64,000 nucleotides of DNA. Origin: an uncultured Dehalococcoidia bacterium (lineage in GTDB: Bacteria; Chloroflexota; Dehalococcoidia; DSTF01; RBG-16-68-14). Shown piece by piece: positions 1-64,000 of the stretch. The notes under the pieces were generated by a model. It made no database searches. It saw only the letters and a program-made list of their open reading frames with translations, and was not told the DNA's origin. The number at the start of each line of letters is the position of its first letter. Positions within the stretch are counted from its first letter, which is position 1. The stretch covers positions 150 to 64,149 of the forward strand of contig CAYQLM010000003.1 in the NCBI GenBank assembly GCA_964418365.1, written 5' to 3'. Made by a program: the position numbers and the translations under genes.

Positions 1-462
1 CTGGAAGCGACGTTGATGATGCTGCCGCCGCGCCCCTGCTCCACCATCGCCTTCGCCGCAGCTGACGTGCAGAGGTACACGCTCTTCAGGTTGAGCGCGT
101 ACGAGTCGTCCCAGTCCGCCTCGCTCTGCTCGAGAAACGGCAGCTGGGGCGGCCGGCCCTGGCCGAGATAGATGCCGCCGACGTTGTTTACGAGCACGTC
201 GACGCCGCCGAACGCGCGCACCGCCTCGTCGACCATCGAACGCACCTGCGCGCCGTCGCGCACGTCGCAGCCGATCGCTAGTGCTTCCGCGCCGCCGCCG
301 CGCAGCTCGCGCTCGGCCTCGCGCGCGGCGTCTTCCTTCCGGTCGGCGATGACGACCCGCGCGCCGAACGCGGCCAGCCCCTGCGCGAAGCCCTTCCCGA
401 GCCCACGCGCGCCGCCGGTGACGATCGCGACCTTGCCCGCGAGCGAGACGCGTGAGGCGTCC
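1..462 (-). CDS. Short-chain dehydrogenase/reductase (SDR), 5'-complete, 3' end runs off the window edge
   Basis: Reverse-strand translation from ATG (complement of cat at 460-462) reads MDASRVSLAGKVAIVTGGARGLGKGFAQGLAAFGARVVIADR... with the classical TGxxxGxG Rossmann motif. The forward ORF 172..483 is its antisense shadow. Confidence 0.75.
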
Positions 463-463
463 A

Positions 464-862
464 TTACATCGGCACGTCTTTGATGTGCGTGGCGATCCAC
501 CACGTATTGCCGCAGGGGTCCTTCACGGCGGCCCGCCGGTCGCCGTAGAACTGATCGGCCGGCTCCTCCGTCGATGCGCCGCCCGCCGCGACGGCGCGCT
601 TGTACATCGCGTCGACGTCCTCGAAGTAGAGGTAGAGCGCGGACGTGGTCGCGCCGGGGTTCCCTTCGCCGGGCTGGCCCATCATCACGACCGAGTCGCC
701 GATGCGCACCTCGGCGTGCGCGATGGCCCCGTCGGGGCCGGGCATGCGCCCGATCTCCTCGGCGCCGAGACCGTTCTTCAGGAACTCGATGAGCTTGGCG
801 GCATCGTTCACGAGCAGATACGGCGTGACGGTGTGATAGCCATCGGGGATTGGCTTGACCAT
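464..862 (-). CDS. VOC/glyoxalase-bleomycin resistance family protein (PhnB-like)
   Basis: 132 aa. Typical VOC-fold sequence (YHTVTPYLLVNDAAKLIEFLKNGLGAEE...GNTWWIATH) of the expected size. Confidence 0.75.
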   Translation of the reverse strand: MVKPIPDGYHTVTPYLLVNDAAKLIEFLKNGLGAEEIGRMPGPDGAIAHAEVRIGDSVVMMGQPGEGNPGATTSALYLYFEDVDAMYKRAVAAGGASTEEPADQFYGDRRAAVKDPCGNTWWIATHIKDVPM

Positions 863-918
863 GGTGACCCTCCTTCGCTCGATGCGGTAGCGAGCGCTAT
901 TCTACTACAGCCGCGCCA

Positions 919-3726
919 GTGAACGCGGACAGCTCGAGCCACTGGGATGCCGACGATGGACACCGCCCTTTGAGCCAACCCGCGCGCCCGGCCCTGCGCC
1001 GCTCGATCGCCACGTGGCGCCCGGCCCGAACCCAGGTCCAGGCCGTCGCGCTGCTGGCGGCGGCCGGCTTCGCCTACAACGGCGCGCGCATCCTCAACGA
1101 CAGCCCCCAGCGTACTACGCCGGTCCTGGACAACTTCGATGCCTCGCTGCCCTGGCTGGGCCTCGCGCTGCTGGCGCTCGTCGTGGCGGCGCTCAGCTAC
1201 CGGCCCGTGCGCCTGCATTGGCGCGCAGGCGCGCTGGCCGAGCTCTGGCGCGCCCACTGGGTTGAGATCCTCCTCTTCGCCGGCATCTTCGCCTTCGGCG
1301 TGTTCATGCGCGTCTACCGCTTCCAGAGCTCGCTGCCGCCGTCGGACGGCCTCTGCTGCGAGGAGTCGATCAACGGCGGCGTCGCCTATCGCGCGCTGCA
1401 GGGGATGCGGCCGCTCAACTTCCTGATCACGCGCTGGGGCAGCGCGGCGGGCTTCGCCGTCTTCGGCGAGAACACACTCGGCCTACGCTTCTTCTTCGTC
1501 GTGATGGGCATCGTCACACTCATCGCGTTCTACTTCCTGCTCCGCGAGCTCGTCAGCGTGCCCGTCGCGCTGTTCGGCATGGCGCTCTACGCCGCAGCGT
1601 GGTGGCCTTCGTTGCGCGCGCGTCAGGCTTCCGAAGGCACGATCTACGCCGTGCTGTTCGCGCTCGTCCTCGTACGCGGATTGAAGACGAAGAACCCCCT
1701 CTGGCTGCTCGCCGCCGGCGTGCTGGCAGGGCTGCTGTCATACGAATACGAGCCGTTCAAAGCTGTGCCGATCGTCGGCGCGCTTTTTCTCGGCGCAGCG
1801 GCCGCGCGCGAGGTGCTCCTGCGCGCGCCGATCTCACCCTCTGCCGCCTTGACGCGCGCTCGAGCGCTGACACGCGTCGCATGGCAGCCGCTCATCATCG
1901 CGCTGATGGCGACGGCGGTCGTGCTGGTCCCGATGATCGTCGGCACACACCGCGGCCTCGATCTCTACCTGACCTCCGTGCACCGGCAGGAGGGCGGCCG
2001 CGCGGGCGATACAGTCGCGAGCCAGTGGCGGACGCAGCTCAAGTGGGAGGCGCAGATCTTCCTTCCGATCGGCCCGAACGAGTATCCCACCTCGCCACCG
2101 CGCGACATCCCCGGCAAGGACCTGCTCGATCCGTTGACGGGCTGGCTGGCGCTGGCGGGACTGGTAGGCGGCGTCGTGTTTGCGTTCCGCAGCCTCCGCG
2201 CGCTGTTTGCGGGCTGGGTTATCGTCAGCATCGGCGCGGGGGCGTTGCTGCTGACGGACTTCGGGCCGTGGAAGTTCATCACGCTCGTGCCGGTGCTCAT
2301 CGCGCTCATTGCGTTCCTGCTGGATGACGCGCGCCGCCTCGTTACGGACCGTTTCGCGCAACGCGGCGCGATGGCGTTCGGCGCGCTGCTCGTCGCCGGC
2401 GCAGCGTTCATCTTCTGGTGGAACGCTGACACGCTCTTCCGGCAGGTGGCGCCGTCGAGCGTTGTCGCCCAGAGCTACGGCGGCGAACGGGCGATGATCT
2501 ACTCCGTCTGCCACGATCTGCAGGGACGCCCGAACGACAACTACACTGTCGCGTACAGCGGCGACGGCGGGCTCAATGGCTTCGCGCAGCGCCGTGACAG
2601 CTTCGACGCGGAGCTGCGTGCCTGGGGCGACTTCATCTGGATCTGCCACGACGTGAAGGGTGCCGCGGTGCCGGCTGTGGAAGAGCTGTGGCCACTGCGG
2701 GATCTACCGCCCGGGCCGCTGACGATCGTGGTCGCAGATCCGCTTGGGAAGATCGACGACGCTCTTGCGCAACTGCGTCAGGTATACCCGTCGCTCGGCG
2801 ACCCCAGCCGGCGCGGCGGCGGGACGAAGCAGGGGTACGAGTACGTCGAGTACAACTTCGCCAGCGCGAGGGAGTTGGGCACGCCAGGGCTCTCGGCACA
2901 GTACATCGCGGAGAACGACACCCAGGCGCCGGGCCGCGTTGATCCCGTCAACGATCTGAACTGGGACCAGGTCGGGCTCCCGCTTCCGCCGCCGTTCTTG
3001 GTGCGCTGGCGAGGGCTTATCTACTACTCGGGCAGGTCTAGTTCGGCGAGCCTCCATGCGCTGACGGACGAGGCTGTGGTCATCAGCATCGACAACCAAA
3101 TCTTCTATGACACGCGACCAGGGCAACAACGGGACGTGGTGAACGATCTCGTCGCCGGATGGCATCAGGTCGACATCGCGCTCGAAAAGCAACACGCGGG
3201 CGGCAGCCTTCGCCTGGTGTGGACATCGCCCGATGACCGAGACCGCCCGGTCTTGGCACAAGATCTCTTCCCGATTTCATCGATCGCCGGTTGGGTACAC
3301 CAGCGCTCGCTCGGGCTGCCGAGCGATCCGAAACAGCAGATCACGCAGCGCTTTGATTTCGAGCCGCACTTCGTCTCAACCGCGCCGCTGACGGCAGCTG
3401 CGCGGACGACGTCGTCGGAACCGATCCTCACGGAGGAGCGCTGGCGCGCCGTATGGCACGTCGATCAAGCGGGCGATTACACGCTGCGCGCAGACTTCCC
3501 GGCGGGGACGGTGACGCTGCTGGTCGACGGCGCGCAGGTGGCGTCGGAACAGACACCGCTTTCCGGCCCTGGCCAACTGCAAGCAACGGTCTCACTCACG
3601 GCGGGGCCCCACACGGTCGAGCTGGTGCAGAAGCTCGACACTGACGTACCAGTCGCGGGGCTCACGCTCTCTGCCATCCCGCCCGGTCAGTCACAGCCCA
3701 TGCAGATGAACGTGACGCCGTACTAG
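919..3726 (+). CDS. GT-C-fold polytopic membrane glycosyltransferase candidate with a large C-terminal beta-sandwich (PA14/lectin-like) domain
   Basis: 935 aa. N-terminal ~450 aa have more than 10 predicted TM helices. The first extracytoplasmic loop contains CCEESINGG, matching the DESAIINGA loop of the paralogs at 15788 and 18103. The C-terminal ~350 aa are soluble, with a PA14-like stretch (DYTLRADFPAGTVTLLVDGAQVASEQ...TAGPHTVELVQKL). GTG start; exact start uncertain. Confidence 0.55.
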   Translation: MNADSSSHWDADDGHRPLSQPARPALRRSIATWRPARTQVQAVALLAAAGFAYNGARILNDSPQRTTPVLDNFDASLPWLGLALLALVVAALSYRPVRLHWRAGALAELWRAHWVEILLFAGIFAFGVFMRVYRFQSSLPPSDGLCCEESINGGVAYRALQGMRPLNFLITRWGSAAGFAVFGENTLGLRFFFVVMGIVTLIAFYFLLRELVSVPVALFGMALYAAAWWPSLRARQASEGTIYAVLFALVLVRGLKTKNPLWLLAAGVLAGLLSYEYEPFKAVPIVGALFLGAAAAREVLLRAPISPSAALTRARALTRVAWQPLIIALMATAVVLVPMIVGTHRGLDLYLTSVHRQEGGRAGDTVASQWRTQLKWEAQIFLPIGPNEYPTSPPRDIPGKDLLDPLTGWLALAGLVGGVVFAFRSLRALFAGWVIVSIGAGALLLTDFGPWKFITLVPVLIALIAFLLDDARRLVTDRFAQRGAMAFGALLVAGAAFIFWWNADTLFRQVAPSSVVAQSYGGERAMIYSVCHDLQGRPNDNYTVAYSGDGGLNGFAQRRDSFDAELRAWGDFIWICHDVKGAAVPAVEELWPLRDLPPGPLTIVVADPLGKIDDALAQLRQVYPSLGDPSRRGGGTKQGYEYVEYNFASARELGTPGLSAQYIAENDTQAPGRVDPVNDLNWDQVGLPLPPPFLVRWRGLIYYSGRSSSASLHALTDEAVVISIDNQIFYDTRPGQQRDVVNDLVAGWHQVDIALEKQHAGGSLRLVWTSPDDRDRPVLAQDLFPISSIAGWVHQRSLGLPSDPKQQITQRFDFEPHFVSTAPLTAAARTTSSEPILTEERWRAVWHVDQAGDYTLRADFPAGTVTLLVDGAQVASEQTPLSGPGQLQATVSLTAGPHTVELVQKLDTDVPVAGLTLSAIPPGQSQPMQMNVTPY

Positions 3727-4355
3727 GCAGGCGCAAGCACGTACGCCCGCTCCATGAACAGGCCCCGCAGCAGCGCGTGGCTCCCAACGGCGCGCAGTCC
3801 ACTCTCCGCAAACTCCTGCTCGAGCTCGCTGGCGGAGACGTAGTAGCGCGGCACCGGCTTCCGCAGCAGCAGACCGTAGAAGAGCCACCAGATCGCCATC
3901 CGATGCGGTTGGTAGACGGCCACGACACGTCCGCGCGCGACACGGGCCAGCTCGCGCAGCACGGCGATGCGCGCCTCGCGCGGCAGGTGCGACAGCAGCC
4001 TGAAGCAGACCGCGGCATCGACGCTCTTGTCCGCGAAGGGCAACCGCTCTCCTTCGCCGCGCACGAGCGCCGCTTGGGCCGAGAGCGCGCGCGCCCGGCC
4101 GAGCATCGGCAGCGAGATGTCCGCCCCAACAACGCGGTAACCGGCCTCCGCGAGCCAGCGCGCCATCCGTCCCGTGCCGGTCGGCAGGTCGAGCATAAGC
4201 GCAGCGGCCGGCAGCCCGGCGATCGAACGCATCAGGAGCCGCCGCTCGAGTTGGTTGACGAAGCGGCCGCGAAGACCGCGAAAGCGCGCGTCATCGTACG
4301 TCGCAGCGATCTCCTCGCGCTGGTAGTGCCGCTTCGCACCGTAGGTCTCGGTCAC
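3723..4355 (-). CDS. Class I SAM-dependent methyltransferase (Methyltransf_11-like)
   Basis: 210 aa. Motif I DLPTGTGRMARWLAEAGYRVVGADIS and a post-I acidic residue. Its start overlaps the upstream gene stop (ATGA coupling). Confidence 0.8.
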   Translation of the reverse strand: MTETYGAKRHYQREEIAATYDDARFRGLRGRFVNQLERRLLMRSIAGLPAAALMLDLPTGTGRMARWLAEAGYRVVGADISLPMLGRARALSAQAALVRGEGERLPFADKSVDAAVCFRLLSHLPREARIAVLRELARVARGRVVAVYQPHRMAIWWLFYGLLLRKPVPRYYVSASELEQEFAESGLRAVGSHALLRGLFMERAYVLAPA

Positions 4356-5326
4356 GACAAGGCACCTTGCGTCTCGCCGAGGAGATCGCGCAGCACGTCG
4401 GGCGTCAGTGTTCCCTTGGGGAGCGTCAGCCGCTCGCAGCGCGCACCGGCTAGCCCGCGTGCGAGCACGTCGCGCCAGCGCGAGGCGCCGGACTCATCGC
4501 TTCGCAGCGCGTCAGACACACCGTAGACGTCGTCGTGGCGCGCCGCGGCGCGCGCGAGCGCTTCAATCACGTCCTCTGCCCGCGCCGGTTCGCTGCGCCG
4601 TCCCGATCCGTTGCCGCGTTCGAGCCAGACAATCCGTGACAGCGCACCGCCGTTCGTACCGCCCTCGAGACCGAGCTCATCCGGCGCAACGTGCACCAGC
4701 GGGTCGAGCCGTCTAGCGGTCACTAGCGCCGCGGTCGCCGCTGCCCGCAGCGCGAGGCCCCGCCGTGCAGACAAACGTCGCGCGAGCTGAGGGGCTGCGG
4801 CGAGCGCCGCGCTCCGTAGAGCGATGACGCGAAGCACGGGCGTCACAACGCCCGCCGCCGAGACGCCGATGTACTCGTCGCCCGAGAGACGCGCGCCGGA
4901 TCCGAGCGCCGCCAGCAGCAGCGCCGTCTTGCCCGAGCCGGTCTCGCCGGCCAGCACGGTGGCTTTGCCGCCGGACGCGAACGCCGCGCCCGTGATGAGC
5001 GCGATGTCCCGCTGGAGGAGCAAGCGCCGGAGCGCCGGCAGCAGCGCGATGTGCAGCGCGAGATACTCGCGCAGGAGCGGGCTGCGCCAGGAGAGCGCGA
5101 GCCGGCCATCGGGTCGCGCCGTCACGCCACAGCGCCACGGGACGCCCCTGTAACGTCCTTGCGCAATATCGCCGGTCACATCCTTAGCGCCCAGTTCCAA
5201 GAAAAGCGTCGGCACTGCGTGCGGCGCAACCTCGCTGCCGAGGCAGCGGGCGAGCAGCGCCGGCCGCTTCGAGGCGCGCAGCGTGACGGTGATGTCGGGC
5301 GGAACGTCGAACGACCAGTCGCTCAT
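4352..5326 (-). CDS. HprK-related P-loop kinase-domain protein
   Basis: Walker A VLAGETGSGKTALLLAALGSGARLSGDEYIGV resembles the HPr kinase/phosphorylase C-terminal domain. Start placed at MSDWSF (ATG 5324-5326), overlapping the upstream GT2 stop. The longer ORF-track N-terminus (to 5647) is antisense overlap of the GT2 gene. Confidence 0.5.
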   Translation of the reverse strand: MSDWSFDVPPDITVTLRASKRPALLARCLGSEVAPHAVPTLFLELGAKDVTGDIAQGRYRGVPWRCGVTARPDGRLALSWRSPLLREYLALHIALLPALRRLLLQRDIALITGAAFASGGKATVLAGETGSGKTALLLAALGSGARLSGDEYIGVSAAGVVTPVLRVIALRSAALAAAPQLARRLSARRGLALRAAATAALVTARRLDPLVHVAPDELGLEGGTNGGALSRIVWLERGNGSGRRSEPARAEDVIEALARAAARHDDVYGVSDALRSDESGASRWRDVLARGLAGARCERLTLPKGTLTPDVLRDLLGETQGALS

Positions 5327-6342
5327 TGCGCGCCGGCGCTGCGCGTCCAGAGCGCGCGCAGGCACCACGAACGGTTGCGCGCGGCCTGCTCGCGCACCTG
5401 ACGCCGCTTCGCCGCGTACTTGGGCAGCTGGACGAGCATCGTCGCGAGCGCGAGCAGCGTCGCGGGCGCCAGCGCGAGGCCGTAGAGGAGCTGCCGCTTC
5501 CGTTTCAGGCCGAACTCGAGGGCATTGAACGGCGCACCGATCGTCATCAGCGGTACCATCAGCGCGAACTCCCAGCCGGACATCACCTTGTAGAACGCCA
5601 GGTAGCGATTGCGGATGATACGCACCGTTTTCGTCGCCGTCCCCCACGAAAGGCCGGCCTGCAATCGGTGCTTGTGGTAGACGACGGCGCGCGGCACGGC
5701 CACGGACCGATAGCCCAGCGCGCGAACGCGCAGCCCGAGATCGAGGTCCTCAGCGTAGGCGAAGAAGTCCCTGTCGAACACGTACCCCAGCTCTTCACCT
5801 ACACTGCGTCGGAGCACGATGCAGACGCCGTGCAGGAACAGCGTGTCGTACAGCCGATCCGAGGTCGGCAACCGCTTGTACCCGATATAGCCGAGGCGGT
5901 TCACCTCCGATGTGTACGCGACTGTCGACGCCGCGCGCGTCTCGATGCCGCGGTACTCCGGGTACCAGGGCTGGATGATGTTCGCGTGGCCCGCCGCGAT
6001 CTGCGGTGACGATCGCATTGCATCGATTAGCTCGCGCAGGCACGATCGATGGACGACCGTGTCCTCGTTCAAGAAGACGGCTAAGCTGCCCGTCGTGTTG
6101 CGGAAGCCAATGTTGTTGCCCTCCGCGTAGCCTTCGTTGCGCTCGAGCGTCAGCACGCGTGCGCGAGGATACTGCTCGCGCACCAGGTCACCGCAGCGGT
6201 CGCGCGATCCGTTGTCGATGTAGAGCACTTCGTACTGGTCCGCCGGTAGGTCCTGGTCGAGCACGGACGAGAGGCAGCCATCGACGAACTCGCGGCCCCA
6301 GTAGCCGAGGATGATCACGCTCGCGAGCGGCGCTCCCGGCAT
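5323..6342 (-). CDS. Family 2 glycosyltransferase (GT-A fold)
   Basis: 339 aa. VIILGYW...DQDLPADQYEVLYIDNGSRD, a DxD-like EDLD motif, and a membrane-associated C-terminus. Confidence 0.8.
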   Translation of the reverse strand: MPGAPLASVIILGYWGREFVDGCLSSVLDQDLPADQYEVLYIDNGSRDRCGDLVREQYPRARVLTLERNEGYAEGNNIGFRNTTGSLAVFLNEDTVVHRSCLRELIDAMRSSPQIAAGHANIIQPWYPEYRGIETRAASTVAYTSEVNRLGYIGYKRLPTSDRLYDTLFLHGVCIVLRRSVGEELGYVFDRDFFAYAEDLDLGLRVRALGYRSVAVPRAVVYHKHRLQAGLSWGTATKTVRIIRNRYLAFYKVMSGWEFALMVPLMTIGAPFNALEFGLKRKRQLLYGLALAPATLLALATMLVQLPKYAAKRRQVREQAARNRSWCLRALWTRSAGAQ

Positions 6343-7509
6343 CTATCGCTCGTCCATCAGCAACGCCGTCAGAAAGCCGCCCAACGCCATGTTCGCGCCG
6401 ATAATGATGGTGGTCTGCGCCGTCGCCGCGAGGCCTTCGGTGCGGCCGGAGTGGTGCTTCGCCAGCCACTCGAAGAAGATCACCCCGTCCAGGCCGACGC
6501 CGATCAGGATCAGCAGCGCCGCCAGCGCGAGCATGCGCTCCAGCGTGACGAGGCGGTTGAACAGAATGGTGAGGCCGTCTTCCGGGATGATCTTGCGCTT
6601 CGCCGCATACAGGTGCGTCGAGATGCCGATCATCATCGCGTTCGCGCCGATGATCAGCAGAATTCCGCCCGCGAACACGGGCTGCCACCTCAGCGTGCCG
6701 ATGTGCACGCCGCTCTGCGAAGCGAGCGTGACGCCGAGCGCCAACGCGCCTAGCAGTACGAGCACGAGCCCCGGTACGAGAAAGAGATAGAGGGGCGTAT
6801 TGAGCAGCAGGAAGCGCAGGTGCCGCCAGCCGTCTCGGAAGGTGTTCAGCTTGCTCTCGCCCTGGCGCGCCGAGTACGGCACCGGCACCTCGGCGATGCG
6901 CAGCCCGCGCCTCGAAGCCTTGAGGATCATCTCGGACGCCAGCTCCATCCCGTTCGAGCGCAGCTCCATCTTCTCGTACGCCGCGCGGGTGAATGCGCGC
7001 AGACCGCACTGGCTATCGCCGACGCGCGCGCCCGCGAACAGCCCGAGGAGCATCGTGATCGCCGGCGTGCCGATGACGCGATGGCTCCACGTCATCGAGC
7101 CCGGTGCCAGGTTTTGCAATCGATTGCCCACGGTCATGTCATATCCGTTGCGCAGCGGCTCGATAAGCTGGTCGAGGTGAAGCAGGTCGTACGTGTCGTC
7201 CGCATCCGCCATGACGATGATCTCGCCGCGCGCCTCCGCGAAGCCGCGCCGGTTCGCCGCCCCGTAGCCCTCTACCCGCTCGTCGACGACGGTTGCGCCA
7301 GCGCGCTCCGCTTCTTCGCGCGACCGGTCCGTCGAACCGTTGTCGACGACGATCACCTCGCCCCGCAGGCCGGCATCGCGGAACCAGCGACGCGCCTTCG
7401 AAACGCACGCCGCGACCGTCGCGGCTTCGTTCAGGCACGGCAGCACGACGGAGACGTCGCATTGCGTCTCACGCGCTGTTCGCCGTTCGTCTGCTGCCGC
7501 CGTCGTCAT
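6343..7509 (-). CDS. Polyprenol-phosphate sugar synthase (GT2, Ppm1/DPM1/GtrB-like) with C-terminal TM anchor
   Basis: 388 aa. VVLPCLNEAATV...VVDNGSTDRS...ADADDTYD catalytic core, followed by 4 TM helices, as in GtrB/Ppm1 lipid-monophosphosugar synthases. Confidence 0.8.
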   Translation of the reverse strand: MTTAAADERRTARETQCDVSVVLPCLNEAATVAACVSKARRWFRDAGLRGEVIVVDNGSTDRSREEAERAGATVVDERVEGYGAANRRGFAEARGEIIVMADADDTYDLLHLDQLIEPLRNGYDMTVGNRLQNLAPGSMTWSHRVIGTPAITMLLGLFAGARVGDSQCGLRAFTRAAYEKMELRSNGMELASEMILKASRRGLRIAEVPVPYSARQGESKLNTFRDGWRHLRFLLLNTPLYLFLVPGLVLVLLGALALGVTLASQSGVHIGTLRWQPVFAGGILLIIGANAMMIGISTHLYAAKRKIIPEDGLTILFNRLVTLERMLALAALLILIGVGLDGVIFFEWLAKHHSGRTEGLAATAQTTIIIGANMALGGFLTALLMDER

Positions 7510-7527
7510 CGATCGCTCATGATAGGA

Positions 7528-9645
7528 TCACTGGCCAATGCTGTAGACCTCGTACGGCCCGATCTCCGTGACGAGTTTCGCCGACGGTAGCTGGCTCAGC
7601 GCCGCGTCTGCGTTGCTCGAGTATGTAGCGATGGCGTACCGCACGTGCGATTCGCTCAGCGCGCTCGCGAGCGCATCGCCGCTGAGCTGTCCTTGGTACA
7701 GCGCCATCACGGGCGGGCGCTCCCACTGCCCGATGATAGCCTGTGAAAAGACAGGCTGTACCTGCCACAAGACGCCCGGCAGATGCAGGCTCACGTCGTC
7801 GGGCGCGAGCACGACCGGGCCCTCCGGCGCGTGCGTGCGCAGGTAGTCGATCATCTGCCGCTCGTCCGGCTTGATGCGCCACTCGCGCGAGAGCAGCCGG
7901 TCCTTCCCTCCGAGGAAGATCGAGTGCTCCGTGCCCTTCACGATCGTGTCCGTGCTCGCCCACGTGTAGTACGTGCCGTGATCCGCCGGAAAGTACAGCT
8001 CCTGCACGAGCAGCGCGCCTGAGAGGAGCACGGCAGCCGCGGCTGCGGGCGCCAGAACGCGCAAAACTGACAGACTGCTTCGCCAACGGCGCGATGATCG
8101 CAGCAGGCGGTGGACGGCGTACGCCCAGACGATCGCGGCCGGCGCCATGTACGGCAGACGCGCGGTCAGCTCGGCGGACGCCAGCTTCGCAGCGACGGTG
8201 GAGAGCGGTGGGACGAAGAACCAGGGCAGCCAGCCGAGCATCGCGGCGAGCACGGCCTGATGGGCCGGCAGCCGCCGCGCCCGCCACCAGATCAGCGGCG
8301 CGAGCACGAGCGAGCCGATCATCAGCGGGTGCAAGATGAGGTGGAAGTTGCCCATGATCATCTTGCCGAGAAGGTGGACGATCTTGAACTCCTCGCGCCA
8401 GGTGAGCGTCGTGTCGAACAAGGCCGGCCACGAGGTGTTGAAGGCGTGCCAGACGATGAACTGGCCGAACGTGAACGCGGCGAGCGGCAGCCCGAGCGCT
8501 GCCGACCACAGCAGCGGCCGCCAGGAGCGCTTCGTCGCCGACCGGAACAGCGCGAGGGCAAGCAGCGTAACGCCGAGGAACAGCAGCGGCTGCGGGTGCA
8601 CGACGAAGAGCGCGAGGCAGACGAGAGCGAAGCAGGCCAGCGTGCTCGGCCGCGCGCGCCGGAAGAACTGCGCGACGAGGAGCAGTCCGATCGGGAACAG
8701 GATGTACGTCCCGACCATCTTGTCCTCGCTCATGCGAAACAGGAAGGTTGCGCCGAGCCCTTCGTCGTGCGACATGTCGATCAGCGCGTAGCCGAGCTGG
8801 ATCAGCACCGCCAGCAGCGCCACCGAGCGGCCGCGGAACAGACCCTTCGCGAGCGCATACGTCGCCATCAGCGCGAACACGATCAAGATCGGCGTGAGAT
8901 CGTTCATCACGACGTTCTCAGCGCTGATGCCCGCCGTGCGCGCAATGGCGGCCTGGAAGACGACCCAGGCGTTGATCTCCATCCTGGGGTAGGCCGCCTC
9001 GCCGACGCCGACCGGGTGGAGCGGATTGATGTGGCCGCTGTGCAAGTAGCTGTTGACGTAGGTCATGTAGCGCCAATCGTCGAAGTTGCGCGCGAGGCGA
9101 TCGCCGCCCCAGTACGGCGACGTCAGGACGCCGCCCGCCGCGACGGCGAACAGCAGCAGCAATATCAACGTCGATGCGTTCCAGCCGCGAACGGTGCGCG
9201 TCAACCAGACGCCGGCCGCCGGCGGCGCAACGAACGCCGAGCCCGCGGCGACCACCGCCGCCACCGCGACGTGAATTCGGATGCAGGCTTCGAGACTCGT
9301 GCCGAGCCAGAGCGCGAGCAGCCCCGACGGCGCGGCGATCGCGAGACCGAGCGGGAACGCGATCGCCAGCCGTTCGACGATGTCCGCGCGCGAACGCGGC
9401 AGCAGCGCATCGTGCAGGAGCAGCCCCGGCACGATGATCATGCTCAGGAAGACAAGGATGGCTGCAGGGTAGCCGGGGAGTCCGGAGAAGACGCGCGCCT
9501 CGAGCGCCAGCAGCTCCAGGGCCAGCACCACCGCCCCGCCGAGCGCTCCGCGCGCGAGCCGGAGCATCAGGGCGCTGTCCAGCGCGGCTCCGGCCGTCAG
9601 CTCGCCGGGGCGGGCGCGCGCTTGCTTTCGAAGGCTCTCCAGCAT
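7528..9645 (-). CDS. Polytopic membrane protein (~14 TM) with C-terminal soluble domain; possible GT-C-like glycosyltransferase
   Basis: Start set at MLESLRKQ (ATG complement 9643-9645), which has a GGGGGAG RBS 8 nt upstream. First loop after TM region: YWGGDRLARNFDDWRYMTY (acidic DD). Last gene of the minus operon 3723..9645. Confidence 0.45.
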   Translation of the reverse strand: MLESLRKQARARPGELTAGAALDSALMLRLARGALGGAVVLALELLALEARVFSGLPGYPAAILVFLSMIIVPGLLLHDALLPRSRADIVERLAIAFPLGLAIAAPSGLLALWLGTSLEACIRIHVAVAAVVAAGSAFVAPPAAGVWLTRTVRGWNASTLILLLLFAVAAGGVLTSPYWGGDRLARNFDDWRYMTYVNSYLHSGHINPLHPVGVGEAAYPRMEINAWVVFQAAIARTAGISAENVVMNDLTPILIVFALMATYALAKGLFRGRSVALLAVLIQLGYALIDMSHDEGLGATFLFRMSEDKMVGTYILFPIGLLLVAQFFRRARPSTLACFALVCLALFVVHPQPLLFLGVTLLALALFRSATKRSWRPLLWSAALGLPLAAFTFGQFIVWHAFNTSWPALFDTTLTWREEFKIVHLLGKMIMGNFHLILHPLMIGSLVLAPLIWWRARRLPAHQAVLAAMLGWLPWFFVPPLSTVAAKLASAELTARLPYMAPAAIVWAYAVHRLLRSSRRWRSSLSVLRVLAPAAAAAVLLSGALLVQELYFPADHGTYYTWASTDTIVKGTEHSIFLGGKDRLLSREWRIKPDERQMIDYLRTHAPEGPVVLAPDDVSLHLPGVLWQVQPVFSQAIIGQWERPPVMALYQGQLSGDALASALSESHVRYAIATYSSNADAALSQLPSAKLVTEIGPYEVYSIGQ

Positions 9646-9730
9646 CTCGGTTCGGCTCCCCCAGAGATCTAACGCGAGGGGGCCGCTCAGATGAACGGTA
9701 GCGGCCGGAAGCCCCGCCCGGCAACGGGTG

Positions 9731-10759
9731 CTACTGGTTCGCCGCGGGCGCCACGTCCGCTGACCTGCCTTCAGCGACAGCCAGGACTGCCTGCGCCAGC
9801 CGCTCCGGGTCGTGGCGGAGGTATGTCCCTGCGCTGGCGAGCGGCAGGCTGACGACGTGCGGGACCAGCCGGCGGCACTCCTCCAGGTCCGCCTCGACGA
9901 CGAAGGAACCCTCGGACTCATAGCGCTGCTGCACGCGTGGCGGCACCGGCGCCGAGTTGATCAGTACCGTATCGAGCGCGTCCTCCGCGCCCAGATACTC
10001 CCGCACGACGCGCACGAAGTCCGACGCCGCGAAGCCGTCCGATTCGCCGCGCTTGGTCGCCAAGTTGCACACGAAGACTTTGCGCCCCTTCGACGTGCGC
10101 ACGGCCTCCGGCACGCCATCGACAGCCAGGTTCGCGACGATGCTCGTGTACAGATCGCCCGGGCCGAAGACGACGACGTCCGCCTCGCGGATCGCCTGCG
10201 CGGCAGCGGGGTTCACGTACGCATGCGGATCGAGGTACACGTAATCGATCGGCACATCCACCTTCTCGCGCCGCACATCGAGCCGGTCCTCGCCCACGAT
10301 CACCGTGCCGTCGGTGAGGCGCGCGCAGAGGTCTGTCTTCGAGAGCGTCACCGGCAGCACTCGCCCGCGGATGCCGAGGATGTTGCCCGCCTCCTCGATT
10401 GCGCGGTCGATGCTGCCCGTGATCTCGACAAGTGCGGTGATGAACAAGTTGCCGAAGCTGTGGCCGTTCAGGCCGGAGCCTTTGGCGAAGCGGTAGCCGA
10501 AGAGCTGTCGCAGCAGCAGCGTCGCGTGCTCTTCAGGCGCGAGAGCCGCTAGGCACTGGCGGATGTCGCCCGGAGGCAGATGACCGAACTCGTCGCGCAG
10601 GCGGCCGGAGCTGCCACCGCGATCGGTCATCGCGACCACCGCGGTGATGTCGACCTCGTGCCGCTTGAGGCCGGTGAGGATAATGTGCGAGCCTGTCCCG
10701 CCGCCGATGACGACGATCTTCGGCTTCGTCGTGCGCAGATCGCGAGGGCCGGACGGCAT
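9731..10759 (-). CDS. yvcK: Gluconeogenesis factor / UPF0052 family protein (YvcK/CofD-like)
   Basis: 342 aa. KIVVIGGGTGSHIILTGLK...DITAVVAMTDRGGSSGRLR is the YvcK/CofD signature. Confidence 0.85.
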   Translation of the reverse strand: MPSGPRDLRTTKPKIVVIGGGTGSHIILTGLKRHEVDITAVVAMTDRGGSSGRLRDEFGHLPPGDIRQCLAALAPEEHATLLLRQLFGYRFAKGSGLNGHSFGNLFITALVEITGSIDRAIEEAGNILGIRGRVLPVTLSKTDLCARLTDGTVIVGEDRLDVRREKVDVPIDYVYLDPHAYVNPAAAQAIREADVVVFGPGDLYTSIVANLAVDGVPEAVRTSKGRKVFVCNLATKRGESDGFAASDFVRVVREYLGAEDALDTVLINSAPVPPRVQQRYESEGSFVVEADLEECRRLVPHVVSLPLASAGTYLRHDPERLAQAVLAVAEGRSADVAPAANQ

Positions 10760-10771
10760 GTGAGGCCCTGC

Positions 10772-12058
10772 CTACACGCCGAAGACGCGCTCTGCGTCCG
10801 GGCGGAGGCGGCCTGTAGGATCGAGGATGACGCGCGCGTGGCGAGCGACGAGGTCGAGATCGATCGCCTTGTGGGGACAGAGCAGGATCGCCGCGTCCAC
10901 GCTGCTGAGTAGCCGTGCGTCGAGCGGCTGCGATTGCAGTGTCTCCCCATCGATTGTCAGAGACGGCACGTGCGGGTCGTGGTAGAGCACGCGCGCGCCG
11001 GAACCCAGCAGCTCCGCTGCGACCGCGAACGCGACGGAGCCGCGCGTGTCATCGATGTTGGGCTTGTACGCAACGCCGAGCAGCAGCACGGCGGGCGAGG
11101 TCTTGTCGCCCAAGAGCGACAGCGCGCGCTGCGCTACGCGGCGCGGGAGCGCATCGTTCAGCTCTATCGCCGCGGCCGTGACCGGGAGCTCCGCGCCGGC
11201 GCGCTCCGCGGCCCACGCAAGGTAATGCGGCGCCATCGGGATGCAGCGCCCCCCGACGCCCGGGCCGGGCCGGTGTGCCATGAACGCGAACGGCTTCGTG
11301 CTCGCCGCGTCGATCACCTCTTGCACATCGAGGCCCATCGCGCCGCACATCACGGCCAGCTCGTTCGCCAGGCTGATGTTGACGAACCGGAACGTGTTCT
11401 CGAAGACCTTCGCCAGCTCGGCGATCTCCGGACTGGAAACCGCGTGCACCTGCGGCGCGACGAAGCGGTACAGCTCGGACGCGACGGCGGCGCACTGCGG
11501 CGTGATGCCACCGACGAGCTTCGGGATCGATTCCACCGGGTGGGCTGTGCTGCCCGGGTCGATGCGCTCCGGCGAGAAGGCAAGGAAGAAGTCGCGTCCC
11601 GCACACAAGCCCGACGCCTCGAGCGCCGGCAGAACGACATCGCGTGTGGTGCCGGGCGGGACGGTGCTTTCGAGCACGACGAGCATGCCCGGGTGCAGGT
11701 TCCGGCCGATGTCGCGCGCGGCGTCCGCGACGGCGCTCACGTCGGGAGTGCCGTCCGGCTGGTAGCTCGTCGGAGCGGCGATGATGACGCAGTCGGCCTC
11801 ACTGAGGCTTTCGAAGCGATCACTGAGCTTCCAAAACTGGTCAATGTCCGCCGGCCGCGTGCCGTTCGAGAGCGCTGCCACACACTCAGAGCTGACATCG
11901 ATGCCCAGGACCCGAAAGCCGGCGCGCATGAAGACGGCGGCCTGCGCCAGGCCGACGACGCCAAGTCCCACCACCGCGACCGTCGCCTCGCGGCTTCGGA
12001 TGCGGAACGAAACACTATCCGCTGAGACGGTAAGCGTCCCCACGTGTACCCTCAGCAA
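10772..12058 (-). CDS. Nucleotide-sugar dehydrogenase (UDP-N-acetyl-D-mannosamine/glucosamine dehydrogenase, WecC/WbpA-like)
   Basis: N-terminal Rossmann VAVVGLGVVGL; central FENTFRFVNISLANELAVMC; catalytic Cys region GVGGRCIP; C-terminal UDP-binding domain. Start is uncertain: the ORF begins at TTG 12058, with an alternative GTG 15 nt downstream. Confidence 0.8.
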   Translation of the reverse strand: MLRVHVGTLTVSADSVSFRIRSREATVAVVGLGVVGLAQAAVFMRAGFRVLGIDVSSECVAALSNGTRPADIDQFWKLSDRFESLSEADCVIIAAPTSYQPDGTPDVSAVADAARDIGRNLHPGMLVVLESTVPPGTTRDVVLPALEASGLCAGRDFFLAFSPERIDPGSTAHPVESIPKLVGGITPQCAAVASELYRFVAPQVHAVSSPEIAELAKVFENTFRFVNISLANELAVMCGAMGLDVQEVIDAASTKPFAFMAHRPGPGVGGRCIPMAPHYLAWAAERAGAELPVTAAAIELNDALPRRVAQRALSLLGDKTSPAVLLLGVAYKPNIDDTRGSVAFAVAAELLGSGARVLYHDPHVPSLTIDGETLQSQPLDARLLSSVDAAILLCPHKAIDLDLVARHARVILDPTGRLRPDAERVFGV

Positions 12059-12097
12059 CCTAACGAGTCGGGTCCCCGCCGTCTTACAAAAGACACA

Positions 12098-12117
12098 CCC
12101 CGCCGCGGACGGCGGGG
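12098..12117 (-). terminator. Perfect 8-bp GC hairpin (ccccgccg-cgga-cggcgggg) followed on the minus strand by UGUGUCUUUUGU; candidate intrinsic terminator/attenuator in the 5' leader of the minus operon
   Basis: Stem and U-rich tract read directly from sequence. A second copy of the left arm (ccccgccg, 12074-12081) could form an alternative pairing. Confidence 0.35.
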
Positions 12118-12133
12118 TTCAGTTCGCGATTCG

Positions 12134-12149
12134 GGGTCAACGTTGACCC
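12134..12149. promoter_or_regulatory. Perfect 16-bp palindrome GGGTCAACGTTGACCC in the divergent intergenic region; candidate operator
   Basis: Exact inverted repeat read from sequence. It lies between divergently oriented glycan operons. Confidence 0.4.
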
Positions 12150-12193
12150 GGAGCAGCCCGTTCTAACATAAGTAGCAGGGCCTGTCAAGCTTC

Positions 12194-12202
12194 TGTTATA
12201 AT
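12194..12202 (+). promoter_or_regulatory. Extended -10 promoter element (TGtTATAAT) for the plus-strand glycosyltransferase operon
   Basis: Perfect TATAAT with the upstream TG dinucleotide, in an unusually AT-rich patch ~150 nt upstream of the ATG at 12355. No canonical -35 at 17-bp spacing. Confidence 0.4.
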
Positions 12203-12354
12203 AGCCTCCCCGCCATCGTTATGGAGTCGGTGGGCACTCCATAGCGAATTTCACTATTCGCGAATCTGGGTCAGGAGGGCCTGGCTGTGTTGTATCTTGA
12301 GCGCCCTGGCCTGGACGCGCCAGAGCGGCCCGTTTTCAAGGCGGAGAACGGATC

Positions 12355-13404
12355 ATGAAGCTTGTCGTCATCATCCCGGCGCTCAACGAAGAACGGTCGC
12401 TGTCCGGCGTCCTCGATCGCATCCCCACGCACATCCCGAGCATCGATGAGATCGAGACTGTCGTCGTCGACGACGGCTCGATAGACGGTACGCCGCGCGT
12501 GGCGCTCGACCACGGCGCGGACGTCATCTCCCACAACACGAACCTCGGCCTCGGACGCGCGTTCGCGAACGGCATCGATGCCGCGCTGCGCCGCGGCGCC
12601 GATGTCATCGTCAACCTCGACGCGGACGGCCAGCACCCGCCCGAGGAGATCGCCAAGCTGATCGAGCCGATCCTTTCGGGCCGCGCCGACTTCGTGACGG
12701 CGACCCGCTTCTCTGACCCGGAGCTGCTCCCGGAGATGCCGGGGCTGAAGCGCTGGGGCAACCTGATGATGGCCAGACTGACCGGCTGGGCCTGCGGCCG
12801 CCCCTTCACCGATGTCGCTTGCGGCTTCCGCGCCTACTCGCGGAGCTGCGCGCTCAAGATCAACATCTTCGGTGCGTACACCTACACACAGGAGACCCTC
12901 GTCGACCTGCATCGCAAGTCGCTCACGATGGAAGAGGTGCCGATCGCGATCCGCGGCGTACGCGAGCACGGCCGATCGCGCATCGCCCACAGCGTGCTGC
13001 GCTACGGCCTGCGCACGTTCACCATCCTGGCGCGCGCCGTGCGTGACAGGCTACCGCTGACCTTCTTCGGCTCGATCGGCATCCTGCTCACACTGCTCGG
13101 CGCAGCGACAGAGATGGTCGTCCTGATCAACTTCATCATCTTCGGGCAAACCAGGCCGTATACCTCGTTCACCATCCTGGGCGCAATCTTCCTCATCTTG
13201 GGCGCGTTCTCCTTCCTCACGGCACTCCTCGCCGACATGCTCGGCCGTGTCCGTGAGACGCAGGAGCAGATTCTCTTCATCGAAAAGCGCCGCTACTACG
13301 ACGACCTCACGCGCGAGCACCTCGCGTTCTCGAGCAACGGCACCCAGGCCGCACCCACCATTACCCCGACGGAGAAGGAGCGGGTTCCGGCAGGACGTCA
13401 ATGA
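12355..13404 (+). CDS. Polyprenol-phosphate sugar synthase (GT2, GtrB/Ppm1-like) with C-terminal TM helices
   Basis: 349 aa. VVIIPALNEE...VVVDDGSIDGT...NLDADGQH, then 2-4 TM helices. Paralogous in architecture to 6343..7509. Confidence 0.8.
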   Translation: MKLVVIIPALNEERSLSGVLDRIPTHIPSIDEIETVVVDDGSIDGTPRVALDHGADVISHNTNLGLGRAFANGIDAALRRGADVIVNLDADGQHPPEEIAKLIEPILSGRADFVTATRFSDPELLPEMPGLKRWGNLMMARLTGWACGRPFTDVACGFRAYSRSCALKINIFGAYTYTQETLVDLHRKSLTMEEVPIAIRGVREHGRSRIAHSVLRYGLRTFTILARAVRDRLPLTFFGSIGILLTLLGAATEMVVLINFIIFGQTRPYTSFTILGAIFLILGAFSFLTALLADMLGRVRETQEQILFIEKRRYYDDLTREHLAFSSNGTQAAPTITPTEKERVPAGRQ

Positions 13405-14648
13405 CCGCCGGTTCCCAGCGTCCTGAAGGCGGCGGCAACGGGGCTGTCCGCGTCACCCTCATCAGCACACTGCCACCGCACAAAGGCGTCGCCGATTACA
13501 CGGCGCATCTCGTCGCCGGCCTCGCGAACACGCCCGGCGTCTCGCTCGAGGTGATCGACTTCGCGAGCCTGTACCCGCGCCGCCTGTACCCCGGCGGCGA
13601 GCTACAGGATTCGACAGCGCGGCGACCGCAGTTCCCCAACGTCCGCGTCCGGACCATGCTGCGCTGGTGGAACCCGTTCTCGTGGCTCTGGGCGGGGCTC
13701 ACGCTCAAGGGGCAGGTCGTTCACGCGCAGTGGTGGAGCTTCATCCTCGCGCCGCAGTACATCGCCGTGCTGTCGCTGGCGCGGCTGCGCCGCCGGCGCG
13801 TCGTCATCACCGTCCACAACGTCGAGCCGCACGAGGCCGGCCGCTGGCAGCGCGTCCTCAACCGCCTCGTGCTGCGCCTGGCCGACACGTACGTCGTCCA
13901 CGACGCGCGCAGCCGCGATCGGCTGACCGAGTTCGTCGCGGCGGCCAAACCCATCGAGGTGATCCCGCACGGCATCCTGGCCTCGTCCGGCGATCGACTT
14001 TCGCTCGCCGGCGCCCGGCGCATGTTGCGCATGGCCGCGGACGACAAGATCGTGCTCTGTTTCGGCAATATCCGGCCCTACAAAGGCGTCGACGTCTTGC
14101 TGCGCGCCTTCGCCCGCGTGCGCGAGGGCGTTCCGGAGGCGCGCCTCGTGATCGCCGGTAAGCCATGGGAGGACTGGTCCCCCTACGAGCGCCTGATCGA
14201 TGAGCTCGATCTCGTTGACGCGGTCGACACGCATCTGGGGTTCGTGCCTGCGACGCAGGTCGGGGCGCTCTTTGCTGCAGCAGACGTTGTGGCGCTGCCC
14301 TACCTTCGCTTCGACGCCCAGAGTGGCGTCGGCGCGCGCGCGCTCTACCACGAGAAGGCGCTCATCGTGACCGATGCCGGTGGTCTGCCGGAGCTCGTCG
14401 CCGACGAACGCGCCATCGTCCCGCCCGGCAACGTCGAGCAGCTCGCGGACGCGCTCGTCGCGGTCCTGACGGACGACGCGCTCCGCGCCAAGCTCGAGGC
14501 CGGCTCCGTTGCGCGCGCCCGCGACCTGAGCTGGGATGCCATCGCTGCGCAGACGGCGCGCCTCTACGCGTCGCTGGCCGATAGGAGCGTCCGTGACGCG
14601 CCGTTGCCGCTGGCCGAGGAGCGGCCGCGACAAGAGGAGCACGTGTAG
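13401..14648 (+). CDS. Family 4 glycosyltransferase (GT-B)
   Basis: 415 aa. C-terminal GT4 domain (KIVLCFGNIRPYKGVDVLLRAF...ALIVTDAGGLPELV). ATGA overlap with the upstream gene. Confidence 0.8.
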   Translation: MTAGSQRPEGGGNGAVRVTLISTLPPHKGVADYTAHLVAGLANTPGVSLEVIDFASLYPRRLYPGGELQDSTARRPQFPNVRVRTMLRWWNPFSWLWAGLTLKGQVVHAQWWSFILAPQYIAVLSLARLRRRRVVITVHNVEPHEAGRWQRVLNRLVLRLADTYVVHDARSRDRLTEFVAAAKPIEVIPHGILASSGDRLSLAGARRMLRMAADDKIVLCFGNIRPYKGVDVLLRAFARVREGVPEARLVIAGKPWEDWSPYERLIDELDLVDAVDTHLGFVPATQVGALFAAADVVALPYLRFDAQSGVGARALYHEKALIVTDAGGLPELVADERAIVPPGNVEQLADALVAVLTDDALRAKLEAGSVARARDLSWDAIAAQTARLYASLADRSVRDAPLPLAEERPRQEEHV

Positions 14649-14660
14649 GAGCACGCTACC

Positions 14661-15785
14661 GTGAAGATCCTCATCGTTTCGCCGCTGGATATCTTCCCGC
14701 CGAATACCGGCGGCATGAGCCGCACATACAACATGGCGAAATACCTCGCGCGACGGCATCACGTCGCGCTGGCATGTCCCCGGCTCGCGTCTCCGGAGGC
14801 GAAGGACCTGCCGATCGACGTGCACGAGCTCGGCGCGCCGGGCCGCAGGCAGTTCATCGACCCGCGCTACGCCGCGCGCCTCCGCTCGGTCGTCCGCGAG
14901 ACGTCGCCCGACGCGATCATCAGCAGCTTCATGTGGCCCATGCTGCCGGTCGCGCTCGCGCGCCTGCCGAAGGCGACGCCGCTCTACCTCGACACGCACA
15001 ATGTGGAGAGCGATCGCTTCCGGCGCGCTGGATCGCGTTGGTGGCGCGTGATGGCGCTATACGAGCGGTTCGCGCTGCGCCTGGCCAAGCGGGTCTTCGT
15101 CGTGTCCGAAGACGACCGCGAGAGGCTGCGCGCGCTGGGCATGCCGGCGAGCAAGGCCGTGCTGGTGCCGAACGGCTACGACGACGAGCGCTTCCGGCCC
15201 GATCCGTCAGCAGCAGCAGCGATGCGCCAAGCGCTCGGGGTGCCCGAGGGCGAGCTGCTCTTCCTTTACTTCGGTCACCTCCAGTACGCGCCCAACATCG
15301 AAGGGCTGGAGGTGCTTCATCGCGAGCTGCTGCCGCGCCTCGACGCGCACGGCGCGCGTTATCGCGTCGTCGTCGCGGGCCGGGGCGCGCAGGAGCTGTC
15401 GGCGCGCATCCAGCATCCGCGTCTGCTGTACGCCGGCCTGGTCGATCGCATCGAGGACGTGGTCAACGCCTCCGACGCGGTGGTCGCGCCGTTGCTGCGC
15501 GGCGGCGGCACGCGCATCAAGATCATCGAGAGCATCGCCTGCGGCCGCCCTGTCGTGAGCACGACCGCCGGCGCCGAGGGCATCGACCGCGAGGCCTGCG
15601 GTGACCTGCTGCGCGTCTTCGATGGGTGGGACGCCTTCGCGTGCGCCATGGTCGCGGTGGCGACGGCACCGTCGCCGAGCGCGCCGCCGGCCGCCTTTCG
15701 CGAAGAGTACGCGTGGAGCGCCATCGTGGAGCGGATGGAATTCGGGGTCGGCCCCGCGTTCGCTTCGGCGGACTCGAGGAGATAG
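14661..15785 (+). CDS. Family 4 glycosyltransferase (GT-B)
   Basis: 374 aa. KILIVSPLDIFPPNTGGMSR N-terminus; GT4 C-terminal domain (LLFLYFGHLQYAPNIEGL...IIESIACGRPVV). GTG start. Confidence 0.8.
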   Translation: MKILIVSPLDIFPPNTGGMSRTYNMAKYLARRHHVALACPRLASPEAKDLPIDVHELGAPGRRQFIDPRYAARLRSVVRETSPDAIISSFMWPMLPVALARLPKATPLYLDTHNVESDRFRRAGSRWWRVMALYERFALRLAKRVFVVSEDDRERLRALGMPASKAVLVPNGYDDERFRPDPSAAAAMRQALGVPEGELLFLYFGHLQYAPNIEGLEVLHRELLPRLDAHGARYRVVVAGRGAQELSARIQHPRLLYAGLVDRIEDVVNASDAVVAPLLRGGGTRIKIIESIACGRPVVSTTAGAEGIDREACGDLLRVFDGWDAFACAMVAVATAPSPSAPPAAFREEYAWSAIVERMEFGVGPAFASADSRR

Positions 15786-15787
15786 CG

Positions 15788-18103
15788 ATGCTCTCCGCAC
15801 GCGTTCGAGACCAGATCCGCGTGACCAGCCGCCGCCTCACCGGCGGGCTCAGCGCCGGCGCCCTGGCTCGGGCGCTCGCCGAGAGGCGCCTCCAAGCGGC
15901 GTTCCTGCTTAGCTTCGTGCTGTATCTCTTGATCAAGGTCATCGATCTGGTGCTGGGACTCCCCGGCGGTCCGCTCTGGGAGCTGACGCTGGTCCCTGCG
16001 TTCGGCTGCGGGTTGGCAATCAGCGTACGTGCGAGTCAGCGATCAGACCCGAGAGAGGGCGCGTTGGGAACCCGCCAGGACTCCCTCGAGCTGCCCGGGT
16101 GGGCCGCACGGCTCGCGCTGGTGCTGCTGCTGGTCTTCACCGCGGTCTTCGTCGAGTTGAACACGCGACCAGTCAGTTCCAGCCCGGACGAATCGGCCGC
16201 GCTGGCCGCTGGCGAGCAGCTCATCCACGGCGGCTCGCTGCGTAGCCAGAGTCCGCTGAACGCGAGATATAACACGAACATCATCGGGAACGCGCATGCC
16301 ATCTACAAGAGCCCGAACGAGGCCTACTACAAGGTGCTGCCAGGCACCGCCCTGCTCATCGCCCCGTTCGCGCTCCTATCACACGACACCACCTTCCGCC
16401 TCGCGACCGGCCTCGTCGCAGTCGCGACCATCGGCGCCATCTGCTGGCTCGGAACGGCGCTCTTACGATCGCGCCTGGGCGGCCTTCTGGCCGGCGCGCT
16501 GTTTGTCACATCGCCGGTATTCGCCCACTGGAGCGCGACGCTCCAGAACAATGTCTTCGTGCTGGCGTTCGAGCTCGGCGCGCTGGCGCTCGTGCTTTGG
16601 GCCGGACGGGAGCGGCCATTGCTGCTCAGCGGCGCGGGCGCGCTGATCGGGCTCGCGGCCTTCGTAAGAATCACGGAGCTCGTCTACATCTTGCCGATGG
16701 TCGCCCTCGTGGTTTGGCGGTATCGTTCGGTGAGGCACGCCGTCGCGTTTTCTCTGCCAGCGGCGGCCGCCATCGCCGCGATCTTCATCACGAACGCGGC
16801 CTATTACGGCGATCCGATTTTCACTCCTTACGCAGGCGCGGGCTACATTTTCCCTCATTCGTTTCGCCTGCCCGCTATCGACATTCAGCAGCGATACGTC
16901 AGCTTCGCGAGCGGCTCATCGCAGTCCTCCACATCGTTCGCTGTCTCAAGCACAGCGCGCCATCTCATCTATCATGTTCACTTTCTGGCTTCGTCGATCT
17001 TTGCGTTTCCCTTCCTGGCTGTAGCCCTGGCCGGGATTGTCTGGCGGCTCGTCGAGCGCCGGCGGAATAGCCTGCTTCTTGCCGCCGCGGTTGCCGCCGC
17101 AGCCGCGATTGTGCTGCTCATCTACGGACGGCAAGCGAATAACTACGTCGATTACGGCCAAGCTGTCGTACGCAACTCCTTCATTCGCTACTCGTTGCCG
17201 GTGTACAGTCTGCTTGCGATCGCCGCGGCGGGCTTCCTGCTGGAGGCGGCACAGCAAGTTTGGGAGAGGACTGCCAAGCTGTTCTTCGTCGTTGGCCTGG
17301 CAGCCGCCGCCATGACTGTCGGCGTCGGGCAGTCGTATGACTGGACACACTACGGTTTGAACCGTCTCAACGAGTATCGCGAGCAGGACGGGGCCGCATG
17401 GGCCGGCATCGCTCACTACTTGGACACGCGACCCGCGACGCCACTTCTCATCGGCGGCGCCAGCTCCGAAAAGCTGGTCAACGACAAGTACCACGCCTAC
17501 TTCATCGATTATCACTCGCTGCCGGCCTTCGGCTACGCGCTGATCCCCGCCGTAGCGCAAAAGGCCGCACCGGAACGTGAGGTGTACGTTATCCTCTCGG
17601 ACGGCAGTCCGTCTGACCGGCAGTTCCAGAACGCGATCTACCTCCAATACCGGCCTCAAGCAGTGCTCCACACAGGCGTGTACCGAGTTGAGCGCCTATC
17701 GCTGGCTCCAGCGATGTACACGCTCACATACGTAGACGTCTGGAACACCTACGCAGCGATCGATCGCTGGGCGGTGACCCCGGACGGCATGCTGCAGGCC
17801 GCCTTGCGCAACGCCTACATCCAGCTCCCTCCGGTGGACGCTGATGGCGACGGCCGTGTCGATCAGGACTTGACGGTCCTGCTCGAGGTGCAGGACACCG
17901 GCCCGGCCAAGGGCGCGATCTACGGGATCGATTCGCGCACAAACGAGCCGGTCGCACTCTGGCAAGCGCTGCTGCACCAGACGCCCGACTGGCTCACTGT
18001 GACGGTGACCCTACACCAAGGCGACTACCTGACCGACCAGCTCACTCCCGCCCCGGGCCTCACCTTCAGAGCGATAGGAATCGCCGCGGCGGGCTCGCAG
18101 TAA
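15788..18103 (+). CDS. GT-C-fold polytopic membrane glycosyltransferase candidate (paralog 1 of tandem pair)
   Basis: 771 aa from ATG 15788, with a GAGGAG RBS. ~11 TM helices, then a ~250-aa C-terminal soluble domain. Loop-1 motif SSPDESAALAAGEQLIHGGSLR. Collinear similarity to 18103..20001 (VLPGTALLIAPFALL/VFPGTALSYAPFAQL, FVRITELVYILPMVALVVWRYRS/FMRVTEFIFVPPMLFLVWWRCRS, GVGQSYDWTHYGLNRLNEYREQD/GVAQSYDWHVYGFNRLNYAREHD). Confidence 0.55.
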   Translation: MLSARVRDQIRVTSRRLTGGLSAGALARALAERRLQAAFLLSFVLYLLIKVIDLVLGLPGGPLWELTLVPAFGCGLAISVRASQRSDPREGALGTRQDSLELPGWAARLALVLLLVFTAVFVELNTRPVSSSPDESAALAAGEQLIHGGSLRSQSPLNARYNTNIIGNAHAIYKSPNEAYYKVLPGTALLIAPFALLSHDTTFRLATGLVAVATIGAICWLGTALLRSRLGGLLAGALFVTSPVFAHWSATLQNNVFVLAFELGALALVLWAGRERPLLLSGAGALIGLAAFVRITELVYILPMVALVVWRYRSVRHAVAFSLPAAAAIAAIFITNAAYYGDPIFTPYAGAGYIFPHSFRLPAIDIQQRYVSFASGSSQSSTSFAVSSTARHLIYHVHFLASSIFAFPFLAVALAGIVWRLVERRRNSLLLAAAVAAAAAIVLLIYGRQANNYVDYGQAVVRNSFIRYSLPVYSLLAIAAAGFLLEAAQQVWERTAKLFFVVGLAAAAMTVGVGQSYDWTHYGLNRLNEYREQDGAAWAGIAHYLDTRPATPLLIGGASSEKLVNDKYHAYFIDYHSLPAFGYALIPAVAQKAAPEREVYVILSDGSPSDRQFQNAIYLQYRPQAVLHTGVYRVERLSLAPAMYTLTYVDVWNTYAAIDRWAVTPDGMLQAALRNAYIQLPPVDADGDGRVDQDLTVLLEVQDTGPAKGAIYGIDSRTNEPVALWQALLHQTPDWLTVTVTLHQGDYLTDQLTPAPGLTFRAIGIAAAGSQ

Positions 18104-20001
18104 TGTCGGTCTACGTGCTCGTTGGCGGGTTACGGCGGTGGCTGGCCGGCGCCGTGCCCTTCGCCCCCGCGATTTCATCGCGCACGCTGCGCGCTGGATT
18201 CTTCGCCAGCCTGATCGCGTACGCCGCGCTCAAGATCGCCGGCGTTTTCGTCCACCTGCCGCCCGCCGTCGACCTCGCGATTGCTCCGGCCGGTCTCTGC
18301 GCGCTCGGGCTCACGTTGAACGGCCGCGTGAGCGAAGCCGTCGACGATGCGGCGCAAGCGCTCCGTCCGGCGCTGCTCGCTTGCGCGGTGCTCGTCGCGT
18401 TCACCGCGACGTACATCGCGCTGAACACCGTGCCGATGACCTCCGCCCAGGACGAAAGCGCGATCATCAACGGCGCGCACGAGCTGGCGACGAGCGGCTC
18501 CCTGCGCGTGACTGACTCGCTGAACGACAAGTACCGGACGAACATCGTCGGTGCGCTGGACGTGACCTACCGCACGCCCACCGACATGTACCATCGGGTG
18601 TTTCCGGGCACTGCTCTCTCCTACGCGCCGTTCGCGCAGCTCCCTGGCGACTCGGGGTACTACGCCTACACCGCGCTCTTCGCCACGGCGGCGATCGTCG
18701 CGCTGTATCTGCTCGCCTGGAAGCTGCTCCGGTCGTGGTGGGCCGCAGCGCTCGCCGCGCTCGTGTTCGCCGTCTCGCCGGCGTTCGGCCACTGGGCGAG
18801 CACGGTCTACAACAACGTTCCCGTGCTCAGCCTCGAGCTGGGCGCGCTCGCGCTCGTGCTCTGGTCGACCCCGGCGAGGGGCTGGCAGCTCGCCCTCGCC
18901 GGCATCCTCATGACGCTGGCGGTCTTCATGCGTGTCACGGAGTTCATCTTCGTGCCACCGATGCTTTTCCTCGTCTGGTGGCGTTGCCGCTCCTTGGCAC
19001 GGTGCCTTCCGTTCGCGGCCACGGCGTTCGCCTCTATTCCGCTCGTGCTCGTGACGAACGCGATCTTCTTTCACAGCCCCGTCTTCTTCCCGCACGTCGG
19101 TTCCGGCTACCTGTCGCTCGAACCGAGCACTGGTCCGACCAACAGCCAAGGCCTCGTCGAGCGGTACTTCCTCTACGTCATCGGCGTGAGCGGCTCCTCG
19201 TCCAATTTCCACCCGACGCAGAAGGTGCACAACCTCTTCTTCCATATCCGCTACCTCGGCTCATCGACGTTCGCCTTCCCGTTCCTTGCGCTCGCGTTCG
19301 CCGGCCTCGTGTGGTGGGTGGCATCCCGGCGCCGGAACGCCCGGTTGCTTGCGCTGCTCGTGAGCGCGACCGTGCTGGCGATCCTGTTCCTGTACGGGCA
19401 TCAGCACAACAACTACTATGGCTACGGCCTGCCGATCGCACGTTCATCGTTCGTGCGCTACTCGCTGCCGATCTACGCGCTACTTGCCATCGCCGCCGGA
19501 GCGTTCTTCTGGGAGACGTCCCGCCTCTGGCGACCGAACGCCGCTGCGACGCGCTCTGCCGTTCTGGCGATGGTCGCCGTCGTCGGGATGGTTGGCGTCG
19601 CGCAATCGTACGATTGGCACGTGTACGGCTTCAATCGCCTGAACTACGCGCGCGAGCACGACCGGCAGGCCTGGCAGAAGATGGACAGCTACCTACAAGG
19701 CGACCAGCCGGTGATGCTCATCGTCGGTCCCAACTCAATGAAGCTCATCAACAGCGCCGACTATCCGGACACGATCAACTACGGCATCCTCGAGCAGACC
19801 AGTTGGGACCAGTCGCTGTTTCCCGTAGTAACGCAGTCGCTCGAAGACCGGCACGTCTACCTGATCATCTCCGCCATACAGCCGGAATCGGCTGCCGCCT
19901 TCGCTGCCTTCGACAAGCGTTTCTCCCTGAACGAGGTGATCCACAAGGGCAGTTGGGCCCTCTACAACATCGAGCAGCCGATCTATGAGGCGTCGCCATG
20001 A
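18103..20001 (+). CDS. GT-C-fold polytopic membrane glycosyltransferase candidate (paralog 2 of tandem pair)
   Basis: 632 aa. Loop-1 motif TSAQDESAIINGAHELATSGSLR. TAATG overlap with the upstream paralog. Confidence 0.55.
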   Translation: MSVYVLVGGLRRWLAGAVPFAPAISSRTLRAGFFASLIAYAALKIAGVFVHLPPAVDLAIAPAGLCALGLTLNGRVSEAVDDAAQALRPALLACAVLVAFTATYIALNTVPMTSAQDESAIINGAHELATSGSLRVTDSLNDKYRTNIVGALDVTYRTPTDMYHRVFPGTALSYAPFAQLPGDSGYYAYTALFATAAIVALYLLAWKLLRSWWAAALAALVFAVSPAFGHWASTVYNNVPVLSLELGALALVLWSTPARGWQLALAGILMTLAVFMRVTEFIFVPPMLFLVWWRCRSLARCLPFAATAFASIPLVLVTNAIFFHSPVFFPHVGSGYLSLEPSTGPTNSQGLVERYFLYVIGVSGSSSNFHPTQKVHNLFFHIRYLGSSTFAFPFLALAFAGLVWWVASRRRNARLLALLVSATVLAILFLYGHQHNNYYGYGLPIARSSFVRYSLPIYALLAIAAGAFFWETSRLWRPNAAATRSAVLAMVAVVGMVGVAQSYDWHVYGFNRLNYAREHDRQAWQKMDSYLQGDQPVMLIVGPNSMKLINSADYPDTINYGILEQTSWDQSLFPVVTQSLEDRHVYLIISAIQPESAAAFAAFDKRFSLNEVIHKGSWALYNIEQPIYEASP

Positions 20002-20041
20002 GCGTCCAGCACGTGACGCAGCGCTACGGGGCAACGGGCTG

Positions 20042-20833
20042 ATGTCAATGCTCGATAGTGCTCTCGCCGCGAGACGCACGTTCGTCTCGTCGTATGAGTA
20101 CGCGGTTTATCGCACGGTCGGCATCCTCAACGTCGTTCGCTGGCTGGAATGGCCCGCGATCGAACGATGGACGGCGATCCAGCCCCAGGAACGTCTCCTC
20201 GATGCCGCGTGCGGCCGCGGTTCGCTAACGTTTCGTCTGGCCAAGCGCACCCGGGCGGCATATGGCTTCGACATTTCGGCTCAAGCGATACGCCGGGCGC
20301 GCCGGGTCGCGGAGCGAGCCGGAAGCAGCACGCGGTTCGCCACTGCCAGCGCTGAGCATCTGCCGTTCAAGACGGAGTCGTTCGACAAGATCGTTTCCAG
20401 CTCCTCACTTGAGCACTTCCGTGACGGCGAGCTGGCGATAGCCGAAATGGCGCGAGTCCTGAGGACCGGCGGAACACTGGTCCTCACGACGGACAACCTC
20501 CAATCGCTCGCCGATGAGCTTCGCGAGCAGCACCGCAAGGCCTCGTCGGTGTCGCACTACTACACAGAGGATGAGCTGCTGGCGAGCCTTCGCCAATTCT
20601 TGGATGTCCGCCGGACGCGGTACCTGATCAACTCGCCGGTTTCGAAGTTCTTCTATCGGATTGGCGTTCGCCTCGATTGGGGAGGGACGCTGGCGAAGAT
20701 GCTGGTCTGGCTTCCTTTGTGTTTTATCGCCTATCCTAGCTCTCTGGTGGCGGATGCCCTGTTCGGGTCACCCTGGGACGGGTATACCTTCATGGTCGAG
20801 GCTTTGAAGACGCAGCCGGTAGTTCGCTCATGA
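20042..20833 (+). CDS. Class I SAM-dependent methyltransferase
   Basis: Motif I LLDAACGRGSLTFRLAKR, then FDKIVSSSSLEHF and VLRTGGTLVLTTDN. Start chosen at MSMLDS; the ORF-track start at 19985 overlaps the upstream gene. Confidence 0.7.
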   Translation: MSMLDSALAARRTFVSSYEYAVYRTVGILNVVRWLEWPAIERWTAIQPQERLLDAACGRGSLTFRLAKRTRAAYGFDISAQAIRRARRVAERAGSSTRFATASAEHLPFKTESFDKIVSSSSLEHFRDGELAIAEMARVLRTGGTLVLTTDNLQSLADELREQHRKASSVSHYYTEDELLASLRQFLDVRRTRYLINSPVSKFFYRIGVRLDWGGTLAKMLVWLPLCFIAYPSSLVADALFGSPWDGYTFMVEALKTQPVVRS

Positions 20834-21984
20834 GCACTGCTATGCGCGTCCTGCAGGTCATCGACGGGCTTCCTCCCGAACAGTGGGGCGGCGCCGAGCA
20901 GTTCTGCCTTGCCCTCACTGCGTGGTTGACGGCCCACGAAGCGCATGTGGACATCGCTGCGCCGGCGCGAGCACAGCGCAACGGCACAACTGGAGGTTTG
21001 TCGCTCCACAGGGTGCATTCGAAGTATCTCAGGAAGGCCTACTTCGATCTCTTCTCGCCCGGGAACGCGCGCCGGCTCTCGGCGATCATCGGGCGCGTAG
21101 AACCCGATGTCGTTCACTTCCACAACCTGCTGGGAATCTCATCTCAGCTTGTCGACGTCGCGGCTCAGGTGCGTCCGGCGGTTGTAACCCTGCACGGATA
21201 CGGCTTCGTAGAGCTGTTCAACCCAATCGTCGATCGCGACGGGCTGCGCTTTCCCAGACAGCGCGCCGCGCTCCTGCCCTGGCAGTGGTTCTCGCGAAGC
21301 GTGCATCGCAGGCACCTGGCGAACGCTACGCTCGTCTCGCCCAGCCGGTATCTCGCGCGCTACCACGAATCTCAGGGCTTCGGCACGGTGCGCGTCATAC
21401 CAAACGGTGTCTCGCTTCCGGAAGAAGCCACCGCTGGCGAGGCGCGCATGCTCTTCGTCGGCCGCCTCAGCCCTGAAAAGGGGTTGCAGCGCGTCCTCGG
21501 TCCGATGGAACGTGTAGCGAATGAACACGGCTGGCAGGTCGACGTCGTAGGCGACGGTCCGCTGCTCTCCAGGCTGCAGCCCGCGTTCCCATCTGTTCGC
21601 TTTCACGGCCGGACGGACCCGGCCCCGCACTACCGGCGCGCGGGCATCGTCGTCATGCCATCGCTCTGGCCGGAGAACTTCGGATACGTCGCTCTCGAAG
21701 CGATGAGCTACGGCGCGCCCGTGCTCGCCACGAACGTGGGCGGCATACCTGAGATTGTGGAGGATGGCGTCACCGGCCGGCTCTTCGATCCGAACGATGT
21801 TGGACAGTTCACTGCCCGGCTTCGCGAACTCGTCCTAGACCCGGGCGCCCGCGCGCGCCTCGGCCGGACCGCGCGAGAACGGATCGCGCGAGAGTTCTCG
21901 TGGGACACGATAGGCCCGCGTTATCTTGCGCTCTACGAAGAGCTGACGGCTAGACGCGCGTCACCGAGCGTAGCCAGCCAATGA
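20830..21984 (+). CDS. Family 4 glycosyltransferase (GT-B)
   Basis: 384 aa. MRVLQVIDGLPPEQWGGAEQ N-terminus; C-terminal RMLFVGRLSPEKGLQ...PSLWPENFGYVALEAMSYGAPVLATNVGGIPEIV contains the EX7E motif. Confidence 0.8.
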   Translation: MSTAMRVLQVIDGLPPEQWGGAEQFCLALTAWLTAHEAHVDIAAPARAQRNGTTGGLSLHRVHSKYLRKAYFDLFSPGNARRLSAIIGRVEPDVVHFHNLLGISSQLVDVAAQVRPAVVTLHGYGFVELFNPIVDRDGLRFPRQRAALLPWQWFSRSVHRRHLANATLVSPSRYLARYHESQGFGTVRVIPNGVSLPEEATAGEARMLFVGRLSPEKGLQRVLGPMERVANEHGWQVDVVGDGPLLSRLQPAFPSVRFHGRTDPAPHYRRAGIVVMPSLWPENFGYVALEAMSYGAPVLATNVGGIPEIVEDGVTGRLFDPNDVGQFTARLRELVLDPGARARLGRTARERIAREFSWDTIGPRYLALYEELTARRASPSVASQ

Positions 21985-23252
21985 GCGAGCACTCGATCCT
22001 CATCGTCAGGAACCGCATCCCCTACCCCGTGGAGATCGGCAGCGATGCGGTAGGTCTTGCGTTGCTGCGCGTCCTCCAGAGCGCCTTCGCCGTGACGCTT
22101 GTCGCCGTCGACGACGAGGAGCGCACCGCTAAAGGCGTGGAGCACCTCCGCGCGCTGGGCATCGAGGTCATGCTGGCGCCGCGCGATCGCGGTGTGGCGA
22201 CGCACGCGAGCGTCGCGGGCGCGGTCGTGCGCAATACTCGGCTCCTCTTCGGAGGAACGGCGCGCAACCTTCAATCACAAACGTCGCGATCGCTCGAGCC
22301 GCTGCTCGATGAGCTGACCAGACTGCGCCGGTTCGCGCTCGCTCAGCTTGACTACTGGACGACGGCACGCTATCGACGCTTCGTGCACAGCCCGGCGGCG
22401 CTGCTCAATTACGACGCCTGGTTCCGGACCGTGGACGCGTTCGCCCGCTACGAGCGTTCGCCGCTCGCCAGGCTCCTCTGGCAGCTAGAGGCGCGCGCTG
22501 TCCGCCGGTACGAGAGGGCCGCGCAGGGCCTGTTCGAATGGCGCCTCTTCTTAAGCGAGGAGGACCGCCGCGAGCTCATTCCCGCGAACGATGCGCCTCG
22601 CAGCGCGGTGCTGCCCGTGCCGTTTCCGTTCGAGCCGGCAGATGCGCTGTCCCTCGACGCGCATCGAACAGCACCGGTCGTCCTCTTTGTGGGCGCGATG
22701 AACGTCGAGTTCAACGTCGACGCCGTCTGCTACTTCGTCGAGCGGATCTGGCCGGACGTGCGGGGGGCCGTCCCGGAGGCCGCGTTTGTCATCGCAGGGC
22801 GCCTCCCGTCCAAGCGCGTCCAGCGCCTGGCGCGCGAGCCGGGCGTCCGCGTCGATGGCGAACCCGACCTCGACCGCCTCCTGCGCGAGAGCCAAGTGGC
22901 CGTTTCGCCCGCGCGCATGGGGACGGGCATCAAGGTGAAGGTGGCCCAGATGATGGCGGCCGGGCTGCCGGTGGTCGGGACACCGCAAGGGTTGTCCGGC
23001 CTGAGCCACGCGGACTGCCTCCTGCGCGCGACCGACGCCCTCGCGTTCGCGGAGCATGTCGTGCGGTTGCTGCGGGACCAGCCGCATCGCGAGCAGATCG
23101 GCCGCGCGTGCCACGCCTTCTACCGGGAGCAGCTCTGGATGGAGGCTGCCCGGCCGAAGGTGATCGCGCTATACCGCCACATGATCGAGCAGCTCGAGCA
23201 AGCAATGCCCGCGCGTACGGCGGCGCCTCCCGCGGTTCGGGGCGCGGTGTAA
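21981..23252 (+). CDS. Glycosyltransferase, GT-B fold (GT4-like)
   Basis: 423 aa. C-terminal VVLFVGAMNVEFNVDAV...VIAGRLPS...SPARMGTGIKVKVAQMMAAGLPVVGT is a glycosyl transferase group 1 domain. Confidence 0.7.
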   Translation: MSEHSILIVRNRIPYPVEIGSDAVGLALLRVLQSAFAVTLVAVDDEERTAKGVEHLRALGIEVMLAPRDRGVATHASVAGAVVRNTRLLFGGTARNLQSQTSRSLEPLLDELTRLRRFALAQLDYWTTARYRRFVHSPAALLNYDAWFRTVDAFARYERSPLARLLWQLEARAVRRYERAAQGLFEWRLFLSEEDRRELIPANDAPRSAVLPVPFPFEPADALSLDAHRTAPVVLFVGAMNVEFNVDAVCYFVERIWPDVRGAVPEAAFVIAGRLPSKRVQRLAREPGVRVDGEPDLDRLLRESQVAVSPARMGTGIKVKVAQMMAAGLPVVGTPQGLSGLSHADCLLRATDALAFAEHVVRLLRDQPHREQIGRACHAFYREQLWMEAARPKVIALYRHMIEQLEQAMPARTAAPPAVRGAV

Positions 23253-23265
23253 CCTGAGACACAGC

Positions 23266-24738
23266 ATGCTACGCATAAGGACGCTCACCAGGCACGCGAA
23301 GGAACACCGGCTGCTCGCCGGCATTGGCGCGAACCTGATTGCGGAGCTCGCGCGCGCCGCGATGTTGCCGCTGATCGCCATCGCCGCTGCGCGCTACCTC
23401 GGGTCGGAGGGGTACGGCATCTTCGCGACGGGACAAGCGCTCCAAGCCTTCGCGGCGATATTCGGCGGCTTTGGGCTCTTGTACGCCATTCTGCAGCTCG
23501 GCGCGCGGGGAGAAGAGGAGCTGCCGGTGCTGTTGAGCAACAGCATCGTCGGCGCATTAGGTACAACGCTCGTCGCGTACGCCGCGCTCGCGGGTTGGGT
23601 CTATCTGTTCGACTACAGCCACACGGTGCGCGTCGTCGTCCTGGTGATGGGGACGGCGCTCTTCCCCATGGCGCTCAACGTGCAGTTCGGGGCGGCGCTT
23701 CAGGTGCGCGGCCGCTACACCGCGATCGCGATCGGCGGCGTTGTCGCCGCCGTCGCGAACGTGGCCTACGCGCTCACCGTCGTGCTGGCCGATCTGGGGA
23801 TCACGATGCTGGCGCTGTCGCCGTTCATCGCCAGCACGGCGATGTCGGTCTTCACCGCCTGGCTACTCCGGAACGACTTCTCTCTCCGCATCAGCCCCGC
23901 CCGGATCCAGTCGTTGTTCCGCACCGGCTTTCTCTTCGGCGTCAGTGACTTCCTCTATTTCATCTACCTCAGCATCGATCTCGTGATGCTATCGCTGCTG
24001 GTGGGAGCCCGTCAGGTGGGTTTGTACAACATTCCGGTGCGCATGCTGGTCGTTGCATACCTCTTACCGATCGTGGTCTTCAACCGCGTGCTCTACCCAC
24101 GCTATTTCGAGTGGAGCCAGGTCGATCGAGAGCGGCTGCGGCGCACCTACGTCCTGACGTCGAAGGGCGTTTTGTTCATCGGCATGCTGGCGGCGACGGC
24201 CCTCGTGCTCCTGGCCGATCCGTTCGTGCCCAAGGTCTTCGGCGGTTCGTTCCAGGAGTCCGCGCTGCTGCTGCGCATCCTGGCGCTGGCGTTGCCGCTG
24301 CGCTATCTCTCCGGCTCGGCGTCCGCCGTGCTTGCCACGAACGATAAGATCGGCACGCGGGTGCGCGTTCAGGCGGCGACGGCGGCGCTCAACCTGGCGC
24401 TCTGCTTCATTCTGATCCCAACGCTGAAGGCGCGCGGCGCGTCGATTGAGACCGTGATCACCGAGGCGTTCCTGCTCGTCGCGCAGGTCGCCATCGTGCG
24501 CTGGCAGGTGCTCGACACGGATCTTGTGAAAGAGGCGCGGCTGTGGCTCTTCGCGCTTCCGTATGCCGCACTCAGCGTTGCCACGTTGGGCCCGGAACAC
24601 CCGCTGGTCTTCACTGCAGCCGCCATCGTTGCCGTCGGCAGCCTCGCGATCATCGCGTGGCCGCTTAAGTATTTCGATGGACTGAGCTTGCCGCAGATCA
24701 CGCGGCCAGCGGAAGCTGAGCACGCGCGTCTCGCCTAG
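23266..24738 (+). CDS. Oligosaccharide/polysaccharide flippase (Wzx-like, MOP superfamily)
   Basis: 490 aa, ~12-14 TM helices, typical polysaccharide-biosynthesis-protein organisation. Last gene of the plus operon. Confidence 0.7.
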   Translation: MLRIRTLTRHAKEHRLLAGIGANLIAELARAAMLPLIAIAAARYLGSEGYGIFATGQALQAFAAIFGGFGLLYAILQLGARGEEELPVLLSNSIVGALGTTLVAYAALAGWVYLFDYSHTVRVVVLVMGTALFPMALNVQFGAALQVRGRYTAIAIGGVVAAVANVAYALTVVLADLGITMLALSPFIASTAMSVFTAWLLRNDFSLRISPARIQSLFRTGFLFGVSDFLYFIYLSIDLVMLSLLVGARQVGLYNIPVRMLVVAYLLPIVVFNRVLYPRYFEWSQVDRERLRRTYVLTSKGVLFIGMLAATALVLLADPFVPKVFGGSFQESALLLRILALALPLRYLSGSASAVLATNDKIGTRVRVQAATAALNLALCFILIPTLKARGASIETVITEAFLLVAQVAIVRWQVLDTDLVKEARLWLFALPYAALSVATLGPEHPLVFTAAAIVAVGSLAIIAWPLKYFDGLSLPQITRPAEAEHARLA

Positions 24739-24842
24739 CCGAGCCGTAGTTTCTCAAGGACGCCGCGCGCCGTCCGGCGCATCAGCCTCACGTCCGTCAG
24801 TCCGGCTACGCTCTCGACGAACTTCGGGCTGCCCCGCGTGAG

Positions 24843-25784
24843 CTAACCGCTCGGCGCTTCGCGCAGCCAGCGGGGCAGATCTCGCTGTCCGTAGCGCCCG
24901 CGCAGCGCGTCGGCGGCGCCCGTCAGGCTGGCGACCGAGATGCGCCACTTCCCGCGCAGCAGCCAGCGCCGGCCGAGGACCAGCCCCAGTGTCATTCTCG
25001 GAGCGCGCCGCAACATCGTGAGCAGCCCGCCACGGCCTGACCAGCGCGCAAACAAGAGCCAGTTGCGCACGAAGTAGTACTGCCCTTGCGCGCTCGTCGT
25101 CAGCACTGACGCGCCGACGACATGCCAGATGTGTGGCCGGCACGCGTGGCCTACCTGCCAGCCGGCCCTCCGCGCGCGCGCGCAGAACTCGACGTCTTCC
25201 CAGTAGTGGAAGAAGCGTTCGTTTAGCAATCCGATCTCACGTACCATCGCAGCGTCGAGCAGCATGCTGCTGCCGGCAAGATCGTCCACCAAGTGGAACG
25301 GCTCCTGGCCGGACTCCTCTGGACAAGCGGTCACGCCTCGATACTCGCCGTGCCAGACGAACGCCGCCGGCTCCATGGACGCCTCGCCGTCCGCCGGCGG
25401 CCGCCAGACGGAGGGACCGACGATACCCAACCGTTCATGCGCGCGGGCGGCATCGACAAGCTGTGTCAGCGTGTCGGGCTCCACTTCCACGTCGTTGTTC
25501 AGCAGCCAGACGTAGGCCGGGTCATGCTCCAGCGCGGCCCTAATGCCGGCGTTGGCTCCGCCTGCGAAGCCGAGGTTCGCTCCCGTCTCGATGATGTTCA
25601 TCGCCGGTAACGCGGCGCGGATGCGTTCGACTGAGTCGTCGTGCGAACCGTTATCGACGGTGACCACCTGGTTGTCGGGATAGTCGAGCGCCTGCAACGA
25701 CTTCAGGCAGCGCACGGTGTGCTGCCACCCGTTCCAGTTCACAACAACGATATAGACGCGCGGCCGATCGCCCATTCGACGCAA
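24843..25784 (-). CDS. Family 2 glycosyltransferase (rhamnosyltransferase-like, WbbL-type)
   Basis: 313 aa. VYIVVVNWNGWQHTVRCLKSL...VVTVDNGSHDDS...ANLGFAGGANAGI...LLNNDVEV. Confidence 0.8.
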   Translation of the reverse strand: MRRMGDRPRVYIVVVNWNGWQHTVRCLKSLQALDYPDNQVVTVDNGSHDDSVERIRAALPAMNIIETGANLGFAGGANAGIRAALEHDPAYVWLLNNDVEVEPDTLTQLVDAARAHERLGIVGPSVWRPPADGEASMEPAAFVWHGEYRGVTACPEESGQEPFHLVDDLAGSSMLLDAAMVREIGLLNERFFHYWEDVEFCARARRAGWQVGHACRPHIWHVVGASVLTTSAQGQYYFVRNWLLFARWSGRGGLLTMLRRAPRMTLGLVLGRRWLLRGKWRISVASLTGAADALRGRYGQRDLPRWLREAPSG

Positions 25785-25801
25785 TCCTACAGCACGGCGA
25801 A

Positions 25802-27295
25802 TCAGTGGCGTCGCTCGAAGGTGAAGAGGCGGTCCCGTGGGTCGAGCATTGCCTCGACCTGCGCCGCGTTCCAGAATGGAGGCTCCTTCAGCGGCACGGA
25901 TCTGACCTCGACCTTGCCGTAGTACAGCTCGACGAGCCGGTCCAGTGGGGCATCGCTGAAGATGACGAGATTGTACGGTGTGTTGACGACGTAGAGCGTT
26001 CCGCCGGAGGGAAGCGTGGCGAATTGGTCGCGGAGGTCGGTGATGAACTGGTGGTTGGCGTCAGAGGCTTTGGAGATCGTGTTGTCTGGTGGAGGCGCAG
26101 TCTTGGAAGCGATGTCTTGGAGTTTCCACACCAGCAGCGCGCCCAGCACCACGGCAGCCAGGCCCACGTACGGAGGCATTGCGCGGGCCGGCGCGAAGAG
26201 CCGCCTCATGGAGGCTGTAGACGCAAGATCGACCAGGCGCATGGCCACCGCCGTCACGATCAACGCCAGCGGCAACCCGGGTAGGTATAGGAGTCGCCCA
26301 AACACCCCTAAGATCAGCGTCGAATCGGGGGCGAGTGCGCTGATGTACCAGACGACGGCAAAGGCGGCCAACGGCGACCAGCGCCACTGTGTGAGGAGAA
26401 ACGCGCAGAAGGTGAACATGACGGCCGAGACATAGGGCGCCGTACTATCGAGCGGGCTCACTGGATAAGCAGAAAGGCTGAAGTATGCGACATACTTGTC
26501 GTACATGTGCCAGCCGATCTGGAAGCCGAGGGAGAGGTGTGCATAGTGCCTGTGCACCCACTCCTGGATCGCAACATACGGAAGGAACACGAGCGCGACC
26601 GGGAGGAATGGGAGCCAGGACGTTGGCTGCAGCGCTTGGCGTGGCCCGCGATGCATGAGGAAATACCAGGCAACGAGTGCCACGACGAGCGGCACCGTTA
26701 CCGCGTGATATAACAAGGCGGCCGCAAATGCGGCGAGAAACGCACCGTAGTACCAGAAGCGGCGAGGTCCGCCGTCGGTGTACTTGATGAAGAGAAGGAA
26801 GGCGGCGAGATAGCAGAACACCGCCAGCGGTGTGTTGCCGTTGACCACCCAGCGCACCGCATCGCCATAGGCGAAATGAACGCCGAAGATGAGCGCGGCC
26901 AAGTGCGCGGCCCAGACACGTTGCGTCAGCCGCTGCGCCAGCATCCAAAACAGAGCAACGCAGCCGAGGTGCACGGCCAGATTGAACGCGTGATACGGCG
27001 CAGCGTGGAGCCCGAACAGCGAATACTCCGCGCGAAAAGTGATCACGTAGAGAGGCCGGTACTCGTTGAACTCAGGGGTGGGACGCGGATCGCGGTAATC
27101 GAAGACGTGGGCGAGCCAGGTATGCCAGGGGACGGTCTGCGCGCGGCGGAGGAATAGGAAGTCGTCCCCGAAGAACCAATCGTTCAAGGAGGGCGCATAG
27201 AGGACGAAGGTAAACAGCAGGATCGCGGCGAGACCTGCCGCGGGCGAAAGCAGCAGCTCCCAAGTGGTGGCGGGGAGCCGCGTTAATCGATTCAA
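25802..27295 (-). CDS. GT-C-fold polytopic membrane glycosyltransferase candidate
   Basis: ~498 aa from a TTG start near 27295 (start uncertain). The ORF-track 5' extension to 28063 overlaps the acyltransferase gene and is not coding. Loop-1 YAPSLNDWFFGDDFLFLRRAQ has a DD motif; ~12 TM helices. A TATTATACT -10-like element and GAAAGGAG lie just upstream. Confidence 0.5.
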   Translation of the reverse strand: MNRLTRLPATTWELLLSPAAGLAAILLFTFVLYAPSLNDWFFGDDFLFLRRAQTVPWHTWLAHVFDYRDPRPTPEFNEYRPLYVITFRAEYSLFGLHAAPYHAFNLAVHLGCVALFWMLAQRLTQRVWAAHLAALIFGVHFAYGDAVRWVVNGNTPLAVFCYLAAFLLFIKYTDGGPRRFWYYGAFLAAFAAALLYHAVTVPLVVALVAWYFLMHRGPRQALQPTSWLPFLPVALVFLPYVAIQEWVHRHYAHLSLGFQIGWHMYDKYVAYFSLSAYPVSPLDSTAPYVSAVMFTFCAFLLTQWRWSPLAAFAVVWYISALAPDSTLILGVFGRLLYLPGLPLALIVTAVAMRLVDLASTASMRRLFAPARAMPPYVGLAAVVLGALLVWKLQDIASKTAPPPDNTISKASDANHQFITDLRDQFATLPSGGTLYVVNTPYNLVIFSDAPLDRLVELYYGKVEVRSVPLKEPPFWNAAQVEAMLDPRDRLFTFERRH

Positions 27296-27378
27296 GGCAA
27301 GGGCTCGCGCCAGGGTGCTCGGTCTCCTTTCACTGGTAGCAAGTATAATAGGCGCGCGTCGTTGAGGGCGCTGGCGTC

Positions 27379-28653
27379 TCAAGCCGGCGTTACGGCAGCG
27401 CTGACCTCGCCTGGCAGCGGATGAGGCTCGGTGATGGGCTCGCGTCCGTACGGCACGTAGCGCTTCAGCTTGAGGACCTGCCTTTCGAAGAGATGCCAGC
27501 TCAACCATGCCGCCGCAATAGAAATGGCGCTGCAGATGACGCTGAAGGCAATGTTTTGAGGGATCTGCGAGCCGAATACGGTACGCGCACCATAGCTGCG
27601 CAGCACCTGGGAAGCGACTTCGAACGCGACCAGCAGGTGGAATACATAGATCGCGTATGAATAGCGGCCCATGAAGCTGAGCGTTGGGTGCGTGAAGATG
27701 CGATACAGCGTTGAGCCGGGCCGCGATGTTAGGGCGAGCAGAAGCACGGCGGCAAAGAGCAGCGCCAGCGCAGACAATCCGATCGTCTGGACGCGTCGAT
27801 CGATCGCCGAGAGGCCGTCTTGCGTGTAGAACAGTATCGCCAGCACCAGGAGCGAGCCTGCCGCGACGAGTTGGGCGTGCGGTCTGAAGCGGGCGATTTG
27901 GCCACCGCCGCGCAGCGCGAGTGCAAGCAGCGCGCCGAGCGCCAGCGTATCCACGCGCGCCGGCAGCAAATTGTACGGCCCGGCGATAGTGGCAAACGAT
28001 GCACCGATAGGCTGGAGGAGCATGATGCGAAAAGCGAGCGCCCCGGCGACGAGCGCGGCGCACAAGATCATCACGGCTCGCCGGTTGAAGAGGCGCAAGA
28101 GAAGCGGCCAGAGCAGGTAGAACTGCTCTTCGATGGCAAGCGACCAGAACTGGCTGTATACCAGAGGAATGTGCGAATGAAGCTGCTTCACCGCCGAGGC
28201 GATGTTCACCGTGTACGTCCAGTACCAGAACTGCGTGTGATGCAGCGCCGTGGTCTGCCCAGGCCCCGCCAGCCGGTGGAAGTTCGGCAACGCAAACAGC
28301 GCGAACGCGAGGAAGGCATAATAGAGCGGGAAGATGCGGAGGAAGCGGCGCGCGTAGAAGTTTCTGAAGTAGAAGTTCGAACGCTTCGCGTCGTAGAGGA
28401 TGCCCGTGATCAGGAAGCCGGAGAGCACGAAAAAGAGGTCGACGCCAGACCAGCCAACACCAAAGAGCTTCCGCGCGAAGCGATCGATGCCGAGCGTCGG
28501 GTCGCGGTCTACGAGGCCGAACCCGAGCCCCCAGAAGTGGTACTGCATCACGAGCAGAATCGCCAGGCCTCGCAGGCCATCAAGGGGGGCCAGCCGCTTG
28601 CCTTCGCGCTCGTCTGGTGGCGGCGATGCGGCTTGGGCCGTCACGTCGTTCAT
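27379..28653 (-). CDS. Acyltransferase family 3 membrane O-acyltransferase (OafA/YrhL-like)
   Basis: 424 aa. LDGLRGLAILLVMQYHF...VDLFFVLSGFLITGIL...RRFLRIFPLYYAF, 10 TM helices. Confidence 0.8.
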   Translation of the reverse strand: MNDVTAQAASPPPDEREGKRLAPLDGLRGLAILLVMQYHFWGLGFGLVDRDPTLGIDRFARKLFGVGWSGVDLFFVLSGFLITGILYDAKRSNFYFRNFYARRFLRIFPLYYAFLAFALFALPNFHRLAGPGQTTALHHTQFWYWTYTVNIASAVKQLHSHIPLVYSQFWSLAIEEQFYLLWPLLLRLFNRRAVMILCAALVAGALAFRIMLLQPIGASFATIAGPYNLLPARVDTLALGALLALALRGGGQIARFRPHAQLVAAGSLLVLAILFYTQDGLSAIDRRVQTIGLSALALLFAAVLLLALTSRPGSTLYRIFTHPTLSFMGRYSYAIYVFHLLVAFEVASQVLRSYGARTVFGSQIPQNIAFSVICSAISIAAAWLSWHLFERQVLKLKRYVPYGREPITEPHPLPGEVSAAVTPA

Positions 28654-28854
28654 GTCGTCAGCGTCTCAGCCGGTATCGACCAAAGCCTGTGGCCAAGCAC
28701 CACCTGCTCCCTTCGCGTTGGATAACGCAGGCACCGCGGCTTTGTAACAGCCTCCAAGGGGCCTGGTTTGAGTTCGCCGGCCGGGCGCACGGCAGTATAT
28801 GGACCGCTCCGCTGAGCCGTCAAGGCGAGGGCCTTGTCGGCACGACCGCTGCCG

Positions 28855-30219
28855 CTACAGGTATGTCGGGCCCTTCTGTCGAGTGGTCAACAGCTGCCAG
28901 AGCCGTCCCGCGCGGTAGCTGGCCAGGCGGTAGGCGATTGCCCAGCGCCGCTCTTGCCTTCCGGAGCGCGCGGGTGCCGGCGTGCGGCAGAACTCTACCA
29001 GCGGCTCCAGCACCTTTTCCCAGCGAAACTCCTCGCGCACTTCGCGCAAGTTTTGCTTGCAGGCCTGCACCAGCGCCTCGTCGTCCACGAGCCGCCGGAT
29101 CGCCTGTGCCAGCGCCTGCGTGTCCCGTGGCGGCACAGTGATGCCCAACCGCCGGCTCGACACGAGGCCAGCGAGGACATCGCCCTCGGTGCAGACGATA
29201 GGACACTCTGCCCAGAACAGATCGAGGAAGCGCGTCCGAAATGAGTAGTTGGTTTCCAGCCCTTCGAAGTAGGTGCAGACGCCGATGTCGGCCTCCAGCA
29301 GATAGCTTGCTGTGTCGTCGTAGCTGACCCAGTCGACGTTGAAGAAGACAAACCGGTCGAGGAGGTCGAGTTCCTCACACAGGCGCAGCGCATTCCTCAC
29401 GCCCACAGCGCCAGTGCCTTTGAGCTTGCCCGGCTGCGGATAGCTGGGCAACTCCGTCCCCATGAAGAACAGCTTGATGTCGTCGCGTTCCCAGCTGAGC
29501 TGGTGTACGGCGCGGATCAGCGTCTCCAGGTCATACCAGTCTGTGGGTGCGCCGTTCCAGATCAGTACCTTATCGTCCTGCTTGATGCCGGGATGGACGC
29601 CCTTCAGCACCCGCCGGGCCGCCTGCGGTTCGCCTGGGCGCACGCCCAACGGCACGAGCCCCAGTAGCTGGGTGAGCCGCTTGTCCCGCGCGTAGGCTTC
29701 CGGCGTCACCCGTCCGACGGCGGTGAGCATGCCCAGGTACAGGTGCCGCTGGCGTTCGTTTGCGTACAGGATGAAGTCCGCCCACGTCAGTAACAGGTTC
29801 AGCTTGCGTCGCTGGCAGTCCACCCACGCCTGCCGATGCGAAGCCTCCAGCTCTGTGTTCGCGATCTCCAGCCATTCAGGCACGTAGACACCATACAGAT
29901 CGAGGACCACGCGCGTGTTGCGGGTGTGCGGCAGCAGGCTGACCGGAAAGGTATAGGAGATCATGATGTCGTGCTGCTGGGCAAGCGTCTTCAGGGAGGA
30001 AGGCGTGTAGCGGACCACGCGAAATGGCAGGTCCTGCGTGAGGAGGTCGCTGTCATTGGGGAGGGCGAGCGTGACCGTGCCCTGGGGCAGGCGATCCGCC
30101 AGCACGCGGGCGATGTGATAGCTGCGAATGCCCAGGCTCGACATGCGCTGCCCGACAACGCCCAAGCTCAACACCAGGACATTTGCCGCTTGCTGCTCGC
30201 TCGAGGGTGGCGTGGCCAT
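28855..30219 (-). CDS. GT-B glycosyltransferase, paralog A of a three-member family
   Basis: Conserved with 34267..35658 and 35655..36977: RMSSLGIRSYHIARVLAD..VTLA, LIWNG..TDWYDLETLIRA, DIKLFFMGTE, YDDTASYLLEADIGVCTYFEGLETNYSFRTRFLDLFWAECPIVCTEGDV, AIRRLVDD. Start at MATPPS (ATG complement 30217-30219). Confidence 0.6.
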   Translation of the reverse strand: MATPPSSEQQAANVLVLSLGVVGQRMSSLGIRSYHIARVLADRLPQGTVTLALPNDSDLLTQDLPFRVVRYTPSSLKTLAQQHDIMISYTFPVSLLPHTRNTRVVLDLYGVYVPEWLEIANTELEASHRQAWVDCQRRKLNLLLTWADFILYANERQRHLYLGMLTAVGRVTPEAYARDKRLTQLLGLVPLGVRPGEPQAARRVLKGVHPGIKQDDKVLIWNGAPTDWYDLETLIRAVHQLSWERDDIKLFFMGTELPSYPQPGKLKGTGAVGVRNALRLCEELDLLDRFVFFNVDWVSYDDTASYLLEADIGVCTYFEGLETNYSFRTRFLDLFWAECPIVCTEGDVLAGLVSSRRLGITVPPRDTQALAQAIRRLVDDEALVQACKQNLREVREEFRWEKVLEPLVEFCRTPAPARSGRQERRWAIAYRLASYRAGRLWQLLTTRQKGPTYL

Positions 30220-30356
30220 GGAAGAACGCCGGATCCTAGCGATGGTGTCCGAGCGCGGCGGTGGGAGCGCCACCAACCATGGAAGCTGCGAGGCTCCAGC
30301 AGCGGCGCTGCATCACGAACAGAATCGCGGGGCGGCGCAGGCCATCATGGTGCTCC

Positions 30357-31133
30357 CTATCGGCGGTCATGTATCAACTCCGACGACGCCGTCTTCGATA
30401 GGGCCACAAGGAATCGATCATACGAGACGGGTGCGGGAAACCGCACCGCTTCGTACAGCGTCGCGGGATCATCCAGGAAGTCGGGGAATCGTACGACCGA
30501 ATGGGGAAGCCGGTGATCATGGATTGCCATCATGCAGAGACCCAGCCCGTAGATGAATGAGTTCTTCGCGGTGGATCTAGACCTGAATAAGAGATTGCCG
30601 GCCGCGAAATGGCTTTCCAGCATCGCGTCGAAATTTCTTACGCAGACGAGAACGTGATCGATCTGCGCTCCGGAAGCAGCCCAAACGCCGAGTGTCCAGC
30701 AGAAGGCCGGGTCTTTAACAACCTGGAAACGACGAGACATCTCCACCAATACCGCTCGGTGGGCCTCGACGACACCCTCGAAGCGTTCCCACGGCACAAG
30801 TTCTAATGGCTCCGCTCGTCGGCCCAAACAACGCAGAGCGACCCGTTCGATCGTATTGCTCAGCCACCAACTGAGCTTGCCGCGCGGCGGGTCGTCCGGA
30901 TCACTAAGCAGACGGCGCACCGCTTCATTCACCGTCCTGCTTGCAAGAATGCTCAGGCCCAGGTCGCGGATGACACGATGATTTTGCCGAAAGATGTCCG
31001 GAGCTTCATACCCAGCGTTTTTTTCGGAGACCAATGGCCTCCCGGATCGAACCCCAACTCGCGATAGAGTTGCGCCAGGAGCGACGTGCCGCTTCTTCCG
31101 GTTCCCGTGATTATTATCAAGCGTTCACCTCGG
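30357..31133 (-). pseudogene. Sulfotransferase (Stf0/PAPS-dependent type) interrupted by a single-base frameshift in a T7/A7 homopolymer
   Basis: Upstream frame from TTG ~31133 (GAGGTG RBS) encodes MIIITGTGRSGTSLLAQLYRELGFDPGGHW, the 5'-PSB P-loop of sulfotransferases. The frame breaks at ttttttt 31018-31024. The downstream frame (ORF 30357..31034) carries the 3'-PB-like VVKDPAFCWTLGVW. Combined length ~259 aa, the expected size. Confidence 0.55.
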
Positions 31134-31159
31134 ATATGGGCGTTGGACAGCTCCGACGC

Positions 31160-31789
31160 TCAGCCTTCCCGCCCGGCGATGGCCGGTTGCTCCTTGATCG
31201 CGCGCAGGATGAGCGCCGCTTCCTGGATACCGAGCAAGTGTCCCCAGAAGCGCTCGCAAAGGTATTGGGAGTTGCGGCCGTGGTTCGCCAGGACATGAAC
31301 AACTTGGTTCACAACACGCCGCAGGAAGGCAAACTCCGCAGCATTCTGAATGGAGAAGTTGAGCCGGGAATGCTCGATCCGGAACCTTGCTTTCGCATAG
31401 TAGGCGAAGGCTCTGCCATCGAAATACGTGTCATCGAAGTAAGCGAAAGTGGCGATGAACAGGCCACGTCGATGTGTGGGATCCTTCCATATATCATAGG
31501 ATGACGAGCCGTGAGGAACTTTGATGTACACAAGGGCGTTCGGGCGGCAGACGCGCCAGATCTCATCCATGAACGCCAGGAAATCATCCAGGTGCTCCAG
31601 CAGGTGGTACGCGTAAACCGCGTCGACCGAGTTATCCCGAAACGGCAGTCCGTAGTTGAAGTGAGCCAGCACATCGACGGCTGAAGCACATGCCATGTCA
31701 ACGCCAATCGACCCGGGGATCTTCTTCTGGCCGCAGCCCAAGTCAACCTTTACCGCTGCACGGGCACAAAGACCCGGCCGCGTCTTCAT
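31160..31789 (-). CDS. Class I SAM-dependent methyltransferase
   Basis: 209 aa. VDLGCGQKKIPGSIGVDM, LPFRDNSVDAVYAYHLLEHL, ALVYIKVPH. GAGGAGG RBS. Noticeably lower GC than its surroundings. Confidence 0.75.
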   Translation of the reverse strand: MKTRPGLCARAAVKVDLGCGQKKIPGSIGVDMACASAVDVLAHFNYGLPFRDNSVDAVYAYHLLEHLDDFLAFMDEIWRVCRPNALVYIKVPHGSSSYDIWKDPTHRRGLFIATFAYFDDTYFDGRAFAYYAKARFRIEHSRLNFSIQNAAEFAFLRRVVNQVVHVLANHGRNSQYLCERFWGHLLGIQEAALILRAIKEQPAIAGREG

Positions 31790-32671
31790 CTACCCTATGC
31801 CTCCTCGACCGCTGCCGGTCGACACTTCTTCAGGCGGTGGTGCCCCGCCAGCCTGCCGCCAGGCGGCGATCGCTCGCTGGAGCGCGTGCCGGGCTGCCGG
31901 CGAACGCTCTGCCAACCTCGTGAGGTATTCGTTCACCACCGCTCTGGGTTCGCCGACCGTGACAATTCGGCCCTGGTCCAGTAGCGCGACCCGGTCCGAA
32001 AAGCGTTCGATATTTGCTACGTCGTGCGACACGAGCACGATCGTTATGCCCTGTTGCTTGAGCGACTCGAAATGTTCATAGCACTTCTCCTGGAAGTCCG
32101 CGTCGCCCACCGCGAGCACCTCATCGACGATGAAGATGTCCGGCCGGACATGAACGGCCACCGAGAAGGAGAGCCGAAGGGTCATCCCCCAGGAGTAGGT
32201 GCGCATCGGCCGATCGGCGAACGCTTCCAGCTCGGCGAAGCGGATGATCTCCGGGATCTTATCCCGGATGTCTTGCTTGGAGAGGCCCATGAGCAGACCG
32301 TTGATATAGGCGTTCTCGCGCCCCGTCGCGCGCGGGTGGAAGCCGGCACCAAGATCCAAAAGCGACGCAATGCGGCCGTTCGCGGTCACGGTACCATTCG
32401 TCGGCTCCGACAGTCCAGCCATGATGCGCAGCAGCGTGCTTTTTCCCGACCCGTTCTGGCCGATGAGGCCGAGAAACTCGCCCCGCCGCACCGATAAGCT
32501 GACGTCGTGCAGCGCCCAGAACGGCTCGCCGAACAGCACTTCCTTCACGAATGAAAACGGGTGCAAGAATGCCTCGCTCGCGCGCCAGGGATGCAGCTGC
32601 GTTACAAAGAACCGCTTTGAGACGTTCTCGACGGACAGCGCCAAGTCTTGGTCAGAGCGCATCTGCGACAT
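31790..32671 (-). CDS. wzt: ABC transporter ATP-binding protein, polysaccharide export type (Wzt/TagH/KpsT-like)
   Basis: 293 aa. Walker A GQNGSGKSTLL; signature YSWGMTLRLSFS; Walker B IFIVDEVLAVGD. No C-terminal carbohydrate-binding extension. Confidence 0.85.
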   Translation of the reverse strand: MSQMRSDQDLALSVENVSKRFFVTQLHPWRASEAFLHPFSFVKEVLFGEPFWALHDVSLSVRRGEFLGLIGQNGSGKSTLLRIMAGLSEPTNGTVTANGRIASLLDLGAGFHPRATGRENAYINGLLMGLSKQDIRDKIPEIIRFAELEAFADRPMRTYSWGMTLRLSFSVAVHVRPDIFIVDEVLAVGDADFQEKCYEHFESLKQQGITIVLVSHDVANIERFSDRVALLDQGRIVTVGEPRAVVNEYLTRLAERSPAARHALQRAIAAWRQAGGAPPPEEVSTGSGRGGIG

Positions 32672-33446
32672 GTTTTTCCAGGGTCCTGAAGATCGCCGTG
32701 CCGATGATGAGAAAAAGGATCATCGCGCCGAACGTCGACCAGATTTCGTGACCGGGAAACGCTCCATCCAGCAGCACGCTACGCCAGCCAACCATCAGTC
32801 CCGTGAGCGGGTTAATCAGCAGGATGGGCCTGATGCTTGGAGGTACGCGCCCGAGCGGGAAGATCACGGCCGAGGCATAGAACAGGATGTTGAGGCTCAC
32901 GTCCACTAGCGGAGAAATGTCACGGAAGAAGACGTTCAGCGGCGAGAGCATCAGGCCGATGCCGACGGTCAGTCCGAACTGCAGCAGAATGAGGAATGGA
33001 ATGCCGAGAAGCCACATCGGCTTCGGCCCTTCGCCTCCGACGAAGAGGAAGATGAGCAGTACGGGCAAGATGAGTGTGAATTGCGCGGCATTCCCGAACG
33101 CCGCGGAGAGCGGCAAGATGGCGCGCGGGAAGATCACCTTCTTCACGAGCGATCCGTACGTCACCAGGACGTTTGACGACTCAGTGACGGCAGATGTGAA
33201 CCAGAACCAGGGAAAGAGCCCCGTCATGATGAACAGAGGATAATGTGGAACATCGATCGTCAGCACTTTGCGAAACGCGAACCAGAGCAGTAGCCCCAAG
33301 GCCAGGGGGCGCGCGACCCACCAAACATAGCCCAGTACCGTCCCCCGATAGCGTAGGATGAGCTCACGCGTGGTGAGAGCGAACAGCAGATCCCACGCAC
33401 GTCCCCAGTTGGCGGTACGAGAAGCTGATCCGGCGTCGAGACCCAT
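32652..33446 (-). CDS. wzm: ABC-2 type polysaccharide exporter permease (Wzm-like)
   Basis: Start at MGLDAGS (ATG complement 33444-33446) with an AAGGAG RBS. 6 TM helices; LFALTTRELILRYRGTVLGYVWW is the ABC-2 signature region. Overlaps wzt by 20 nt. Confidence 0.8.
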   Translation of the reverse strand: MGLDAGSASRTANWGRAWDLLFALTTRELILRYRGTVLGYVWWVARPLALGLLLWFAFRKVLTIDVPHYPLFIMTGLFPWFWFTSAVTESSNVLVTYGSLVKKVIFPRAILPLSAAFGNAAQFTLILPVLLIFLFVGGEGPKPMWLLGIPFLILLQFGLTVGIGLMLSPLNVFFRDISPLVDVSLNILFYASAVIFPLGRVPPSIRPILLINPLTGLMVGWRSVLLDGAFPGHEIWSTFGAMILFLIIGTAIFRTLEKHVADAL

Positions 33447-33457
33447 CCCACCGCTCC

Positions 33458-34270
33458 TTACGCGCGCGCCCGCCAGGTGGTGATCAGGAAATCGCTGGCG
33501 CCGGGCATTCGGCGAGCAAGGGCATCGAAACGGCGCAAGATCAGCCGTGCGACACGTCCCGGCATCAGGCTGAGCAGCGTGCCCCAGCCGGGGAACGCCC
33601 ATAACAACGAAACGCCGTAGACGGCTTCCAGGTCGAGACAAGGCTGGCCCATCTTCTTCAGCCTCCCCAGTGTCGTTTCAAAGGTGTGCTCATGCGGGAC
33701 GGGCGTATCCCAAAACTTGTTCTTGCCGGGCTGGATTATTCCCACGCGACGTCCGATGCGATATAGCACCCTACTGCCGCGGCACGAGATGCCGCCGTAG
33801 TTCACCAGGCCGATGATGGCCAGACCGCCTGGCTTCAAGATGCGCGCGATCTCCTGCATGCCCTTCTCCGGGTTCGCGAAATGGTCGAGCGAAGACTGAC
33901 AGAGCACGCGGTCAAAACTGTGATCGCGGAAGGGTACCACTTCGCCGATCGCCTTGAAGAGCTCAAGGCGCATGCCCACCCCCATCGCCCTCGTCTGCGC
34001 CTTCGAGATCATTGCGGGCGATGGCTCCAGCGCGAGCACGTCCCAGCCATGGTCGTGCAACGCGGGGGCGTGCAGGGCGGAGCCACAGGCGAGATCCAGC
34101 ACACGTCCTGGTGTGCCAGCCACCGCCTTCTCTTGGAACGCGTCTTCCATACGCACCAGGATGAAACTGTTGTCCGGCCCGCGCGGCCAGTTCTCCCAGA
34201 GGGGCTCCGGCGCCCAGTCGAGATCGACGTTGCCGAGGGTTGCCGAGGGTGCGTGTGGCTCGTTTGTCAC
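33458..34270 (-). CDS. Class I SAM-dependent methyltransferase (Methyltransf_11-like)
   Basis: 270 aa. VLDLACGSALHAPALHDHGWDVLALEPS, FDRVLCQSSLDHF, LKPGGLAIIG. Confidence 0.75.
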   Translation of the reverse strand: MTNEPHAPSATLGNVDLDWAPEPLWENWPRGPDNSFILVRMEDAFQEKAVAGTPGRVLDLACGSALHAPALHDHGWDVLALEPSPAMISKAQTRAMGVGMRLELFKAIGEVVPFRDHSFDRVLCQSSLDHFANPEKGMQEIARILKPGGLAIIGLVNYGGISCRGSRVLYRIGRRVGIIQPGKNKFWDTPVPHEHTFETTLGRLKKMGQPCLDLEAVYGVSLLWAFPGWGTLLSLMPGRVARLILRRFDALARRMPGASDFLITTWRARA

Positions 34271-35658
34271 GGCTGAGTTGCTCCTTCTGGCGCGGCAGGC
34301 CGCGCCCTGGGGTAACGCATGTTATCCCAACGCCGGTAGAAGGCAAGACGTAACTTGGACTCGAGGCTCGAGGCCAACGTCGTCGTCAGGGGCAGGAGGC
34401 GGCTCCACTTCTGAGCCGGCTCGGCAGACTCGCGACAGTACTCCACCAGTCCTTCCAGGACGCGCTCCCAGCGATATGCTTCCTTCTCCTTCCGCAGGTT
34501 CTCCTTGCACTGCACCACGAGGGCGCTGTCATCGGCCAGCCGAAGGATGGCTTCCGCCAGCGCGCCTTCGTTACGCTCTGGCACAGCGATTCCCAGCGGC
34601 CGGCGGGCGACCAGCTCGGCCCACACGTCGCCCTGGGTACAGACGATGGGGAGCTCCGTCCACAGCAAATCGAGGAGGCGAGAACGGAAGGAGAAATGCG
34701 TCTCAAGATTGTCGAAGTACGTGCAGATGCCAATGTCCGCCTCGCATAAGTAATTCACGGTGTCCTCGTATTCGATCCAGTCGAAGTTGAAAAAGACGAA
34801 CTTGTCCAGCAGGTCCAGCTCGCGGCAGAGCTGGTACGCGCTTCGCTGAGTACCGCCACCAAGGCCATGCAGCTTGGGAGCGTCGGTGTCTGGGTTATCC
34901 GGGTGTTCCGTGCCGAGGAAGAAGAGTTTAATGTCATGTCGCTGTTCGCTGATGCGATGGATGGCGTGGATCAGCGTCTCCACGTCGTACCATTCAATGA
35001 TGCCGCCGTTCCAAATGAGCAGCGTGTCCGTGGGCAGGATGCCGGGCCATACGCCTTTCAGCACACGACGCGTTGGCCTGGGCTCGTTGGGCCGGACGCC
35101 GAACGGCGCGAGTACGAGCAGCTTGGCGAGCCAGTGGTCGTCGTCGTACGTCTCAGGAGTCACCCGGCCGAGGGCGCTCAGCATGCCGAAATAGAGATCG
35201 CGCTGCCGCAGCGTGGCGCAAAGGATGCTGTCTGCCAGGAGCAGTTGCACCATCAGGTCGCGCGACAAGGAGTTGAAGAATGTGGTTTTGCGGGAGTCGT
35301 CGATACCGAAGAACTTCGCAACTTCAATCCATTCCGTAACGTACGGCGTGAACATGTCCAGCACCAGCCGCTTGCTCTGAAGCAGTGGAAGCAGGAAGAG
35401 CGGGAAGCGACTGCCGATCACAATGTCGCTCTTGCGCGTGGCCGCGGTCAACGCGCCGCGAGTGTACGGGACCGCGCGGAAGGGAACATCGGCCGCGATC
35501 TCGTCAGGCGAAGGCGTCGCCAGCGTCACTTGGGCGCCGGGCACGTTCTCGGCCAGCACGCGGGCGATGTGATAGGCGCGGATGCCCGGGCTGGCCATCC
35601 GGCGGCCGGTGCGGTTCTTGGTCGTGACGAGGATGCGTGGCCCTCCGTTCACGATCAT
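34267..35658 (-). CDS. GT-B glycosyltransferase, paralog B
   Basis: 463 aa. RMASPGIRAYHIARVLAENVPGAQVTLA ... YEDTVNYLCEADIGICTYFDNLETHFSFRSRLLDLLWTELPIVCTQGDV ... AILRLADD. ATGA overlap with the neighbouring genes. Confidence 0.6.
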   Translation of the reverse strand: MIVNGGPRILVTTKNRTGRRMASPGIRAYHIARVLAENVPGAQVTLATPSPDEIAADVPFRAVPYTRGALTAATRKSDIVIGSRFPLFLLPLLQSKRLVLDMFTPYVTEWIEVAKFFGIDDSRKTTFFNSLSRDLMVQLLLADSILCATLRQRDLYFGMLSALGRVTPETYDDDHWLAKLLVLAPFGVRPNEPRPTRRVLKGVWPGILPTDTLLIWNGGIIEWYDVETLIHAIHRISEQRHDIKLFFLGTEHPDNPDTDAPKLHGLGGGTQRSAYQLCRELDLLDKFVFFNFDWIEYEDTVNYLCEADIGICTYFDNLETHFSFRSRLLDLLWTELPIVCTQGDVWAELVARRPLGIAVPERNEGALAEAILRLADDSALVVQCKENLRKEKEAYRWERVLEGLVEYCRESAEPAQKWSRLLPLTTTLASSLESKLRLAFYRRWDNMRYPRARPAAPEGATQP

Positions 35659-36977
35659 ATCCTCAGCAGGAGTGACCTGAGCGTACGGATCCGCCGGGTG
35701 ATCTCATGGCCCGCGATGCGCGAGATGAGCGGCCCAACCCGTTCGCCCTTGGGCTTTGCGATCGACTCGCCGTCGTTGCAGAACTTGATCAGCGGCTCGA
35801 GCGCGACCTCCCAGGTCATGCAATGCTTGATGGCGTGGATATTGCGCTTGCACTCCTCGTAGAACTCGCGGTCGTCCAGGAGCCTCCGGATAGCGCCAGC
35901 CAGGCCAGGAACGTCGCGTTCCTTGACCGTCAGGCCGAGGCGGTGCTCTTCTACCGATTCGGCTAGCACGTCGCCCTTCGTGCAGATGAGGGGTACCTCT
36001 GCCCAGAAGACGTCCAGAAAGCGCGTTCGCAGGGAGAAGTTCGTCTCAAGCCCCTCGAAGTAGGTACAGACGCTGAGGTCCGCTTCCAGCGTGTAGTTCT
36101 TCATCTCTTCGTATGGGACCCAGCCGACATCGAAGAAGACACTGCGATTGTATAGCCCGAGTTCCCGTGATAGCGCTACCGCCTCCTGAAAGCGGCCGCC
36201 CAGCCCCAGGTTGTGCAGCCCGGGGTAGGACGCCCCCAGGAACAGGAGCTTCAGGTCGTCACGCTCGCGCGACAGCTTGGCGAGCGCGCTGATGAGCGTG
36301 GCTGGGTCATACCAACCAAGGATGCCGCCGTTCCACAGGATCAACTTGTCCGTCTCCTTGATCCCGGCGTACTGTCCCTTCACTACATGTTTCGTATGCT
36401 CCAGTGGATCGGGACGCACGCCGTGCGGCGCGACGCCGATGAGCTTGCGCAGCGATGGGTCCTTCGTGTGGCTGCGCGGGGTCACCAACCCGAGGCTTAC
36501 CATCGAGCCTAGGTGTGCATCGCGCTGCCGTTCGCTGGCCGCGAGCACGAAGTCGGCGAAGGTCAGCTGAATGTTGAGCAACTTTCGCGACTGCGAGAGC
36601 CAGGCGCCGCGGCGCAGCCGCGTGAAGCCCGGATCGTCCTTGGACGCCTCCGTCCATTCCAGGAGGTACTGCGTAAAAAAGTCCAGTACGAAGGTCTTCC
36701 AGGGAAAGAAGAAGAGCGCGTACGAGGGGAAGCCGGTGGCGATGATGATGTCGTGGGTAGCGATCTCGCGGATCACGGTCAGCTTGGTGTAGTAAACGAG
36801 ACGGCAGGGCGCGTTCTCGATCTTTCCTTGCGCGCTATCCGAGGCAACGGCGAGGGTGACGGACGCGCCGGGCACCTGTTCGGCGAGGACGCGCGCCATG
36901 TGATGAGCGCGGATGCCCGGGCTGGACATCCGCTCACCGTAGGCTGCTCCCGCGAGGATGAGGATTCGCTTCCCCAT
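35655..36977 (-). CDS. GT-B glycosyltransferase, paralog C
   Basis: 440 aa. RMSSPGIRAHHMARVLAEQVPGASVTLA ... YEEMKNYTLEADLSVCTYFEGLETNFSLRTRFLDVFWAEVPLICTKGDV ... AIRRLLDD. Confidence 0.6.
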   Translation of the reverse strand: MGKRILILAGAAYGERMSSPGIRAHHMARVLAEQVPGASVTLAVASDSAQGKIENAPCRLVYYTKLTVIREIATHDIIIATGFPSYALFFFPWKTFVLDFFTQYLLEWTEASKDDPGFTRLRRGAWLSQSRKLLNIQLTFADFVLAASERQRDAHLGSMVSLGLVTPRSHTKDPSLRKLIGVAPHGVRPDPLEHTKHVVKGQYAGIKETDKLILWNGGILGWYDPATLISALAKLSRERDDLKLLFLGASYPGLHNLGLGGRFQEAVALSRELGLYNRSVFFDVGWVPYEEMKNYTLEADLSVCTYFEGLETNFSLRTRFLDVFWAEVPLICTKGDVLAESVEEHRLGLTVKERDVPGLAGAIRRLLDDREFYEECKRNIHAIKHCMTWEVALEPLIKFCNDGESIAKPKGERVGPLISRIAGHEITRRIRTLRSLLLRI

Positions 36978-36991
36978 AACAGACTATTAGG

Positions 36992-37456
36992 CTACTTGAC
37001 GGCCACGGACCAGTCGACCCCGGACTCCGCCGGCGTCATGCGCTCTTCATCAGGGTTCTTCTCGTCGTACTTAGACGTGATGTAGTACATCAGCACGGCT
37101 TCCTCGTCACCCAGGACCATGTAGCCGTGCCAGACGCCCGGCGGGATACTGAGCACGCGGCGATCGTTCTCCCCAAGATAGACCCATTTCACCTGCTTGT
37201 GCTCGTCCATCAGGCCCACTTTGAGATAGCCCTTAATCACGAACCAGTGGTCGGTCTGCTTCTGGTGCCGGTGCCACGCGACGACGCGTCCCGGATAGGC
37301 CCAGGTGATGTTGACGTCGCCGCCCATGTCCACGCTACCGTCCCCGGTGAAGCCGAAGACGTCGCAGGCGCGACGGGCGCGGTCATCATCGAAGAGCCGC
37401 GGCACGGAGACGCGGGCGTCAGCGACAGAGTTCCTGGCCTTCGCATCAGTGGTCAT
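36992..37456 (-). CDS. RmlC-like cupin (dTDP-4-dehydrorhamnose 3,5-epimerase-related, short form)
   Basis: 154 aa. WHRHQKQTDHWFVIKGYLKVGLMDEH...LSIPPGVWHGYMVLGDEEAVLMYYITSKYDEKNPDEER parallels the RmlC core (LRGLHyQ..KLVRv.G...DV..D........IP.G.aHGF..L). Confidence 0.6.
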   Translation of the reverse strand: MTTDAKARNSVADARVSVPRLFDDDRARRACDVFGFTGDGSVDMGGDVNITWAYPGRVVAWHRHQKQTDHWFVIKGYLKVGLMDEHKQVKWVYLGENDRRVLSIPPGVWHGYMVLGDEEAVLMYYITSKYDEKNPDEERMTPAESGVDWSVAVK

Positions 37457-37469
37457 GATCTACCTCCCC

Positions 37470-38363
37470 TTACTGTTCGTTCGGTTGCAGCTCGCCCCTT
37501 CTATGCAAGTAATCGGCCAATGCCTCCGGCCAGTCGCGCAGCAGCGGCACGCCGGCTTCCCGCAGCGCCGCGTTCTCAAGCACCGAGTATAGGGGCCTGC
37601 GCGCTTTCGCGCCGAACTCCGCTGTCGTCGTCGGTCTGAGCGAGGCGTTTGTGCCGGTAAGCGAGAAGATCTTGGCGCTGAACTCATACCACGAACAGGA
37701 GCCACCGTTCGTCACGTGGTACGTGCCGTATCGACGCGTGTCCGCGACCGCGAGGAGCTGCTGGGCAAGGTCGTACGTGAACGTCGGCGAGAGCACCTGG
37801 TCGTCCACGACGCGCAGGTCTTTGCCGCTGCGGCCCAGCTCGAGCATGCGCTGGACGAAGTTGCCGCCCTTCCCGCCCGATCCGGCCTCGCCGTATAGGC
37901 CCGACGTGCGCACGATGTAGTGCTTCTCGATTCTGGAGCGCACGAGCTGCTCCCCGGCGACTTTGCTTGCACCGTAGACATTGACGGGTGACGGCGCGTC
38001 CCGCTCGCTGTACGCGCGGCCAAGGTCGCCGGCGAAAACGTAGTCGGTGCTGATGAACATGAGCGCCGCCCCGATCTCGCTGCAGGCATCGGCAAGATTC
38101 ATCGCGCCGACGGCGTTCACCTGGAACGCGCGCTCCGGCTCGCTCTCGCAGAGATCGACATTGTGAAACGCCGCTGTGCTCACGACAAGCTCCGGGCTCT
38201 GGTCGCGAAGCGTGGCCAAGAGGCCATCGCGGTCGGTGATCTCAATCGCGTCGCGCGCGAGTCCGATCGTGTCGCCGTGCGGCCAGCGGCGCATGATGTC
38301 GCTGCCGAGCTGTCCTGCCGCGCCAATCACGACGGTACGCCTGCTCACGATTCGTTCGTCCAA
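37470..38363 (-). CDS. rmlD: dTDP-4-dehydrorhamnose reductase (RmlD-like)
   Basis: 297 aa. VVIGAAGQLGSDI, STDYVFAG, VNVYGASKVAGEQ (YxxxK), HVTNGGSCSWYEF. Typical RmlD length. Confidence 0.8.
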   Translation of the reverse strand: MDERIVSRRTVVIGAAGQLGSDIMRRWPHGDTIGLARDAIEITDRDGLLATLRDQSPELVVSTAAFHNVDLCESEPERAFQVNAVGAMNLADACSEIGAALMFISTDYVFAGDLGRAYSERDAPSPVNVYGASKVAGEQLVRSRIEKHYIVRTSGLYGEAGSGGKGGNFVQRMLELGRSGKDLRVVDDQVLSPTFTYDLAQQLLAVADTRRYGTYHVTNGGSCSWYEFSAKIFSLTGTNASLRPTTTAEFGAKARRPLYSVLENAALREAGVPLLRDWPEALADYLHRRGELQPNEQ

Positions 38364-39028
38364 ACGCGGCGTTCCGGCGCCGGCTCATCCGCCTTCTCGA
38401 TGACGCGCGCCGGCACGCCGACCGCGGTCGTCCATGCCGGAACTTCAGAGAGTACAACAGCGTTCGCGCCGATCTTAGCCCCACAGCCAACGCGTACTGG
38501 ACCGAGGATGCGCGCGCCGGTGCCAACGAACACGCCCTCTTCAAGGTGCGGGCCGATATACTCGCCTTGCACGAGACCAATGGAAATCGACGGGCACAGG
38601 ACACAGCCCTTACTGATGAACGTAATGCCATCGATCACCATCTCGCCGTGCGGAATGTACACGCCTTCCTTGATCACAACAGGGTTCCCGATCCGGATCC
38701 CCCAACCGATGGCGCAAACATAGTTCAGCAGCGACGGGATCACAGGGACGCGCCATGTGCGCAGGAGCACTCGCAGCCGGTATAACGCTAGCGCGAAATA
38801 CTCCGACGCGAAGAGCGGCAACCGCAGCGCGTAGAGCGCACGTCCCAGCTTCGTTCGGCACTTGTCCATCTCGCCGCGATGGTACGCGAACACGATCGCG
38901 TCGCGGGCGAGGGCGTGGAAGAGTGATGGGCGTTGGGACTCCAGGTTCTTCGCAAATTGCCGAAGCTGCTCCTCAGGCCGTGGTCGCGTCCCGCTCCAGA
39001 CTGTCCCGGGTCGCTCGAGGTCCGTCAT
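38345..39028 (-). CDS. Left-handed beta-helix (hexapeptide) acetyltransferase, serine-acetyltransferase-like; probable sugar O/N-acetyltransferase
   Basis: 227 aa. SATase-like N-terminal helices (YALRLPLFASEYFALALYRL), then hexapeptide repeats (IGWGIRIGNPVVIKEG..., IGANAVVLSEVPAWTTAVGVPARVI). Confidence 0.65.
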   Translation of the reverse strand: MTDLERPGTVWSGTRPRPEEQLRQFAKNLESQRPSLFHALARDAIVFAYHRGEMDKCRTKLGRALYALRLPLFASEYFALALYRLRVLLRTWRVPVIPSLLNYVCAIGWGIRIGNPVVIKEGVYIPHGEMVIDGITFISKGCVLCPSISIGLVQGEYIGPHLEEGVFVGTGARILGPVRVGCGAKIGANAVVLSEVPAWTTAVGVPARVIEKADEPAPERRVWTNES

Positions 39029-39036
39029 GCCCCGGG

Positions 39037-40065
39037 CTAGAAGACGCTGGGAAACTTGGCAAGGTAGGGATGGAGCTCATCGAGGAGTGTCATCCACGCG
39101 ATGTTGTAGTAGCGCGGGTGGTTAAAATCGATGCAGCCATTCTTCTCGATGCCGAGCAGCATCTCTTCGACTGACTCCAGAATGGTCACGCCCGGCGTAA
39201 ATCCGATCGCTTGGCGCAGCTTCGAGTTGTCGCACTTATAGTCACGCACGAGCTTCGGCAGCGGTGCGTCCTTCAGCTTCGGACGGTACTTGCGCATCTG
39301 CGCAGAGCCTGCTACCAGCATCGCCAGACCGCGGATCTGGAAGTTGTCGTGCACGACGTTAAAGGTCTGCGCGTGCACCTTCTCGCGCGGCGCCTCCAGC
39401 ACCGCAATGTGCGCGCGGGCGACGTCCTTCACGTCAACGAGCGGACGCCACATCCAGCCGCCGCCGTGGAGCTGCAGCTCGCCGTTTTGCACCGCCGCCC
39501 GGACGAACGTGTTCACGACGAGGTCGAAGCGCATGCGCGGGCTGGCGCCGTACACCGTGCCCTGACGCAGCAGGATCGGGCTGAAGTCGTCACTGGCGTG
39601 CTCCAGCAGCGCGATCTCACCCTCGTACTTCGATGTCGCGTATGCGCCGCGCGGCTGGACGTCGGCGGTCTCGTCGTAGACCGGGCCAGGCGGCAGGCCG
39701 TCGTAAATCGAGCAGCTGGAGCCGTAGGACAATCGCTCAACGCCCACCCGTTTGCAGGCCTCCGCCAGCGCTCGGGTCGCCACGGCGTTCATCTGGTGGT
39801 TCGCTTCCGGGTTCATCTCCGCCGTCGGGTCGTTGGAGAGGCCGGCGAGATGGATCACCGCGTCGGCGCCTTCCAGCACGTCATCGCACAGGCTGCGCAC
39901 GTCCTGCTGGACGAGTTCGATCTGGTCGAGCACAGGCGCGAGCGGTTTCTCGCCCCAGTAGAGCCGGTCGACGACGCGCACGTGCCAGTCCTGGTCGACC
40001 AGCATGCGCACCAGCACGGAGCCGATGTAGCCCGCGCCGCCCGTCACGACGACTGTCCTGCTCAC
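39037..40065 (-). CDS. NAD-dependent sugar-nucleotide epimerase/dehydratase (extended SDR)
   Basis: 343 aa from GTG (complement 40063-40065). VVVTGGAGYIGSVLV, catalytic YATSKYEGE. The ORF-track 5' extension (to 40569) has no protein-like content. First gene of the minus glycan operon. Confidence 0.8.
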   Translation of the reverse strand: MSRTVVVTGGAGYIGSVLVRMLVDQDWHVRVVDRLYWGEKPLAPVLDQIELVQQDVRSLCDDVLEGADAVIHLAGLSNDPTAEMNPEANHQMNAVATRALAEACKRVGVERLSYGSSCSIYDGLPPGPVYDETADVQPRGAYATSKYEGEIALLEHASDDFSPILLRQGTVYGASPRMRFDLVVNTFVRAAVQNGELQLHGGGWMWRPLVDVKDVARAHIAVLEAPREKVHAQTFNVVHDNFQIRGLAMLVAGSAQMRKYRPKLKDAPLPKLVRDYKCDNSKLRQAIGFTPGVTILESVEEMLLGIEKNGCIDFNHPRYYNIAWMTLLDELHPYLAKFPSVF

Positions 40066-40297
40066 AACCTGTCCGTCTCCCTGAGCCTGCAGGGCCCTGA
40101 TACGAAATAAGCCTCTGGCGGCAGCGACCGGCCTGCTCGCTTTACCCAGAGGTGGCGGGGTGGAGCAAGTATAACGTACATACTCTGTCAAGTAAACGCG
40201 CAGCCGATCGCCCCTATTACTGCGCCGCTTTGGCGAACGCCGAACGCCTCGGATAGACTGGAGCACCCCTAAGCGAGCAAAGGTCCGGGAGGCTCCC

Positions 40298-41068
40298 ATG
40301 GCATACGAAACGCTGCTTGTCGAACGCGATGGTGCGGTGATGACCGCGCTGCTCAACCGTCCGGACAAACGCAACGCCATGAACCGACAACTGCACCTCG
40401 ACCTCCAGCAGCTATGCCACGAGCTGTCCACGGACTTCGATACGCGCGTCGTCATCTTTGCCGGCGAAGGGCCCGGCTTCTCCTCCGGCGCCGACACGAG
40501 CGAATGGGGGCAGCCCGGACCCGACAACGAGCTCGAGCTGCGCCACATGTCCGCGATCGGCGGACGCACCTCGGACGCGATCGATGGGCTCGATCAGATC
40601 AGCATCGCCGCGGTGCACGGCTTCGCCGTCGGAGGAGGCGCCGTCATCGCCGCATGTTGCGACTTCCGCGTTGCGGGCGAGAGCGCCTGGTTCTTGATAC
40701 CGGAGGTCGAGCTGGGCATCCCGCTGAGTTGGAACGCGCTGCCCCGTTTGGCGCGTGAGCTCGGCCACGCGAAGGCGCTGGAGTTGACGATCGTTTGCGA
40801 GCGCTTCAGCGCGCAGCAGGCGTTCGATTGGGGTCTCGTCACGCACCTCGTGCCGGACAGCCAGGAGCGAACATTCGCGCACGAGCTCGCCGGCAAGATC
40901 GTCGCGAAGCCGCCGCTGCCCGTCGCGCTGACCAAGGCGTCGATGAAGGCGATCAAGCGCGGCACTGAGTCGGGCAATGTCTCCTATAGCGACGGCGATC
41001 TGCTGCTCTACAGCCGGTTGCTGCAGCAGCGCGCGCGCCGGCGCCTGGCAAGCGAACACCCGGGCTAA
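40298..41068 (+). CDS. Enoyl-CoA hydratase/isomerase (crotonase family)
   Basis: 256 aa. VVIFAGEGPGFSSGAD oxyanion-hole region; AAVHGFAVGGGAVIAACCDFRVAGESAWF. Confidence 0.85.
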   Translation: MAYETLLVERDGAVMTALLNRPDKRNAMNRQLHLDLQQLCHELSTDFDTRVVIFAGEGPGFSSGADTSEWGQPGPDNELELRHMSAIGGRTSDAIDGLDQISIAAVHGFAVGGGAVIAACCDFRVAGESAWFLIPEVELGIPLSWNALPRLARELGHAKALELTIVCERFSAQQAFDWGLVTHLVPDSQERTFAHELAGKIVAKPPLPVALTKASMKAIKRGTESGNVSYSDGDLLLYSRLLQQRARRRLASEHPG

Positions 41069-41153
41069 CGTTGATCTGCTACCATCCCGAGAAATAGCCC
41101 GGCTGCGGCCGCGTTGGTATACTTGAGCACCTTTCGCCCGGGGGAGTGCGCAA

Positions 41154-43604
41154 TTGCAGCGAAGTGACACCGTGAGGGCAACGCCGGCCGTGTATGGCGG
41201 GCTGTTCTTCACGACACTCAGCACGCTGATGTACGAAGTTCTGCTCACGCGGATCTTCAGCGTGACGATGTGGTACCACTTCGCGTTCGTAGCAGTTTCG
41301 GTCGCGTTGTTCGGCATGACCGTCGGCGCGCTGATTATCCACCTCGTGCCGAGTCGTTTCACACAAGACGACACGCGCGACCGCCTCGCTCAAGCATCGT
41401 TGCTGTTCAGCGTCTCGATAGTGCTGAGCTTTCTCACGCAGTTGGTCATCCCGTTCGACGCCCACTGGTCGCTCACGGCGATCTACTCCACGTCGCTCAT
41501 CTACCTGGTCATCTCGGTGCCGTTCATCTTCAGCGGCGTTATCGTCGCACTGACGCTGACTCGTTTTCCAAACCAGGTGAGCCGGCTCTATGCGGCCGAT
41601 CTGATGGGTGCGGGCCTGGGGACGGTGACGCTAGTGTGGCTGATCAACGTCCTCGGCGATGGGCCGTCCACCGTCGTGGTCGTCGCGGCGCTGGCGGGCA
41701 TAGGTGCGTGCCTGTTCGCAACCGCAGCGGGCCGTTCACGCCTGCTCAGGTTCGCGGCCGCCGTCGCTGTACTCTGGGCGATCGGCGGCATCGGGAATGC
41801 CTTCTCCGCCCAGCATTACCATCCGATCCTACGCATTCGCTGGGCGAAGGGCGCGGAAGAAACAACAGCCCGCTACGAGCGGTGGAACGCGTTCTCGCGC
41901 ATTCGAGTAGTAGGCGACCCGAATACGGTCTCGCCACCCTTCGGATGGGGTTTCAGCCCGGCTCTGCCGGCCAACGCCCAGGCGCACCAGATGGGCCTGA
42001 ACATTGACGCAACGGCTGCGACGTTCTTGACTAAGTTCAGTGGCAACACGGCCGACGTCGACTACCTTCGCTATGACGTGGTCAACATTGCTCACTACCT
42101 GCGATCGAATGCGCGCGTGTTCGTGATTGGGGCCGGCGGGGGTCGCGATGTGCTCACTGCCCTCCTCTTTCAGCAGCAGTCGGTCACAGCGGTAGAGATT
42201 AACAACGCGATCTTGAAGGCCGTAAACAACAAGTATGGCGACTTCACCGGTCACCTTGATGAGCTGCCCAACGTCCACTTCGTGAACGACGAGGCGCGCA
42301 GCTATCTGGCCCGCTCCGACGACAAGTATGACATTATTCAGCTCTCGCTCATCGATACCTGGGCAGCGACAGCGGCGGGCGCTTTCTCCCTCTCAGAGAA
42401 CTCGCTCTACACCGTGGAGGCTTGGGACACGTTCCTCAATCGCTTGGCTCCAAACGGTGTGCTAAGCGTGTCGCGCTGGTACCACGTCGACAGGCCGTTG
42501 GAGTCGTACCGGGTCACGGCGCTGGCCGCCGCAGCACTGCGGCGCCGCGGCATCACGAATCCGCGGGACCATATCATCCTGATTCGAAATCCGGCGACGT
42601 CTTACTTGGGGCCGGGCATTGCCGTGAGTACGATCCTGGTGAGCCCGGAGCCATTCTCACAGGCCGACATCGATCGGGTCGAGCAGGTGGCTCAGGACCT
42701 GCGAGACGAGGTGGTCCTTGTACCGGCGCCGGCACCAAGCGATCCGGTGTTTGCTGCGATCGCGGACGCGAAAGACCCGAACTCCGTCCCCCTCGGCATT
42801 CCCGCCAATATCTCGGCGCCCACGGATGACCGGCCGTTCTTCTTCCAGATGATCCGCTTCCAGGACATCTTCAGCCGGTCGCTCTACGGCGTCGGGACCC
42901 AGTATCTGACGCAACCGGTGCTCGTGCTCTTCAGCCTCGCCATCGCCATGCTCGTTCTAACCAGTCTCTGCATTCTGCTGCCACTCGCCATCACGACCAG
43001 CCGGCAGGCATTGCACGGCATGGCGCCGTTCGTGGTCTTTTTCGGCGGGATCGGTCTGGGGTTCTTGCTGTTGGAGATCGCGCAATTGCAGCGGCTCATC
43101 ATCTTTCTCGGCCATCCTACGTATGCCCTCTCGGTCGTGCTGTTCTCGTTGTTGGTTTTCAGCGGTATTGGCAGCTTTGTAACGGAGCAGATCATCAGTC
43201 CGGGCCGACGGGCGTTCCTGTTACTGCCGTTTGTCGCACTCCTCGCGGTGCTGGTAGCGGCCGGGGTTGCGACGCCCCATATCACGCACAGCTTCGACGA
43301 CGCGACCACGCCAGTGCGCATCATTACCGCGGTAGCGCTTCTCGCGCCGATGGGTCTCCTCATGGGCATGCCGTTCCCCATCGGCATGACGCTGGCGTCC
43401 CGGCAGAAGGACGCGCCCACCGCGTTCTTCTGGGGGATCAACGGAGCAACCTCCGTGCTCGCCTCCGTGCTCGGCGTTGCCATCGCGCTGCAATGGGGCA
43501 TCTCGATTGCATTTTGGGTGGGCGTCGGCTGGTATGCCGTCGCAGCGCTAGCCCTGGGAAGCATCGTCAGCAGAGGACGTTCAACGGCGGGTACCTATGT
43601 ATGA
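41154..43604 (+). CDS. Fused polytopic membrane protein with central spermidine-synthase-like (PABS, class I MTase fold) domain
   Basis: 816 aa. N-terminal ~7 TM helices. Central VFVIGAGGGRDVLTALLF...VTAVEINNAILKA...YDIIQLSLIDTW (GxGxG and acidic residues of aminopropyltransferases). C-terminal ~6 TM helices. Confidence 0.6.
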   Translation: MQRSDTVRATPAVYGGLFFTTLSTLMYEVLLTRIFSVTMWYHFAFVAVSVALFGMTVGALIIHLVPSRFTQDDTRDRLAQASLLFSVSIVLSFLTQLVIPFDAHWSLTAIYSTSLIYLVISVPFIFSGVIVALTLTRFPNQVSRLYAADLMGAGLGTVTLVWLINVLGDGPSTVVVVAALAGIGACLFATAAGRSRLLRFAAAVAVLWAIGGIGNAFSAQHYHPILRIRWAKGAEETTARYERWNAFSRIRVVGDPNTVSPPFGWGFSPALPANAQAHQMGLNIDATAATFLTKFSGNTADVDYLRYDVVNIAHYLRSNARVFVIGAGGGRDVLTALLFQQQSVTAVEINNAILKAVNNKYGDFTGHLDELPNVHFVNDEARSYLARSDDKYDIIQLSLIDTWAATAAGAFSLSENSLYTVEAWDTFLNRLAPNGVLSVSRWYHVDRPLESYRVTALAAAALRRRGITNPRDHIILIRNPATSYLGPGIAVSTILVSPEPFSQADIDRVEQVAQDLRDEVVLVPAPAPSDPVFAAIADAKDPNSVPLGIPANISAPTDDRPFFFQMIRFQDIFSRSLYGVGTQYLTQPVLVLFSLAIAMLVLTSLCILLPLAITTSRQALHGMAPFVVFFGGIGLGFLLLEIAQLQRLIIFLGHPTYALSVVLFSLLVFSGIGSFVTEQIISPGRRAFLLLPFVALLAVLVAAGVATPHITHSFDDATTPVRIITAVALLAPMGLLMGMPFPIGMTLASRQKDAPTAFFWGINGATSVLASVLGVAIALQWGISIAFWVGVGWYAVAALALGSIVSRGRSTAGTYV

Positions 43605-43663
43605 TCCATGGACACGACGCGCATCCCGTGCTCATATGTGTCAGCCATCCATTATGATCGGGC

Positions 43664-43830
43664 ATGGCTGTGAAGCCGCCGCTGCCGGTCGCGCTCACCA
43701 AGGCGTCGATGAAGGCGATCAAGCGCGGCGCTGAGTCGGCCAACGTCGCCTACAGTGACGGCGATCTGCTGCTCTACAGCCGCCTGCCGCAGCAATTCGC
43801 GCGCCGGCGCGCGAAACAACGCAACGAATA
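43664..43830 (+). pseudogene. Remnant duplicate of the crotonase 3' end (55-codon in-frame fragment)
   Basis: 43673..43830 aligns base-for-base, in frame and ~88% identical, with 40907..41068. It encodes KPPLPVALTKASMKAIKRGAESANVAYSDGDLLLYSRL... Confidence 0.5.
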
Positions 43831-43914
43831 GCTGCCGAACGACGCGCTCATGGAGGCAAGCGCCCCTGCGCGAAGATGCACAGGGGCGCTCGCTTTGGTT
43901 ACGAATCGTTTGGA

Positions 43915-45093
43915 CTACTGAGTGACCTTCACCGTTCCTCCCATGCCTGGGTGAACGATGCACACATAGTTGTACGTCCCGGCCTTCGTGAACGTCACCT
44001 TGTACTGGTAGATCGGATCTCCGAACGACACGATGACGCCAGAACTCAGGAACCCAGTGCCATCCCAGTTGCCCGCATCGATGAGCGGGGGTGCGCTCGG
44101 ATCGGTCGGCTGGCCCGGGCTCTTGGATGGTGCACCCGCCTTCTCGTTGGCGTGATACGCACCGTCAGCACCCTTCACGAGCAGGCTCTTGGCATCATCC
44201 GGGGCGTTGAAGCTGATCGTGTGCACACCATCGACACTCCACGTCACCGACTCGCCCTCTTTGATGTCGATCTCCTTCGGACCGAACTCGTTCACTCCCG
44301 CTTCCTGCACGTCCGGCGACGAGGCTCCAGCCTGCGCCTTGTCCGCAGTGAGCGAGGTGAGCTGATCGGCCGTCGGCTTGAGCTTCGTCACCATCTGGCT
44401 GAACTCGTCATCGCCCTTTGCCTTCTGCTCGGAAGGCTTCGGCACGCTCGTGCCCTTGGCGACAACGGTGATGGTGCCGCTCATGCCTGGTCGGTGAAGC
44501 AGACAGTAGTAATGGTACGTGCCGGGCTTGATATTCGACGCCAGCTTCACGGAGAAGACGGCAGCTTCGGGCAAGAATCCGCTGTTGTAGTAAGTCTGCG
44601 TGCCGTCGAAGTCCATCTGCGTTTGCTGGGGCTTCGCGCACGCCGATCCGTCACTGGGCGCGTCGCCGCTCGCGAGGTAGCAGGGCTGTCCCGCCGCCTG
44701 GATGACATCGCCAGGGCCTTCTGGGAATAACGACGGCAGCTTTGCGGTCGCCGTGTTGTACTGGTCGGCGTACTGTTCCGGCGGCCCCTGCTGGCAGTCC
44801 GGGTCGGCGAGGCCGCCGTTGGGGCATGCCTGCGAGATGACGTTGAACACGTCATCAACATCCCGGCCCAGCGTGACCGTATGCGGCTCCCCGCTGAAGA
44901 TGCTGGTGAAGTCAACGGTATCCCCTGGATGGACTTGCACGTCGTTTGGGAAATATGCCAAGAACGCGCCGATGAACTCGCCCGATCTGCCGTCGACCTG
45001 AACAGAGAACGTCTTCGCGCCGCCTCCGCTGCTTTTGCAACCGGCGCCCAGTAGCGCCGCTGCGGCTAGCAAAATGAGTACACCCTTCCACAT
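43915..45093 (-). CDS. Lipoprotein with two cupredoxin (plastocyanin/azurin-like) blue-copper domains
   Basis: 392 aa. Signal peptide plus lipobox LLGAGC. Two copies of the type-1 copper motif C-x2-H-x2-M (YHYYCLLHRPGMSGTITV; YNYVCIVHPGMGGTVKV) with upstream His candidates. Confidence 0.7.
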   Translation of the reverse strand: MWKGVLILLAAAALLGAGCKSSGGGAKTFSVQVDGRSGEFIGAFLAYFPNDVQVHPGDTVDFTSIFSGEPHTVTLGRDVDDVFNVISQACPNGGLADPDCQQGPPEQYADQYNTATAKLPSLFPEGPGDVIQAAGQPCYLASGDAPSDGSACAKPQQTQMDFDGTQTYYNSGFLPEAAVFSVKLASNIKPGTYHYYCLLHRPGMSGTITVVAKGTSVPKPSEQKAKGDDEFSQMVTKLKPTADQLTSLTADKAQAGASSPDVQEAGVNEFGPKEIDIKEGESVTWSVDGVHTISFNAPDDAKSLLVKGADGAYHANEKAGAPSKSPGQPTDPSAPPLIDAGNWDGTGFLSSGVIVSFGDPIYQYKVTFTKAGTYNYVCIVHPGMGGTVKVTQ

Positions 45094-45278
45094 AGGTATC
45101 CGGTCCCTCCCTGTGAATCCCCCTGGGTTGCTTGAACGCGACGACTGCCAGCGAGCCCCGGCGGGTCGGCGCTGAGGCTACAATACTTACCTCTTCCCTC
45201 ACGATCAAGCCACCAGGCGGCGGGAAGCCTGATAGAAAAGGACTCGTAGATTCGCTACGATTGCTCTGCGGAAGCCGG

Positions 45279-45356
45279 GCCCCGGTAGCTCAGATTGGAC
45301 AGAGCAACGGTTTCCTAAACCGTGGGTCGCAGGTTCGAATCCTGCCCGGGGTACCA
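45279..45356 (+). tRNA. tRNA-Arg (anticodon CCT)
   Basis: Cloverleaf folded by hand: acceptor gccccgg/ccggggt (G1-U wobble), D-arm gctc-agattggac-agagc, anticodon arm acggt-ttCCTaa-accgt, T-arm gcagg-ttcgaat-cctgc, discriminator A, encoded CCA. Confidence 0.85.
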
Positions 45357-45522
45357 CGTTTCGTATACAGAATCCACCGATGGCCGCGTGACAACGCGCG
45401 CCTTCAGACGAATTGACAGCAACGCGAACGTAGACGCTACCAAGTCGCGGGCTAGTTGTAGATCAGCGGACGACGCGACCGAATGCTGTTGAGCGCTAAC
45501 CGCTGAGCAGCGCGTCTAACGC

Positions 45523-45960
45523 TTGCTCGGCGTGCCGTTGCCGGGTTGGTGTCTCAGTCAGTGGATCGTGCGAAGCACGATCCCGCCTGTTACCCGAAAT
45601 ACGCTGTACTTCGTCTACCTACCGCCCGACATCAGCGCCGTCGCCGCCGATGGGACGCGTTCTTGTAGAAAGTTCTGCGGCTATCACGGCAACGTCAAAG
45701 GGACTCGCGTTCTCCACGCCGTCGAACCCCACGTGAGCTGCCAAGGATGTAGCTTCGGCAACGGTGTCGTGGACTCCCTGACCAAGGTGAGCAGCCACGA
45801 GCCGTGTGCGGCGATCACAGACCCAGAGGGTGACGGCTGGTACGACGATGTCTCCTGGGACAAGATCGGCGATATCTGCAACAACGAGGTTACTCGGTTG
45901 GGACCCTACACGATCCAGGAGGAGTGGTCGGACTCCCGTCAGCGCTGCGTAATCTCATAG
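45523..45960 (+). CDS. Hypothetical protein, probably a 5'-truncated gene fragment adjacent to the tRNA
   Basis: 145 aa. Cys-rich region FCGYHGN...VSCQGC...EPCAAITDPEGDGWYDD. No signal peptide or convincing N-terminus. The family call (possibly PHI-1-like) is weak. Confidence 0.3.
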   Translation: MLGVPLPGWCLSQWIVRSTIPPVTRNTLYFVYLPPDISAVAADGTRSCRKFCGYHGNVKGTRVLHAVEPHVSCQGCSFGNGVVDSLTKVSSHEPCAAITDPEGDGWYDDVSWDKIGDICNNEVTRLGPYTIQEEWSDSRQRCVIS

Positions 45961-46019
45961 ATCACGGCGGGCCTTCTCAGCATACCCTGCGACGTTGCAC
46001 CATGACCCGCTAGTGTGGC

Positions 46020-49000
46020 CTACGCCTTCGGGTTGACAGGCAACTGCGGCGGCCAGGGGTTTTGGCACATGCTGGTCAGCCGTCCGAACACGAACTGCAG
46101 GTCGTTGATGTTGATTTCGCCGTCACCCGCCATCTGCCCGGACGGCATCAGGTCGTAGCGCGTGCCGTAGAACAGGCTCCCTATCGTCGACGCCCAGCGG
46201 AACGCCACCTGCTGCGCGTCCATCACGTCCACGATGCAGTCCCCGGTCACATCGCCCTCCAGGTAGCGGATCGTCACGTCGCCGTCGTCGCAGGAGAAGA
46301 TCGGGATCGGGTGCCCCTGCAGGTCCGATAGCTGGCACCCCTGGTTCAGGATCTGCACGGCGATGCCGTTGTCCTGGTTGGGCAGGATCTGTGAGTACAA
46401 CTCCGGCTGCGGTCGCACGACGATGTCCGCCAGATGGCGCCCCTCAGGTGTGTGCGTATCCGGGAAGACGTTCTTACCCGGCGAGACGCAGCCGATCCGC
46501 GCGATCCCCTTCAGTGTGGAGTTCGTCGCGTCCTGGATCGTGCAGACCATCGAGCTAGCCGCAGGCCCCGGCACCAGCTGCACGCAGACGAGCTTCTCGT
46601 CGTACCGCACCTCGAACTCGAACGCGCCCAGGCGCTCCAGCTGCGCCGGGTCCTTGGGGTCCTGCGATGTGATGGGCGCGCTGAGCTGGTGCGTGAAGAG
46701 CGCCACGTTCGTGCCGTCTTGGCAACGGACCGGCGCCAGCTTCTCGCCTTGTCTCGTGAGGAAGAGGTTCTGCAGCGCCGGCAGCTTGGTAAGCTCGCGC
46801 ACGGGCGTAAACGTCACCGCCCCCAGCGTCCCACGCGCACTCTTAGCCTGATCCACCAGCGCGACGTTGTTCTTGGACAGGTAGTGGTCGCCGGGTTCAG
46901 CCTGGCCCGCACCGCTGGTCGTGAAGATCGTCAGAGCGTTCATGTTCTTTACTATCAGATCGGGAACGCCGTCGGACGGCACGCTGGTATCGACGTACAC
47001 GTACAAGAACACGTCGAAAAAGCTGGTGCATGGTGTTGCCGGGGCGCACTCGAGAATGCCCGGCTGGGCATTCGGCGGTTGCTCCTCGATGTAGCCGATG
47101 GAGCGTTCAAAGAGGCTCTCGGTGACCCACATGGGGAAGCTGTCAGCGCCGAACTGCGCGGTGCCGGAGAGGAACATCTGCACGATCTCCGTTTCCACAT
47201 CGTCCTGGCCCTTGTGGAGCGTCAACGAAGATGGTCCGATGCCGTCGCGGTCGCCGGCGGCGGCGTCGCGCAAGATGCACGTGTGGCCGAACAGCTCGGC
47301 GCTGCCCGCGCCGAGCGCTGGGTCGGTCAAGCTGAGGTCGATGGTCGCGATGGAGCTGCCCAGATCGTCGAGGAGCTTCCCCGCCGCCGGAGCCGGGCAG
47401 GGGGTGCCCGGCGGTGGCAGAGGCGTGTCAGCTGGTTTCGATATGGTGGTCACCCATGCGCTGCGACCATGCGTCGCCGCAACCAGGGTGTTGTCCTGCG
47501 TGTTGAGCAGCAAGTCCTGCACGACCACGTTGGGCAGCGACCCCTTGTTGAAGTTGTCCCACGTTGCGCCGCCGTCGGTCGAACGGAAGACGCCGCCATC
47601 CGTGCCGGCGTAGAGCGTAGGAGGGCTGGTCCTGGGATCGATGGCGAGCGCGTTGACCGGGATGTTCGGCAGATCCCCGCTGATGTCCGCCCAGGCGCCG
47701 CCGGCGTTGGCGGTGTGAAAGACGTGCCCGCTGCCGCCGTATGGGTCGAACCCGCTCAGCGTCACGTAGGCGCTGGTAGCATCGTTGGGGTCGACGGCGA
47801 TGTCGCTAACGTATCGATAGGGCAGCCCGTTGGGCTGCGTCTCGGTCCAGGTGTTGCCGCCGTCAGTCGTGACGTCGAGGCCGCCGTAGGAACCCACGTA
47901 AATCACGTTGCTGCTGCTCGGCGCCGGGCCAATGGCGGAGATCGCGTCGTAGCCGAGGGGCGGGCTGATCGGCTCCCAAGATAGCGCTCCGTCCGTTGTC
48001 CGGTAGAGGCGGCTCGCGCCCGCATAGAGCGTGTCCGGGTTCGAAGGGCTCATCACCAGGGGCGCGATGAAGAGACGCAGCTCGTTGAAGGGGATGCCGT
48101 TCATGGCCGGGTACCAGTTGGCGCCGCCGTCGTAGGACTTCTCGATTTGGAGGTATTGGAATGTGTGATAGATAAGCTGTGGGTTGTCCGGGTTCACGGC
48201 CGCGTAGCCGCCATCGCCACCGGCCACCTGCTTCCACACGGGAGAGCCGGTGTAGCGCAGGGTGCCGTTGTCTTGCGTGCCGCCAAGGAACATGGCGGGA
48301 GATGTTACGCTGCCCGCCGTGCCCGGATAGAACTGCGTGATGGCCAGGTTTCCGTTCAGGTTTGCGAACGTGGTTCCGCTCCTGCGCCAGATGCCGCCGT
48401 CGTTGCCTATGTACAGGCGCCCCTGGCTGTCGAACGCCAGGGCGTGCTGGTCCACATGGATCGCGCCGGGGAAAAAGCCGATGAGGTCCGCGAAGTGCGC
48501 GCCGCCGTCGGTGGACTTGAACAGGTCGATCCCCCCTGCGTACACCGTGTTGGCGTCGGCCGGGTCTACGATCAGGGCGTTGTTGTACCAACACTGGCTG
48601 ACAGTGATGAATAACGGAAAGGGATAGCGGTCGCAGTAGTGCGAGTCGTTTCCCAGGTTCGTCCAGTTCGCGCCGCCGTCCGTGGTCCGGTAGACGCCGT
48701 TCAGTCCACCGCCCTCCGCCAGCGCGGCATACACGGTTTGCGGCTGGCTGGGCGCGATGGCCAAGATGACCACGTCTGAATACCCTGGCGGTTGGAGCAC
48801 CAGGTTCCAGGTATCGCCGCCGTCGATGCTCTTGTATACGCCGCCTGAAGAGTAGCCCGCGTCGACGCCGGCGTACAACGTCGCCGGTGCGGAGGGGTCG
48901 AGCTCGATGTCCCAGGCAGGCCCAGCGAGCTTGTTCGTCCAGGTGACGCCGCCATCGATGGACTTGTAGATTCCAGCTCCGCATGATCCAGGGCCACCGA

Positions 49001-49712
49001 AGGCGCCGCCGCTGGCCAGATAGAGGGTTGAGGGCGCGGTCGGATCGATAGCGATCCTGCCCACGCGGCACCCCGCGAAGGTATTCGAGGCCAGGAGCGT
49101 CCAGTTGTCGCCGCCGTCGGTGCTCTTGAGGATGCCTGCCCCGCCGTAGGAGGTAAGGCTGGCGTAGTCATTTTCGCCGGTGCCGGCGTAGACGATATCG
49201 GCGTTGGTCGGGTCGATGGCGAGCGCGCCCATCGAGAGTGACGGCTGCCGGTCGGTGAGGGGTGTCCAGCTCCCACCGCCATCCGTGGTCTTCCAGACCC
49301 CGCCTCCGGCCGCACCGATGTAGATGACGTTATCGTCGACCGGCGATACCGCGATGTCTTGGATGCGACCGGAGGCGGCACCCGTTGGGGTGAGGAGCCG
49401 GACGGCATCGATGGGGGCGGGCCCCAGCGGCGTCCAGGGCGGGCCGTCGACCGGCGAACCTGCCAGCGCGCCCTGCTGCTGGGCTTGGAGCAGGCCCTGC
49501 GCCTGGATGCCGGCGGGGATCTGCGTGCCAGGAAAGGCGCGCTGACGGTAAAACCAGTCGTCCTGGGCCCGGTGGTCGTGAATGAACGCGTCCGGCGGAG
49601 GCGATCCGGCGGACTGAGCCGTGCCCGGCTCCTGCGCCTGCCCTGTATCGTTCGATAGTGGAGCGCCCAAAAGTAGCGCTGCGCCGATCGCCGCAGCGAA
49701 GACAAGGAGCAC
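46020..49712 (-). CDS. Very large secreted BNR/Asp-box repeat protein (sortilin/GH74-like beta-propellers) with C-terminal dockerin-like module
   Basis: 1230 aa. N-terminal signal peptide MLLVFAAAIGAALLLGAPLS. At least 10 S-x-D-G-G-x-(T/N)-W Asp-box motifs (TDGGGSWTPL, STDGGDNWTL, SIDGGVTWTN, TTDGGANWTN, STDGGATWDN...). C-terminal paired Ca-binding-loop-like segments GDVTGDCIVDVMDAQQV and AGDGEININDLQFVFGRL. Confidence 0.7.
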   Translation of the reverse strand: MLLVFAAAIGAALLLGAPLSNDTGQAQEPGTAQSAGSPPPDAFIHDHRAQDDWFYRQRAFPGTQIPAGIQAQGLLQAQQQGALAGSPVDGPPWTPLGPAPIDAVRLLTPTGAASGRIQDIAVSPVDDNVIYIGAAGGGVWKTTDGGGSWTPLTDRQPSLSMGALAIDPTNADIVYAGTGENDYASLTSYGGAGILKSTDGGDNWTLLASNTFAGCRVGRIAIDPTAPSTLYLASGGAFGGPGSCGAGIYKSIDGGVTWTNKLAGPAWDIELDPSAPATLYAGVDAGYSSGGVYKSIDGGDTWNLVLQPPGYSDVVILAIAPSQPQTVYAALAEGGGLNGVYRTTDGGANWTNLGNDSHYCDRYPFPLFITVSQCWYNNALIVDPADANTVYAGGIDLFKSTDGGAHFADLIGFFPGAIHVDQHALAFDSQGRLYIGNDGGIWRRSGTTFANLNGNLAITQFYPGTAGSVTSPAMFLGGTQDNGTLRYTGSPVWKQVAGGDGGYAAVNPDNPQLIYHTFQYLQIEKSYDGGANWYPAMNGIPFNELRLFIAPLVMSPSNPDTLYAGASRLYRTTDGALSWEPISPPLGYDAISAIGPAPSSSNVIYVGSYGGLDVTTDGGNTWTETQPNGLPYRYVSDIAVDPNDATSAYVTLSGFDPYGGSGHVFHTANAGGAWADISGDLPNIPVNALAIDPRTSPPTLYAGTDGGVFRSTDGGATWDNFNKGSLPNVVVQDLLLNTQDNTLVAATHGRSAWVTTISKPADTPLPPPGTPCPAPAAGKLLDDLGSSIATIDLSLTDPALGAGSAELFGHTCILRDAAAGDRDGIGPSSLTLHKGQDDVETEIVQMFLSGTAQFGADSFPMWVTESLFERSIGYIEEQPPNAQPGILECAPATPCTSFFDVFLYVYVDTSVPSDGVPDLIVKNMNALTIFTTSGAGQAEPGDHYLSKNNVALVDQAKSARGTLGAVTFTPVRELTKLPALQNLFLTRQGEKLAPVRCQDGTNVALFTHQLSAPITSQDPKDPAQLERLGAFEFEVRYDEKLVCVQLVPGPAASSMVCTIQDATNSTLKGIARIGCVSPGKNVFPDTHTPEGRHLADIVVRPQPELYSQILPNQDNGIAVQILNQGCQLSDLQGHPIPIFSCDDGDVTIRYLEGDVTGDCIVDVMDAQQVAFRWASTIGSLFYGTRYDLMPSGQMAGDGEININDLQFVFGRLTSMCQNPWPPQLPVNPKA

Positions 49713-50001
49713 CCGCCAGGATAAGGCTGAGAACGTAGCTTCCTCTGGGTGTCAGCGCGCGGACGGGGTCGCCGCTTGAGGCACCACCAGTCGGGGGCAA
49801 GTATACAGCGTTGGCGAACGTTGTCAACGTGGCCGGCAGGGCACCAACCGCGCAAAAGAGCTTCGACACAAACGGCGCCGTGTTCTCGTAGTGCGCCCCC
49901 GCCGCACGCGCTCTGACCCTCGGGGGAGCCATGCCCTCAGCACCGGCCCCGGCTGCGCTTGACGCGGGCGCTCGAACGTGTCCGGCTCTGGAACGAAACG
50001 G

Positions 50002-50029
50002 TTGACGGACCCGGGCGCGGTGCTATACT
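50002..50029 (+). promoter_or_regulatory. Sigma70-like promoter TTGACG-N16-TATACT upstream of the lipoprotein hydrolase gene
   Basis: Hexamers and 16-bp spacing read directly. It lies ~135 nt upstream of the ATG at 50165. Confidence 0.4.
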
Positions 50030-50164
50030 GGCCAGCACCCAGCAGTAGGCGAGCCCGCCAAGCCATGTCCTGTAACGTTGGCGCCCCTGCGGGAGGGGAA
50101 CAGAGGTGGCATGGCCTCGAGAAGCGCTCGGCAAGACCTCCCTTCAAACGGCAATCGACAGCGC

Positions 50165-52099
50165 ATGAAGACCGGACTGTGCACAGTGCTCTTTGGAGTC
50201 ACGATGCTGGCTACCGCGTGCGGCGGTGGCTCCACGGGTCCGAAGGCCACATCGACGCCGGTGGCCACGCCCACGCCACGCCCGATACCGACGCCCGTGG
50301 CGTACGCGCCGGAGCCCGCGGGCAACGTCACGCGCGGCGACCCAGCGTTCGAGGCGCTATCCGGCGCCAAGGCGTACTACGGTCAACTCGGCGGGAGCAT
50401 CTATCAGATCGAAATGCCCGACCACTGGAACGGCCGCCTGGTGCTCTACGTGCATGGTTCTCGCTTGTTGGAGCCGACTCTCTGGGTGGACACGCCCGGC
50501 ATCCGTAACTATCTCATCCGCAACGGCTTCGCCTGGGGCGCGTCCAGCTTCAGCAACAACATACCGAACCTATCGGGTCTGACCGCGGACGAGACGGCGG
50601 CGCTTTGGGACCGCTTCGTGCAGCAATTCGGGCGGCCGCAGCGCACCTATGTTACCGGCCAGTCGATGGGCGGAGGCGGCGCCGCCATCTCCGCCGAACG
50701 CTATCCCGACCGCTACGACGGCGCCCTGGGACTCTGCGGCATCGCGGGCTTCAGCTCTCACGCCGGCAGGTGGGGCGACTTCTTCGTCGCCGGAGCGTTC
50801 GCGGCGGGTGTCACGCAAGCCGACTTCGATTCACCCGAATCCGGCCAGCTCATCGATACTCGCATCCTCCCGGCACTGCGGGATGCAACGGTGCGCGAAC
50901 GGTTCGAGGACATCGTGATCGACCTGACGGGTGGCCCGCGCCCGTTCGATCGCGAGGGATTTCTCGCGGACAACAACCTGTGGAGCAGCACTCAGGGGAT
51001 CATGGGAGCCGGTCTGTTCGACAACGGGGAAGCCGTCTACCGTCTAGGTCCACTCAGTAGCATATCCAGCCAAGAATTCAATGCCGCCGCCGTCCGAGTG
51101 AGCCCTGGGCCGTTGCTCGCCGTCCTCGGCCAGGGTAACGACACCACCGGCGACATCCAGATACCCTTGCTCACGCTGCATACTACAGGCGACATGCGGG
51201 TTCCGATGACTGAGCCACAGCTCCTGCAACGCAGAGTGGTAGCGGCGGGCAAGGGCGATCGTCTGGTGCAGCGCGCCGTGCAGGACGCACGACATTGTGG
51301 CGTCACCAACGCCGAGTGGGAGCGCGGCCTGGAGGACCTCATCTCTTGGGTGGAGGAAGGAAGGAAGCCTGACGGCGAAGATCTCTTGGGCGACCTGAGC
51401 GACGCCGGCCGCGAGTTCACGCTCGCGGCGCGGTTCGGCTCGCCCGAGGCCGATGAAGCGCCCGGAGCGGACGAGCGCGTCACCGTGCGCGGCACGATCA
51501 CACTCGACGGCGACCCGATGGCCGGCGAGGTCTACATCGTCGCGGTCAAGGACGGGCTGCGACGCTACTGCAGCATGAGCCGCGTGGGCGCGCGTGCTGA
51601 CGGTCGCTATGAAGTGACCGCCGCGAGCGACGGCGAAGCGCGCGGTTGCGGGCAGCCGGGAGCGCAGCTCTACGTCGACGCGTACGTGCCCAGTCGCGGC
51701 AGATCGTACTGGTCGCGGGAGCTACTCGACTGGCCGGAAAACGGGGAGGAGTTGACGTTCGACGCAACGCTCACCGAACCTGGCGCGTATCGTCCGAACA
51801 CGCTGTTCCGAGGCGAGGTCATCGATGCCTCCGGCGAATCGTTCCCCGTTGGCACAGTGATCGAGGCGTACATCGGCGACACGCTCTGCGGCGTCACCTC
51901 GCTATCGCCGACGGTGATGGCACTAGGCGACCCGCAGACCTACTACCTGGCGGTCGTCGGGCCGGAGTCGAAGTCCGGCTGCGCGGGAGGTCAGCCCGTG
52001 ACGTTCCGCGTGAACGGACAGCGCGTCGCGCAGACGGGCGTCAACGACTTCGACGGGCGCTTCCAAGGCAGGCACCTCCTGGACCTCGTAGCACAATAA
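50165..52099 (+). CDS. Secreted lipoprotein alpha/beta-hydrolase (serine hydrolase, GxSxG) with C-terminal beta-rich domain
   Basis: Start at MKTGLCTVLFGVTMLATACGG (lipobox LATAC). Pro/Thr-rich linker, nucleophile elbow YVTGQSMGGGGAA, Asp/His candidates downstream. Confidence 0.65.
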   Translation: MKTGLCTVLFGVTMLATACGGGSTGPKATSTPVATPTPRPIPTPVAYAPEPAGNVTRGDPAFEALSGAKAYYGQLGGSIYQIEMPDHWNGRLVLYVHGSRLLEPTLWVDTPGIRNYLIRNGFAWGASSFSNNIPNLSGLTADETAALWDRFVQQFGRPQRTYVTGQSMGGGGAAISAERYPDRYDGALGLCGIAGFSSHAGRWGDFFVAGAFAAGVTQADFDSPESGQLIDTRILPALRDATVRERFEDIVIDLTGGPRPFDREGFLADNNLWSSTQGIMGAGLFDNGEAVYRLGPLSSISSQEFNAAAVRVSPGPLLAVLGQGNDTTGDIQIPLLTLHTTGDMRVPMTEPQLLQRRVVAAGKGDRLVQRAVQDARHCGVTNAEWERGLEDLISWVEEGRKPDGEDLLGDLSDAGREFTLAARFGSPEADEAPGADERVTVRGTITLDGDPMAGEVYIVAVKDGLRRYCSMSRVGARADGRYEVTAASDGEARGCGQPGAQLYVDAYVPSRGRSYWSRELLDWPENGEELTFDATLTEPGAYRPNTLFRGEVIDASGESFPVGTVIEAYIGDTLCGVTSLSPTVMALGDPQTYYLAVVGPESKSGCAGGQPVTFRVNGQRVAQTGVNDFDGRFQGRHLLDLVAQ

Positions 52100-52501
52100 G
52101 CACCGCGAGAACACCATACGTTGCCACGTCACACCGCTAATGTGACACGGTCGATAGAACCTCCTCCGGGATCGCGTGATGAACCCGTCGGAACCAAGCA
52201 GCAGCGCGCGCGCCGACGAAGCGTATGACCGGAGACCCCTTCAGCGTGTTGGCTGGAGGGCGTTCTCCTGCCGCGATCATCGAGCTGGTGTTCGGCCTCT
52301 TCCTCATCTCCGGTATGGGGTTCCTCTACCTGCGCCGGCGAGTCCTCGGTTGGGCCATCCTCCCGCTTCGACTCGAACGCAGGTGGGTTCAGCATCTGTT
52401 TCAGCATGGGGCTGGCCGTGGCAGACGCCGATGGTGGCAACTCGAAAGCGCTCGACCTTGCCACCCTGGACGACCTCTGCCAGCAGGAGCCCCTTCCCGA
52501 G

Positions 52502-52544
52502 ACTTTCGGTGGCGTCGCACGTTCGAATCCTGACGGGGGTACCA
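52502..52544 (+). repeat. Degenerate direct repeat of the 3' end of tRNA-Arg (T-arm, acceptor and CCA)
   Basis: ggcgtcgcacgttcgaatcctgacgggggtacca versus the tRNA's gggtcgcaggttcgaatcctgcccggggtacca, 29/33 identical. It cannot fold into a full tRNA (T-stem mispaired, no anticodon arm). Confidence 0.45.
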
Positions 52545-52579
52545 TCTCCCTTCCCGCTCTCCTGCTACAATCGCCTGCG

Positions 52580-53755
<1,176 letters not shown>

Positions 53756-53809
53756 GGCCGGCGGTCTGCCGGCCCTATGCAGCGGAATCGCGATCTGCTG
53801 AATGCGCCG

Positions 53810-54448
53810 CTAGGCGCTCGATGGTCTGCGCGGCCGCCCCTCCGCCTCCGCACGGATCCGCTGTGTGACGGGCTGCACGACAGGGCCCGGTTCCCACGGC
53901 GTACCGAGCGCGGGCAACAGCCAGCGATCGATACCGATCCAGCCGGCCACTTTCCAGCCGAACACGATCAGGATGGCTAGGATGAAGAGCACCGGGTTTG
54001 TGGACGCGCTGCCCGCGAGCATGAAGTTGAAGTTCATTGTGGCGCCGACGAGCGCGGCGAGGCCCGTAAACGCCCCGACGATGAGCGCAACGCCTGCCAG
54101 CACCTCGCCAAACGCGATCACCCACGAGAACCAGTGGTACCACTCATGGACGAGCATGTAGTGCAAGAAATGGCGGTACCAGTCGTACTTGATCGGAGGG
54201 CTGCCCTGCTCCGGGATGGCGGTCGCGCGCTCCCAGAAGCTCTTGAGCCCCAGGCCGTCCTCGCCGGGAAGGTTGATCCAGCGAGCGTCTCCCCACATCT
54301 TGTGCCACCCGGCAAGCAGCCACTGATAGCCGAGATACATTCGCGCGACAGCCCACAGCGGCGCCATGCGCGTATCGGCAAAGGTCCGCCGCACCCAGCT
54401 CGGGTCGTGCAGTTCTCGTTTCGCAAACGTCCGTTCAAAGAGCGCCAT
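53810..54448 (-). CDS. DoxX-family membrane protein
   Basis: 212 aa, 4 TM helices. RMYLGYQWLLAGWHKM and a C-terminal helical membrane core. Confidence 0.55.
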   Translation of the reverse strand: MALFERTFAKRELHDPSWVRRTFADTRMAPLWAVARMYLGYQWLLAGWHKMWGDARWINLPGEDGLGLKSFWERATAIPEQGSPPIKYDWYRHFLHYMLVHEWYHWFSWVIAFGEVLAGVALIVGAFTGLAALVGATMNFNFMLAGSASTNPVLFILAILIVFGWKVAGWIGIDRWLLPALGTPWEPGPVVQPVTQRIRAEAEGRPRRPSSA

Positions 54449-54648
54449 TACTTCGCCTCCTTCTGCCTAACAAAGACGCGGGCCGTGACCCACTCGCCCA
54501 CGAGCCAGGCCACAACTACCGCCGCGGTGATGGGCAGAAATGCCAGCACCTGGTTGTCATCCTGCCAGGCATTCACCACCAGCACGGCGACGATAGCTAC
54601 CCCGAGCCAGGCTGCCACTCCTAATGCCATTGCACCGATTCGTTGCAT
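54448..54648 (-). CDS. Small membrane protein (2 TM), translationally coupled to the DoxX gene
   Basis: ~66 aa from MQRIGAMALGVAAWLGVAIVAVLV. Its stop overlaps the DoxX start (ATGA). Confidence 0.35.
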   Translation of the reverse strand: MQRIGAMALGVAAWLGVAIVAVLVVNAWQDDNQVLAFLPITAAVVVAWLVGEWVTARVFVRQKEAK

Positions 54649-54733
54649 TTCGACTCTCCCTTCTTTGTATTTCACCGGTAGCATCGCACGGCGCATACGA
54701 GGCAGGCAAGGCCATGCGGCCCCCATTCGCGGG

Positions 54734-56098
54734 CTAGGTGGCCGTCGCCACTGCGCCATTTGTCTCGAGTGGCTTCCAGAACGAGAGCAGCTCCATCGCC
54801 AGGAGGCCAGAGACGAAGAGTCCGGCCCCGATCAGCAGCGCCCCGTGGTCGAGATTCGCCATCAGGAACGCCGTTCCGGCGAGCCCGGCGACGGGCAACA
54901 GCGGCAACCGCCCGATGCTCAACGGCACTCGAAACGGCCTCGGCATCGCCGGCCGCGTGAAACGTAGCACGATGAGCGAGAGGTTTACGGCACCGAAGCC
55001 GATGAAGACCGCGAAGTTGGTCGCGCTGGCGACGAGGTCCAGGTCGCCCGAAAGCGTAAACCCCAACGAGACGATCAGGGCCAGCACGATCGCGCGCGCA
55101 GGCGTATGCACGCCGGGGTGCACCCACGCCAGAAAGCGGGGCAGGCTGCCAGCCCGCGCCATACCGTAGATCAACCGCGATGCTGCCACCAGCAGCAGCA
55201 GGACCGTGTTCCCCGTCGAGAACAGCGCCACCAGGGCGAGGATGTCTCCGGCCCGGCTACCGAGAACCACGTGCGCCACATCGGCCAGGGGCGCGTTGGA
55301 AGCCGCCAGCGCCTGCCAGCCGAGCACGCTGATCGCCGCGATGGCGACCGCGACGTAGAGCGCCGTCGTCGCGGCGATCGAGGCCATGATGGCTTTCGGG
55401 ATGACGCTCTGCGCATCGATCGTTTCCTCCGCCAGCGTCGCGATCTGCTCGAAGCCGATGTAGGCGAACATGATCAACGCCGCAGCCGAGAACAGCCCGC
55501 CGGCGCCGGCCTTCGTCTCGATCAAGTTGGCATCGCCCACGTGCGGCACGCCAATGACGATGATGAACACGAGCCCGCCAGCTTCCACGGCCGTCATCAA
55601 GATCGCGAGCCAGGCCGTCTCGCGTATGCCGTAGAAGGCGATCAGCGTCGCCACGATGATCAGCGCGATTGCCGGCCGTGTCTCGCCGATGCCCCAGAAC
55701 TGATCGAGATAGCTGCCGAAACCGAGCGCGACGGCGCCCGCCGCCAGCAGGTTGCCGATGACGATCAGCCAGCCGACGACAAAGGCCGGCCTCAGCCCGA
55801 GCGCTTGGCGTGCGTACTCGTAATCAGCACCGGCGCGAGGGAAGATCGACGCGAGCTCTGCATAGCTGAGGCCGATGATCGCCGCCATCGCGGCTGCCAT
55901 GAGGAACGAGGCCCAGACGCCGTTCCCCGCTCGTCCCGCCGCTTCGCCGACGAGGACGTATATGCCCGCGCCGAGAATGATGCCGATGCCGCTGACGGTC
56001 GTCTCGAAGATGCCGAGCCGCTTTCGGAGAGCGACAGGCTCAGCGGATTGCGAGCCGGCTCCAGGCGCGGCGTCAGGGTTTGCCACAGGACGGAGCAT
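54734..56098 (-). CDS. Amino acid permease (APC superfamily)
   Basis: Start at MLRPV (ATG complement 56096-56098). 12 TM helices. FETTVSGIGIILGAGIYVLVGEAAG is the APC signature region. Confidence 0.8.
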   Translation of the reverse strand: MLRPVANPDAAPGAGSQSAEPVALRKRLGIFETTVSGIGIILGAGIYVLVGEAAGRAGNGVWASFLMAAAMAAIIGLSYAELASIFPRAGADYEYARQALGLRPAFVVGWLIVIGNLLAAGAVALGFGSYLDQFWGIGETRPAIALIIVATLIAFYGIRETAWLAILMTAVEAGGLVFIIVIGVPHVGDANLIETKAGAGGLFSAAALIMFAYIGFEQIATLAEETIDAQSVIPKAIMASIAATTALYVAVAIAAISVLGWQALAASNAPLADVAHVVLGSRAGDILALVALFSTGNTVLLLLVAASRLIYGMARAGSLPRFLAWVHPGVHTPARAIVLALIVSLGFTLSGDLDLVASATNFAVFIGFGAVNLSLIVLRFTRPAMPRPFRVPLSIGRLPLLPVAGLAGTAFLMANLDHGALLIGAGLFVSGLLAMELLSFWKPLETNGAVATAT

Positions 56099-56118
56099 AT
56101 GATCCGAAACACGGCCCG

Positions 56119-57054
56119 TCAACGCTCCGACGTTACTCGCGCCGAGGCCGGCGCGCCGGCGCCGCCCGTCTGCTCCTCCACCTCGGGGCGCACGAGCAAC
56201 ACCGGCGCGCTGCTCTGCAGCATGCGGTCGGCCACGCTGCCCAGCGCCGCGCGCCCCACGCCAGCCCGGCAATGCGATGACATAACGACAAGATCGATGG
56301 CTTCATCCGCCACGAAGTCGATGAGCGTTTGGGCGGGCGGGCCTCGCAAGACGCGCGTCTTGGCCGGGCGCTCCAGGGACAGCCGCGACGCCGCACACGC
56401 GAGGGTTGCCTTGGCCGACTCCATGAGCTGCTCGTGGATCTGGTCGATTGAGCTCGCCGGCATATCCAGCATGAACGCTTGATTCGCCCACCAGATCACC
56501 TGCGCGAGCACGACCTCGGCGCCCGAGGATCTCGCGATCTCACCTGCAACCGGCAGCGCCGCTTCGGCCAGTGCTGAGCCGTCGAGAGGGACGAGAATAT
56601 GCCTGATAGCGCCAGCACGAGCGCTTGGCCCGGCCTTCGGGCCAATCAGCAGCGTGGACACTGTCGCGTCGTGCGCCATCCGGCTGGCCACGCTGCCGTA
56701 ATACCAGCGGGTCAGGCCGGACCGGCCATGTGTCGACATCACCAACAGCCGCGGCTGTACCTGCTCGATCGCCTCCAGGATCTCCTCCGCCGGCCGCCCG
56801 GCGCGCAGGTTTACCTCAGCCTTCACACTCTGCGATTCGATGCGTTTGGCAACCATGTCCAGATAGTTTCGAAAGCGCTCCTGCGCTTCGGCGCTCGCAT
56901 GAGTCGGGAAGAGATCGCTCGGCGGCTGCGGCTCAAGCACTCCCAGAACGACCACCTCCGTGTTCAGCGCCTTCGCCATCGCGCTCGCGTACGGGACGGC
57001 GGCCTCGGAGAGCTGCGAGCCGTCAAGCGCCACCAGAATTGGCGCTTCGTTCAT
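56119..57054 (-). CDS. Tandem universal stress protein (two UspA domains)
   Basis: Start at MNEAPILVALDGS with a GGAGGG RBS. Two USP domains, each with the ATP-binding G-x2-G-x9-G(S/T) region (MSTHGRSGLTRWYYGSVASRM; MSSHCRAGVGRAALGSVADRM). Confidence 0.8.
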   Translation of the reverse strand: MNEAPILVALDGSQLSEAAVPYASAMAKALNTEVVVLGVLEPQPPSDLFPTHASAEAQERFRNYLDMVAKRIESQSVKAEVNLRAGRPAEEILEAIEQVQPRLLVMSTHGRSGLTRWYYGSVASRMAHDATVSTLLIGPKAGPSARAGAIRHILVPLDGSALAEAALPVAGEIARSSGAEVVLAQVIWWANQAFMLDMPASSIDQIHEQLMESAKATLACAASRLSLERPAKTRVLRGPPAQTLIDFVADEAIDLVVMSSHCRAGVGRAALGSVADRMLQSSAPVLLVRPEVEEQTGGAGAPASARVTSER

Positions 57055-57481
57055 CGTCGCCCTCCCTTCCACCTCGGCTTTTCGGCTGCTCGCGGTCGGC
57101 CAGAAGATTCGTGCCGCTGTCTGGCGCCGCGAGACGAGACAGCTCCTCCGCGAGCCGCCGCGTGTCCACATGGCGGAGCAAATAGTTCGAGACGCCAGCC
57201 GCTTGCAGATCGCTCCAGTGCTCGCGCGTCATGAACGACGTGAGGACGACAAGCGGTGAGGGAAACATGCTCCTCAGCTCCCGGCAGAGCTCGCGCTCAC
57301 TGCCGTCGTCTTCGTGCAAATCGAGCAGGATCAAGTCCGGGCGCCGGTCCGTGAAGCTCCGCGCCTCACTCGCTCCCTGCACCGCCCCGACGAGATCGAC
57401 CTCGCTGCTCCGGCTCAGGCGTTGGGCGAGGCTCGCGCGCGCGTCATCGTGGGCCGCCACAAGCAGCACCCGGACGCTCAT
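57023..57481 (-). CDS. Single-domain response regulator receiver (CheY-like)
   Basis: 152 aa. VLLVAAHDDA, phospho-acceptor region DLILLDLHEDDGS, LVVLTS. ATGA overlap with the upstream USP gene. Confidence 0.6.
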   Translation of the reverse strand: MSVRVLLVAAHDDARASLAQRLSRSSEVDLVGAVQGASEARSFTDRRPDLILLDLHEDDGSERELCRELRSMFPSPLVVLTSFMTREHWSDLQAAGVSNYLLRHVDTRRLAEELSRLAAPDSGTNLLADREQPKSRGGREGDDERSANSGGA

Positions 57482-58017
57482 GCAGCGCCGCCTTCCGCAC
57501 GATGCCCCTTCGGCCGGACGACCAGCACAGGCGCAACGCCACTCCTGATCACCGCCGCGGTGACGCTGCCCTGGATCACATCCCGCAGGCCCGAGCGCCC
57601 ATGCGTGGCCATGACAATCGCATCGAACGCTCCTTGCCGGGCGAACTCGATGATTGCCTCCGCCGGCGCGCCGAAGTGGACGCTGTGCGCCACCCGAGCG
57701 CCGGAGTCCTTGAGCGGGCGGCCCAGGTCTGCCAGATATTCGAGCAGCTCGTGCTCCCGCCGCTCGATCGCCTGACCGGGGTCCTCGGCATACGCCGGCG
57801 GCGCGGCTTCCAGCACGCCCCGGGCCTGTCCGGTCACGCCAGAAATCGCTACAGGCCGGCTCGGTCCCTTGCGCGGCCGGTCAGTTCCCTTCGGCCGTTG
57901 CCCGACGCTGAACAGCGTCACCTCCGCCTCCGTACCTTCGATCAGCTGCCTCACGACTGGCAGGGCAGCCTCTGAGAGCTTTGATCCGTCTAGCGGCACT
58001 AACAAACTTTTGAACAT
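57478..58017 (-). CDS. Universal stress protein (UspA family)
   Basis: 179 aa. LLVPLDGSKLSEAALP...IVMATHGRSGLRDVIQGSVTAAVIRSGVAPVLVV. Confidence 0.8.
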   Translation of the reverse strand: MFKSLLVPLDGSKLSEAALPVVRQLIEGTEAEVTLFSVGQRPKGTDRPRKGPSRPVAISGVTGQARGVLEAAPPAYAEDPGQAIERREHELLEYLADLGRPLKDSGARVAHSVHFGAPAEAIIEFARQGAFDAIVMATHGRSGLRDVIQGSVTAAVIRSGVAPVLVVRPKGHRAEGGAA

Positions 58018-58270
58018 GGCGCCGATAAACCTCCTCTATGAGCCTACGGCCCGCGACACAGCGGCTCCCAGGCCCGAAGCGCCCAAGGATTGGGGGCCGT
58101 TAGGCCCCTCTTCGGCGTGCCGCATCGACCGGCCGCGCCCTGGGCGGAGACGCAGCGACGAATTGGGGCTGTCCGGCCCAGGATGAGAGTCCGATGGGCT
58201 CTTACCTGGCTGCCCGGCGGCGGCGTAGAGTGGTGATATAGACAAGCGAAACGCACGAAAGAGGACGACA

Positions 58271-59025
58271 ATGAACGAGCTCCACGGCAAGGTCGCCATC
58301 ATCACTGGAGCGTCGTCGGGCATCGGACGGTCGGCGGCCGAGTTGTTCGCGGCCGAAGGCGCCGTGGTCATCGCGGCGGACGTTCACGACGCGGAGGGGC
58401 AGCAGCTCGCCGACGAGCTGGCGAAGAAGGATTGCACGTGCACCTTCGTCCACGCCGATGTCTCGAACGAGTCGGATGTCGAGGCGATGGTCCATCTGGC
58501 GCTCAGCCAGTACGGCCGCCTCGATGTGTTGTTCAACAATGCCGGCATCGAAGGCGAACAGGCCCCCACGGCTGACGCGACCATCGACAACTGGGAGCGC
58601 GTCATCGCCGTCAACCTCAAGAGCGTGTTCCTGGGGATGAAGTACGCCATTCCGGCGATGCTGCAGCACGGCGGCGGAGCGATTGTCAACAACGCGTCGG
58701 TCGCTGGTCTCGTCGGATTTCCGGGCATCCCCGCGTATTGCGCATCCAAGGGTGGCGTGGTGCAGCTCACGCGCACCGCGGCGCTCGAGTACGCGACGCA
58801 GGGCATTCGTGTGAACTGTCTCTGCCCGGGCGTGATCGACACACCGATGGTCGAACGCTTCACGCACGATAACCCGGAAGCTGTCGCCCAGCTCACACAG
58901 ACCGAGCCGGTCGGAAGGTTCGGCCGGCCGCAGGAAGTGGCTCAGCTCGCGCTCTTCCTGGCGACCGAGCGTCATTCATCACCGGAGCAGTCATCCCAGT
59001 CGATGGAGGGTTTGTTGCGCGTTAG
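58271..59025 (+). pseudogene. Short-chain dehydrogenase/reductase with a single-nucleotide frameshift near codon 233
   Basis: TGASSGIGRSAAE, NNAG, catalytic S...YCASK, then LFLATER. The frame breaks at ~58970. The -1 frame continues SFITGAVIPVDGGFVAR to a stop at 59023-59025, the canonical SDR C-terminus. The ORF-track extension to 59452 is out of frame. Confidence 0.6.
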
Positions 59026-59045
59026 CGCGGAAAGGAGGCGGGGAA

Positions 59046-59273
59046 ATGAAAACGCTGGTCCTCCCGCCCAAAAGGCCGGAACGCAAAGCCGCGCTGTTGT
59101 TCGCGGCCTGTCCGAAGTGCCACGTAGGCGATCTGTCGATCCTTCTGGTCGGCGGCGAATATTTGGCAGCCTGCGTTCAGTGCAAGCATGTCGGCGTGCT
59201 GTGCAGCGTCTATCCGCCGCCGGATCGACAGACGAGCGCGTTAGGCAGCACCGCGAACACGCTCCGCCGCTAG
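59046..59273 (+). CDS. Small zinc-ribbon-like protein (CxxC...CxxC)
   Basis: 75 aa. Strong AGGAGG RBS at 59034-59040. CPKCHVG...CVQCKHVG. Confidence 0.4.
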   Translation: MKTLVLPPKRPERKAALLFAACPKCHVGDLSILLVGGEYLAACVQCKHVGVLCSVYPPPDRQTSALGSTANTLRR

Positions 59274-59338
59274 GCGATATCGTGTCGACAGGCGCCATAC
59301 CAAGTCAGCGCTGCCAGCGCTCGGACGGCGCGTTCCGG

Positions 59339-59745
59339 TTAGGGGTACACCGGCACGCGCGCCTCATCGAGCATGTCCCGCGCGCGGCTAACGGCGCCAC
59401 CGCCCATAAACACACCCAGCAGCGGTTTCTGTTGCTCGCGCGCCATGTATGAGATCACGCGGGCGGTGCGCTCGGGCTCCGTCACACGTTGCGGGGTCAG
59501 CATCGCGATGACCGCGTCCACGGAGGGATCGCTGCACACGACCTCAGGCAGCTCTGACACGTTCGGAAAGCACTCGAGGCCAAGAATGCGCTCGGCGTTC
59601 GGGCTGACTGGGTAGAGCCTTCCTTGATAGCGCGCGCGTTGCAGGTTATCGAGAAGCACGTAGCCCAGCTTCTCCGGACTGCGCCGACAACGGCGATGCC
59701 GGCGGGGGCGAAGAAGCGATCCAGGTCAACCGTCATTTCATTCAC
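59339..59745 (-). pseudogene. CoA-binding domain protein (YccU/ACD N-terminal-like) with a single-nucleotide frameshift
   Basis: N-terminal frame (ORF 59497..59745) MNEMTVDLDRFFAPAGIAVVGA; frame breaks at ~59680 (ggcgcagtccgg). The -1 frame (ORF 59339..59659) continues SPEKLGYVLLDNLQRARYQGRLYPVSPNAERILGL...VDAVIAML. Confidence 0.5.
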
Positions 59746-59880
59746 TCTGAGCCCACTCTAGCCACAGAGATAGCTGCAGCCAACCGAGCGTCAGGACGGA
59801 CCTACAGCAAGTAGCTAACGCTACCGATAGTTGCCAGGGAACGCGATCCCGCCTTAGACTGGAACTACGCTGGTGAGAAG

Positions 59881-61074
59881 ATGGAAGACGTCCAGAGCAG
59901 ACGGGAGCGCGAGTTCAGCAATCTCCGCGACGAGAACCAGCGTCTGCGGCAGCGGCTCATTCTCCTCAGCGATCTCGGACGCCGGATCGCGTCTTCGCTC
60001 GAGTCAGATAAAGTACTCCAGGACGTGATCGACAGCGCATGCGAGCTTACGGATGCGCGCTACGGCGCGCTCGGCGTGTTCGATCGTCGCGGACAAATCG
60101 AGAAGTTCGCGACGCACGGCCTGTCGGACGAAGAGCGCGAACGCATCGGCAGCTTGCCGGAAGGCCTGGGCATCCTGGGCTGGCTGCACGACCTTCAGGA
60201 GCCACTGCGCCTGGGCGACCTGACGAAGCATCCGCGCTCAGTCGGCTTCCCGCCAAATCACCCGCCCATGCGGACCTTCCTTGGCGCGCCGGTCCGTCAC
60301 AGCGACGAGGCCTTGGGCAATATCTATCTCACCGAGAAGGCCAACGGCGCAGACTTTACCCCGGAAGACGAGAGCTTGCTCGTTCTGTTCGCTGCCCAGG
60401 CGGCCATGGCGATCCGCAACTCACAACTGTACCGGCAAGTGCAGGACTTCGTCGCGTTGGAAGAGCGCGAGCGGATCGGGATGGACCTGCACGACGGCGT
60501 CATCCAGTCCCTCTACGCAACCGGCCTCAAGCTGGAGAGCTGCCTGGAGGATGTCAAAGTCAACCCGGATGTCGTCGCGCCAGAGCTCGAGAAGGCGGTC
60601 GATCAGCTCAACCAGGTGATCTCGGACATCCGGAGCTACATCTTCCAGCTCCGGCCCGGCATGCTCGCCGATGCGGACCTCGCCGGCGCCATCGGCGGGC
60701 TGCTTCGCCACCTGCAGGTGAACGCGCTCCTGAATGTGAAGCTCGTCGAGGACCCGGGCGCCTGTCAAACCCTGACCGAAGAGCAGACCAACACGCTCTT
60801 TCTCATCGCGCAGGAGGCGTTGACCAACGTTCGCAAGCACGCGCAGGCGTCGCAGGTGAGCGCTCACCTCGCGCAGCGGAACGGCTCGTTCAAGATGACG
60901 ATCACGGATGACGGCATCGGCTTCGATCCCGCGACGCCGCCGTCGGGACAAGGGCTCCGCAACATGCGTGAACGCGTCGAGAAGCTGGGCGGCACACTGA
61001 GCGTCTATTCGGCGGACGGGCATGGCTCGAACGTTGTTGTTACCATTCCGGTTGCCGTCCACAGGAGCGCGTGA
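59881..61074 (+). CDS. GAF-domain sensor histidine kinase (HisKA_3/NarL-type; DevS/DosT-like)
   Basis: 397 aa. N-terminal GAF (ARYGALGVFDR...LGNIYLTEK). HisKA_3 with phospho-His ERERIGMDLHDGVIQSL. HATPase N-box LIAQEALTNVRKHA and G-box DDGIGFD...GQGLRNMRERVE. Confidence 0.85.
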   Translation: MEDVQSRREREFSNLRDENQRLRQRLILLSDLGRRIASSLESDKVLQDVIDSACELTDARYGALGVFDRRGQIEKFATHGLSDEERERIGSLPEGLGILGWLHDLQEPLRLGDLTKHPRSVGFPPNHPPMRTFLGAPVRHSDEALGNIYLTEKANGADFTPEDESLLVLFAAQAAMAIRNSQLYRQVQDFVALEERERIGMDLHDGVIQSLYATGLKLESCLEDVKVNPDVVAPELEKAVDQLNQVISDIRSYIFQLRPGMLADADLAGAIGGLLRHLQVNALLNVKLVEDPGACQTLTEEQTNTLFLIAQEALTNVRKHAQASQVSAHLAQRNGSFKMTITDDGIGFDPATPPSGQGLRNMRERVEKLGGTLSVYSADGHGSNVVVTIPVAVHRSA

Positions 61075-61733
61075 TGCCCGATCCAGTCAGGGTGATGATC
61101 GTCGACGACCACGACGTGGTGCGCGAGGGGCTGCGCGCGCTCGTGCAAAGGCGTTCTCAGTTCGCCCTCGTCGGCGAGGCCGATTCGGTTGCATCGGCGA
61201 TCAAGGAGGCCCAGCGCGCGGTCCCGGACATCATCATTATGGACGTCAGGCTGCCCGACGGAAGCGGTATCGAGGCCTGCCGCGAGATCCGCGCCCTGTT
61301 GCCTGAGACACGCGTGCTCATGCTCACTTCGTACGCGGACGATGAGGCTGTACTCGCCTCGATCATGGCCGGAGCGAGCGGGTACTTGCTCAAGCAAACC
61401 AAAGGCCAGGAGCTTGTGCGGGCCATCGAGCGGGTTGCGGGCGGCGAGTCGCTTCTCGATCCGACGGTGACGAGCCACGTGCTGGAGCGCCTGCGCAGCG
61501 GCGCCACGGCGAAGGACGACGAGCTTTCGCTCTTGTCCGAGCAAGAGCAGCGCATCCTCGACCTCATCGCGGACGGCAAGACGAACAAGGAGATCGCGCA
61601 AGAAGTCTTCCTGAGCGACAAGACGGTGAAGAACTATGTCAGCAGTATCCTCAGCAAGCTCAACCTCCGGCGCCGCTCCGAGGCGGCGGCCTTCATCGCG
61701 CGCAAGCGTTCGCCCGGCAACACCCCGGGGTAG
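61071..61733 (+). CDS. NarL/LuxR-family response regulator (DevR/DosR-like)
   Basis: 220 aa. Receiver VMIVDDHDVVREGL...IIIMDVRLPDGSG. C-terminal LuxR HTH LSEQEQRILDLIADGKTNKEIAQEVFLSDKTVKNYVSSILSKL. ATGA overlap with the kinase gene. Confidence 0.85.
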   Translation: MMPDPVRVMIVDDHDVVREGLRALVQRRSQFALVGEADSVASAIKEAQRAVPDIIIMDVRLPDGSGIEACREIRALLPETRVLMLTSYADDEAVLASIMAGASGYLLKQTKGQELVRAIERVAGGESLLDPTVTSHVLERLRSGATAKDDELSLLSEQEQRILDLIADGKTNKEIAQEVFLSDKTVKNYVSSILSKLNLRRRSEAAAFIARKRSPGNTPG

Positions 61734-61869
61734 TCCGGCAGCTCTTTCCCAATCCCTGCCGAGCGTTGATGCCGTACTCTCTATCGACACGCCCTTGATC
61801 TCGCAGGCCAAAGCTCTGCTAGGCTTAACATGCGAGGTCGATCGTCAAGCCGTGCAGGAGGTGTGCCCC

Positions 61870-62445
61870 GTGACCAAGCTCGTTCGCCCCATGTTCGTGA
61901 TCGCCGGACTCGTGATGCTGGCCTTGGGCCTGTTCGCCTCGGCCGGCCCGGCCGCCGCGACAACAACCACGATCCCCGTCGGCGATTTCTACTTCTGCAG
62001 CTCGTCGTTCGACGGCGGCAACTGCCAGACCACAATCCACGCCGGCGACACCGTCGTCTGGGACTTCAGCAGCGGGAAATCGACGCACACCACGACGTCC
62101 GACACGGCGCTCTGGAACTCGGGCAATCTGAACGGCGGCACGTTCCAGTTCACGTTCACGCAGGCCGGCACATTCGCATATCACTGCAACGTCCACGCCG
62201 ACGAGATGAAGGGGACGATCATCGTGGAGGCCGCCGCCGCTCCGACGGCGACGCTCATTACGAGTGGCACGTTCCCTATCGCAACGTTACCTGCTACCTC
62301 GACTCCGAGTGGCGGCGCACTGCCAGGCTCAGGCTCCGGTCCGCAGCCACCCGGCTCGACCAACTGGTGGCTGCTCGGCGCGTTGAGCATCGCAGGTGCC
62401 GCGCTCACGGGCGCCGGCCTCGCGTACGCCAGGCGCCAGCTATAG
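61870..62445 (+). CDS. Membrane-anchored cupredoxin (plastocyanin/amicyanin-like blue copper protein)
   Basis: GTG start with an AGGAGG RBS 8 nt upstream. Signal peptide. YHCNVHADEMKGTIIV (C-x2-H-x3-M type-1 Cu site) with an upstream His in STHTT. Pro/Thr/Gly-rich linker and a C-terminal TM helix WWLLGALSIAGAALTGAGLAYARR. Confidence 0.7.
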   Translation: MTKLVRPMFVIAGLVMLALGLFASAGPAAATTTTIPVGDFYFCSSSFDGGNCQTTIHAGDTVVWDFSSGKSTHTTTSDTALWNSGNLNGGTFQFTFTQAGTFAYHCNVHADEMKGTIIVEAAAAPTATLITSGTFPIATLPATSTPSGGALPGSGSGPQPPGSTNWWLLGALSIAGAALTGAGLAYARRQL

Positions 62446-62521
62446 GCCCGACCTTCCCGCCGACAATCGTAAGGGGCGTTCGACTGAACATCCCTACTCG
62501 TCGAATCTAGCGAATTGCTCG

Positions 62522-63217
62522 CTACGCGGGAGAGCCTGCCCTTTCGAGGCTACGCTCACGCACGCGGACGCACTCGGCCGAAGGGAGCCCCAGCACAACG
62601 CGCTCGCCGTTCACGTCGATCGTCATCGTCGAGTTGAACGAAGCGAACTCCAGCACACGGATGCGGGTGCCCGGCGTCATGCCGTTCCGCTGGAGGAAGC
62701 GCATCAGGTCCGCGTCTTCCTCCGCCTCCTCTTGCACGCCATCGATGTCCGCCTCGTCGCCTTCGCGCAGCGTTGACATCAGGACCGTCGCCGGGCGCGG
62801 GAGGCCGGGGAAGGGGTTGCCGTGCGGGCAGGTCGTCGGGTTGCCGAGCAGCGCCATGATGCGTTCCTCCACCGCGGGCGAGACCGCGTGCTCGATGCGA
62901 TGCGCTTCCACATGGGCATCGGCCCAGTCCATGCCGAGGATGTCGACGAGCAGGCGTTCGGCGAGGTAGTGGCGGCGTTTGATCGATTCCGCCGCCGCCG
63001 TTCCGCGTTCGGTTAGGTGGATGTCATGCCGGTCGCGTAGCTCGACCAGCTCATCGCGCTGCATGCGCTGGAGCGTCGCCCATGCCGTCGGCGCAGAGAC
63101 GCCGCTGCGCTCCGCCAGGCGCGCAGCGATGACCGTCTTGCCGTTCTGGCGCTGGTCGTAGATCTCCTGGAGATAGTCCTCGACGGTCGGCGTGGGGCGA
63201 TCGAGTTCGTGCTTCAT
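62522..63217 (-). CDS. DtxR/IdeR/MntR-family metal-dependent transcriptional regulator with C-terminal FeoA/SH3-like domain
   Basis: 231 aa. N-terminal wHTH TVEDYLQEIYDQRQNG...IAARLAERSGVSAPTAWATLQRM. Metal-site His/Glu/Cys region HRIEHAV...CPHGNPFP. C-terminal GTRIRVLEF. Confidence 0.85.
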   Translation of the reverse strand: MKHELDRPTPTVEDYLQEIYDQRQNGKTVIAARLAERSGVSAPTAWATLQRMQRDELVELRDRHDIHLTERGTAAAESIKRRHYLAERLLVDILGMDWADAHVEAHRIEHAVSPAVEERIMALLGNPTTCPHGNPFPGLPRPATVLMSTLREGDEADIDGVQEEAEEDADLMRFLQRNGMTPGTRIRVLEFASFNSTMTIDVNGERVVLGLPSAECVRVRERSLERAGSPA

Positions 63218-63374
63218 GGCGGGTGTCGGGGCGATTCGCAGCCTATTGTATCAGAAGTTCGAAGCTCGAGGCTCGAGGCTGGACATACGCCGCGTCTGTC
63301 GTTCTGAGCCCTTCGGCTTCGCTCAGGATAAACTCCGCGAAGAATCCGGCCCCGCAGCATGACCCATCGATTCC

Positions 63375-64000
63375 TCATAGTTCGACCGGCCTTCTTGTGG
63401 AGAATCTGTACAGCAGCGCCGGCCTCCCGGCGCCCTCCGCCTGTCGCTCTGACGTCGGCTCGATGATCTCGCGCGAGAGCATGCGCTTGCGGAAGTTGCG
63501 CTTGTCAAGCTTCTTGCCGGCGATGGTCTCGTACACGCGTTGGAGCTGGCTCAGCGTGAAGCGGCCCGGCAGCAGGCTGTAGGCGACGTTGGTGTACTCG
63601 AGCTTGTTGCGCAGGCGCTCCAACGCGTACTCCAGCACGGTCTTGTTTCTGAAGGCCAGCGCCGGCAGCGATCTCATGCTGAACCAGTCGGGTTGCCACA
63701 CGGCGCGCTCGGCGAGCCGGACGCGCGTATGGTCGACGAGCGCGAAGTAGGTCACGGCGACCGCGCCGCCCGGCGTCGCATCGTCCAAGTCGTTGAACGT
63801 GTAGAGCTGCTCGAGGTAGACGTCCTGCACGCCCGTCTCGTCGACGAGCTTGCGCACCGCGGCGTCGACGAGCGCTTCGCCGGCGCGCAGCAGCCCGCCC
63901 GGGATCGCCCACAGCCCCTCCTGCGGCGGCGCACTGCGGTGGATCAGCAGCACCCGCAGCTCGCCGTCGACCACCGTGAAGATGACGACAACCACGGCGA
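63375..64000 (-). CDS. Nudix hydrolase domain protein with C-terminal winged-helix domain (NrtR-like); 5' end may extend beyond the window
   Basis: Nudix box GLWAIPGGLLRAGEALVDAAVRKLVDETGV (GX5EX7REUXEEXGU-like). C-terminal ~90 aa resemble the NrtR DNA-binding domain. The ORF touches the window edge. Confidence 0.65.
   Translation of the reverse strand, partial: AVVVVIFTVVDGELRVLLIHRSAPPQEGLWAIPGGLLRAGEALVDAAVRKLVDETGVQDVYLEQLYTFNDLDDATPGGAVAVTYFALVDHTRVRLAERAVWQPDWFSMRSLPALAFRNKTVLEYALERLRNKLEYTNVAYSLLPGRFTLSQLQRVYETIAGKKLDKRNFRKRMLSREIIEPTSERQAEGAGRPALLYRFSTRRPVEL

Follow-up and report, generated by a model that had tools for sequence, protein, structure and literature searches.

Three paralogous GT-B glycosyltransferases of the GT4 type are encoded in the window, the whole 64,000-nucleotide stretch of DNA analysed here, within a Chloroflexota operon for a surface glycan that also holds an ABC exporter, methyltransferases and a rhamnose-pathway gene. 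They belong to a divergent GT4-type subfamily, an unusual offshoot of a familiar group of enzymes. It is plausible that the three act as a repeating-unit polymerase set, as a sequence-only reading had proposed, and this view has indirect support from conserved arrays of 1-5 copies among relatives and from proteins in which the family is joined to GT2, methyltransferase or WsaF-like modules.

Paralogy and fold

All three genes are found on the minus strand where they had been placed. GTc (35655..36977, 440 aa) heads the array and is its "type 1" member, GTb (34267..35658, 463 aa) is a "type 2" member, and GTa (28855..30219, 454 aa), for which an independent public gene call gives an identical 454-aa product, is a second type 2 copy in a variable cassette slot. 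The products are 43-51% identical over approximately 440 aa, with 133 invariant alignment columns, pairwise identities to the first copy of 51% and 43%, and an E-value of 6e-123 for GTa against GTc (BLASTP). Every conserved block previously quoted for them is present in the three-copy alignment consensus, namely RMSSPGIRAYHIARVLAE, WNGG..WYD, D.KLFF.GTE, CTYFEGLETNFS.RTRFLD..WAE.P..CT.GDV and AIRRL.DD, and the similarity is far beyond chance and not of low complexity. The N-domains are 39-47% identical, as against 48-61% for the C-domains.

The proposed GT-B fold is borne out at several levels. Glycos_transf_1 and Glyco_trans_1_4 score above the Pfam cut-offs in each copy (in GTc, PF00534 at 46.1 bits and PF13692 at 36.8 bits), and the AlphaFold2 model of GTb (pLDDT 91.6, pTM 0.91) contains two Rossmann-like domains, a helical insertion at residues 106-141 and a C-terminal helical tail. 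The top Foldseek matches to this model in the PDB are GT4 enzymes, including 6kih (SPS, 9e-15), BshA, MshA, ManT, GlgM, WaaG and PimA, and nearly all of the best 50 matches are retaining GT-B enzymes, with GT4 leading. The two-Rossmann GT-B architecture is shared with the solved GT4 enzymes (6kih SPS, 6d9t BshA, 3c48 MshA, 7qsg ManT, 2iv7 WaaG and 2gej PimA) at target-normalised TM-scores of 0.55-0.76 (Foldseek) and a mere 10-17% identity. The family profile aligns along its full length with an 8-sequence textbook GT4 alignment at 97.5% probability (E 4.9e-12, 358 columns; hhalign), and a sequence profile retrieves 6kih alone among solved GT4 structures, through its C-terminal region only (E 2.8e-4). 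From the fold, the chemistry would be expected to be retaining.

An altered donor site

The departure from textbook GT4 signatures that had been remarked upon is real and extends to the donor site. A Pfam search matched no family to the N-terminal domain of any copy. The canonical Arg and Lys positions are occupied by Gly219 and Tyr224 in the alignment to GT4, and the segment W216..D225 contains no basic residue, so that the Arg/Lys diphosphate pair is missing; GTc has a Tyr at column 252, within the YPG loop. The expected equivalent of the donor-binding E-x7-E motif is likewise absent from the canonical site in the alignment of the family to textbook GT4, and [D/E]-x2-E-x5-R-x-R-x2-D stands in its place. 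The second acidic residue of the motif is kept as Asp330, as in the solved GT4 enzymes, from which the family differs by an insertion of 4-6 residues with invariant E319, R325 and R327, and also by the helical insertion and C-terminal tail noted above. Owing to this atypical site, donor type and mechanism are not safely transferable from GT4.

The operon

Between 40077 and 31160 the genes follow one another closely, with gaps of -20 to +14 bp and two 4-bp overlaps, between GTc and GTb and between GTb and the following methyltransferase gene. This SAM-dependent methyltransferase (33458..34270, minus strand, 270 aa; Methyltransf_11 E 3.4e-22) has orthologues in the related loci L001 and L004. 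After it on the same strand come a Wzm-type ABC-2 permease (32652..33446, 264 aa, start position adopted from a public gene call; PF01061, ABC2_membrane, 39.7 bits, above cut-off, with weak KpsM/Wzm NCBIfam matches) and a Wzt-type ATPase (31790..32671, 293 aa; ABC_tran E 2e-21), the best NCBIfam matches of which are TagH and Wzt/RfbE export ATPases over residues 48-253. The ATPase domain is followed only by some 40 low-complexity residues, and no C-terminal carbohydrate-binding domain is present. A small methyltransferase (31160..31789, minus strand, 209 aa; Methyltransf_11 E 1.4e-10) is the most conserved partner of the array and often lies directly beside the type 1 gene in relatives. The exporter and two methyltransferases had thus been correctly placed between the copies; omitted from that list was an orphan ORF (30357..31034, minus strand, 225 aa), called as a gene in a public assembly, which matches no Pfam or NCBIfam family, has no homologue in the related loci, and is lower in GC (0.57) and GC3 (0.65) than its neighbours. 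Gaps of 125-201 bp set this ORF and GTa apart.

On the other side of GTc, also on the minus strand, lies a short RmlC-like cupin (36992..37456, 154 aa), which scores just above the Pfam cut-off for dTDP_sugar_isom (29.5 bits) and below those of NCBIfam (rmlC, 26.4 vs 155.75; WbuC cupin, 32.6 vs 42), and which adjoins RmlD in L001 and L006 too. RmlD itself, a dTDP-4-dehydrorhamnose reductase (37470..38363, minus strand), passes its equivalog cut-off (TIGR01214, 301 bits vs 224) and, with Wzm/Wzt, upholds the earlier description of an ABC-transporter glycan locus with an Rml gene. A hexapeptide-repeat O-acetyltransferase (38345..39028, minus strand, 227 aa; Hexapep, EpsC/CysE-like below cut-off) and an NAD-dependent sugar epimerase/dehydratase of the SDR type (39037..40077, minus strand, approximately 346 aa; PF01370 E 5.5e-43, GalE-like below cut-off) lie beyond RmlD.

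Three minus-strand genes lie on the far side of GTa. A membrane acyltransferase (27379..28653; Acyl_transf_3, PF01757 E 1.8e-27) has paralogous copies in L003 and L006. The polytopic membrane protein at 25802..27295 (start codon inferred) has no Pfam match of its own, and is probably a GT-C glycosyltransferase, as suggested by the only 18 homologues found: several are JGI-named "ArnT-like glycosyltransferase", and the distant ones carry PMT_2 and TPR domains. Last is a GT2 glycosyltransferase (24843..25784, 313 aa; PF00535 E 1.5e-18) with a weak TIGR01556 "rhamnosyltransferase" match (66.6 vs a cut-off of 200), which we infer to be a catalytic partner of the GT4-like family. Neither RmlA, RmlB nor an initiating phosphoglycosyltransferase was found within the 64-kb window.

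Family distribution and arrays

The family comprises approximately 1,400 clusters at 50% identity. All taxonomically placeable relatives are from Chloroflexota, and one fusion cluster includes Dormibacteraeota too; a literature search found no paper on the family. Across 19 related Chloroflexota loci compared for synteny, tandem arrays of 1-5 copies occur in which the type 1 gene, the orthologue of GTc, is always first (19/19) and is followed by variable type 2 copies. Both types are kept in 18 of the 19, and the split is old. GTa is sister to the clade of GTb, L001 and L006, and has no counterpart by orthology in L006 and L001, the closest loci, its slot there being taken by other genes. Recurrent partners are the methyltransferase of the 31160..31789 type (12-13 of 19 loci), RmlD (12/19), the GT2 enzyme (11/19) and the NAD-dependent SDR (9/19). 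Wzm and Wzt occur together within 10 kb in 10 of the 19, and in one locus a Wzx-like flippase replaces them; the family therefore does not depend on being coupled to an ABC exporter. Proteins longer than 700 aa account for 47 of 149 family representatives, and the arrangements seen among the nine that were scanned include GT2+family, methyltransferase+family, family+family and family+GT2+WsaF_N/C. In 27 of the 149, the family domain is joined in one protein to a GT2 domain homologous to the product of 24843..25784.

Relation to known glycan clusters

In the Geobacillus S-layer glycan pathway, to which the locus had been likened, the glycosyltransferase domains of WsaC/D and WsaE belong to GT2. 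The pathway of G. stearothermophilus NRS 2004/3a comprises WsaC, WsaD, WsaE, WsaF, Wzm/Wzt and WsaB, among which WsaF is the only enzyme documented as GT4/GT-B, with a non-canonical EX7E region (PMC3898925). The analogy holds for the system, in that several cytoplasmic glycosyltransferases act on a lipid-linked glycan (known there, and read from the genes here), along with terminal methylation, dTDP-rhamnose genes, ABC export and later transfer outside the cell; in addition, the family member P0174 carries a fused WsaF-type module. It fails for the enzymes, for which no particular Wsa counterpart had been named: GTa, GTb and GTc have no WsaF_N or WsaF_C Pfam match, lack the proline-rich PHPSYPPLE rhamnose signature and R249/K302 pair of WsaF, and WsaF is not among the best 50 structural neighbours of the GTb model (Foldseek). 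Moreover, the enzymes of the Geobacillus pathway are not paralogous with one another, and methylation there is a domain of a WsaE-like protein whereas the methyltransferases here are separate genes.

In the streptococcal clusters for rhamnose polysaccharide, GacC is a GT2 enzyme, GacD/E form the exporter, and GacL, of the GT-C class, attaches side chains to the exported glycan. The gacA-L/sccA-G clusters have the GT4-type GacB, the further glycosyltransferases GacC, GacF and GacG, ABC-transporter-dependent export, and rmlD (gacA) inside the cluster with rmlABC elsewhere (PMC6802508). GacB, however, is a single priming enzyme with a DUF1972 N-domain rather than a tandem paralog array, and no methyltransferases feature in the cluster; the likeness is at the cluster level (PMC6802508). 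The common polysaccharide antigen (CPA) locus of Pseudomonas aeruginosa (WbpX/Y/Z, Wzm/Wzt, PA5455-PA5459) resembles the present one in gene content, with three glycosyltransferase genes adjoining wzm/wzt and a polymer that contains 3-O-methyl sugars and requires an acetyltransferase along with two small methyltransferases encoded separately; it differs in its sugar, D-rhamnose from GDP-D-Rha, and in ligation to lipid A-core in a diderm host (PMC3560663).

Proposed pathway and alternatives

On balance, we favour a pathway in which the three enzymes and the GT2 assemble, in the cytoplasm, a lipid-linked glycan that contains rhamnose and bears methyl and acyl groups, for export by Wzm/Wzt. GTc, GTb and GTa would be cytoplasmic, membrane-associated enzymes working alongside the GT2 on a putatively polyprenyl-diphosphate-linked glycan at the inner membrane face, each forming one defined sugar linkage. 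The more conserved C-domain would bind the nucleotide sugar, and the more divergent N-domain would choose the acceptor and hence the linkage. L-Rhamnose would be present given RmlD and the RmlC-like gene, the two methyltransferases would methylate the glycan, which may also be O-acetylated or acylated, the exporter would move it across the membrane, and its decoration or transfer outside may fall to the GT-C enzyme.

As donor to one or more of the copies, dTDP-β-L-rhamnose is tentatively the leading candidate, the missing WsaF signature counting against it, and the GT2 could be the sole user of dTDP-rhamnose. It is conceivable to a similar degree that the paralogs transfer hexose or N-acetylhexosamine from housekeeping UDP- or GDP-sugars while the GT2 adds all rhamnose: the nearest structures are all UDP-/GDP-hexose users, WsaF motif and domains are absent (PMC3898925), the GT2 has its weak TIGR01556 match, and a GalE-like SDR is conserved, which points to a second sugar. 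However, RmlD is the sugar-nucleotide gene most consistently linked to the family, one member includes a fused WsaF-type module, the donor pocket is unlike that of hexose-using GT4 enzymes, and retaining GT4 rhamnosyltransferases do exist in WsaF and GacB (PMC3898925, PMC6802508).

In another alternative, the three would be non-processive and make single additions, so that the product is not a polymer repeat but a short oligosaccharide without repeats, serving as linker, adaptor or cap or as a protein-linked glycan. This would accord with a copy number that varies from 1 to 5, as expected were each copy to add one residue to a variable oligosaccharide, and with a Wzt lacking a carbohydrate-binding domain, a PMT/ArnT-related GT-C enzyme in the operon, and some relatives without nearby Wzm/Wzt. 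We nonetheless consider this unlikely, as multi-module fusions of 800-1,480 aa (GT2+family, family+family, family+GT2+WsaF-like) are reminiscent of polymerases known from ABC pathways, and long polymers are the typical Wzm/Wzt cargo (PMC3560663). That just one copy is active, the others being redundant, decaying or non-catalytic scaffold paralogs, is very improbable. GTa does occupy a variable slot that is lower in GC and more widely spaced from neighbouring genes, and it has no orthologue in the closest relatives, but all three genes are full length, free of frameshifts and, at GC3 0.80-0.83, like their neighbours, and the old type 1/type 2 split is maintained among relatives. Furthermore, 26 residues reach a conservation of at least 90% among 158 family domains, and each copy keeps every one of them, so that all three look catalytically competent.

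Under the favoured pathway, the type 1 copy GTc would make the linkage common to all relatives, and the type 2 copies GTb and GTa would make lineage-specific ones. The locus itself is ordinary in kind; the divergent GT4-like family that it represents is large and uncharacterised.

Organisation of the operon

Three paralogous glycosyltransferase genes lie on the minus strand of the window: GTc (35655..36977, 440 aa), GTb (34267..35658, 463 aa) and GTa (28855..30219, 454 aa), the last of which has an identical product in an independent public gene call. GTb and GTc share 51 and 43% identity with GTa, respectively, and the three-copy alignment contains 133 invariant columns. A BLASTP comparison of GTa with GTc gives an E value of 6e-123. 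The likeness among the copies is real homology and not a product of low complexity. All of the conserved blocks quoted in the sequence-only reading, which had described three paralogs at this locus, are found in the alignment consensus.

Between the copies lie genes for a 270-aa methyltransferase (33458..34270), the permease Wzm (32652..33446), the ATPase Wzt (31790..32671, 293 aa) and a 209-aa methyltransferase (31160..31789), as that reading had it; a 225-aa orphan ORF (30357..31034, minus strand), situated between the small methyltransferase and GTa, was missing from it. Wzm and Wzt score above the cut-offs of PF01061 and PF00005, respectively, and the best NCBIfam matches of Wzt are TagH and the Wzt export ATPases. 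This ABC-2 permease and Wzt-type ATPase adjoin each other within the same operon as the glycosyltransferase genes. Upstream of GTc is an RmlC-like cupin (36992..37456, minus strand, 154 aa), and the upstream genes on the same strand include RmlD (301 bits with TIGR01214, whose cut-off is 224), together with an SDR epimerase and a hexapeptide acetyltransferase. On the downstream side, GTa is followed by an acyltransferase (Acyl_transf_3), a polytopic membrane protein (25802..27295, minus strand) and a GT2 glycosyltransferase (24843..25784). From 40077 down to 31160 the genes are separated by gaps of -20 to +14 bp, with two 4-bp overlaps among them and a 20-bp overlap of the Wzm and Wzt genes, while GTa and the orphan ORF are surrounded by gaps of 125-201 bp. 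Scans for promoters and terminators returned signals at or below chance. The exporter and methyltransferase segment (30001..34000) has a GC content of 0.605, compared with 0.62-0.70 in the rest of the window, which fits a variable or exchanged operon cassette.

Assignment to the GT-B fold and GT4-type enzymes

The three copies are recognised by PF00534 (34.3, 34.7 and 46.1 bits; cut-off 26.4) and by PF13692 (Glyco_trans_1_4; 40.9, 38.2 and 36.8 bits; cut-off 27). In all three, these Glycos_transf_1 and Glyco_trans_1_4 matches are confined to the C-terminal half, and no Pfam family covers the N-terminal half. Among the textbook GT4 genes of the window, three of four (13401, 14661 and 20830) carry Glyco_transf_4 on the N-domain, and the fourth (21981) matches C-domain families only. 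An AlphaFold2 model of GTb, built from a 63-sequence alignment (pLDDT 91.6, pTM 0.91), predicts two Rossmann-like domains with an interdomain cleft. A Foldseek search of the PDB with this model gave 535 matches at E<=1e-3, led by retaining, GT4-type enzymes: SPS, BshA, MshA, ManT, GlgM, WaaG and PimA are the top neighbours (E 1e-15 to 1e-11, TM-score 0.55-0.76, identity 10-17%). By hhalign, the profile of the family (the divergent GT4-like branch that holds the three copies) matches an alignment of eight textbook GT4 sequences with 97.5% probability (E 4.9e-12, query residues 20-428); against a single textbook GT4 of the window the figure is only 15.6% over 73 columns, so that this support is persuasive only with the eight-sequence alignment. 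Because the Pfam, AlphaFold2, Foldseek and hhalign results agree, the assignment of GTa, GTb and GTc as predicted GT-B, GT4-type glycosyltransferases is solid, and the fold expected by the sequence-only reading is borne out in the model.

An NCBIfam scan of the three copies returned nothing near any cut-off. A PDB sequence search, with profiles of 3 and 63 sequences, found a sole match to the C-terminal part of sucrose-phosphate synthase (6kih, E ~3e-4) and was dropped as a functional lead.

An altered donor site

The departure from textbook GT4 signatures that had been remarked upon extends beyond the N-terminal half to both hallmarks of the donor site. The canonical G-R-x4-K-G supplies a basic Arg/Lys pair for stabilising the diphosphate; when aligned by hhalign and HMMER, its Lys falls on Tyr224 and its Arg on Gly219, and the corresponding segment, W216-N-G-G-x3-W-Y-D225, contains no Lys or Arg in any of the three copies. 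The E-x7-E motif, an equivalent of which the earlier reading had anticipated, is absent from the canonical C-domain site in all three. In its place is [D/E]316-x2-E319-x5-R325-x-R327-x2-D330, in a region that includes an insertion of 4-6 residues and in which the second Glu aligns to Asp330. Across 158 family domains, positions conserved at 90% or above are R27, D101, E109, D143, Q152, G158, G187, D211, W216, G218, W223, D225, F247, P253, F290, W294, E319, R325, R327, D330, W333, P337, G343, D344, G356 and W397. GTa, GTb and GTc each keep every one of these residues, and thus none of the copies looks decayed.

Identity among the three copies is 39-47% in the N-domains and 48-61% in the C-domains. 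In GT-B enzymes the donor is bound by the C-domain and the acceptor by the N-domain (PMC3898925, PMC6802508), and the lower N-domain conservation seen in these sequences fits this rule.

Distribution, arrays and fusions of the family

A word-indexed search found 272 relatives, all named just “glycosyltransferase”, and when 1.84 billion representatives were searched exhaustively with an HMM, 1,431 clusters passed at E<=1e-30 (about 1,400 when grouped at 50% identity). Nineteen related loci emerged from a scan that took a single genome for each species; 18 of them belong to metagenome-assembled genomes named as Chloroflexota (Dehalococcoidia, Anaerolineaceae, Chloroflexia and Thermoflexaceae); the other is L014 (UCB2). 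Family copies occur in tandem arrays of one to five, with at least two in 18 of the 19 loci. Their partners are a small methyltransferase of the 31160..31789 type (13 loci), RmlD (12), GT2 (11) and Wzm together with Wzt (10), and ORF clustering over 20 sources (the 19 loci and the window) gave closely agreeing counts. No paper on the family or on Chloroflexota rhamnose glycan loci was found in the literature.

The 49 copies placed in a neighbour-joining tree fall into two types that parted long ago. Type 1, to which GTc belongs, is the opening gene of every array and normally occurs once per locus; type 2 comprises the later copies, GTb and GTa among them, with lineage-specific duplications. 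The types are cleanly told apart by one column alone, position 252, which lies in the loop that follows the second strand of the C-domain and is Tyr in type 1 and His in type 2. The slot of GTa is variable: in L006, the closest locus, the stretch from the small methyltransferase to the acyltransferase lacks GTa and encodes a radical-SAM protein and a methyltransferase-like protein of 459 aa. These two genes (6246..8996) fill the slot of both GTa and the orphan ORF. Radical-SAM/SPASM-like proteins of about 425-446 aa and methyltransferase-like proteins of ~460 aa also lie inside related glycan clusters in L001 (8396..9736), L008, L010 and L013.

The family is frequently found within longer polypeptides, as 47 of the best 149 representatives exceed 700 aa. 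Pfam scans of nine long representatives revealed GT2 joined to the family domain, a methyltransferase joined to the family domain and a further GT1-like domain, two family domains in tandem, and the family domain followed by GT2 and WsaF_N/WsaF_C. The last architecture (1,483 aa, in Chloroflexota and Dormibacteraeota) is named “O-antigen biosynthesis protein” by some sources. In 27 of those 149 representatives the family domain is joined to a GT2 domain homologous to the operon GT2 at 24843..25784 (29-35% identity), which suggests that the operon GT2 and the family form a functional unit. The fused architecture also matches that of the multi-module polymerases of ABC-transporter-dependent pathways.

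A tblastn search of plasmids was set aside as a functional lead, having returned only two “hypothetical proteins” of Bacillus megaplasmids; these are 23% identical and lie in surroundings of another, small-molecule-like kind. One of these, on a Bacillus cereus plasmid (L024, NZ_CP106676.1, 11965..13209), aligns over 84% of GTb; its neighbours encode a sugar-phosphate nucleotidyltransferase, a Cof-type HAD phosphatase, a phosphotransferase, two ABC exporter ATPases and a large methyltransferase. Such a setting suggests a pathway to a small-molecule glycoside and not a polysaccharide locus.

Comparison with known systems and proposed pathway

The triplication beside Wzm/Wzt had been interpreted as a polymerase set analogous to WsaC/D/E/F. 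At the level of the system the likeness holds, the nearest counterparts being the Geobacillus S-layer glycan pathway, the streptococcal rhamnose polysaccharide clusters and the Pseudomonas aeruginosa CPA locus. In the last of these, two methyltransferases and three glycosyltransferase genes accompany Wzm/Wzt (PMC3560663), and in the streptococcal rhamnan clusters gacA/rmlD is linked to the cluster as RmlD is to the family arrays (PMC6802508). The copies themselves are not of the WsaF type. WsaF_N (PF21374) and WsaF_C (PF22772) have no match at E<=1 in any of the three, whereas the same Pfam library detects both in the third module of P0174, a multi-module family representative. The proline-rich signature PHPSYPPLE, proposed for rhamnose recognition in WsaF (PMC3898925), is also absent; the matching region reads F[D/E][G/N]LETxxSxRxRxLD, without prolines. 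Membership of the WsaF family was rejected, as both the domains and the proline motif are missing. Of the earlier reading, the observation is borne out, and the interpretation has partial support.

A broader alternative is that the copies represent a distinct GT-B family meriting its own CAZy-level family or subfamily, with a rewired donor site and a donor or catalytic arrangement foreign to GT4 enzymes, acting as the main modular polymerase unit of Chloroflexota surface glycans with types 1 and 2 as an obligate two-enzyme polymerase. Here the invariant E-x5-R-x-R-x2-D loop, together with R27 and Q152 of the N-domain, could replace the Arg/Lys pair. Taken as a whole, this reading is considered unlikely. 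The copies are best described as divergent GT4-type enzymes.

[quoted passage not shown] The glycan would contain L-rhamnose, since, of the sugar-nucleotide genes, RmlD accompanies the arrays most consistently, and dTDP-L-rhamnose is a tentative candidate as the donor for at least one copy, with the balance tipping slightly against it. We infer the retaining chemistry, the acceptor, polymerisation and the donor alike. The two methyltransferases would methylate the glycan, which may also be acylated, and Wzm/Wzt would export it. In Escherichia coli O9a, a carbohydrate-binding domain of Wzt reads the chain-terminating modification; the Wzt of the window, in contrast, has only 293 aa and no domain after the ATPase, methyltransferases being present, and thus the locus resembles the type that lacks such a domain, and a terminal cap probably need not be recognised for export to proceed. 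A step after export would fall to the membrane protein at 25802..27295, probably a GT-C enzyme. Among the large ORFs of the window, a Pfam scan found neither RmlA nor RmlB, nor an initiating polyprenyl-phosphate glycosyl-phosphate transferase of the WecA/WbaP type; the initiating transferase may be encoded elsewhere in the genome.

Neighbouring genes

The membrane protein at 25802..27295 has no Pfam match, with nothing useful at E<=5, and only 18 detectable homologues among 5.8 billion proteins. Several relatives are named ArnT-like and distant ones carry PMT_2 and TPR domains, so that it probably represents a rare GT-C-like family at the end of the operon. Its mechanically called ORF runs to 28063 and overlaps the acyltransferase gene; accordingly, the true start is probably a TTG at 27295 or 27382. 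The cupin scores 26.4 against the NCBIfam rmlC cut-off of 155.75 and also falls below that of the WbuC cupin. It is kept beside RmlD in L001 and L006 at 79-94% identity, and may be a minimal or non-canonical 3,5-epimerase. The orphan ORF has no NCBIfam family, nothing useful from Pfam at E<=5 and no homologue in the 19 related loci, and its GC (0.57) and GC3 (0.65) are below those of its neighbours. By eye only, its VKDP...VRN stretch resembles the 3'-phosphate-binding region of sulfotransferases, with no P-loop; sulfotransferase-like genes occur in the related loci L001, L007, L010 and L012.

Most of the window, ~900..43600, is one very large glycan-biosynthesis island. Its GT-C proteins include three with Pfam support (919, 15626 and 18103) and the one inferred at 25802; it also has four genes each for GT2 and textbook GT4 enzymes (the latter at 13401, 14661, 20830 and 21981), as well as five methyltransferases, a UDP-glucose dehydrogenase-family gene (10772..12058) and a Wzx-like flippase (23266..24738). 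The glycan operon is flanked by a multi-pass membrane protein of 816 aa (41154..43604, plus strand), whose central part weakly matches a spermidine-synthase-like domain (Pfam E 0.007, NCBIfam E 1.8e-4). Beyond it lie a 1,230-aa protein with Sortilin/Vps10 and BNR/Asp-box repeats (46020..49712, minus strand), a tannase-like protein (50078..52099) and a beta-propeller (52406..53755), which may form a block of secreted proteins.

Significance

Loci that combine Wzm/Wzt with several glycosyltransferases and methyltransferases are well known as a system; the interest of this one lies in an uncharacterised family with an altered donor site. The cell-envelope glycans of the Chloroflexota, an abundant and largely uncultured phylum, have hardly been studied. 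The family seems to be a core enzyme in the building of surface polysaccharides in this phylum, and is modular, often fused to GT2, methyltransferase or WsaF-like domains behind a generic database label. The characterisation of one type 1/type 2 pair would give function to thousands of proteins, and would reveal how a GT4-type enzyme can function when the canonical EX7E motif and Arg/Lys pair are both missing.

Follow-up and report, generated by a model that had tools for sequence, protein, structure and literature searches.

Why are two in-frame copies of the 3′ end of an enoyl-CoA hydratase (crotonase) gene separated by a single membrane-protein gene in an uncultivated Dehalococcoidia bacterium? 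The locus lies in a 64,000-nucleotide stretch of DNA, which is referred to here as the window. The original prediction, made from the sequence alone, suggested that the membrane gene had been inserted with a flanking segmental duplication that has since diverged. It proposed a self-comparison of the window, a comparison of locus structure in relatives and a Ka/Ks estimate for the duplicated fragment as checks, and it named a full-length second crotonase gene in relatives as the finding that would speak against insertion.

Results

The direct repeat and the crotonase gene

The features of the crotonase gene and its displaced end are as follows.

40298..41068, forward strand: enoyl-CoA hydratase (crotonase), 256 aa; codons 1-249 native, codons 250-256 and the stop made of insert DNA (PF00378 ECH_1, E=6.1e-39)
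40906..41044, forward strand: repeat copy A, crotonase codons 204-249, within the working gene (repeat search and self-BLAST; 8 third-position differences from L001)
41045..41068, forward strand: novel crotonase tail LASEHPG plus TAA (absent from 37 inspected orthologs)
43664..43831, forward strand: 55-codon relic ORF, a pseudogene fragment with an ATG start (no Pfam match)
43672..43810, forward strand: repeat copy B, a displaced, decaying version of crotonase codons 204-249 (repeat search; 8-9 unique changes)
43811..43831, forward strand: AKQRNE plus TAG, the ancestral crotonase tail, running on into ancestral downstream DNA (aligns with the L001, L176 and L004 tails)

A repeat search of the window recovered a direct repeat of 139 nt (40906-41044 against 43672-43810) with 90% identity and the same codon phase. 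The copies differ at 14 positions in 138-139 nt, and their spacing of 2766 nt is a multiple of 3. Self-BLAST of the whole window, the first of the proposed checks, found the same repeat (E = 5.8e-48) as the sole one above 86% identity in 64 kb; at the protein level, 41 of 49 residues are identical (E = 7e-26). The repeat had been described as about 160 bp long and about 88% identical; its existence, place and frame hold, and its length is corrected to a homologous unit of 139 nt at 90%. The stop-proximal codons, which had been counted as part of it, are not: similarity stops at 41044/43810, beyond which copy A ends in LASEHPG-stop and copy B in AKQRNE-stop. Exactly one gene (41154-43604, 816 aa) is bracketed by the copies, as had been stated.

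The crotonase scores 134.3 bits against Pfam ECH_1 (cut-off 27), which places it in the superfamily, and an NCBIfam search returned no equivalog at its cut-off. Its orthologs are 255 aa long with the tail AKQRDE or variants of it. The LASEHPG tail was found in 0 of 37 inspected crotonase orthologs, L172 included, and the exact 256-aa protein occurs on one public contig only. The segment 40907..41068 had been read as the real C-terminus of the enzyme; instead, the ancestral C-terminus is attached to copy B, and the working gene takes its last 7 codons from insert DNA. Identity to the crotonase of the close relative L001 is 89-100% in each 90-nt window, so that the intact gene is not mosaic and holds no divergent donor tract. 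Copy A itself is 94% identical to L001, with 8 differences that fall at third codon positions only, like those in the rest of the gene. The C-terminal helices of the enzyme are preserved by the duplicated 139 bp, and the dispensable tail alone is replaced. The enzyme would have survived the insertion because the break lies at the first codon of a naturally hypervariable tail.

Copy B keeps its stop in the same position as in L001, L176 and L004, and its AKQRNE corresponds to AKQRDE in relatives and to AKPRNE in the allele P0245. Over 138 nt, copy A is its nearest sequence (14 differences), followed by L176 (15) and L001 (16), with every other sequence at 22 or more. The 8-9 changes unique to copy B include T223A, G226A, L242P and R245F, and its lineage-specific changes are spread over all codon positions. 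Set against the gene's own dN/dS (omega 0.066), constraint on copy B is relaxed (P=0.003-0.007), and the fragment is compatible with neutrality (P=0.13); this is how the Ka/Ks check turned out. Copy B represents the former 3′ end of crotonase, now displaced; it has none of the first 203 codons and drifts unconstrained. The second copy had been said to survive as a 55-codon ORF with its own ATG. That ORF is present, and the source contig and L008 are the only places where its exact protein occurs, but the ATG (43664) is fortuitous, since it falls in sequence derived from the insert, to the left of where the repeat begins.

Empty sites and other arrangements in relatives

Insert breakpoints were defined by BLAST of L001, L004 and L173 against the window. 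In twelve related loci (L001-L007, L012, L173 and L177-179) the site is empty, with homology to the window ending at 41044 and resuming at 43672/3. Seven of these (L001, L002, L003, L012 and L177-179) carry a crotonase 98% identical to that of the window without the insert, and in L004, L005, L006 and L173 nothing separates the convergent crotonase and cupredoxin genes (crotonase → ← cupredoxin). A second crotonase, full-length or partial, was found in none of about 20 orthologous Dehalococcoidia loci, so the finding named as contrary to insertion was not encountered. One independently assembled 4,074-bp JGI metagenome contig (L008) has the same structure as the window, including both junctions and both copies, at 99.6% identity, with its differences from the window clustered.

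Other relatives have a similar membrane gene at this locus in other settings. In L172 and L092 the order is that of the window, epimerase ← crotonase → membrane gene, without the duplication; placement beside crotonase may thus not be a coincidence of random insertion. In L174 and L175 a membrane gene of the same family lies directly upstream of crotonase; the L174 gene is 56% identical to the inserted one and belongs to a different subfamily.

The downstream neighbour of crotonase varies among close relatives, being a cupredoxin, a sulfotransferase-like gene, hypothetical genes or a membrane gene. The window also contains, 1.4 kb away, a tRNA-Arg island hotspot, laid out as an intact gene, an insert and a displaced 3′ fragment.

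The inserted segment

The insert and the DNA that follows it contain these features.

41045..43671, forward strand: inserted segment, 2,627 bp, comprising 7 crotonase codons and a stop, a promoter-like region, the membrane-protein gene and a 67-bp 3′ flank (absent from orthologous loci where crotonase has a cupredoxin or another neighbour)
41115..41146, forward strand: conserved upstream block, with TGgTATACT at 41115-41123 (extended -10-like) and GGGGGAG at 41140-41146 (RBS-like) (alignment with relatives)
41154..43604, forward strand: inserted gene for an 816-aa polytopic membrane protein with a central class-I SAM-methyltransferase/aminopropyltransferase-like core (weak PF01564; PDB 1uir)
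43605..43671, forward strand: 67-bp 3′ flank of the insert, supplying the ATG (43664) of the relic ORF (matches only L008)
43856..43893, no strand assigned: GC-rich hairpin in the gap that separates the relic from the convergent cupredoxin gene (inverted repeat I20; arms of 16 nt, 88% complementary, and a loop of 6 nt)
43915..45093, reverse strand: 392-aa protein with a cupredoxin domain, encoded by the gene that ancestrally converged on crotonase (PF00127, E=5.3e-14; adjoins crotonase in L004-L007 and L173)

The GC content of the insert is unremarkable. No terminal inverted repeats pair its ends at 41045 and 43671, and Pfam and NCBIfam searches found no transposase in it, its only substantial ORF being the membrane protein. 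Among 18 ORFs scanned across 36992-56272, none has a tyrosine or serine recombinase or integrase domain. Neither the inserted gene nor crotonase has a second copy elsewhere in the window. In the DNA compared, donor sequence for the insert ends (41045-41105 and 43605-43671) was not found. The 67-bp 3′ flank matched only L008, showed no homology to crotonase 5′ regions or to the spacer between membrane gene and crotonase in L174, and folds no more stably than shuffled sequence.

The TTG start of the inserted gene aligns with the ATG of relatives, and the public gene call begins at the GTG at 41190 (804 aa). Its upstream block is aligned and conserved before the orthologous gene in L009, L010, L011 and L092; a simple sigma-70 scan passed over it. 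Neither the stretch from crotonase to the inserted gene nor that from the inserted gene to the relic has a terminator-like site. The 43856-43893 hairpin is probably the ancestral bidirectional terminator of the crotonase and cupredoxin genes, now serving the inserted gene. The inserted gene would be transcribed both from a promoter of its own and through read-through from crotonase, with transcription ending at that hairpin.

Homologs of the 816-aa protein include P0121 (100%), with the next at 80%, 75% and 70%. It had been named "spermidine-synthase-like". The membrane protein and the resemblance of its core (residues 319-439, similar to PDB 1uir/3anx, E=2.3e-4) stand, but family membership does not: PF01564 scores 16.4 bits, under the cut-off of 22.9, and NCBIfam PRK00811 scores 20.8 against a cut-off of 260. 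Spermidine/spermine synthase identity was rejected on these curated cut-offs. RefSeq annotates the plasmid homologs of the protein as class I SAM-dependent methyltransferase.

A palindrome at the break

43796..43815, no strand assigned: TTCGCGCGCCGGCGCGCGAA, a perfect palindrome of 20 bp in copy B; none in the window is longer

An ancestral 16-bp GC palindrome, CGCGCGCCGGCGCGCG, spans the break point 41044|41045 of copy A. A 16-bp palindrome occupies the homologous site in L001 and none is present in L176, L004, L173 or L172; copy A keeps 10 bp of it. In copy B, a CG-to-TT double change perfects the palindrome. Single-stranded DNA around the insertion site is predicted to fold no more stably than shuffled sequence.

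Discussion

Origin of the insertion allele

Comparison with relatives shows the locus to be an insertion allele, in which a 2,627-bp segment has been placed into the crotonase 3′ end so that codons 204-249 stand on both sides of it. The central claim of the original prediction is supported by the empty sites, by the proximity of copy B to copy A and by the unconstrained change in copy B. The best overall explanation, which we hold with about even confidence, is that one illegitimate insertion event duplicated the crotonase end.

The ancestral gene order was epimerase ← crotonase → ← cupredoxin. The inserted segment is one complete transcription unit, consisting of the promoter-like region, the 816-aa gene and 67 bp of 3′ flank. 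As for mechanism, we put forward, at slightly less than even confidence, a single illegitimate event that did not depend on a recombinase. It would have been triggered at the lineage-specific 16-bp GC palindrome spanning 41044|41045, either by a break or by a template switch during replication or repair; the segment would have been copied in, with synthesis resuming 139 bp behind the departure point and so duplicating the target. Conserved C-terminal helices remain in the upstream copy, which ends in 7 insert-derived codons; the original tail, stop position and downstream DNA go with the downstream copy. With the enzyme still intact, the event may have been kept by selection. RecA-mediated deletion between the 139-bp repeats would be expected to restore the normal 255-aa crotonase, making the insertion reversible.

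Several observations count against this explanation. Donor sequence for the insert ends was not found in the DNA compared, the single-stranded DNA around the site has no unusually stable fold, and L172/L092 have the gene order without the duplication. Had the duplication arisen strictly in situ once L001 had split off, two positions would also be unexpected: at 40982 and 41018 the outgroup base stands in copy B, and the derived bases are common to copy A and L001, where about 0.13 chance reversions would be expected. Copy B also shares Ala229 and Asn254 with P0245, which falls in the same cluster of at least 90% identity. Two or three sites (40982, 41018 and Asn254) suggest two alleles, and the polarised differences between the copies show no clean switch point along the repeat. 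The ancestral states retained in copy B mean that the event predates the split from the closest relatives or that two slightly different alleles contributed. To account for the pattern at 40982 and 41018, one must assume that the event is older and its product was then lost or replaced in the L001 lineage, that alleles were exchanged later, or that two parental alleles took part, as in a Campbell-type integration.

In such an integration, a circle carrying the membrane gene together with 139 bp from inside a crotonase gene, probably that of a slightly different strain, would have entered the chromosomal crotonase by a single RecA-mediated crossover; the same reaction, run backwards and forwards, could carry the arrangement from strain to strain. 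A single crossover yields exactly this geometry: the repeat is an internal fragment, the native 3′ end is missing from the upstream copy and codons 1-203 are missing from the downstream one. The allele-like sites also point this way, and the natural pairing of crotonase and membrane gene in L172/L092 could be a source of such DNA. However, the circle would need the same two illegitimate joints (41044|41045 and 43671|43672) plus an extra crossover, and no clean reciprocal switch is evident along the repeat. The excess changes in copy B are non-synonymous decay rather than allelic divergence, and the LASEHPG tail is in no sampled crotonase, that of L172 included. No plasmid or circle is known, the plasmid relatives of the 816-aa protein reach at most 37% identity and phage relatives are absent; among the loci compared, no circular donor carries a crotonase fragment beside the cargo. 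We consider this integration unlikely, if still the strongest of the alternatives, and favour one-step illegitimate insertion over it for the formation of the junctions.

An extension of the same idea, which we regard as improbable, is that the 2.77-kb unit is a recombinase-free gene cassette that loops out as a circle by RecA and re-enters related strains at the crotonase 3′ end. If so, crotonase would be where the unit docks throughout the population, at the margin of a hypervariable cell-envelope glycan locus, and the three configurations of membrane gene and crotonase, together with the allele-like copies, would be explained.

Tandem paralogy followed by decay would have the membrane gene and a whole crotonase duplicated or imported, with the downstream crotonase later losing codons 1-203. 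The gene order in L174/L175, with a membrane gene of the same family before crotonase, the similar spacer lengths (69 bp in L174 against 67 bp) and the ATGGC with which both the relic ORF and crotonase start are all in keeping with this. Against it, the L174 gene is just 56% identical and of another subfamily, the 67 bp left of copy B align with neither the L174 spacer nor any crotonase 5′ region, none of the relatives has two crotonase copies, and at least two extra deletion events are needed. We judge this origin to be highly improbable.

More improbable again is the remnant of a site-specific integrative element whose att site was the crotonase 3′ end, with the repeats as attL and attR. The repeats are indeed direct and made of the 3′ part of the target gene, the layout matches that of the nearby tRNA-Arg island, and the break lies inside a palindrome, as is frequent for recombinase core sites. 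Yet no integrase or recombinase domain occurs in the insert, adjoining it or in the neighbouring island (18 ORFs, 36992-56272), and what was inserted is a single, ordinary cluster gene that has a promoter of its own. The gene-restoring copy A is native-like (synonymous differences only) rather than element-borne, and L172 has the same gene after crotonase without repeats.

An assembly artefact, by chimeric joining or collapse of strain variants, comes to mind because the source is a metagenome-assembled contig and the clustered L008-window differences hint at strain mixtures, but its probability is negligible given that L008 independently spans both junctions and both copies, that 14 of 139 positions differ between the copies and allow unambiguous read placement, and that the decay of copy B is a biological pattern.

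The locus offers a clean natural example, from uncultivated Dehalococcoidia, of a gene inserted into a conserved gene without destroying it, with flanking repeats that should keep the insertion reversible. Crotonase marks the boundary of a very plastic envelope-glycan region. For annotation, the 55-codon ORF is a pseudogene fragment, the C-terminus of the crotonase is chimeric and the inserted protein should not be named a spermidine synthase.

Comparison with known systems

Direct repeats of the target flank the insert, as in the target-site duplications of transposons. IS or transposon insertion was rejected, the duplication being 139 bp against 2-14 bp, with no transposase and no terminal inverted repeats.

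Prophages and islands can integrate into the 3′ end of a gene and supply a substitute 3′ end, as do e14 and phage 21 at icd and islands at tRNA genes; the tRNA-Arg island 1.4 kb away is a true case of the tRNA type. The e14/phage 21 arrangement likewise consists of an intact gene, an insert and a displaced partial 3′ copy as direct repeats. Unlike in icd- or tRNA-type integration, there is no integrase here, the substitute copy is native-like and the cargo is a single gene.

In the C-terminal displacement of rhs, CDI and T6SS genes (Kirchberger et al. 2017, PMC5361080), the old 3′ end is similarly pushed downstream and persists as an orphan; orphan 3′ fragments in rhs/CDI loci are credited there to Jackson et al. 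2009. In those loci the incoming DNA supplies a functional toxin tip and an immunity gene, and orphans are reusable. In contrast, crotonase has gained a tip of just 7 arbitrary codons, its cargo, an envelope gene, is unrelated and brings no new C-terminal domain or immunity gene, and the decaying orphan shares 139 bp with the gene that was retained.

Homology-facilitated illegitimate recombination (HFIR) has been described in S. pneumoniae, Acinetobacter baylyi and Pseudomonas stutzeri (summarised in PMC3240628 and PMC5361080), and true HFIR usually deletes recipient DNA of similar size (PMC3240628). Our locus resembles it in having foreign or relocated DNA beside a conserved gene that can provide anchoring homology, the opposite end being joined illegitimately. 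It differs in that the crotonase target is duplicated rather than deleted and the intact crotonase has no donor tract. HFIR was rejected on these two grounds, the missing donor-type tract in the anchor and the lack of any deletion of recipient DNA.

A break at an inverted repeat, a copied insert and a flanking duplication are shared with FoSTeS/MMBIR and quasipalindrome template switching (PMC7202029, PMC8794818), and the CG-to-TT change that perfects the palindrome in copy B adds to the likeness. Unlike in those cases, the template locus and junction microhomologies were not found here, and template switching is what we infer.

Insertion-duplication at lacZ in E. coli, in which a circle with a partial lacZ end integrated by single crossover and left flanking duplications of 109-950 bp (PMC3240628), differs in that no circular donor is known for our locus, both edges of the 139-bp segment are illegitimate joints, and the crotonase event is natural and old, its copies having diverged by 10%. 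The likeness lies in an insert flanked by a direct duplication, about 100-1000 bp long, of the end of the target gene, with the upstream copy joined to foreign DNA, the downstream copy missing its 5′ part, and the whole reversible by homologous recombination. No new biological system is involved; the locus records a known kind of event, an ordinary genome-rearrangement scar in one Dehalococcoidia strain lineage.

Results

A direct repeat at the crotonase 3' end brackets an inserted gene

A repeat search of the window recovered a 139-nt direct repeat at the 3' end of the crotonase (enoyl-CoA hydratase) gene, the two copies of which (A and B) are 90% identical and lie 2,766 nt apart. The locus comprises the following features:

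40298-41068, working crotonase gene
40906-41044, copy A of the repeat
41045-43671, insert
41115-41146, conserved block upstream of the membrane gene
41154-43604, gene for an 816-aa membrane protein
43605-43671, spacer of 67 bp
43664-43831, relic ORF of 55 codons
43672-43810, copy B of the repeat
43856-43893, hairpin
43915-45093, reverse strand, cupredoxin gene

Comparison of the whole window against itself by BLAST gave E = 5.8e-48 for the pair, all other repeats in the 64 kb being 66-85% matches between paralogous glycosyltransferase genes. The repeat put forward in the original prediction is thus real. Its copies are in the same codon phase, with 41 of 49 residues identical on translation, and bracket a single gene, both as anticipated. 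It does not, however, extend over ~160 bp or include the stop-proximal codons: similarity stops at 41044/43810, and the final codons are wholly different (LASEHPG* after copy A, AKQRNE* after copy B). Copy B does survive inside a 55-codon ORF with its own ATG, which is insert-derived and fortuitous. Among the other repeats, three paralogous glycosyltransferase genes of the upstream cluster share 67-74% DNA identity (34432-35236 vs 28984-29782; 35959-36140 vs 34616-34797 and 29171-29350), with short patches of 85% (36865-36932 vs 35534-35601).

The locus structure of relatives bears out the proposed insertion. Crotonase and cupredoxin genes converge with nothing between them in L004-L007 (loci with crotonase 90% identical in amino acids) and in L173 (86%), and the insert is also missing from the close relatives L001-L003, L012 and L177-L179 (98% amino acid and 94.8% DNA identity, at least five assemblies). 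In all of these loci, BLAST homology to the window reaches 41044 and picks up again at 43672 or 43673, breakpoints that point to an insert of 2,627 bp (41045-43671) plus a 139-bp target duplication. No membrane gene or second crotonase fragment was found within 6 kb in L012-L022, nor a full-length second crotonase gene in any of about 20 orthologous loci. An assembly artefact was ruled out by L008, an independently assembled JGI contig that is 99.6% identical over 4,074 bp, a stretch that takes in the two copies as well as the two junctions. Of the 16 differences from L008, 14 lie in two tight clusters in the window, five in 32 bp (43379-43410) at the 3' end of the membrane gene and nine in 46 bp (44701-44746) in the cupredoxin gene, neither touching a repeat copy; this clustering suggests recombination over short tracts, or consensus errors from a mixture of strains.

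The original crotonase 3' end

The crotonase gene product matches PF00378 (E = 6e-39). Its close orthologs in Dehalococcoidia MAGs and metagenomes number in the hundreds and are all of 252-259 aa; in them an invariant ...QQRARRR is followed by a short variable tail (AKQRDE, SKQRDE or TKQRDA in the nearest relatives). Copy B runs on into the tail AKQRNE, a stop at the ortholog position and then DNA found 3' of crotonase in relatives. The tail after copy A (LASEHPG) occurs in no other sequence seen, and the exact 256-aa protein on one public contig only. The present enzyme consequently consists of native codons 1-249 and seven codons read from the insert, with the relic as the ancestral 3' end, which reverses the original assignment of copy A as the real C-terminus. 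Because the left junction falls at the first codon of the naturally variable tail, the enzyme survives.

The inserted gene

The insert is one transcription unit. The window's TTG (41154) lines up with the ATG of relatives in the loci L009, L010, L011 and L092, in which the upstream block, TGnTATACT and a purine-rich (G-rich) ribosome binding site, is also kept; homology to their upstream regions fades ~40 bp right of the left junction. This block is kept across lineages in which the protein is only 70-80% identical, was overlooked by a simple sigma-70 scan, and could serve as an example of a Dehalococcoidia promoter. No terminator-like site was found between crotonase and the membrane gene or between the membrane gene and the relic, and the first strong hairpin (43856-43893) separates the relic from the convergent cupredoxin gene; transcription of the membrane gene therefore probably comes both from its own promoter and from read-through, and ends at the ancestral terminator.

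The predicted description of the protein as spermidine-synthase-like and membrane-bound holds in part: it is polytopic and residues ~319-439 resemble a class-I SAM-methyltransferase/aminopropyltransferase core (PDB 1uir, E = 2e-4), but it falls below the curated cut-offs of spermidine synthase models. GC content and composition of the insert are unremarkable. It contains no transposase or integrase, and neither its ends nor the ancestral site showed terminal inverted repeats, terminators or stable structure in excess of shuffled controls. Only distant relatives of the protein were found on plasmids and none on phages. A source for the end segments was sought in every fetched locus and in the window, with L008 as sole match.

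Genomic context of the membrane gene family

The closest relatives of the inserted protein (80%, 75% and 75% amino acid identity) lie in other neighbourhoods, among DUF6311, LPG_synthase_TM, acyltransferase and NUDIX genes, and part of one of these (L009) is 62-78% identical in amino acids to the window at 30.35-33.2 kb. In function the gene therefore goes with the envelope-glycan cluster upstream of crotonase. The idea that this cluster is its orthologous home was toned down: true similarity to L009 is confined to the 30.35-33.2 kb block, and the DUF6311, acyltransferase and LPG_synthase genes are 39-45% identical and differently ordered. The cluster (24.6-40.2 kb, 15.7 kb) encodes an ABC transporter, methyltransferases, paralogous GT1, cupin, RmlD-like protein, hexapeptide transferase and epimerase. 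L173 shares the cluster at 77% DNA identity over 7.9 kb, and L001 and L172 share parts of it; L004 has one phosphoesterase gene in its place, between flippase and crotonase. Both flanks of crotonase are variable.

Family members also occur beside crotonase elsewhere:

L174, 5472-7931, upstream of crotonase
L175, 1980-4439, upstream of crotonase
L172, 1440-3881, downstream of crotonase

L172/L092 (crotonase 81%, membrane protein 71% identical) is collinear with the window, the crotonase gene lying between a divergent epimerase gene and the membrane gene, and has a native crotonase tail, no duplication and a GT-C-like gene next. In L174/L175 a 56%-identical member lies directly upstream. The family is therefore seen beside crotonase in three configurations: upstream, downstream without duplication and, in the window, downstream with duplication. 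This adjacency may reflect functional coupling or a cluster boundary only. The locus of a further protein (P0003) has yet another downstream neighbour; with such differing neighbours, crotonase is a conserved island bordering a highly plastic region.

Habitual mobility of the family was considered and rejected after 83 loci with relatives of the membrane protein were scanned for bracketing direct repeats and adjacent crotonases: only L092/L172 has a crotonase, with no repeats. In two pairs of distant metagenome loci (L161, 168-222/3071-3133, and L171, 4692-4746/7595-7657; L104 and L109), direct repeats of 36-63 nt with 78-83% identity flank the homologous membrane gene, ~200-350 bp from its ends. 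Vertical inheritance, with membrane-gene identity tracking crotonase identity, proved a weak case: sample 3300052992 holds both the 86% (L173) and 98% (L177) lineages, so that L010 is unassignable to either genome.

A neighbouring tRNA-Arg island

An Rfam scan of 40000-45600 gave a tRNA as sole match. The tRNA-Arg(CCT) gene (45279-45356) is followed by a ~7.2-kb segment missing in L001 and L004, which encodes a 1,230-aa BNR/sortilin-like protein and a tannase-like hydrolase and ends in a partial tRNA 3' copy (~52509-52545), beyond which the sequence matches L001 3' of the tRNA. The segment is a classic tRNA-targeting island, although no integrase or recombinase was found in it. In the closest relatives (L001, also L002, L012, L177 and L178) the cupredoxin gene is cut down to a 21-codon remnant, and the intact tRNA comes after two partial 5' copies of the tRNA-Arg region; unannotated genes of 93, 362 and 129 aa lie in between (remnant and tRNA-Arg region features in L001: 1217-1250, 2146-2253, 4244-4321). 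The arrangement suggests serial island accretion at the same tRNA-Arg.

Divergence and age of the two copies

Copy B is nearest to copy A (14 differences in 138 nt), followed by L176 (15) and L001 (16), with at least 22 for all others; it was not imported from any sampled foreign lineage. Functional genes differ almost wholly at third codon positions (copy A vs L001: 0, 0, 8 by codon position), and copies A and B differ by 4, 3, 7. With outgroups used to polarise the changes, 8-9 are unique to copy B, five of them non-synonymous nucleotide substitutions at residues that are invariant elsewhere (T223A, G226A, L242P and the double change R245F). This excess is significant against the gene's own omega of 0.066 (P = 0.003-0.007) and compatible with neutrality (P = 0.13), in agreement with the expectation that the duplicate has since diverged. 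Per-site divergence of copy B approximates the synonymous divergence of the functional gene since the L001 split (dS 0.19 for the pair), which dates the event to about the time of that split (~5% DNA divergence) and before the split of the window from L008 (0.4%).

Two positions (40982 and 41018) have the base of L176 and all outgroups in copy B, and derived bases common to copy A and L001; only ~0.13 chance reversions are expected for this pattern. Copy B also shares Ala229 and the tail residue Asn254 with P0245, another member of the at least 90% identity cluster. Possibly the event is older than the A/L001 split and the insertion allele was afterwards lost or replaced in the L001 lineage, a change that recombination between the repeats would accomplish cleanly; a later homologous exchange may have converted copy A, or the two copies may derive from two alleles.

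Discussion

Both junctions are illegitimate joints. The left one (41044/41045) is 5 nt beyond the midpoint of a perfect 16-bp GC palindrome (CGCGCGCC to the left of the junction, GGCGCGCG to its right), which is present at the homologous site in L001 and not in L176, L004, L173 or L172. We tentatively favour, at somewhat less than even confidence, a single recombinase-independent event: replication or repair would have switched template, or a break occurred, at the palindrome, the unit would have been copied in, and synthesis would have resumed 139 bp upstream, leaving the flanking duplication. In copy B a tandem CG->TT change (R245F; copy A 41029-41031) extended the ancestral palindrome from 16 bp to a perfect 20 bp (TTCGCGCGCCGGCGCGCGAA, 43796-43815), the longest in the window. 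This is the expected signature of a quasipalindrome template-switch mutation and was tolerable only after the fragment ceased coding.

The main rival, held at clearly lower confidence, is Campbell-type integration, by single crossover, of a circle carrying the membrane gene and a crotonase fragment. It has direct experimental precedent in the 109-950-bp gene-end duplications produced by single-crossover circle integration (PMC3240628) and would also explain the two-allele signal, but it requires the same two joints plus an extra crossover. Against homology-facilitated illegitimate recombination (HFIR) with a divergent donor, which in its classical form deletes recipient DNA (PMC3240628), stands the intact crotonase, in which none of the mosaicism expected from a divergent donor recombining through it was found. 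Tandem paralogy followed by decay is weaker, with no supporting genome and no homology found between the 67-bp spacer and either the crotonase 5' region or the spacer between membrane gene and crotonase in L174. A site-specific element is likewise weaker, given the lack of a recombinase and a gene-restoring copy that is native-like. The least ordinary reading, that the repeat-flanked unit is a RecA-dependent, recombinase-free cassette docking at the crotonase 3' end across strains, seems improbable.

The 55-codon relic ORF is regarded as a pseudogene fragment, and the absence of a stop codon within it is unremarkable given only ~8% drift. The structure fails the defining tests of transposons, integrase elements, HFIR and tandem paralogy. 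It matches the insertion-duplication geometry of single-crossover integration and resembles both the displacement of C-termini seen at rhs/CDI/T6SS loci (PMC5361080) and integration into the 3' ends of genes. The locus adds one more example to a known type of rearrangement scar and is not a new system.

Follow-up and report, generated by a model that had tools for sequence, protein, structure and literature searches.

The window analyzed here, a 64,000-nucleotide stretch of a contig from an uncultured Dehalococcoidia bacterium, contains an intact tRNA-Arg(CCT) gene and a degenerate copy of its 3' end 7188 nt (~7.2 kb) downstream, both on the + strand (Table 1). The tRNA gene encodes its own CCA (3' end …GGGGTACCA), and we presume that it is an integration target, on the attL side. 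On its left, a cupredoxin gene closes a conserved block (ECH, epimerase, RmlD, glycosyltransferases). The cupredoxin gene with ECH alongside is also present in relatives L002–L004, L094 and L096, and the sugar-nucleotide and glycosyltransferase genes upstream of it recur in L094 and L096; in more distant relatives, tRNA-Glu(TTC) adjoins the cupredoxin gene instead. ARAGORN and Rfam found no tmRNA in the window.

Table 1. Features of the tRNA-Arg(CCT) locus, in window coordinates
Feature	Coordinates	Strand	Basis or description
Cupredoxin/plastocyanin-like lipoprotein gene	43915..45093	-	Pfam Copper-bind
tRNA-Arg(CCT), intact	45279..45356	+	ARAGORN; Rfam tRNA 66.6 bits
Repeat copy 1	45324..45356	+	tRNA positions 46–78: variable loop, T arm, 3' acceptor strand, discriminator base, CCA
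Spacer, 196 nt	45357..45552		Without homology to anything tested
Phi_1/EXORDIUM-like pseudogene, 5'-truncated	45553..45960	+	phmmer, Pfam, tblastn
Gene for 1230-aa secreted protein	46020..49712	-	GH74-like BNR/Sortilin-Vps10 beta-propeller region (Pfam) and weak dockerin-like C-terminus
Tannase/DUF6351-like alpha/beta hydrolase gene	50165..52099	+	Pfam
Spacer, 412 nt	52100..52511		Between hydrolase gene and fragment; no recognizable gene remnant
Repeat copy 2, degenerate tRNA-Arg 3' fragment, attR-like	52512..52544	+	29/33 (88%)
BT_1020-like beta-propeller gene	52580..53755	+	Right-hand flank; start set by homologs

The first-pass annotation had reported a direct 33-nt match, identical at 29 positions, between 52512–52544 and the tRNA 3' end, and our alignment agrees: the second copy, GCGTCGCACGTTCGAATCCTGACGGGGGTACCA, aligns without gaps and in direct orientation to 45324–45356. 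Identity between the two sites is 10/45 over tRNA positions 1–45 and 29/33 over positions 46–78; in the 60 nt beyond the CCA it is 15/60. The match stops precisely at the CCA, beyond which the sequence from 52545 onward reads TCTCCCTTCCCGCTC. These sharp edges and the end at the CCA favor a recombination junction over uniform decay of a whole tRNA. We also considered the fragment as a decayed whole tRNA and rejected this, there being no Rfam tRNA match at E ≤ 10 and only random identity over positions 1–45. The mismatches in the second copy (G47C, G54C, C67A and C69G) are all transversions, two of which disrupt T-stem pairs; a 12-nt core across the T loop, GTTCGAATCCTG, is exact in both copies. 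The match proved to be far beyond chance when set against the shuffled background that the annotation had called for: the second-best 33-mer in the window, on either strand, scored 20/33, the best score in 300 first-order Markov simulations of the 64 kb window was 24/33, and a 25-mer search allowing up to three mismatches found these two copies only, with no matches in 100 dinucleotide shuffles. The window has no further downstream copies of the tRNA end of the kind that tandem islands would leave. The fragment is intergenic, with 35 nt separating it from the corrected start of the following gene, and is identical in the same-strain contigs L005–L007.

Between the two copies, the tRNA-proximal sequence begins with a spacer in which tblastn found no remnant of a Phi_1 N-terminus and Pfam gave no match in the one frame tested (that of the Phi_1 ORF, read back to 45358). 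The annotation had read 45523–45960 as a truncated gene, and this holds: tblastn homology begins at 45553, and phmmer places the pseudogene over residues ~120–260 of Phi_1-like homologs 250–600 aa long, so that of the domain just the C-terminal half is represented. Pfam Phi_1 matches the N-terminal part of the homologs, which is missing from 45553–45960, and the conserved SHELxEAITDP motif is altered to SHEPCAAITDP. Because the N-terminal half of the full ~250-aa domain is absent, we regard this segment as a truncated Phi_1/EXORDIUM-like relic.

The two large genes that follow lie on opposite strands, as the annotation had noted, and together fill nearly all of the interval. Comparison of the giant protein with the PDB gave GH74 xyloglucanase-type matches (E ~ 1e-10). 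The dockerin label given to it earlier is weaker than was stated: Dockerin_1 scored E = 0.011 and 16.4 bits, below the cut-off of 22.9. The start of the hydrolase gene is uncertain (50078, 50111, 50165 or 50204), and its earlier designation as a lipoprotein is likewise weaker than was stated; judging by eye from MKTGLCTVLFGVTMLATAC, the protein is probably a lipoprotein. Its homologs with 50–65% identity are named as Dehalococcoidia or Chloroflexi; the family is common in Dehalococcoidia, where its members lie in differing, ordinary chromosomal contexts.

At the right-hand end, a six-frame Pfam search of the spacer region (E ≤ 1) returned a sole match, to Gram_pos_anchor at E = 0.27, and 52100–52511 had no Rfam tRNA match at E ≤ 10. 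The BT_1020-like gene just beyond the interval also encodes a BNR-type propeller (Pfam). Public gene calls begin this gene at 52406, so that the called gene overlaps the tRNA fragment; homologs place its start near 52580, and our analysis corrects the public call accordingly.

We searched the interval for signs of a mobile element. Consistent with the earlier annotation, no ORF in the interval has a Pfam integrase domain. A search for integrase remnants was also negative (Pfam, E ≤ 1) in 10 translated frames (six of 52100–52579, three of 49713–50164 and the Phi_1 ORF frame back to 45358), nine of them drawn from two of four non-coding stretches. Comparison of the interval with phages and plasmids by blastn gave nothing relevant. 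Searches of viral contigs, made with the tRNA 3' end and with each half of the fragment, yielded unrelated phage tRNA genes only; one of these, a tRNA-Arg(TCT), contains the identical 33 nt, and the fragment therefore need not come from the CCT gene. The GC and codon-bias profiles proposed as a check on the island showed no anomaly: GC, synonymous codon likelihood and tetranucleotide correlation all lie inside the range of the window, as does the codon usage of both large genes, and there is no island signal.

We next compared the locus with its relatives. The whole locus is shared by near-identical strains only. L002–L004, at the 76% level, have only the left flank in common with it: the left block is syntenic, the tRNA is 100% identical although the cupredoxin is just 76% identical, and blastn similarity stops exactly at 45356, the tRNA 3' end. 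L002 and L003, members of a sister species, are 99.8% identical to each other until 253 bp past the same tRNA and then carry different DNA that includes a transposase and restriction-modification genes, with an IS1595 transposase and a methyltransferase in one and an Eco29kI-like endonuclease in the other. Gene order is poorly conserved around every gene here. In L097, a relative ~90% identical, the 3' end of the giant gene is 89.9% identical and is followed by MOSC, clpX, clpP and tig; homology terminates at the stop codon of the giant gene, and the tRNA and the Phi_1 fragment are absent there.

We found no empty-site allele, in which the tRNA would run straight into TCTCCCTTCCC..., and none of L005–L007 is a contig variant that lacks the interval. 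No compared relative beyond the near-identical strains keeps the right-hand flank, and this loss of right-hand synteny accounts for the failure to find an empty-site relative. Neither flank was shared by 80 GTDB loci, from a search of genome contigs with the BT_1020 alignment, or by L090 and L091. The 21 closest of the 80 loci, the only ones scanned, had no tRNA within 10 kb and, apart from scattered ECH-like matches, none of nine other window genes tested. For the cupredoxin protein, an exact look-up was negative and a genome-contig search gave no relatives; the exact 78-nt tRNA, searched against metagenome contigs, gave no locus beyond those already compared. The contexts of the closest BT_1020, hydrolase and cupredoxin homologs showed neither an empty site nor a second occupied site.

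Partial tRNA genes beside a cognate tRNA are normally due to integration (PMC9897764, PMC4383910). The arrangement resembles the tDNA islands catalogued by Islander (Hudson, Lau & Williams 2015, PMC4383910) in having an intact tRNA at one end and, at the other, a displaced 3' fragment of the same tDNA that is beyond chance, downstream, on the same strand and in the same orientation, with a kilobase-scale interval and an identity block that reaches the exact tRNA 3' end. By contrast, Islander requires a tyrosine recombinase gene inside the interval, and there is none here; moreover, this fragment is degenerate (88%), the composition is not anomalous, the contents look mosaic and lineage-typical, and there is no documented empty site. 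An empty site is the customary confirmation rather than one of the Islander filters, and atypical composition supports an island without defining it. In the same bacterial class, Dehalococcoides has tandem ssrA islands between direct repeats, some without integration modules (McMurdie et al. 2011, PMC3146451). As here, these lie downstream of a small-RNA gene between 3'-end direct repeats, with an insertion point in the T-loop region, and those without an integration module may be fixed. They differ from the present locus in their target (a tmRNA gene rather than tRNA-Arg), in their repeat (20 bp rather than 33), in their cargo of reductive dehalogenase genes, and in the serine recombinase DsiB with its six-gene module, which is wholly missing here; the combination of ssrA target, 20-bp repeat and DsiB module next to attL that defines an ssrA island is thus not found. 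There is also a likeness to the partial tRNA genes of van der Gulik et al. (2023, PMC9897764), in which a fragment of T arm and acceptor lies near a full-length cognate tRNA. Such fragments are there ascribed mainly to mobile-element integration, with later rearrangements also recorded; unlike the present case, those examples still flank recognizable viral or ICE DNA of 9–23 kb.

We favor, with about even confidence, the view that the repeat was left as a scar when an element integrated site-specifically long ago, that the DNA downstream of the tRNA is a plasticity zone, and that the sequence between the copies was later reshuffled. In an ancestor, site-specific recombination would have joined the tRNA gene with a circular element bearing a copy of the tRNA T arm and acceptor end; one junction would then have carried a restored, intact tRNA, and the partial copy would have ended up at the other. 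A crossover within the T loop would be compatible with the exact 12-nt core, and the four flanking mismatches may reflect attP/attB heterology or later decay. The work of Williams in 2002 is reportedly the source for the sublocations of tDNA integration. The element would since have lost its recombinase and become non-functional, a deletion or rearrangement at the tRNA-proximal end would have left the 5'-truncated Phi_1-like pseudogene, and the DNA between the repeats would today be a reshuffled mosaic of lineage-typical genes. Against the scar we count the lack of an integrase, an empty site, a relative with the same right-hand flank, a compositional signal or phage or plasmid similarity, the housekeeping context of the giant gene in L097 with a breakpoint at its stop codon and not at the tRNA, the phage tRNA-Arg(TCT) with the same 33 nt, and the all-transversion mismatches, which are odd for simple neutral decay.

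The first-pass annotation had gone further, reading the whole of 45357–52511 as one relic island with the giant BNR protein and the hydrolase as its cargo and with the mobility genes alone lost. The repeat evidence is the same for this reading, the two enzymes occupy almost all of the interval, and the differing neighborhood of the giant gene in L097 is expected of transferred DNA. We nevertheless consider it unlikely, given that the codon usage of both genes is normal, that the tetranucleotide signature is no outlier, that the hydrolase homologs are typical of Dehalococcoidia/Chloroflexi and lie in ordinary chromosomal contexts, and that the gene just outside the supposed island likewise encodes a BNR-type propeller. 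The L097 breakpoint, with the Phi_1 fragment and the tRNA absent, means that more than one history underlies the interval, and the giant gene abutting MOSC, clpX, clpP and tig there argues that the 7.2 kb are a mosaic rather than one coherent element. Thus, of the relic-island proposal, the repeat, its geometry and sharp edges, the truncated pseudogene, the stop of synteny at the tRNA and the strain-to-strain variation beyond the same tRNA in the sister species stand, whereas composition, phage or plasmid likeness and the coherence of the 7.2 kb do not. The further suggestion that such a scar explains the position of the secreted enzymes is not established, and the genes now between the copies are at most candidates for cargo of the element.

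Alternatively, there may have been no integration, the fragment being the rest of a second resident tRNA, such as another tRNA-Arg isoacceptor with an equal 3' half, that lost its 5' 45 nt by ordinary deletion or rearrangement in a region prone to rearranging. This would fit with the absence of an integrase, with the poor conservation of gene order around every gene here, with the tRNA-Glu(TTC) beside the cupredoxin gene in more distant relatives, and with the fact that a tRNA-Arg(TCT) can have an identical 3' 33 nt. We find it doubtful, however: none of the 21 closest BT_1020-homolog loci has a tRNA within 10 kb, its placement in direct orientation 7 kb from the cognate tRNA would be coincidental for a second resident tRNA but is expected of an att scar, and the mismatches are non-compensatory, which makes the fragment unlike a different functional T arm.

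It is very unlikely that the interval is a cis-mobilizable element, lacking its own recombinase but with usable att sites, that is moved or excised in trans by the integrase of a related element. The T-loop core is intact in both copies, and direct-repeat-bounded Dehalococcoides islands without integration modules are discussed in PMC3146451, but four arm mismatches, the truncated pseudogene at the left end, the lack of a contig variant without the interval among L005–L007 and the lack of a known cognate integrase all argue against it. A version in which a T-loop-targeting integrase from elsewhere in the community moves the interval, and so spreads large genes for secreted glycoside-hydrolase-like proteins among uncultured Dehalococcoidia, has a slighter chance still. 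Chance resemblance, for which the commonness of T-loop motifs is all that speaks, is refuted by the statistics, no simulated or shuffled sequence having come near 29/33, and we give it practically no weight.

Returning to the scar of an old integration, which we prefer, the feature is of an ordinary, known kind and opens no new mechanism, and its practical value is small. It does carry a caution, in that the repeat alone is insufficient to call the two secreted enzymes horizontally acquired cargo. In this Dehalococcoidia lineage a conserved gene block ends at the tRNA and a plasticity zone begins there, and we conclude that tRNA-Arg(CCT) is likely to be an integration site and a rearrangement boundary in these uncultured bacteria.

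The tRNA-Arg(CCT) gene was the only tRNA called in the window by ARAGORN, and was also found by Rfam (66.6 bits). As the first-pass annotation had described, its 3' end has a degenerate copy downstream: this fragment is identical at 29 of 33 positions, without gaps and in the same orientation, to 45324–45356 (tRNA positions 46–78), a stretch comprising the variable loop, T arm, 3' acceptor-stem strand, discriminator base and encoded CCA. With both strands of the window searched, the runner-up 33-mer reached 20/33, and 300 simulated 64-kb sequences (first-order Markov) gave at most 24/33. A 25-mer search allowing up to three mismatches found two copies only in the window and none in 100 dinucleotide shuffles, and a blastn-short search with the whole tRNA gave no further match of note in the window. 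The match is significant against the shuffled background, and the repeat is beyond chance. The longest exact shared block, GTTCGAATCCTG, spans the T loop. All four mismatches in the fragment (G47C, G54C, C67A and C69G) are transversions, four events being too few to interpret; two of them disrupt T-stem pairs with no compensating change, indicating that the fragment is non-functional.

Identity between the tRNA and the fragment region is 10/45 over tRNA positions 1–45, 29/33 over positions 46–78 and 15/60 over the 60 nt past the CCA. Gapped local alignment of the 5' 45 nt of the tRNA with the 130 nt that precede the fragment scored no higher than shuffles, and 52300–52700 had no Rfam tRNA match, even at E ≤ 10. 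The sharp edges, the lack of 5' similarity and the lack of an Rfam match therefore indicate a 3' fragment with a junction. Public gene calls begin the BT_1020-like gene at 52406 (52406–53755), placing the fragment within a 449-aa ORF. Homologs are mostly 360–400 aa long (n = 28), and most begin with a conserved M-x-R-x-L-R-R-L-R that aligns to the ATG at 52580, indicating that the call starts 58 codons too early and that the fragment falls in intergenic DNA, with 35 nt separating it from the actual start codon. The spacer ahead of the fragment also contains a putative 135-aa ORF in which RRR comes after a hydrophobic segment (AAIIELVFGLFLISGMGFLYLRRR).

The fragment would be the residue of site-specific integration into the tRNA gene. 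With nested versions summed, we consider an integration scar probable, because the fragment is a 3' piece that shares the strand of the tRNA, lies kilobases downstream of it and stops exactly at the tRNA 3' end, with sharp edges, a geometry that is hard to obtain otherwise. Published work attributes fragments of this kind to integration (PMC4383910, PMC9897764), and tandem islands in the same bacterial class are bounded by ssrA 3'-end repeats, some lacking integration genes (PMC3146451). The main alternative without integration, that a second resident tRNA gene was truncated from its 5' end, seems unlikely to us; in its favor, another isoacceptor can carry this 3' end, since a tRNA-Arg(TCT) on a viral contig (L008, 11289–11365) has the same last 33 nt as the tRNA-Arg(CCT) of the window. 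An evenly decayed whole tRNA gene is ruled out by the same edges, Rfam search and upstream comparison. Of the six tRNA genes on L008, five cluster within ~1.1 kb.

Features at and around the tRNA-Arg(CCT) gene (window coordinates)
Feature	Coordinates	Strand	Basis or remark
816-aa ORF	41154–43604		weak spermine-synthase-like match only
Cupredoxin gene	43915–45093	-	last gene of conserved left block
tRNA-Arg(CCT)	45279–45356	+	ARAGORN, Rfam
Phi_1/EXORDIUM-like domain, C-terminal half	45553–45960		protein search, Pfam, tblastn
1230-aa protein gene	46020–49712	-	BNR/Sortilin-Vps10 repeats
Tannase/DUF6351-like alpha/beta hydrolase gene	50165–52099	+	Pfam; lipoprotein-like leader
135-aa ORF (putative)	52176–52583	+	single Pfam match, Gram_pos_anchor, E = 0.27
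tRNA 3'-end fragment	52512–52544	+	29/33 match
BT_1020-like gene	52580–53755		revised start

The interval between tRNA and fragment holds, as first annotated, a truncated gene at its start and two large genes on opposite strands. When searched against 1.84 billion representative proteins, the Phi_1-like ORF aligned with residues ~120–260 of homologs of 250–600 aa. Pfam Phi_1 falls on the N-terminal part of these homologs, of which tblastn found no trace from the tRNA to 45553 or past the tRNA. The ORF is a 5'-truncated pseudogene, in which a conserved SHELxEAITDP motif is also changed. The 1230-aa protein has weak GH74-type matches among PDB structures and a dockerin-like C-terminus that scores under threshold. 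In agreement with the earlier reading, no interval ORF contains an integrase domain; nor did Pfam at E ≤ 1 detect one in the frames tested of two non-coding stretches (six of 52100–52579, three of 49713–50164) or in the Phi_1 ORF frame back to 45358, where the only match was to Gram_pos_anchor (E = 0.27). The window shows 23 differences from the 99.88%-identical contig L005, 12 of which lie within 65 nt of the hydrolase gene, at 51684–51748 (SRELLDWPENGEE versus SQHLIDWPKDGTE). This cluster resembles a small recombination tract or a mosaic of strains; a Logan contig (L006) begins at 51681.

The GC and codon-bias profiles proposed as a check on the island did not bear it out: there is no GC step across the interval, and the synonymous-codon likelihoods of its three genes (-1.07, -0.92 and -1.02) are no more extreme than those of the remaining genes in the window. 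Ranked against windows of equal size, the tetranucleotide profile of the interval falls at the 14th percentile and is therefore not an outlier, and comparison with 50,697 phage and 72,556 plasmid records gave no meaningful similarity. The hydrolase family is common in Dehalococcoidia and Chloroflexi, where it occurs in ordinary contexts, such as beside Tad pilus or transketolase genes. Among the relatives, contig L097 is the most informative: over the last 335 nt of the 1230-aa protein gene it has 89.9% identity to the window, and homology stops at the stop codon; beyond lie genes for MOSC, an RRM protein, a cold-shock protein, clpX, clpP and tig, with neither a tRNA nor the Phi_1 fragment. 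The 7.2-kb interval thus does not act as a single unit, and at least the junction between Phi_1 fragment and 1230-aa protein gene has a separate history.

The first-pass annotation had proposed a relic island stripped of mobility genes, with the secreted enzymes as cargo. This reading is partly supported: repeat geometry favors it, whereas the L097 breakpoint and the native-looking composition and families count against it. The feature departs from the Islander definition on the integrase criterion. That the present genes are cargo is much less certain than the scar, because composition and families look native, a pseudogene scar forms the left end, and the neighbors of one gene differ in L097. 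The feature is a degenerate case of a well-known kind.

On the right-hand flank, BT_1020-like homologs occur in 80 representative genomes, seven of them 71–83% identical. None of nine other window genes tested was found at these loci, bar scattered ECH-like matches (29–35% identity), and the 21 closest loci have no tRNA inside 10 kb. The two closest metagenomic homologs have P-II/Amt/TatA genes on one side and a pst operon on the other. This BT_1020/BNR_2-like beta-propeller family is highly conserved (~100 invariant columns in 29 sequences), with 50–83% identity across Chloroflexota, Myxococcota, Binatia, Planctomycetota, Spirochaetes, Nitrospirota and Asgard archaea (Hel-, Hermod- and Promethearchaeota MAGs). 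No gene neighborhood is conserved around it, its solved structures are designed propellers only, and tandem copies occur in some genomes (L041, L058 and L065). A Dehalococcoidia MAG contig (L022) on which ARAGORN calls no tRNA carries, ~2.6 kb downstream of the BT_1020 homolog, a tRNA-like piece made up of T arm and acceptor (9370–9402; GCGTCGCGGGTTCGAGTCCCGCCAGGGGCCCCA). Its T stem is intact, and it may represent a further att-type scar.

Three near-identical contigs (L005–L007, 99.9–100%) share the arrangement and the fragment, and are thus uninformative on an empty site. In more distant relatives, gene order is conserved to the left of the tRNA, the cupredoxin gene adjoining ECH at 62–76% identity; in L094 and L096 (62%), ECH is followed by sugar-nucleotide and glycosyltransferase genes resembling those of the window. 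Between ECH and cupredoxin, the 816-aa ORF occupies a position that is empty in L002–L004 and L096 and holds a 1447-aa multicopper-oxidase-like gene in L094, a second variable slot within an otherwise conserved block. In L002–L004, an identical tRNA adjoins a 76%-identical cupredoxin gene, and nucleotide homology to the window ends exactly at 45356. L002 and L003, from one sister species, are 99.8% identical through cupredoxin, tRNA and 253 bp past it, and then continue into unrelated DNA: one carries Eco29kI-like GIY-YIG endonuclease, MarR, HD and Na/Ca-exchanger genes, the other has genes for an N6/N4 methyltransferase and an IS1595 transposase, and neither contains the tRNA-end repeat. L094 (9789–9864) and L096 (3358–3433) have a tRNA-Glu(TTC) beside cupredoxin that points towards it, whereas the tRNA-Arg(CCT) of the window points away, and L001 (cupredoxin 73%) has HicB and two HepT/MNT toxin-antitoxin pairs in place of a tRNA. 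Since gene order is kept on the left and lost on the right, the tRNA marks where a conserved block ends and a plasticity zone begins.
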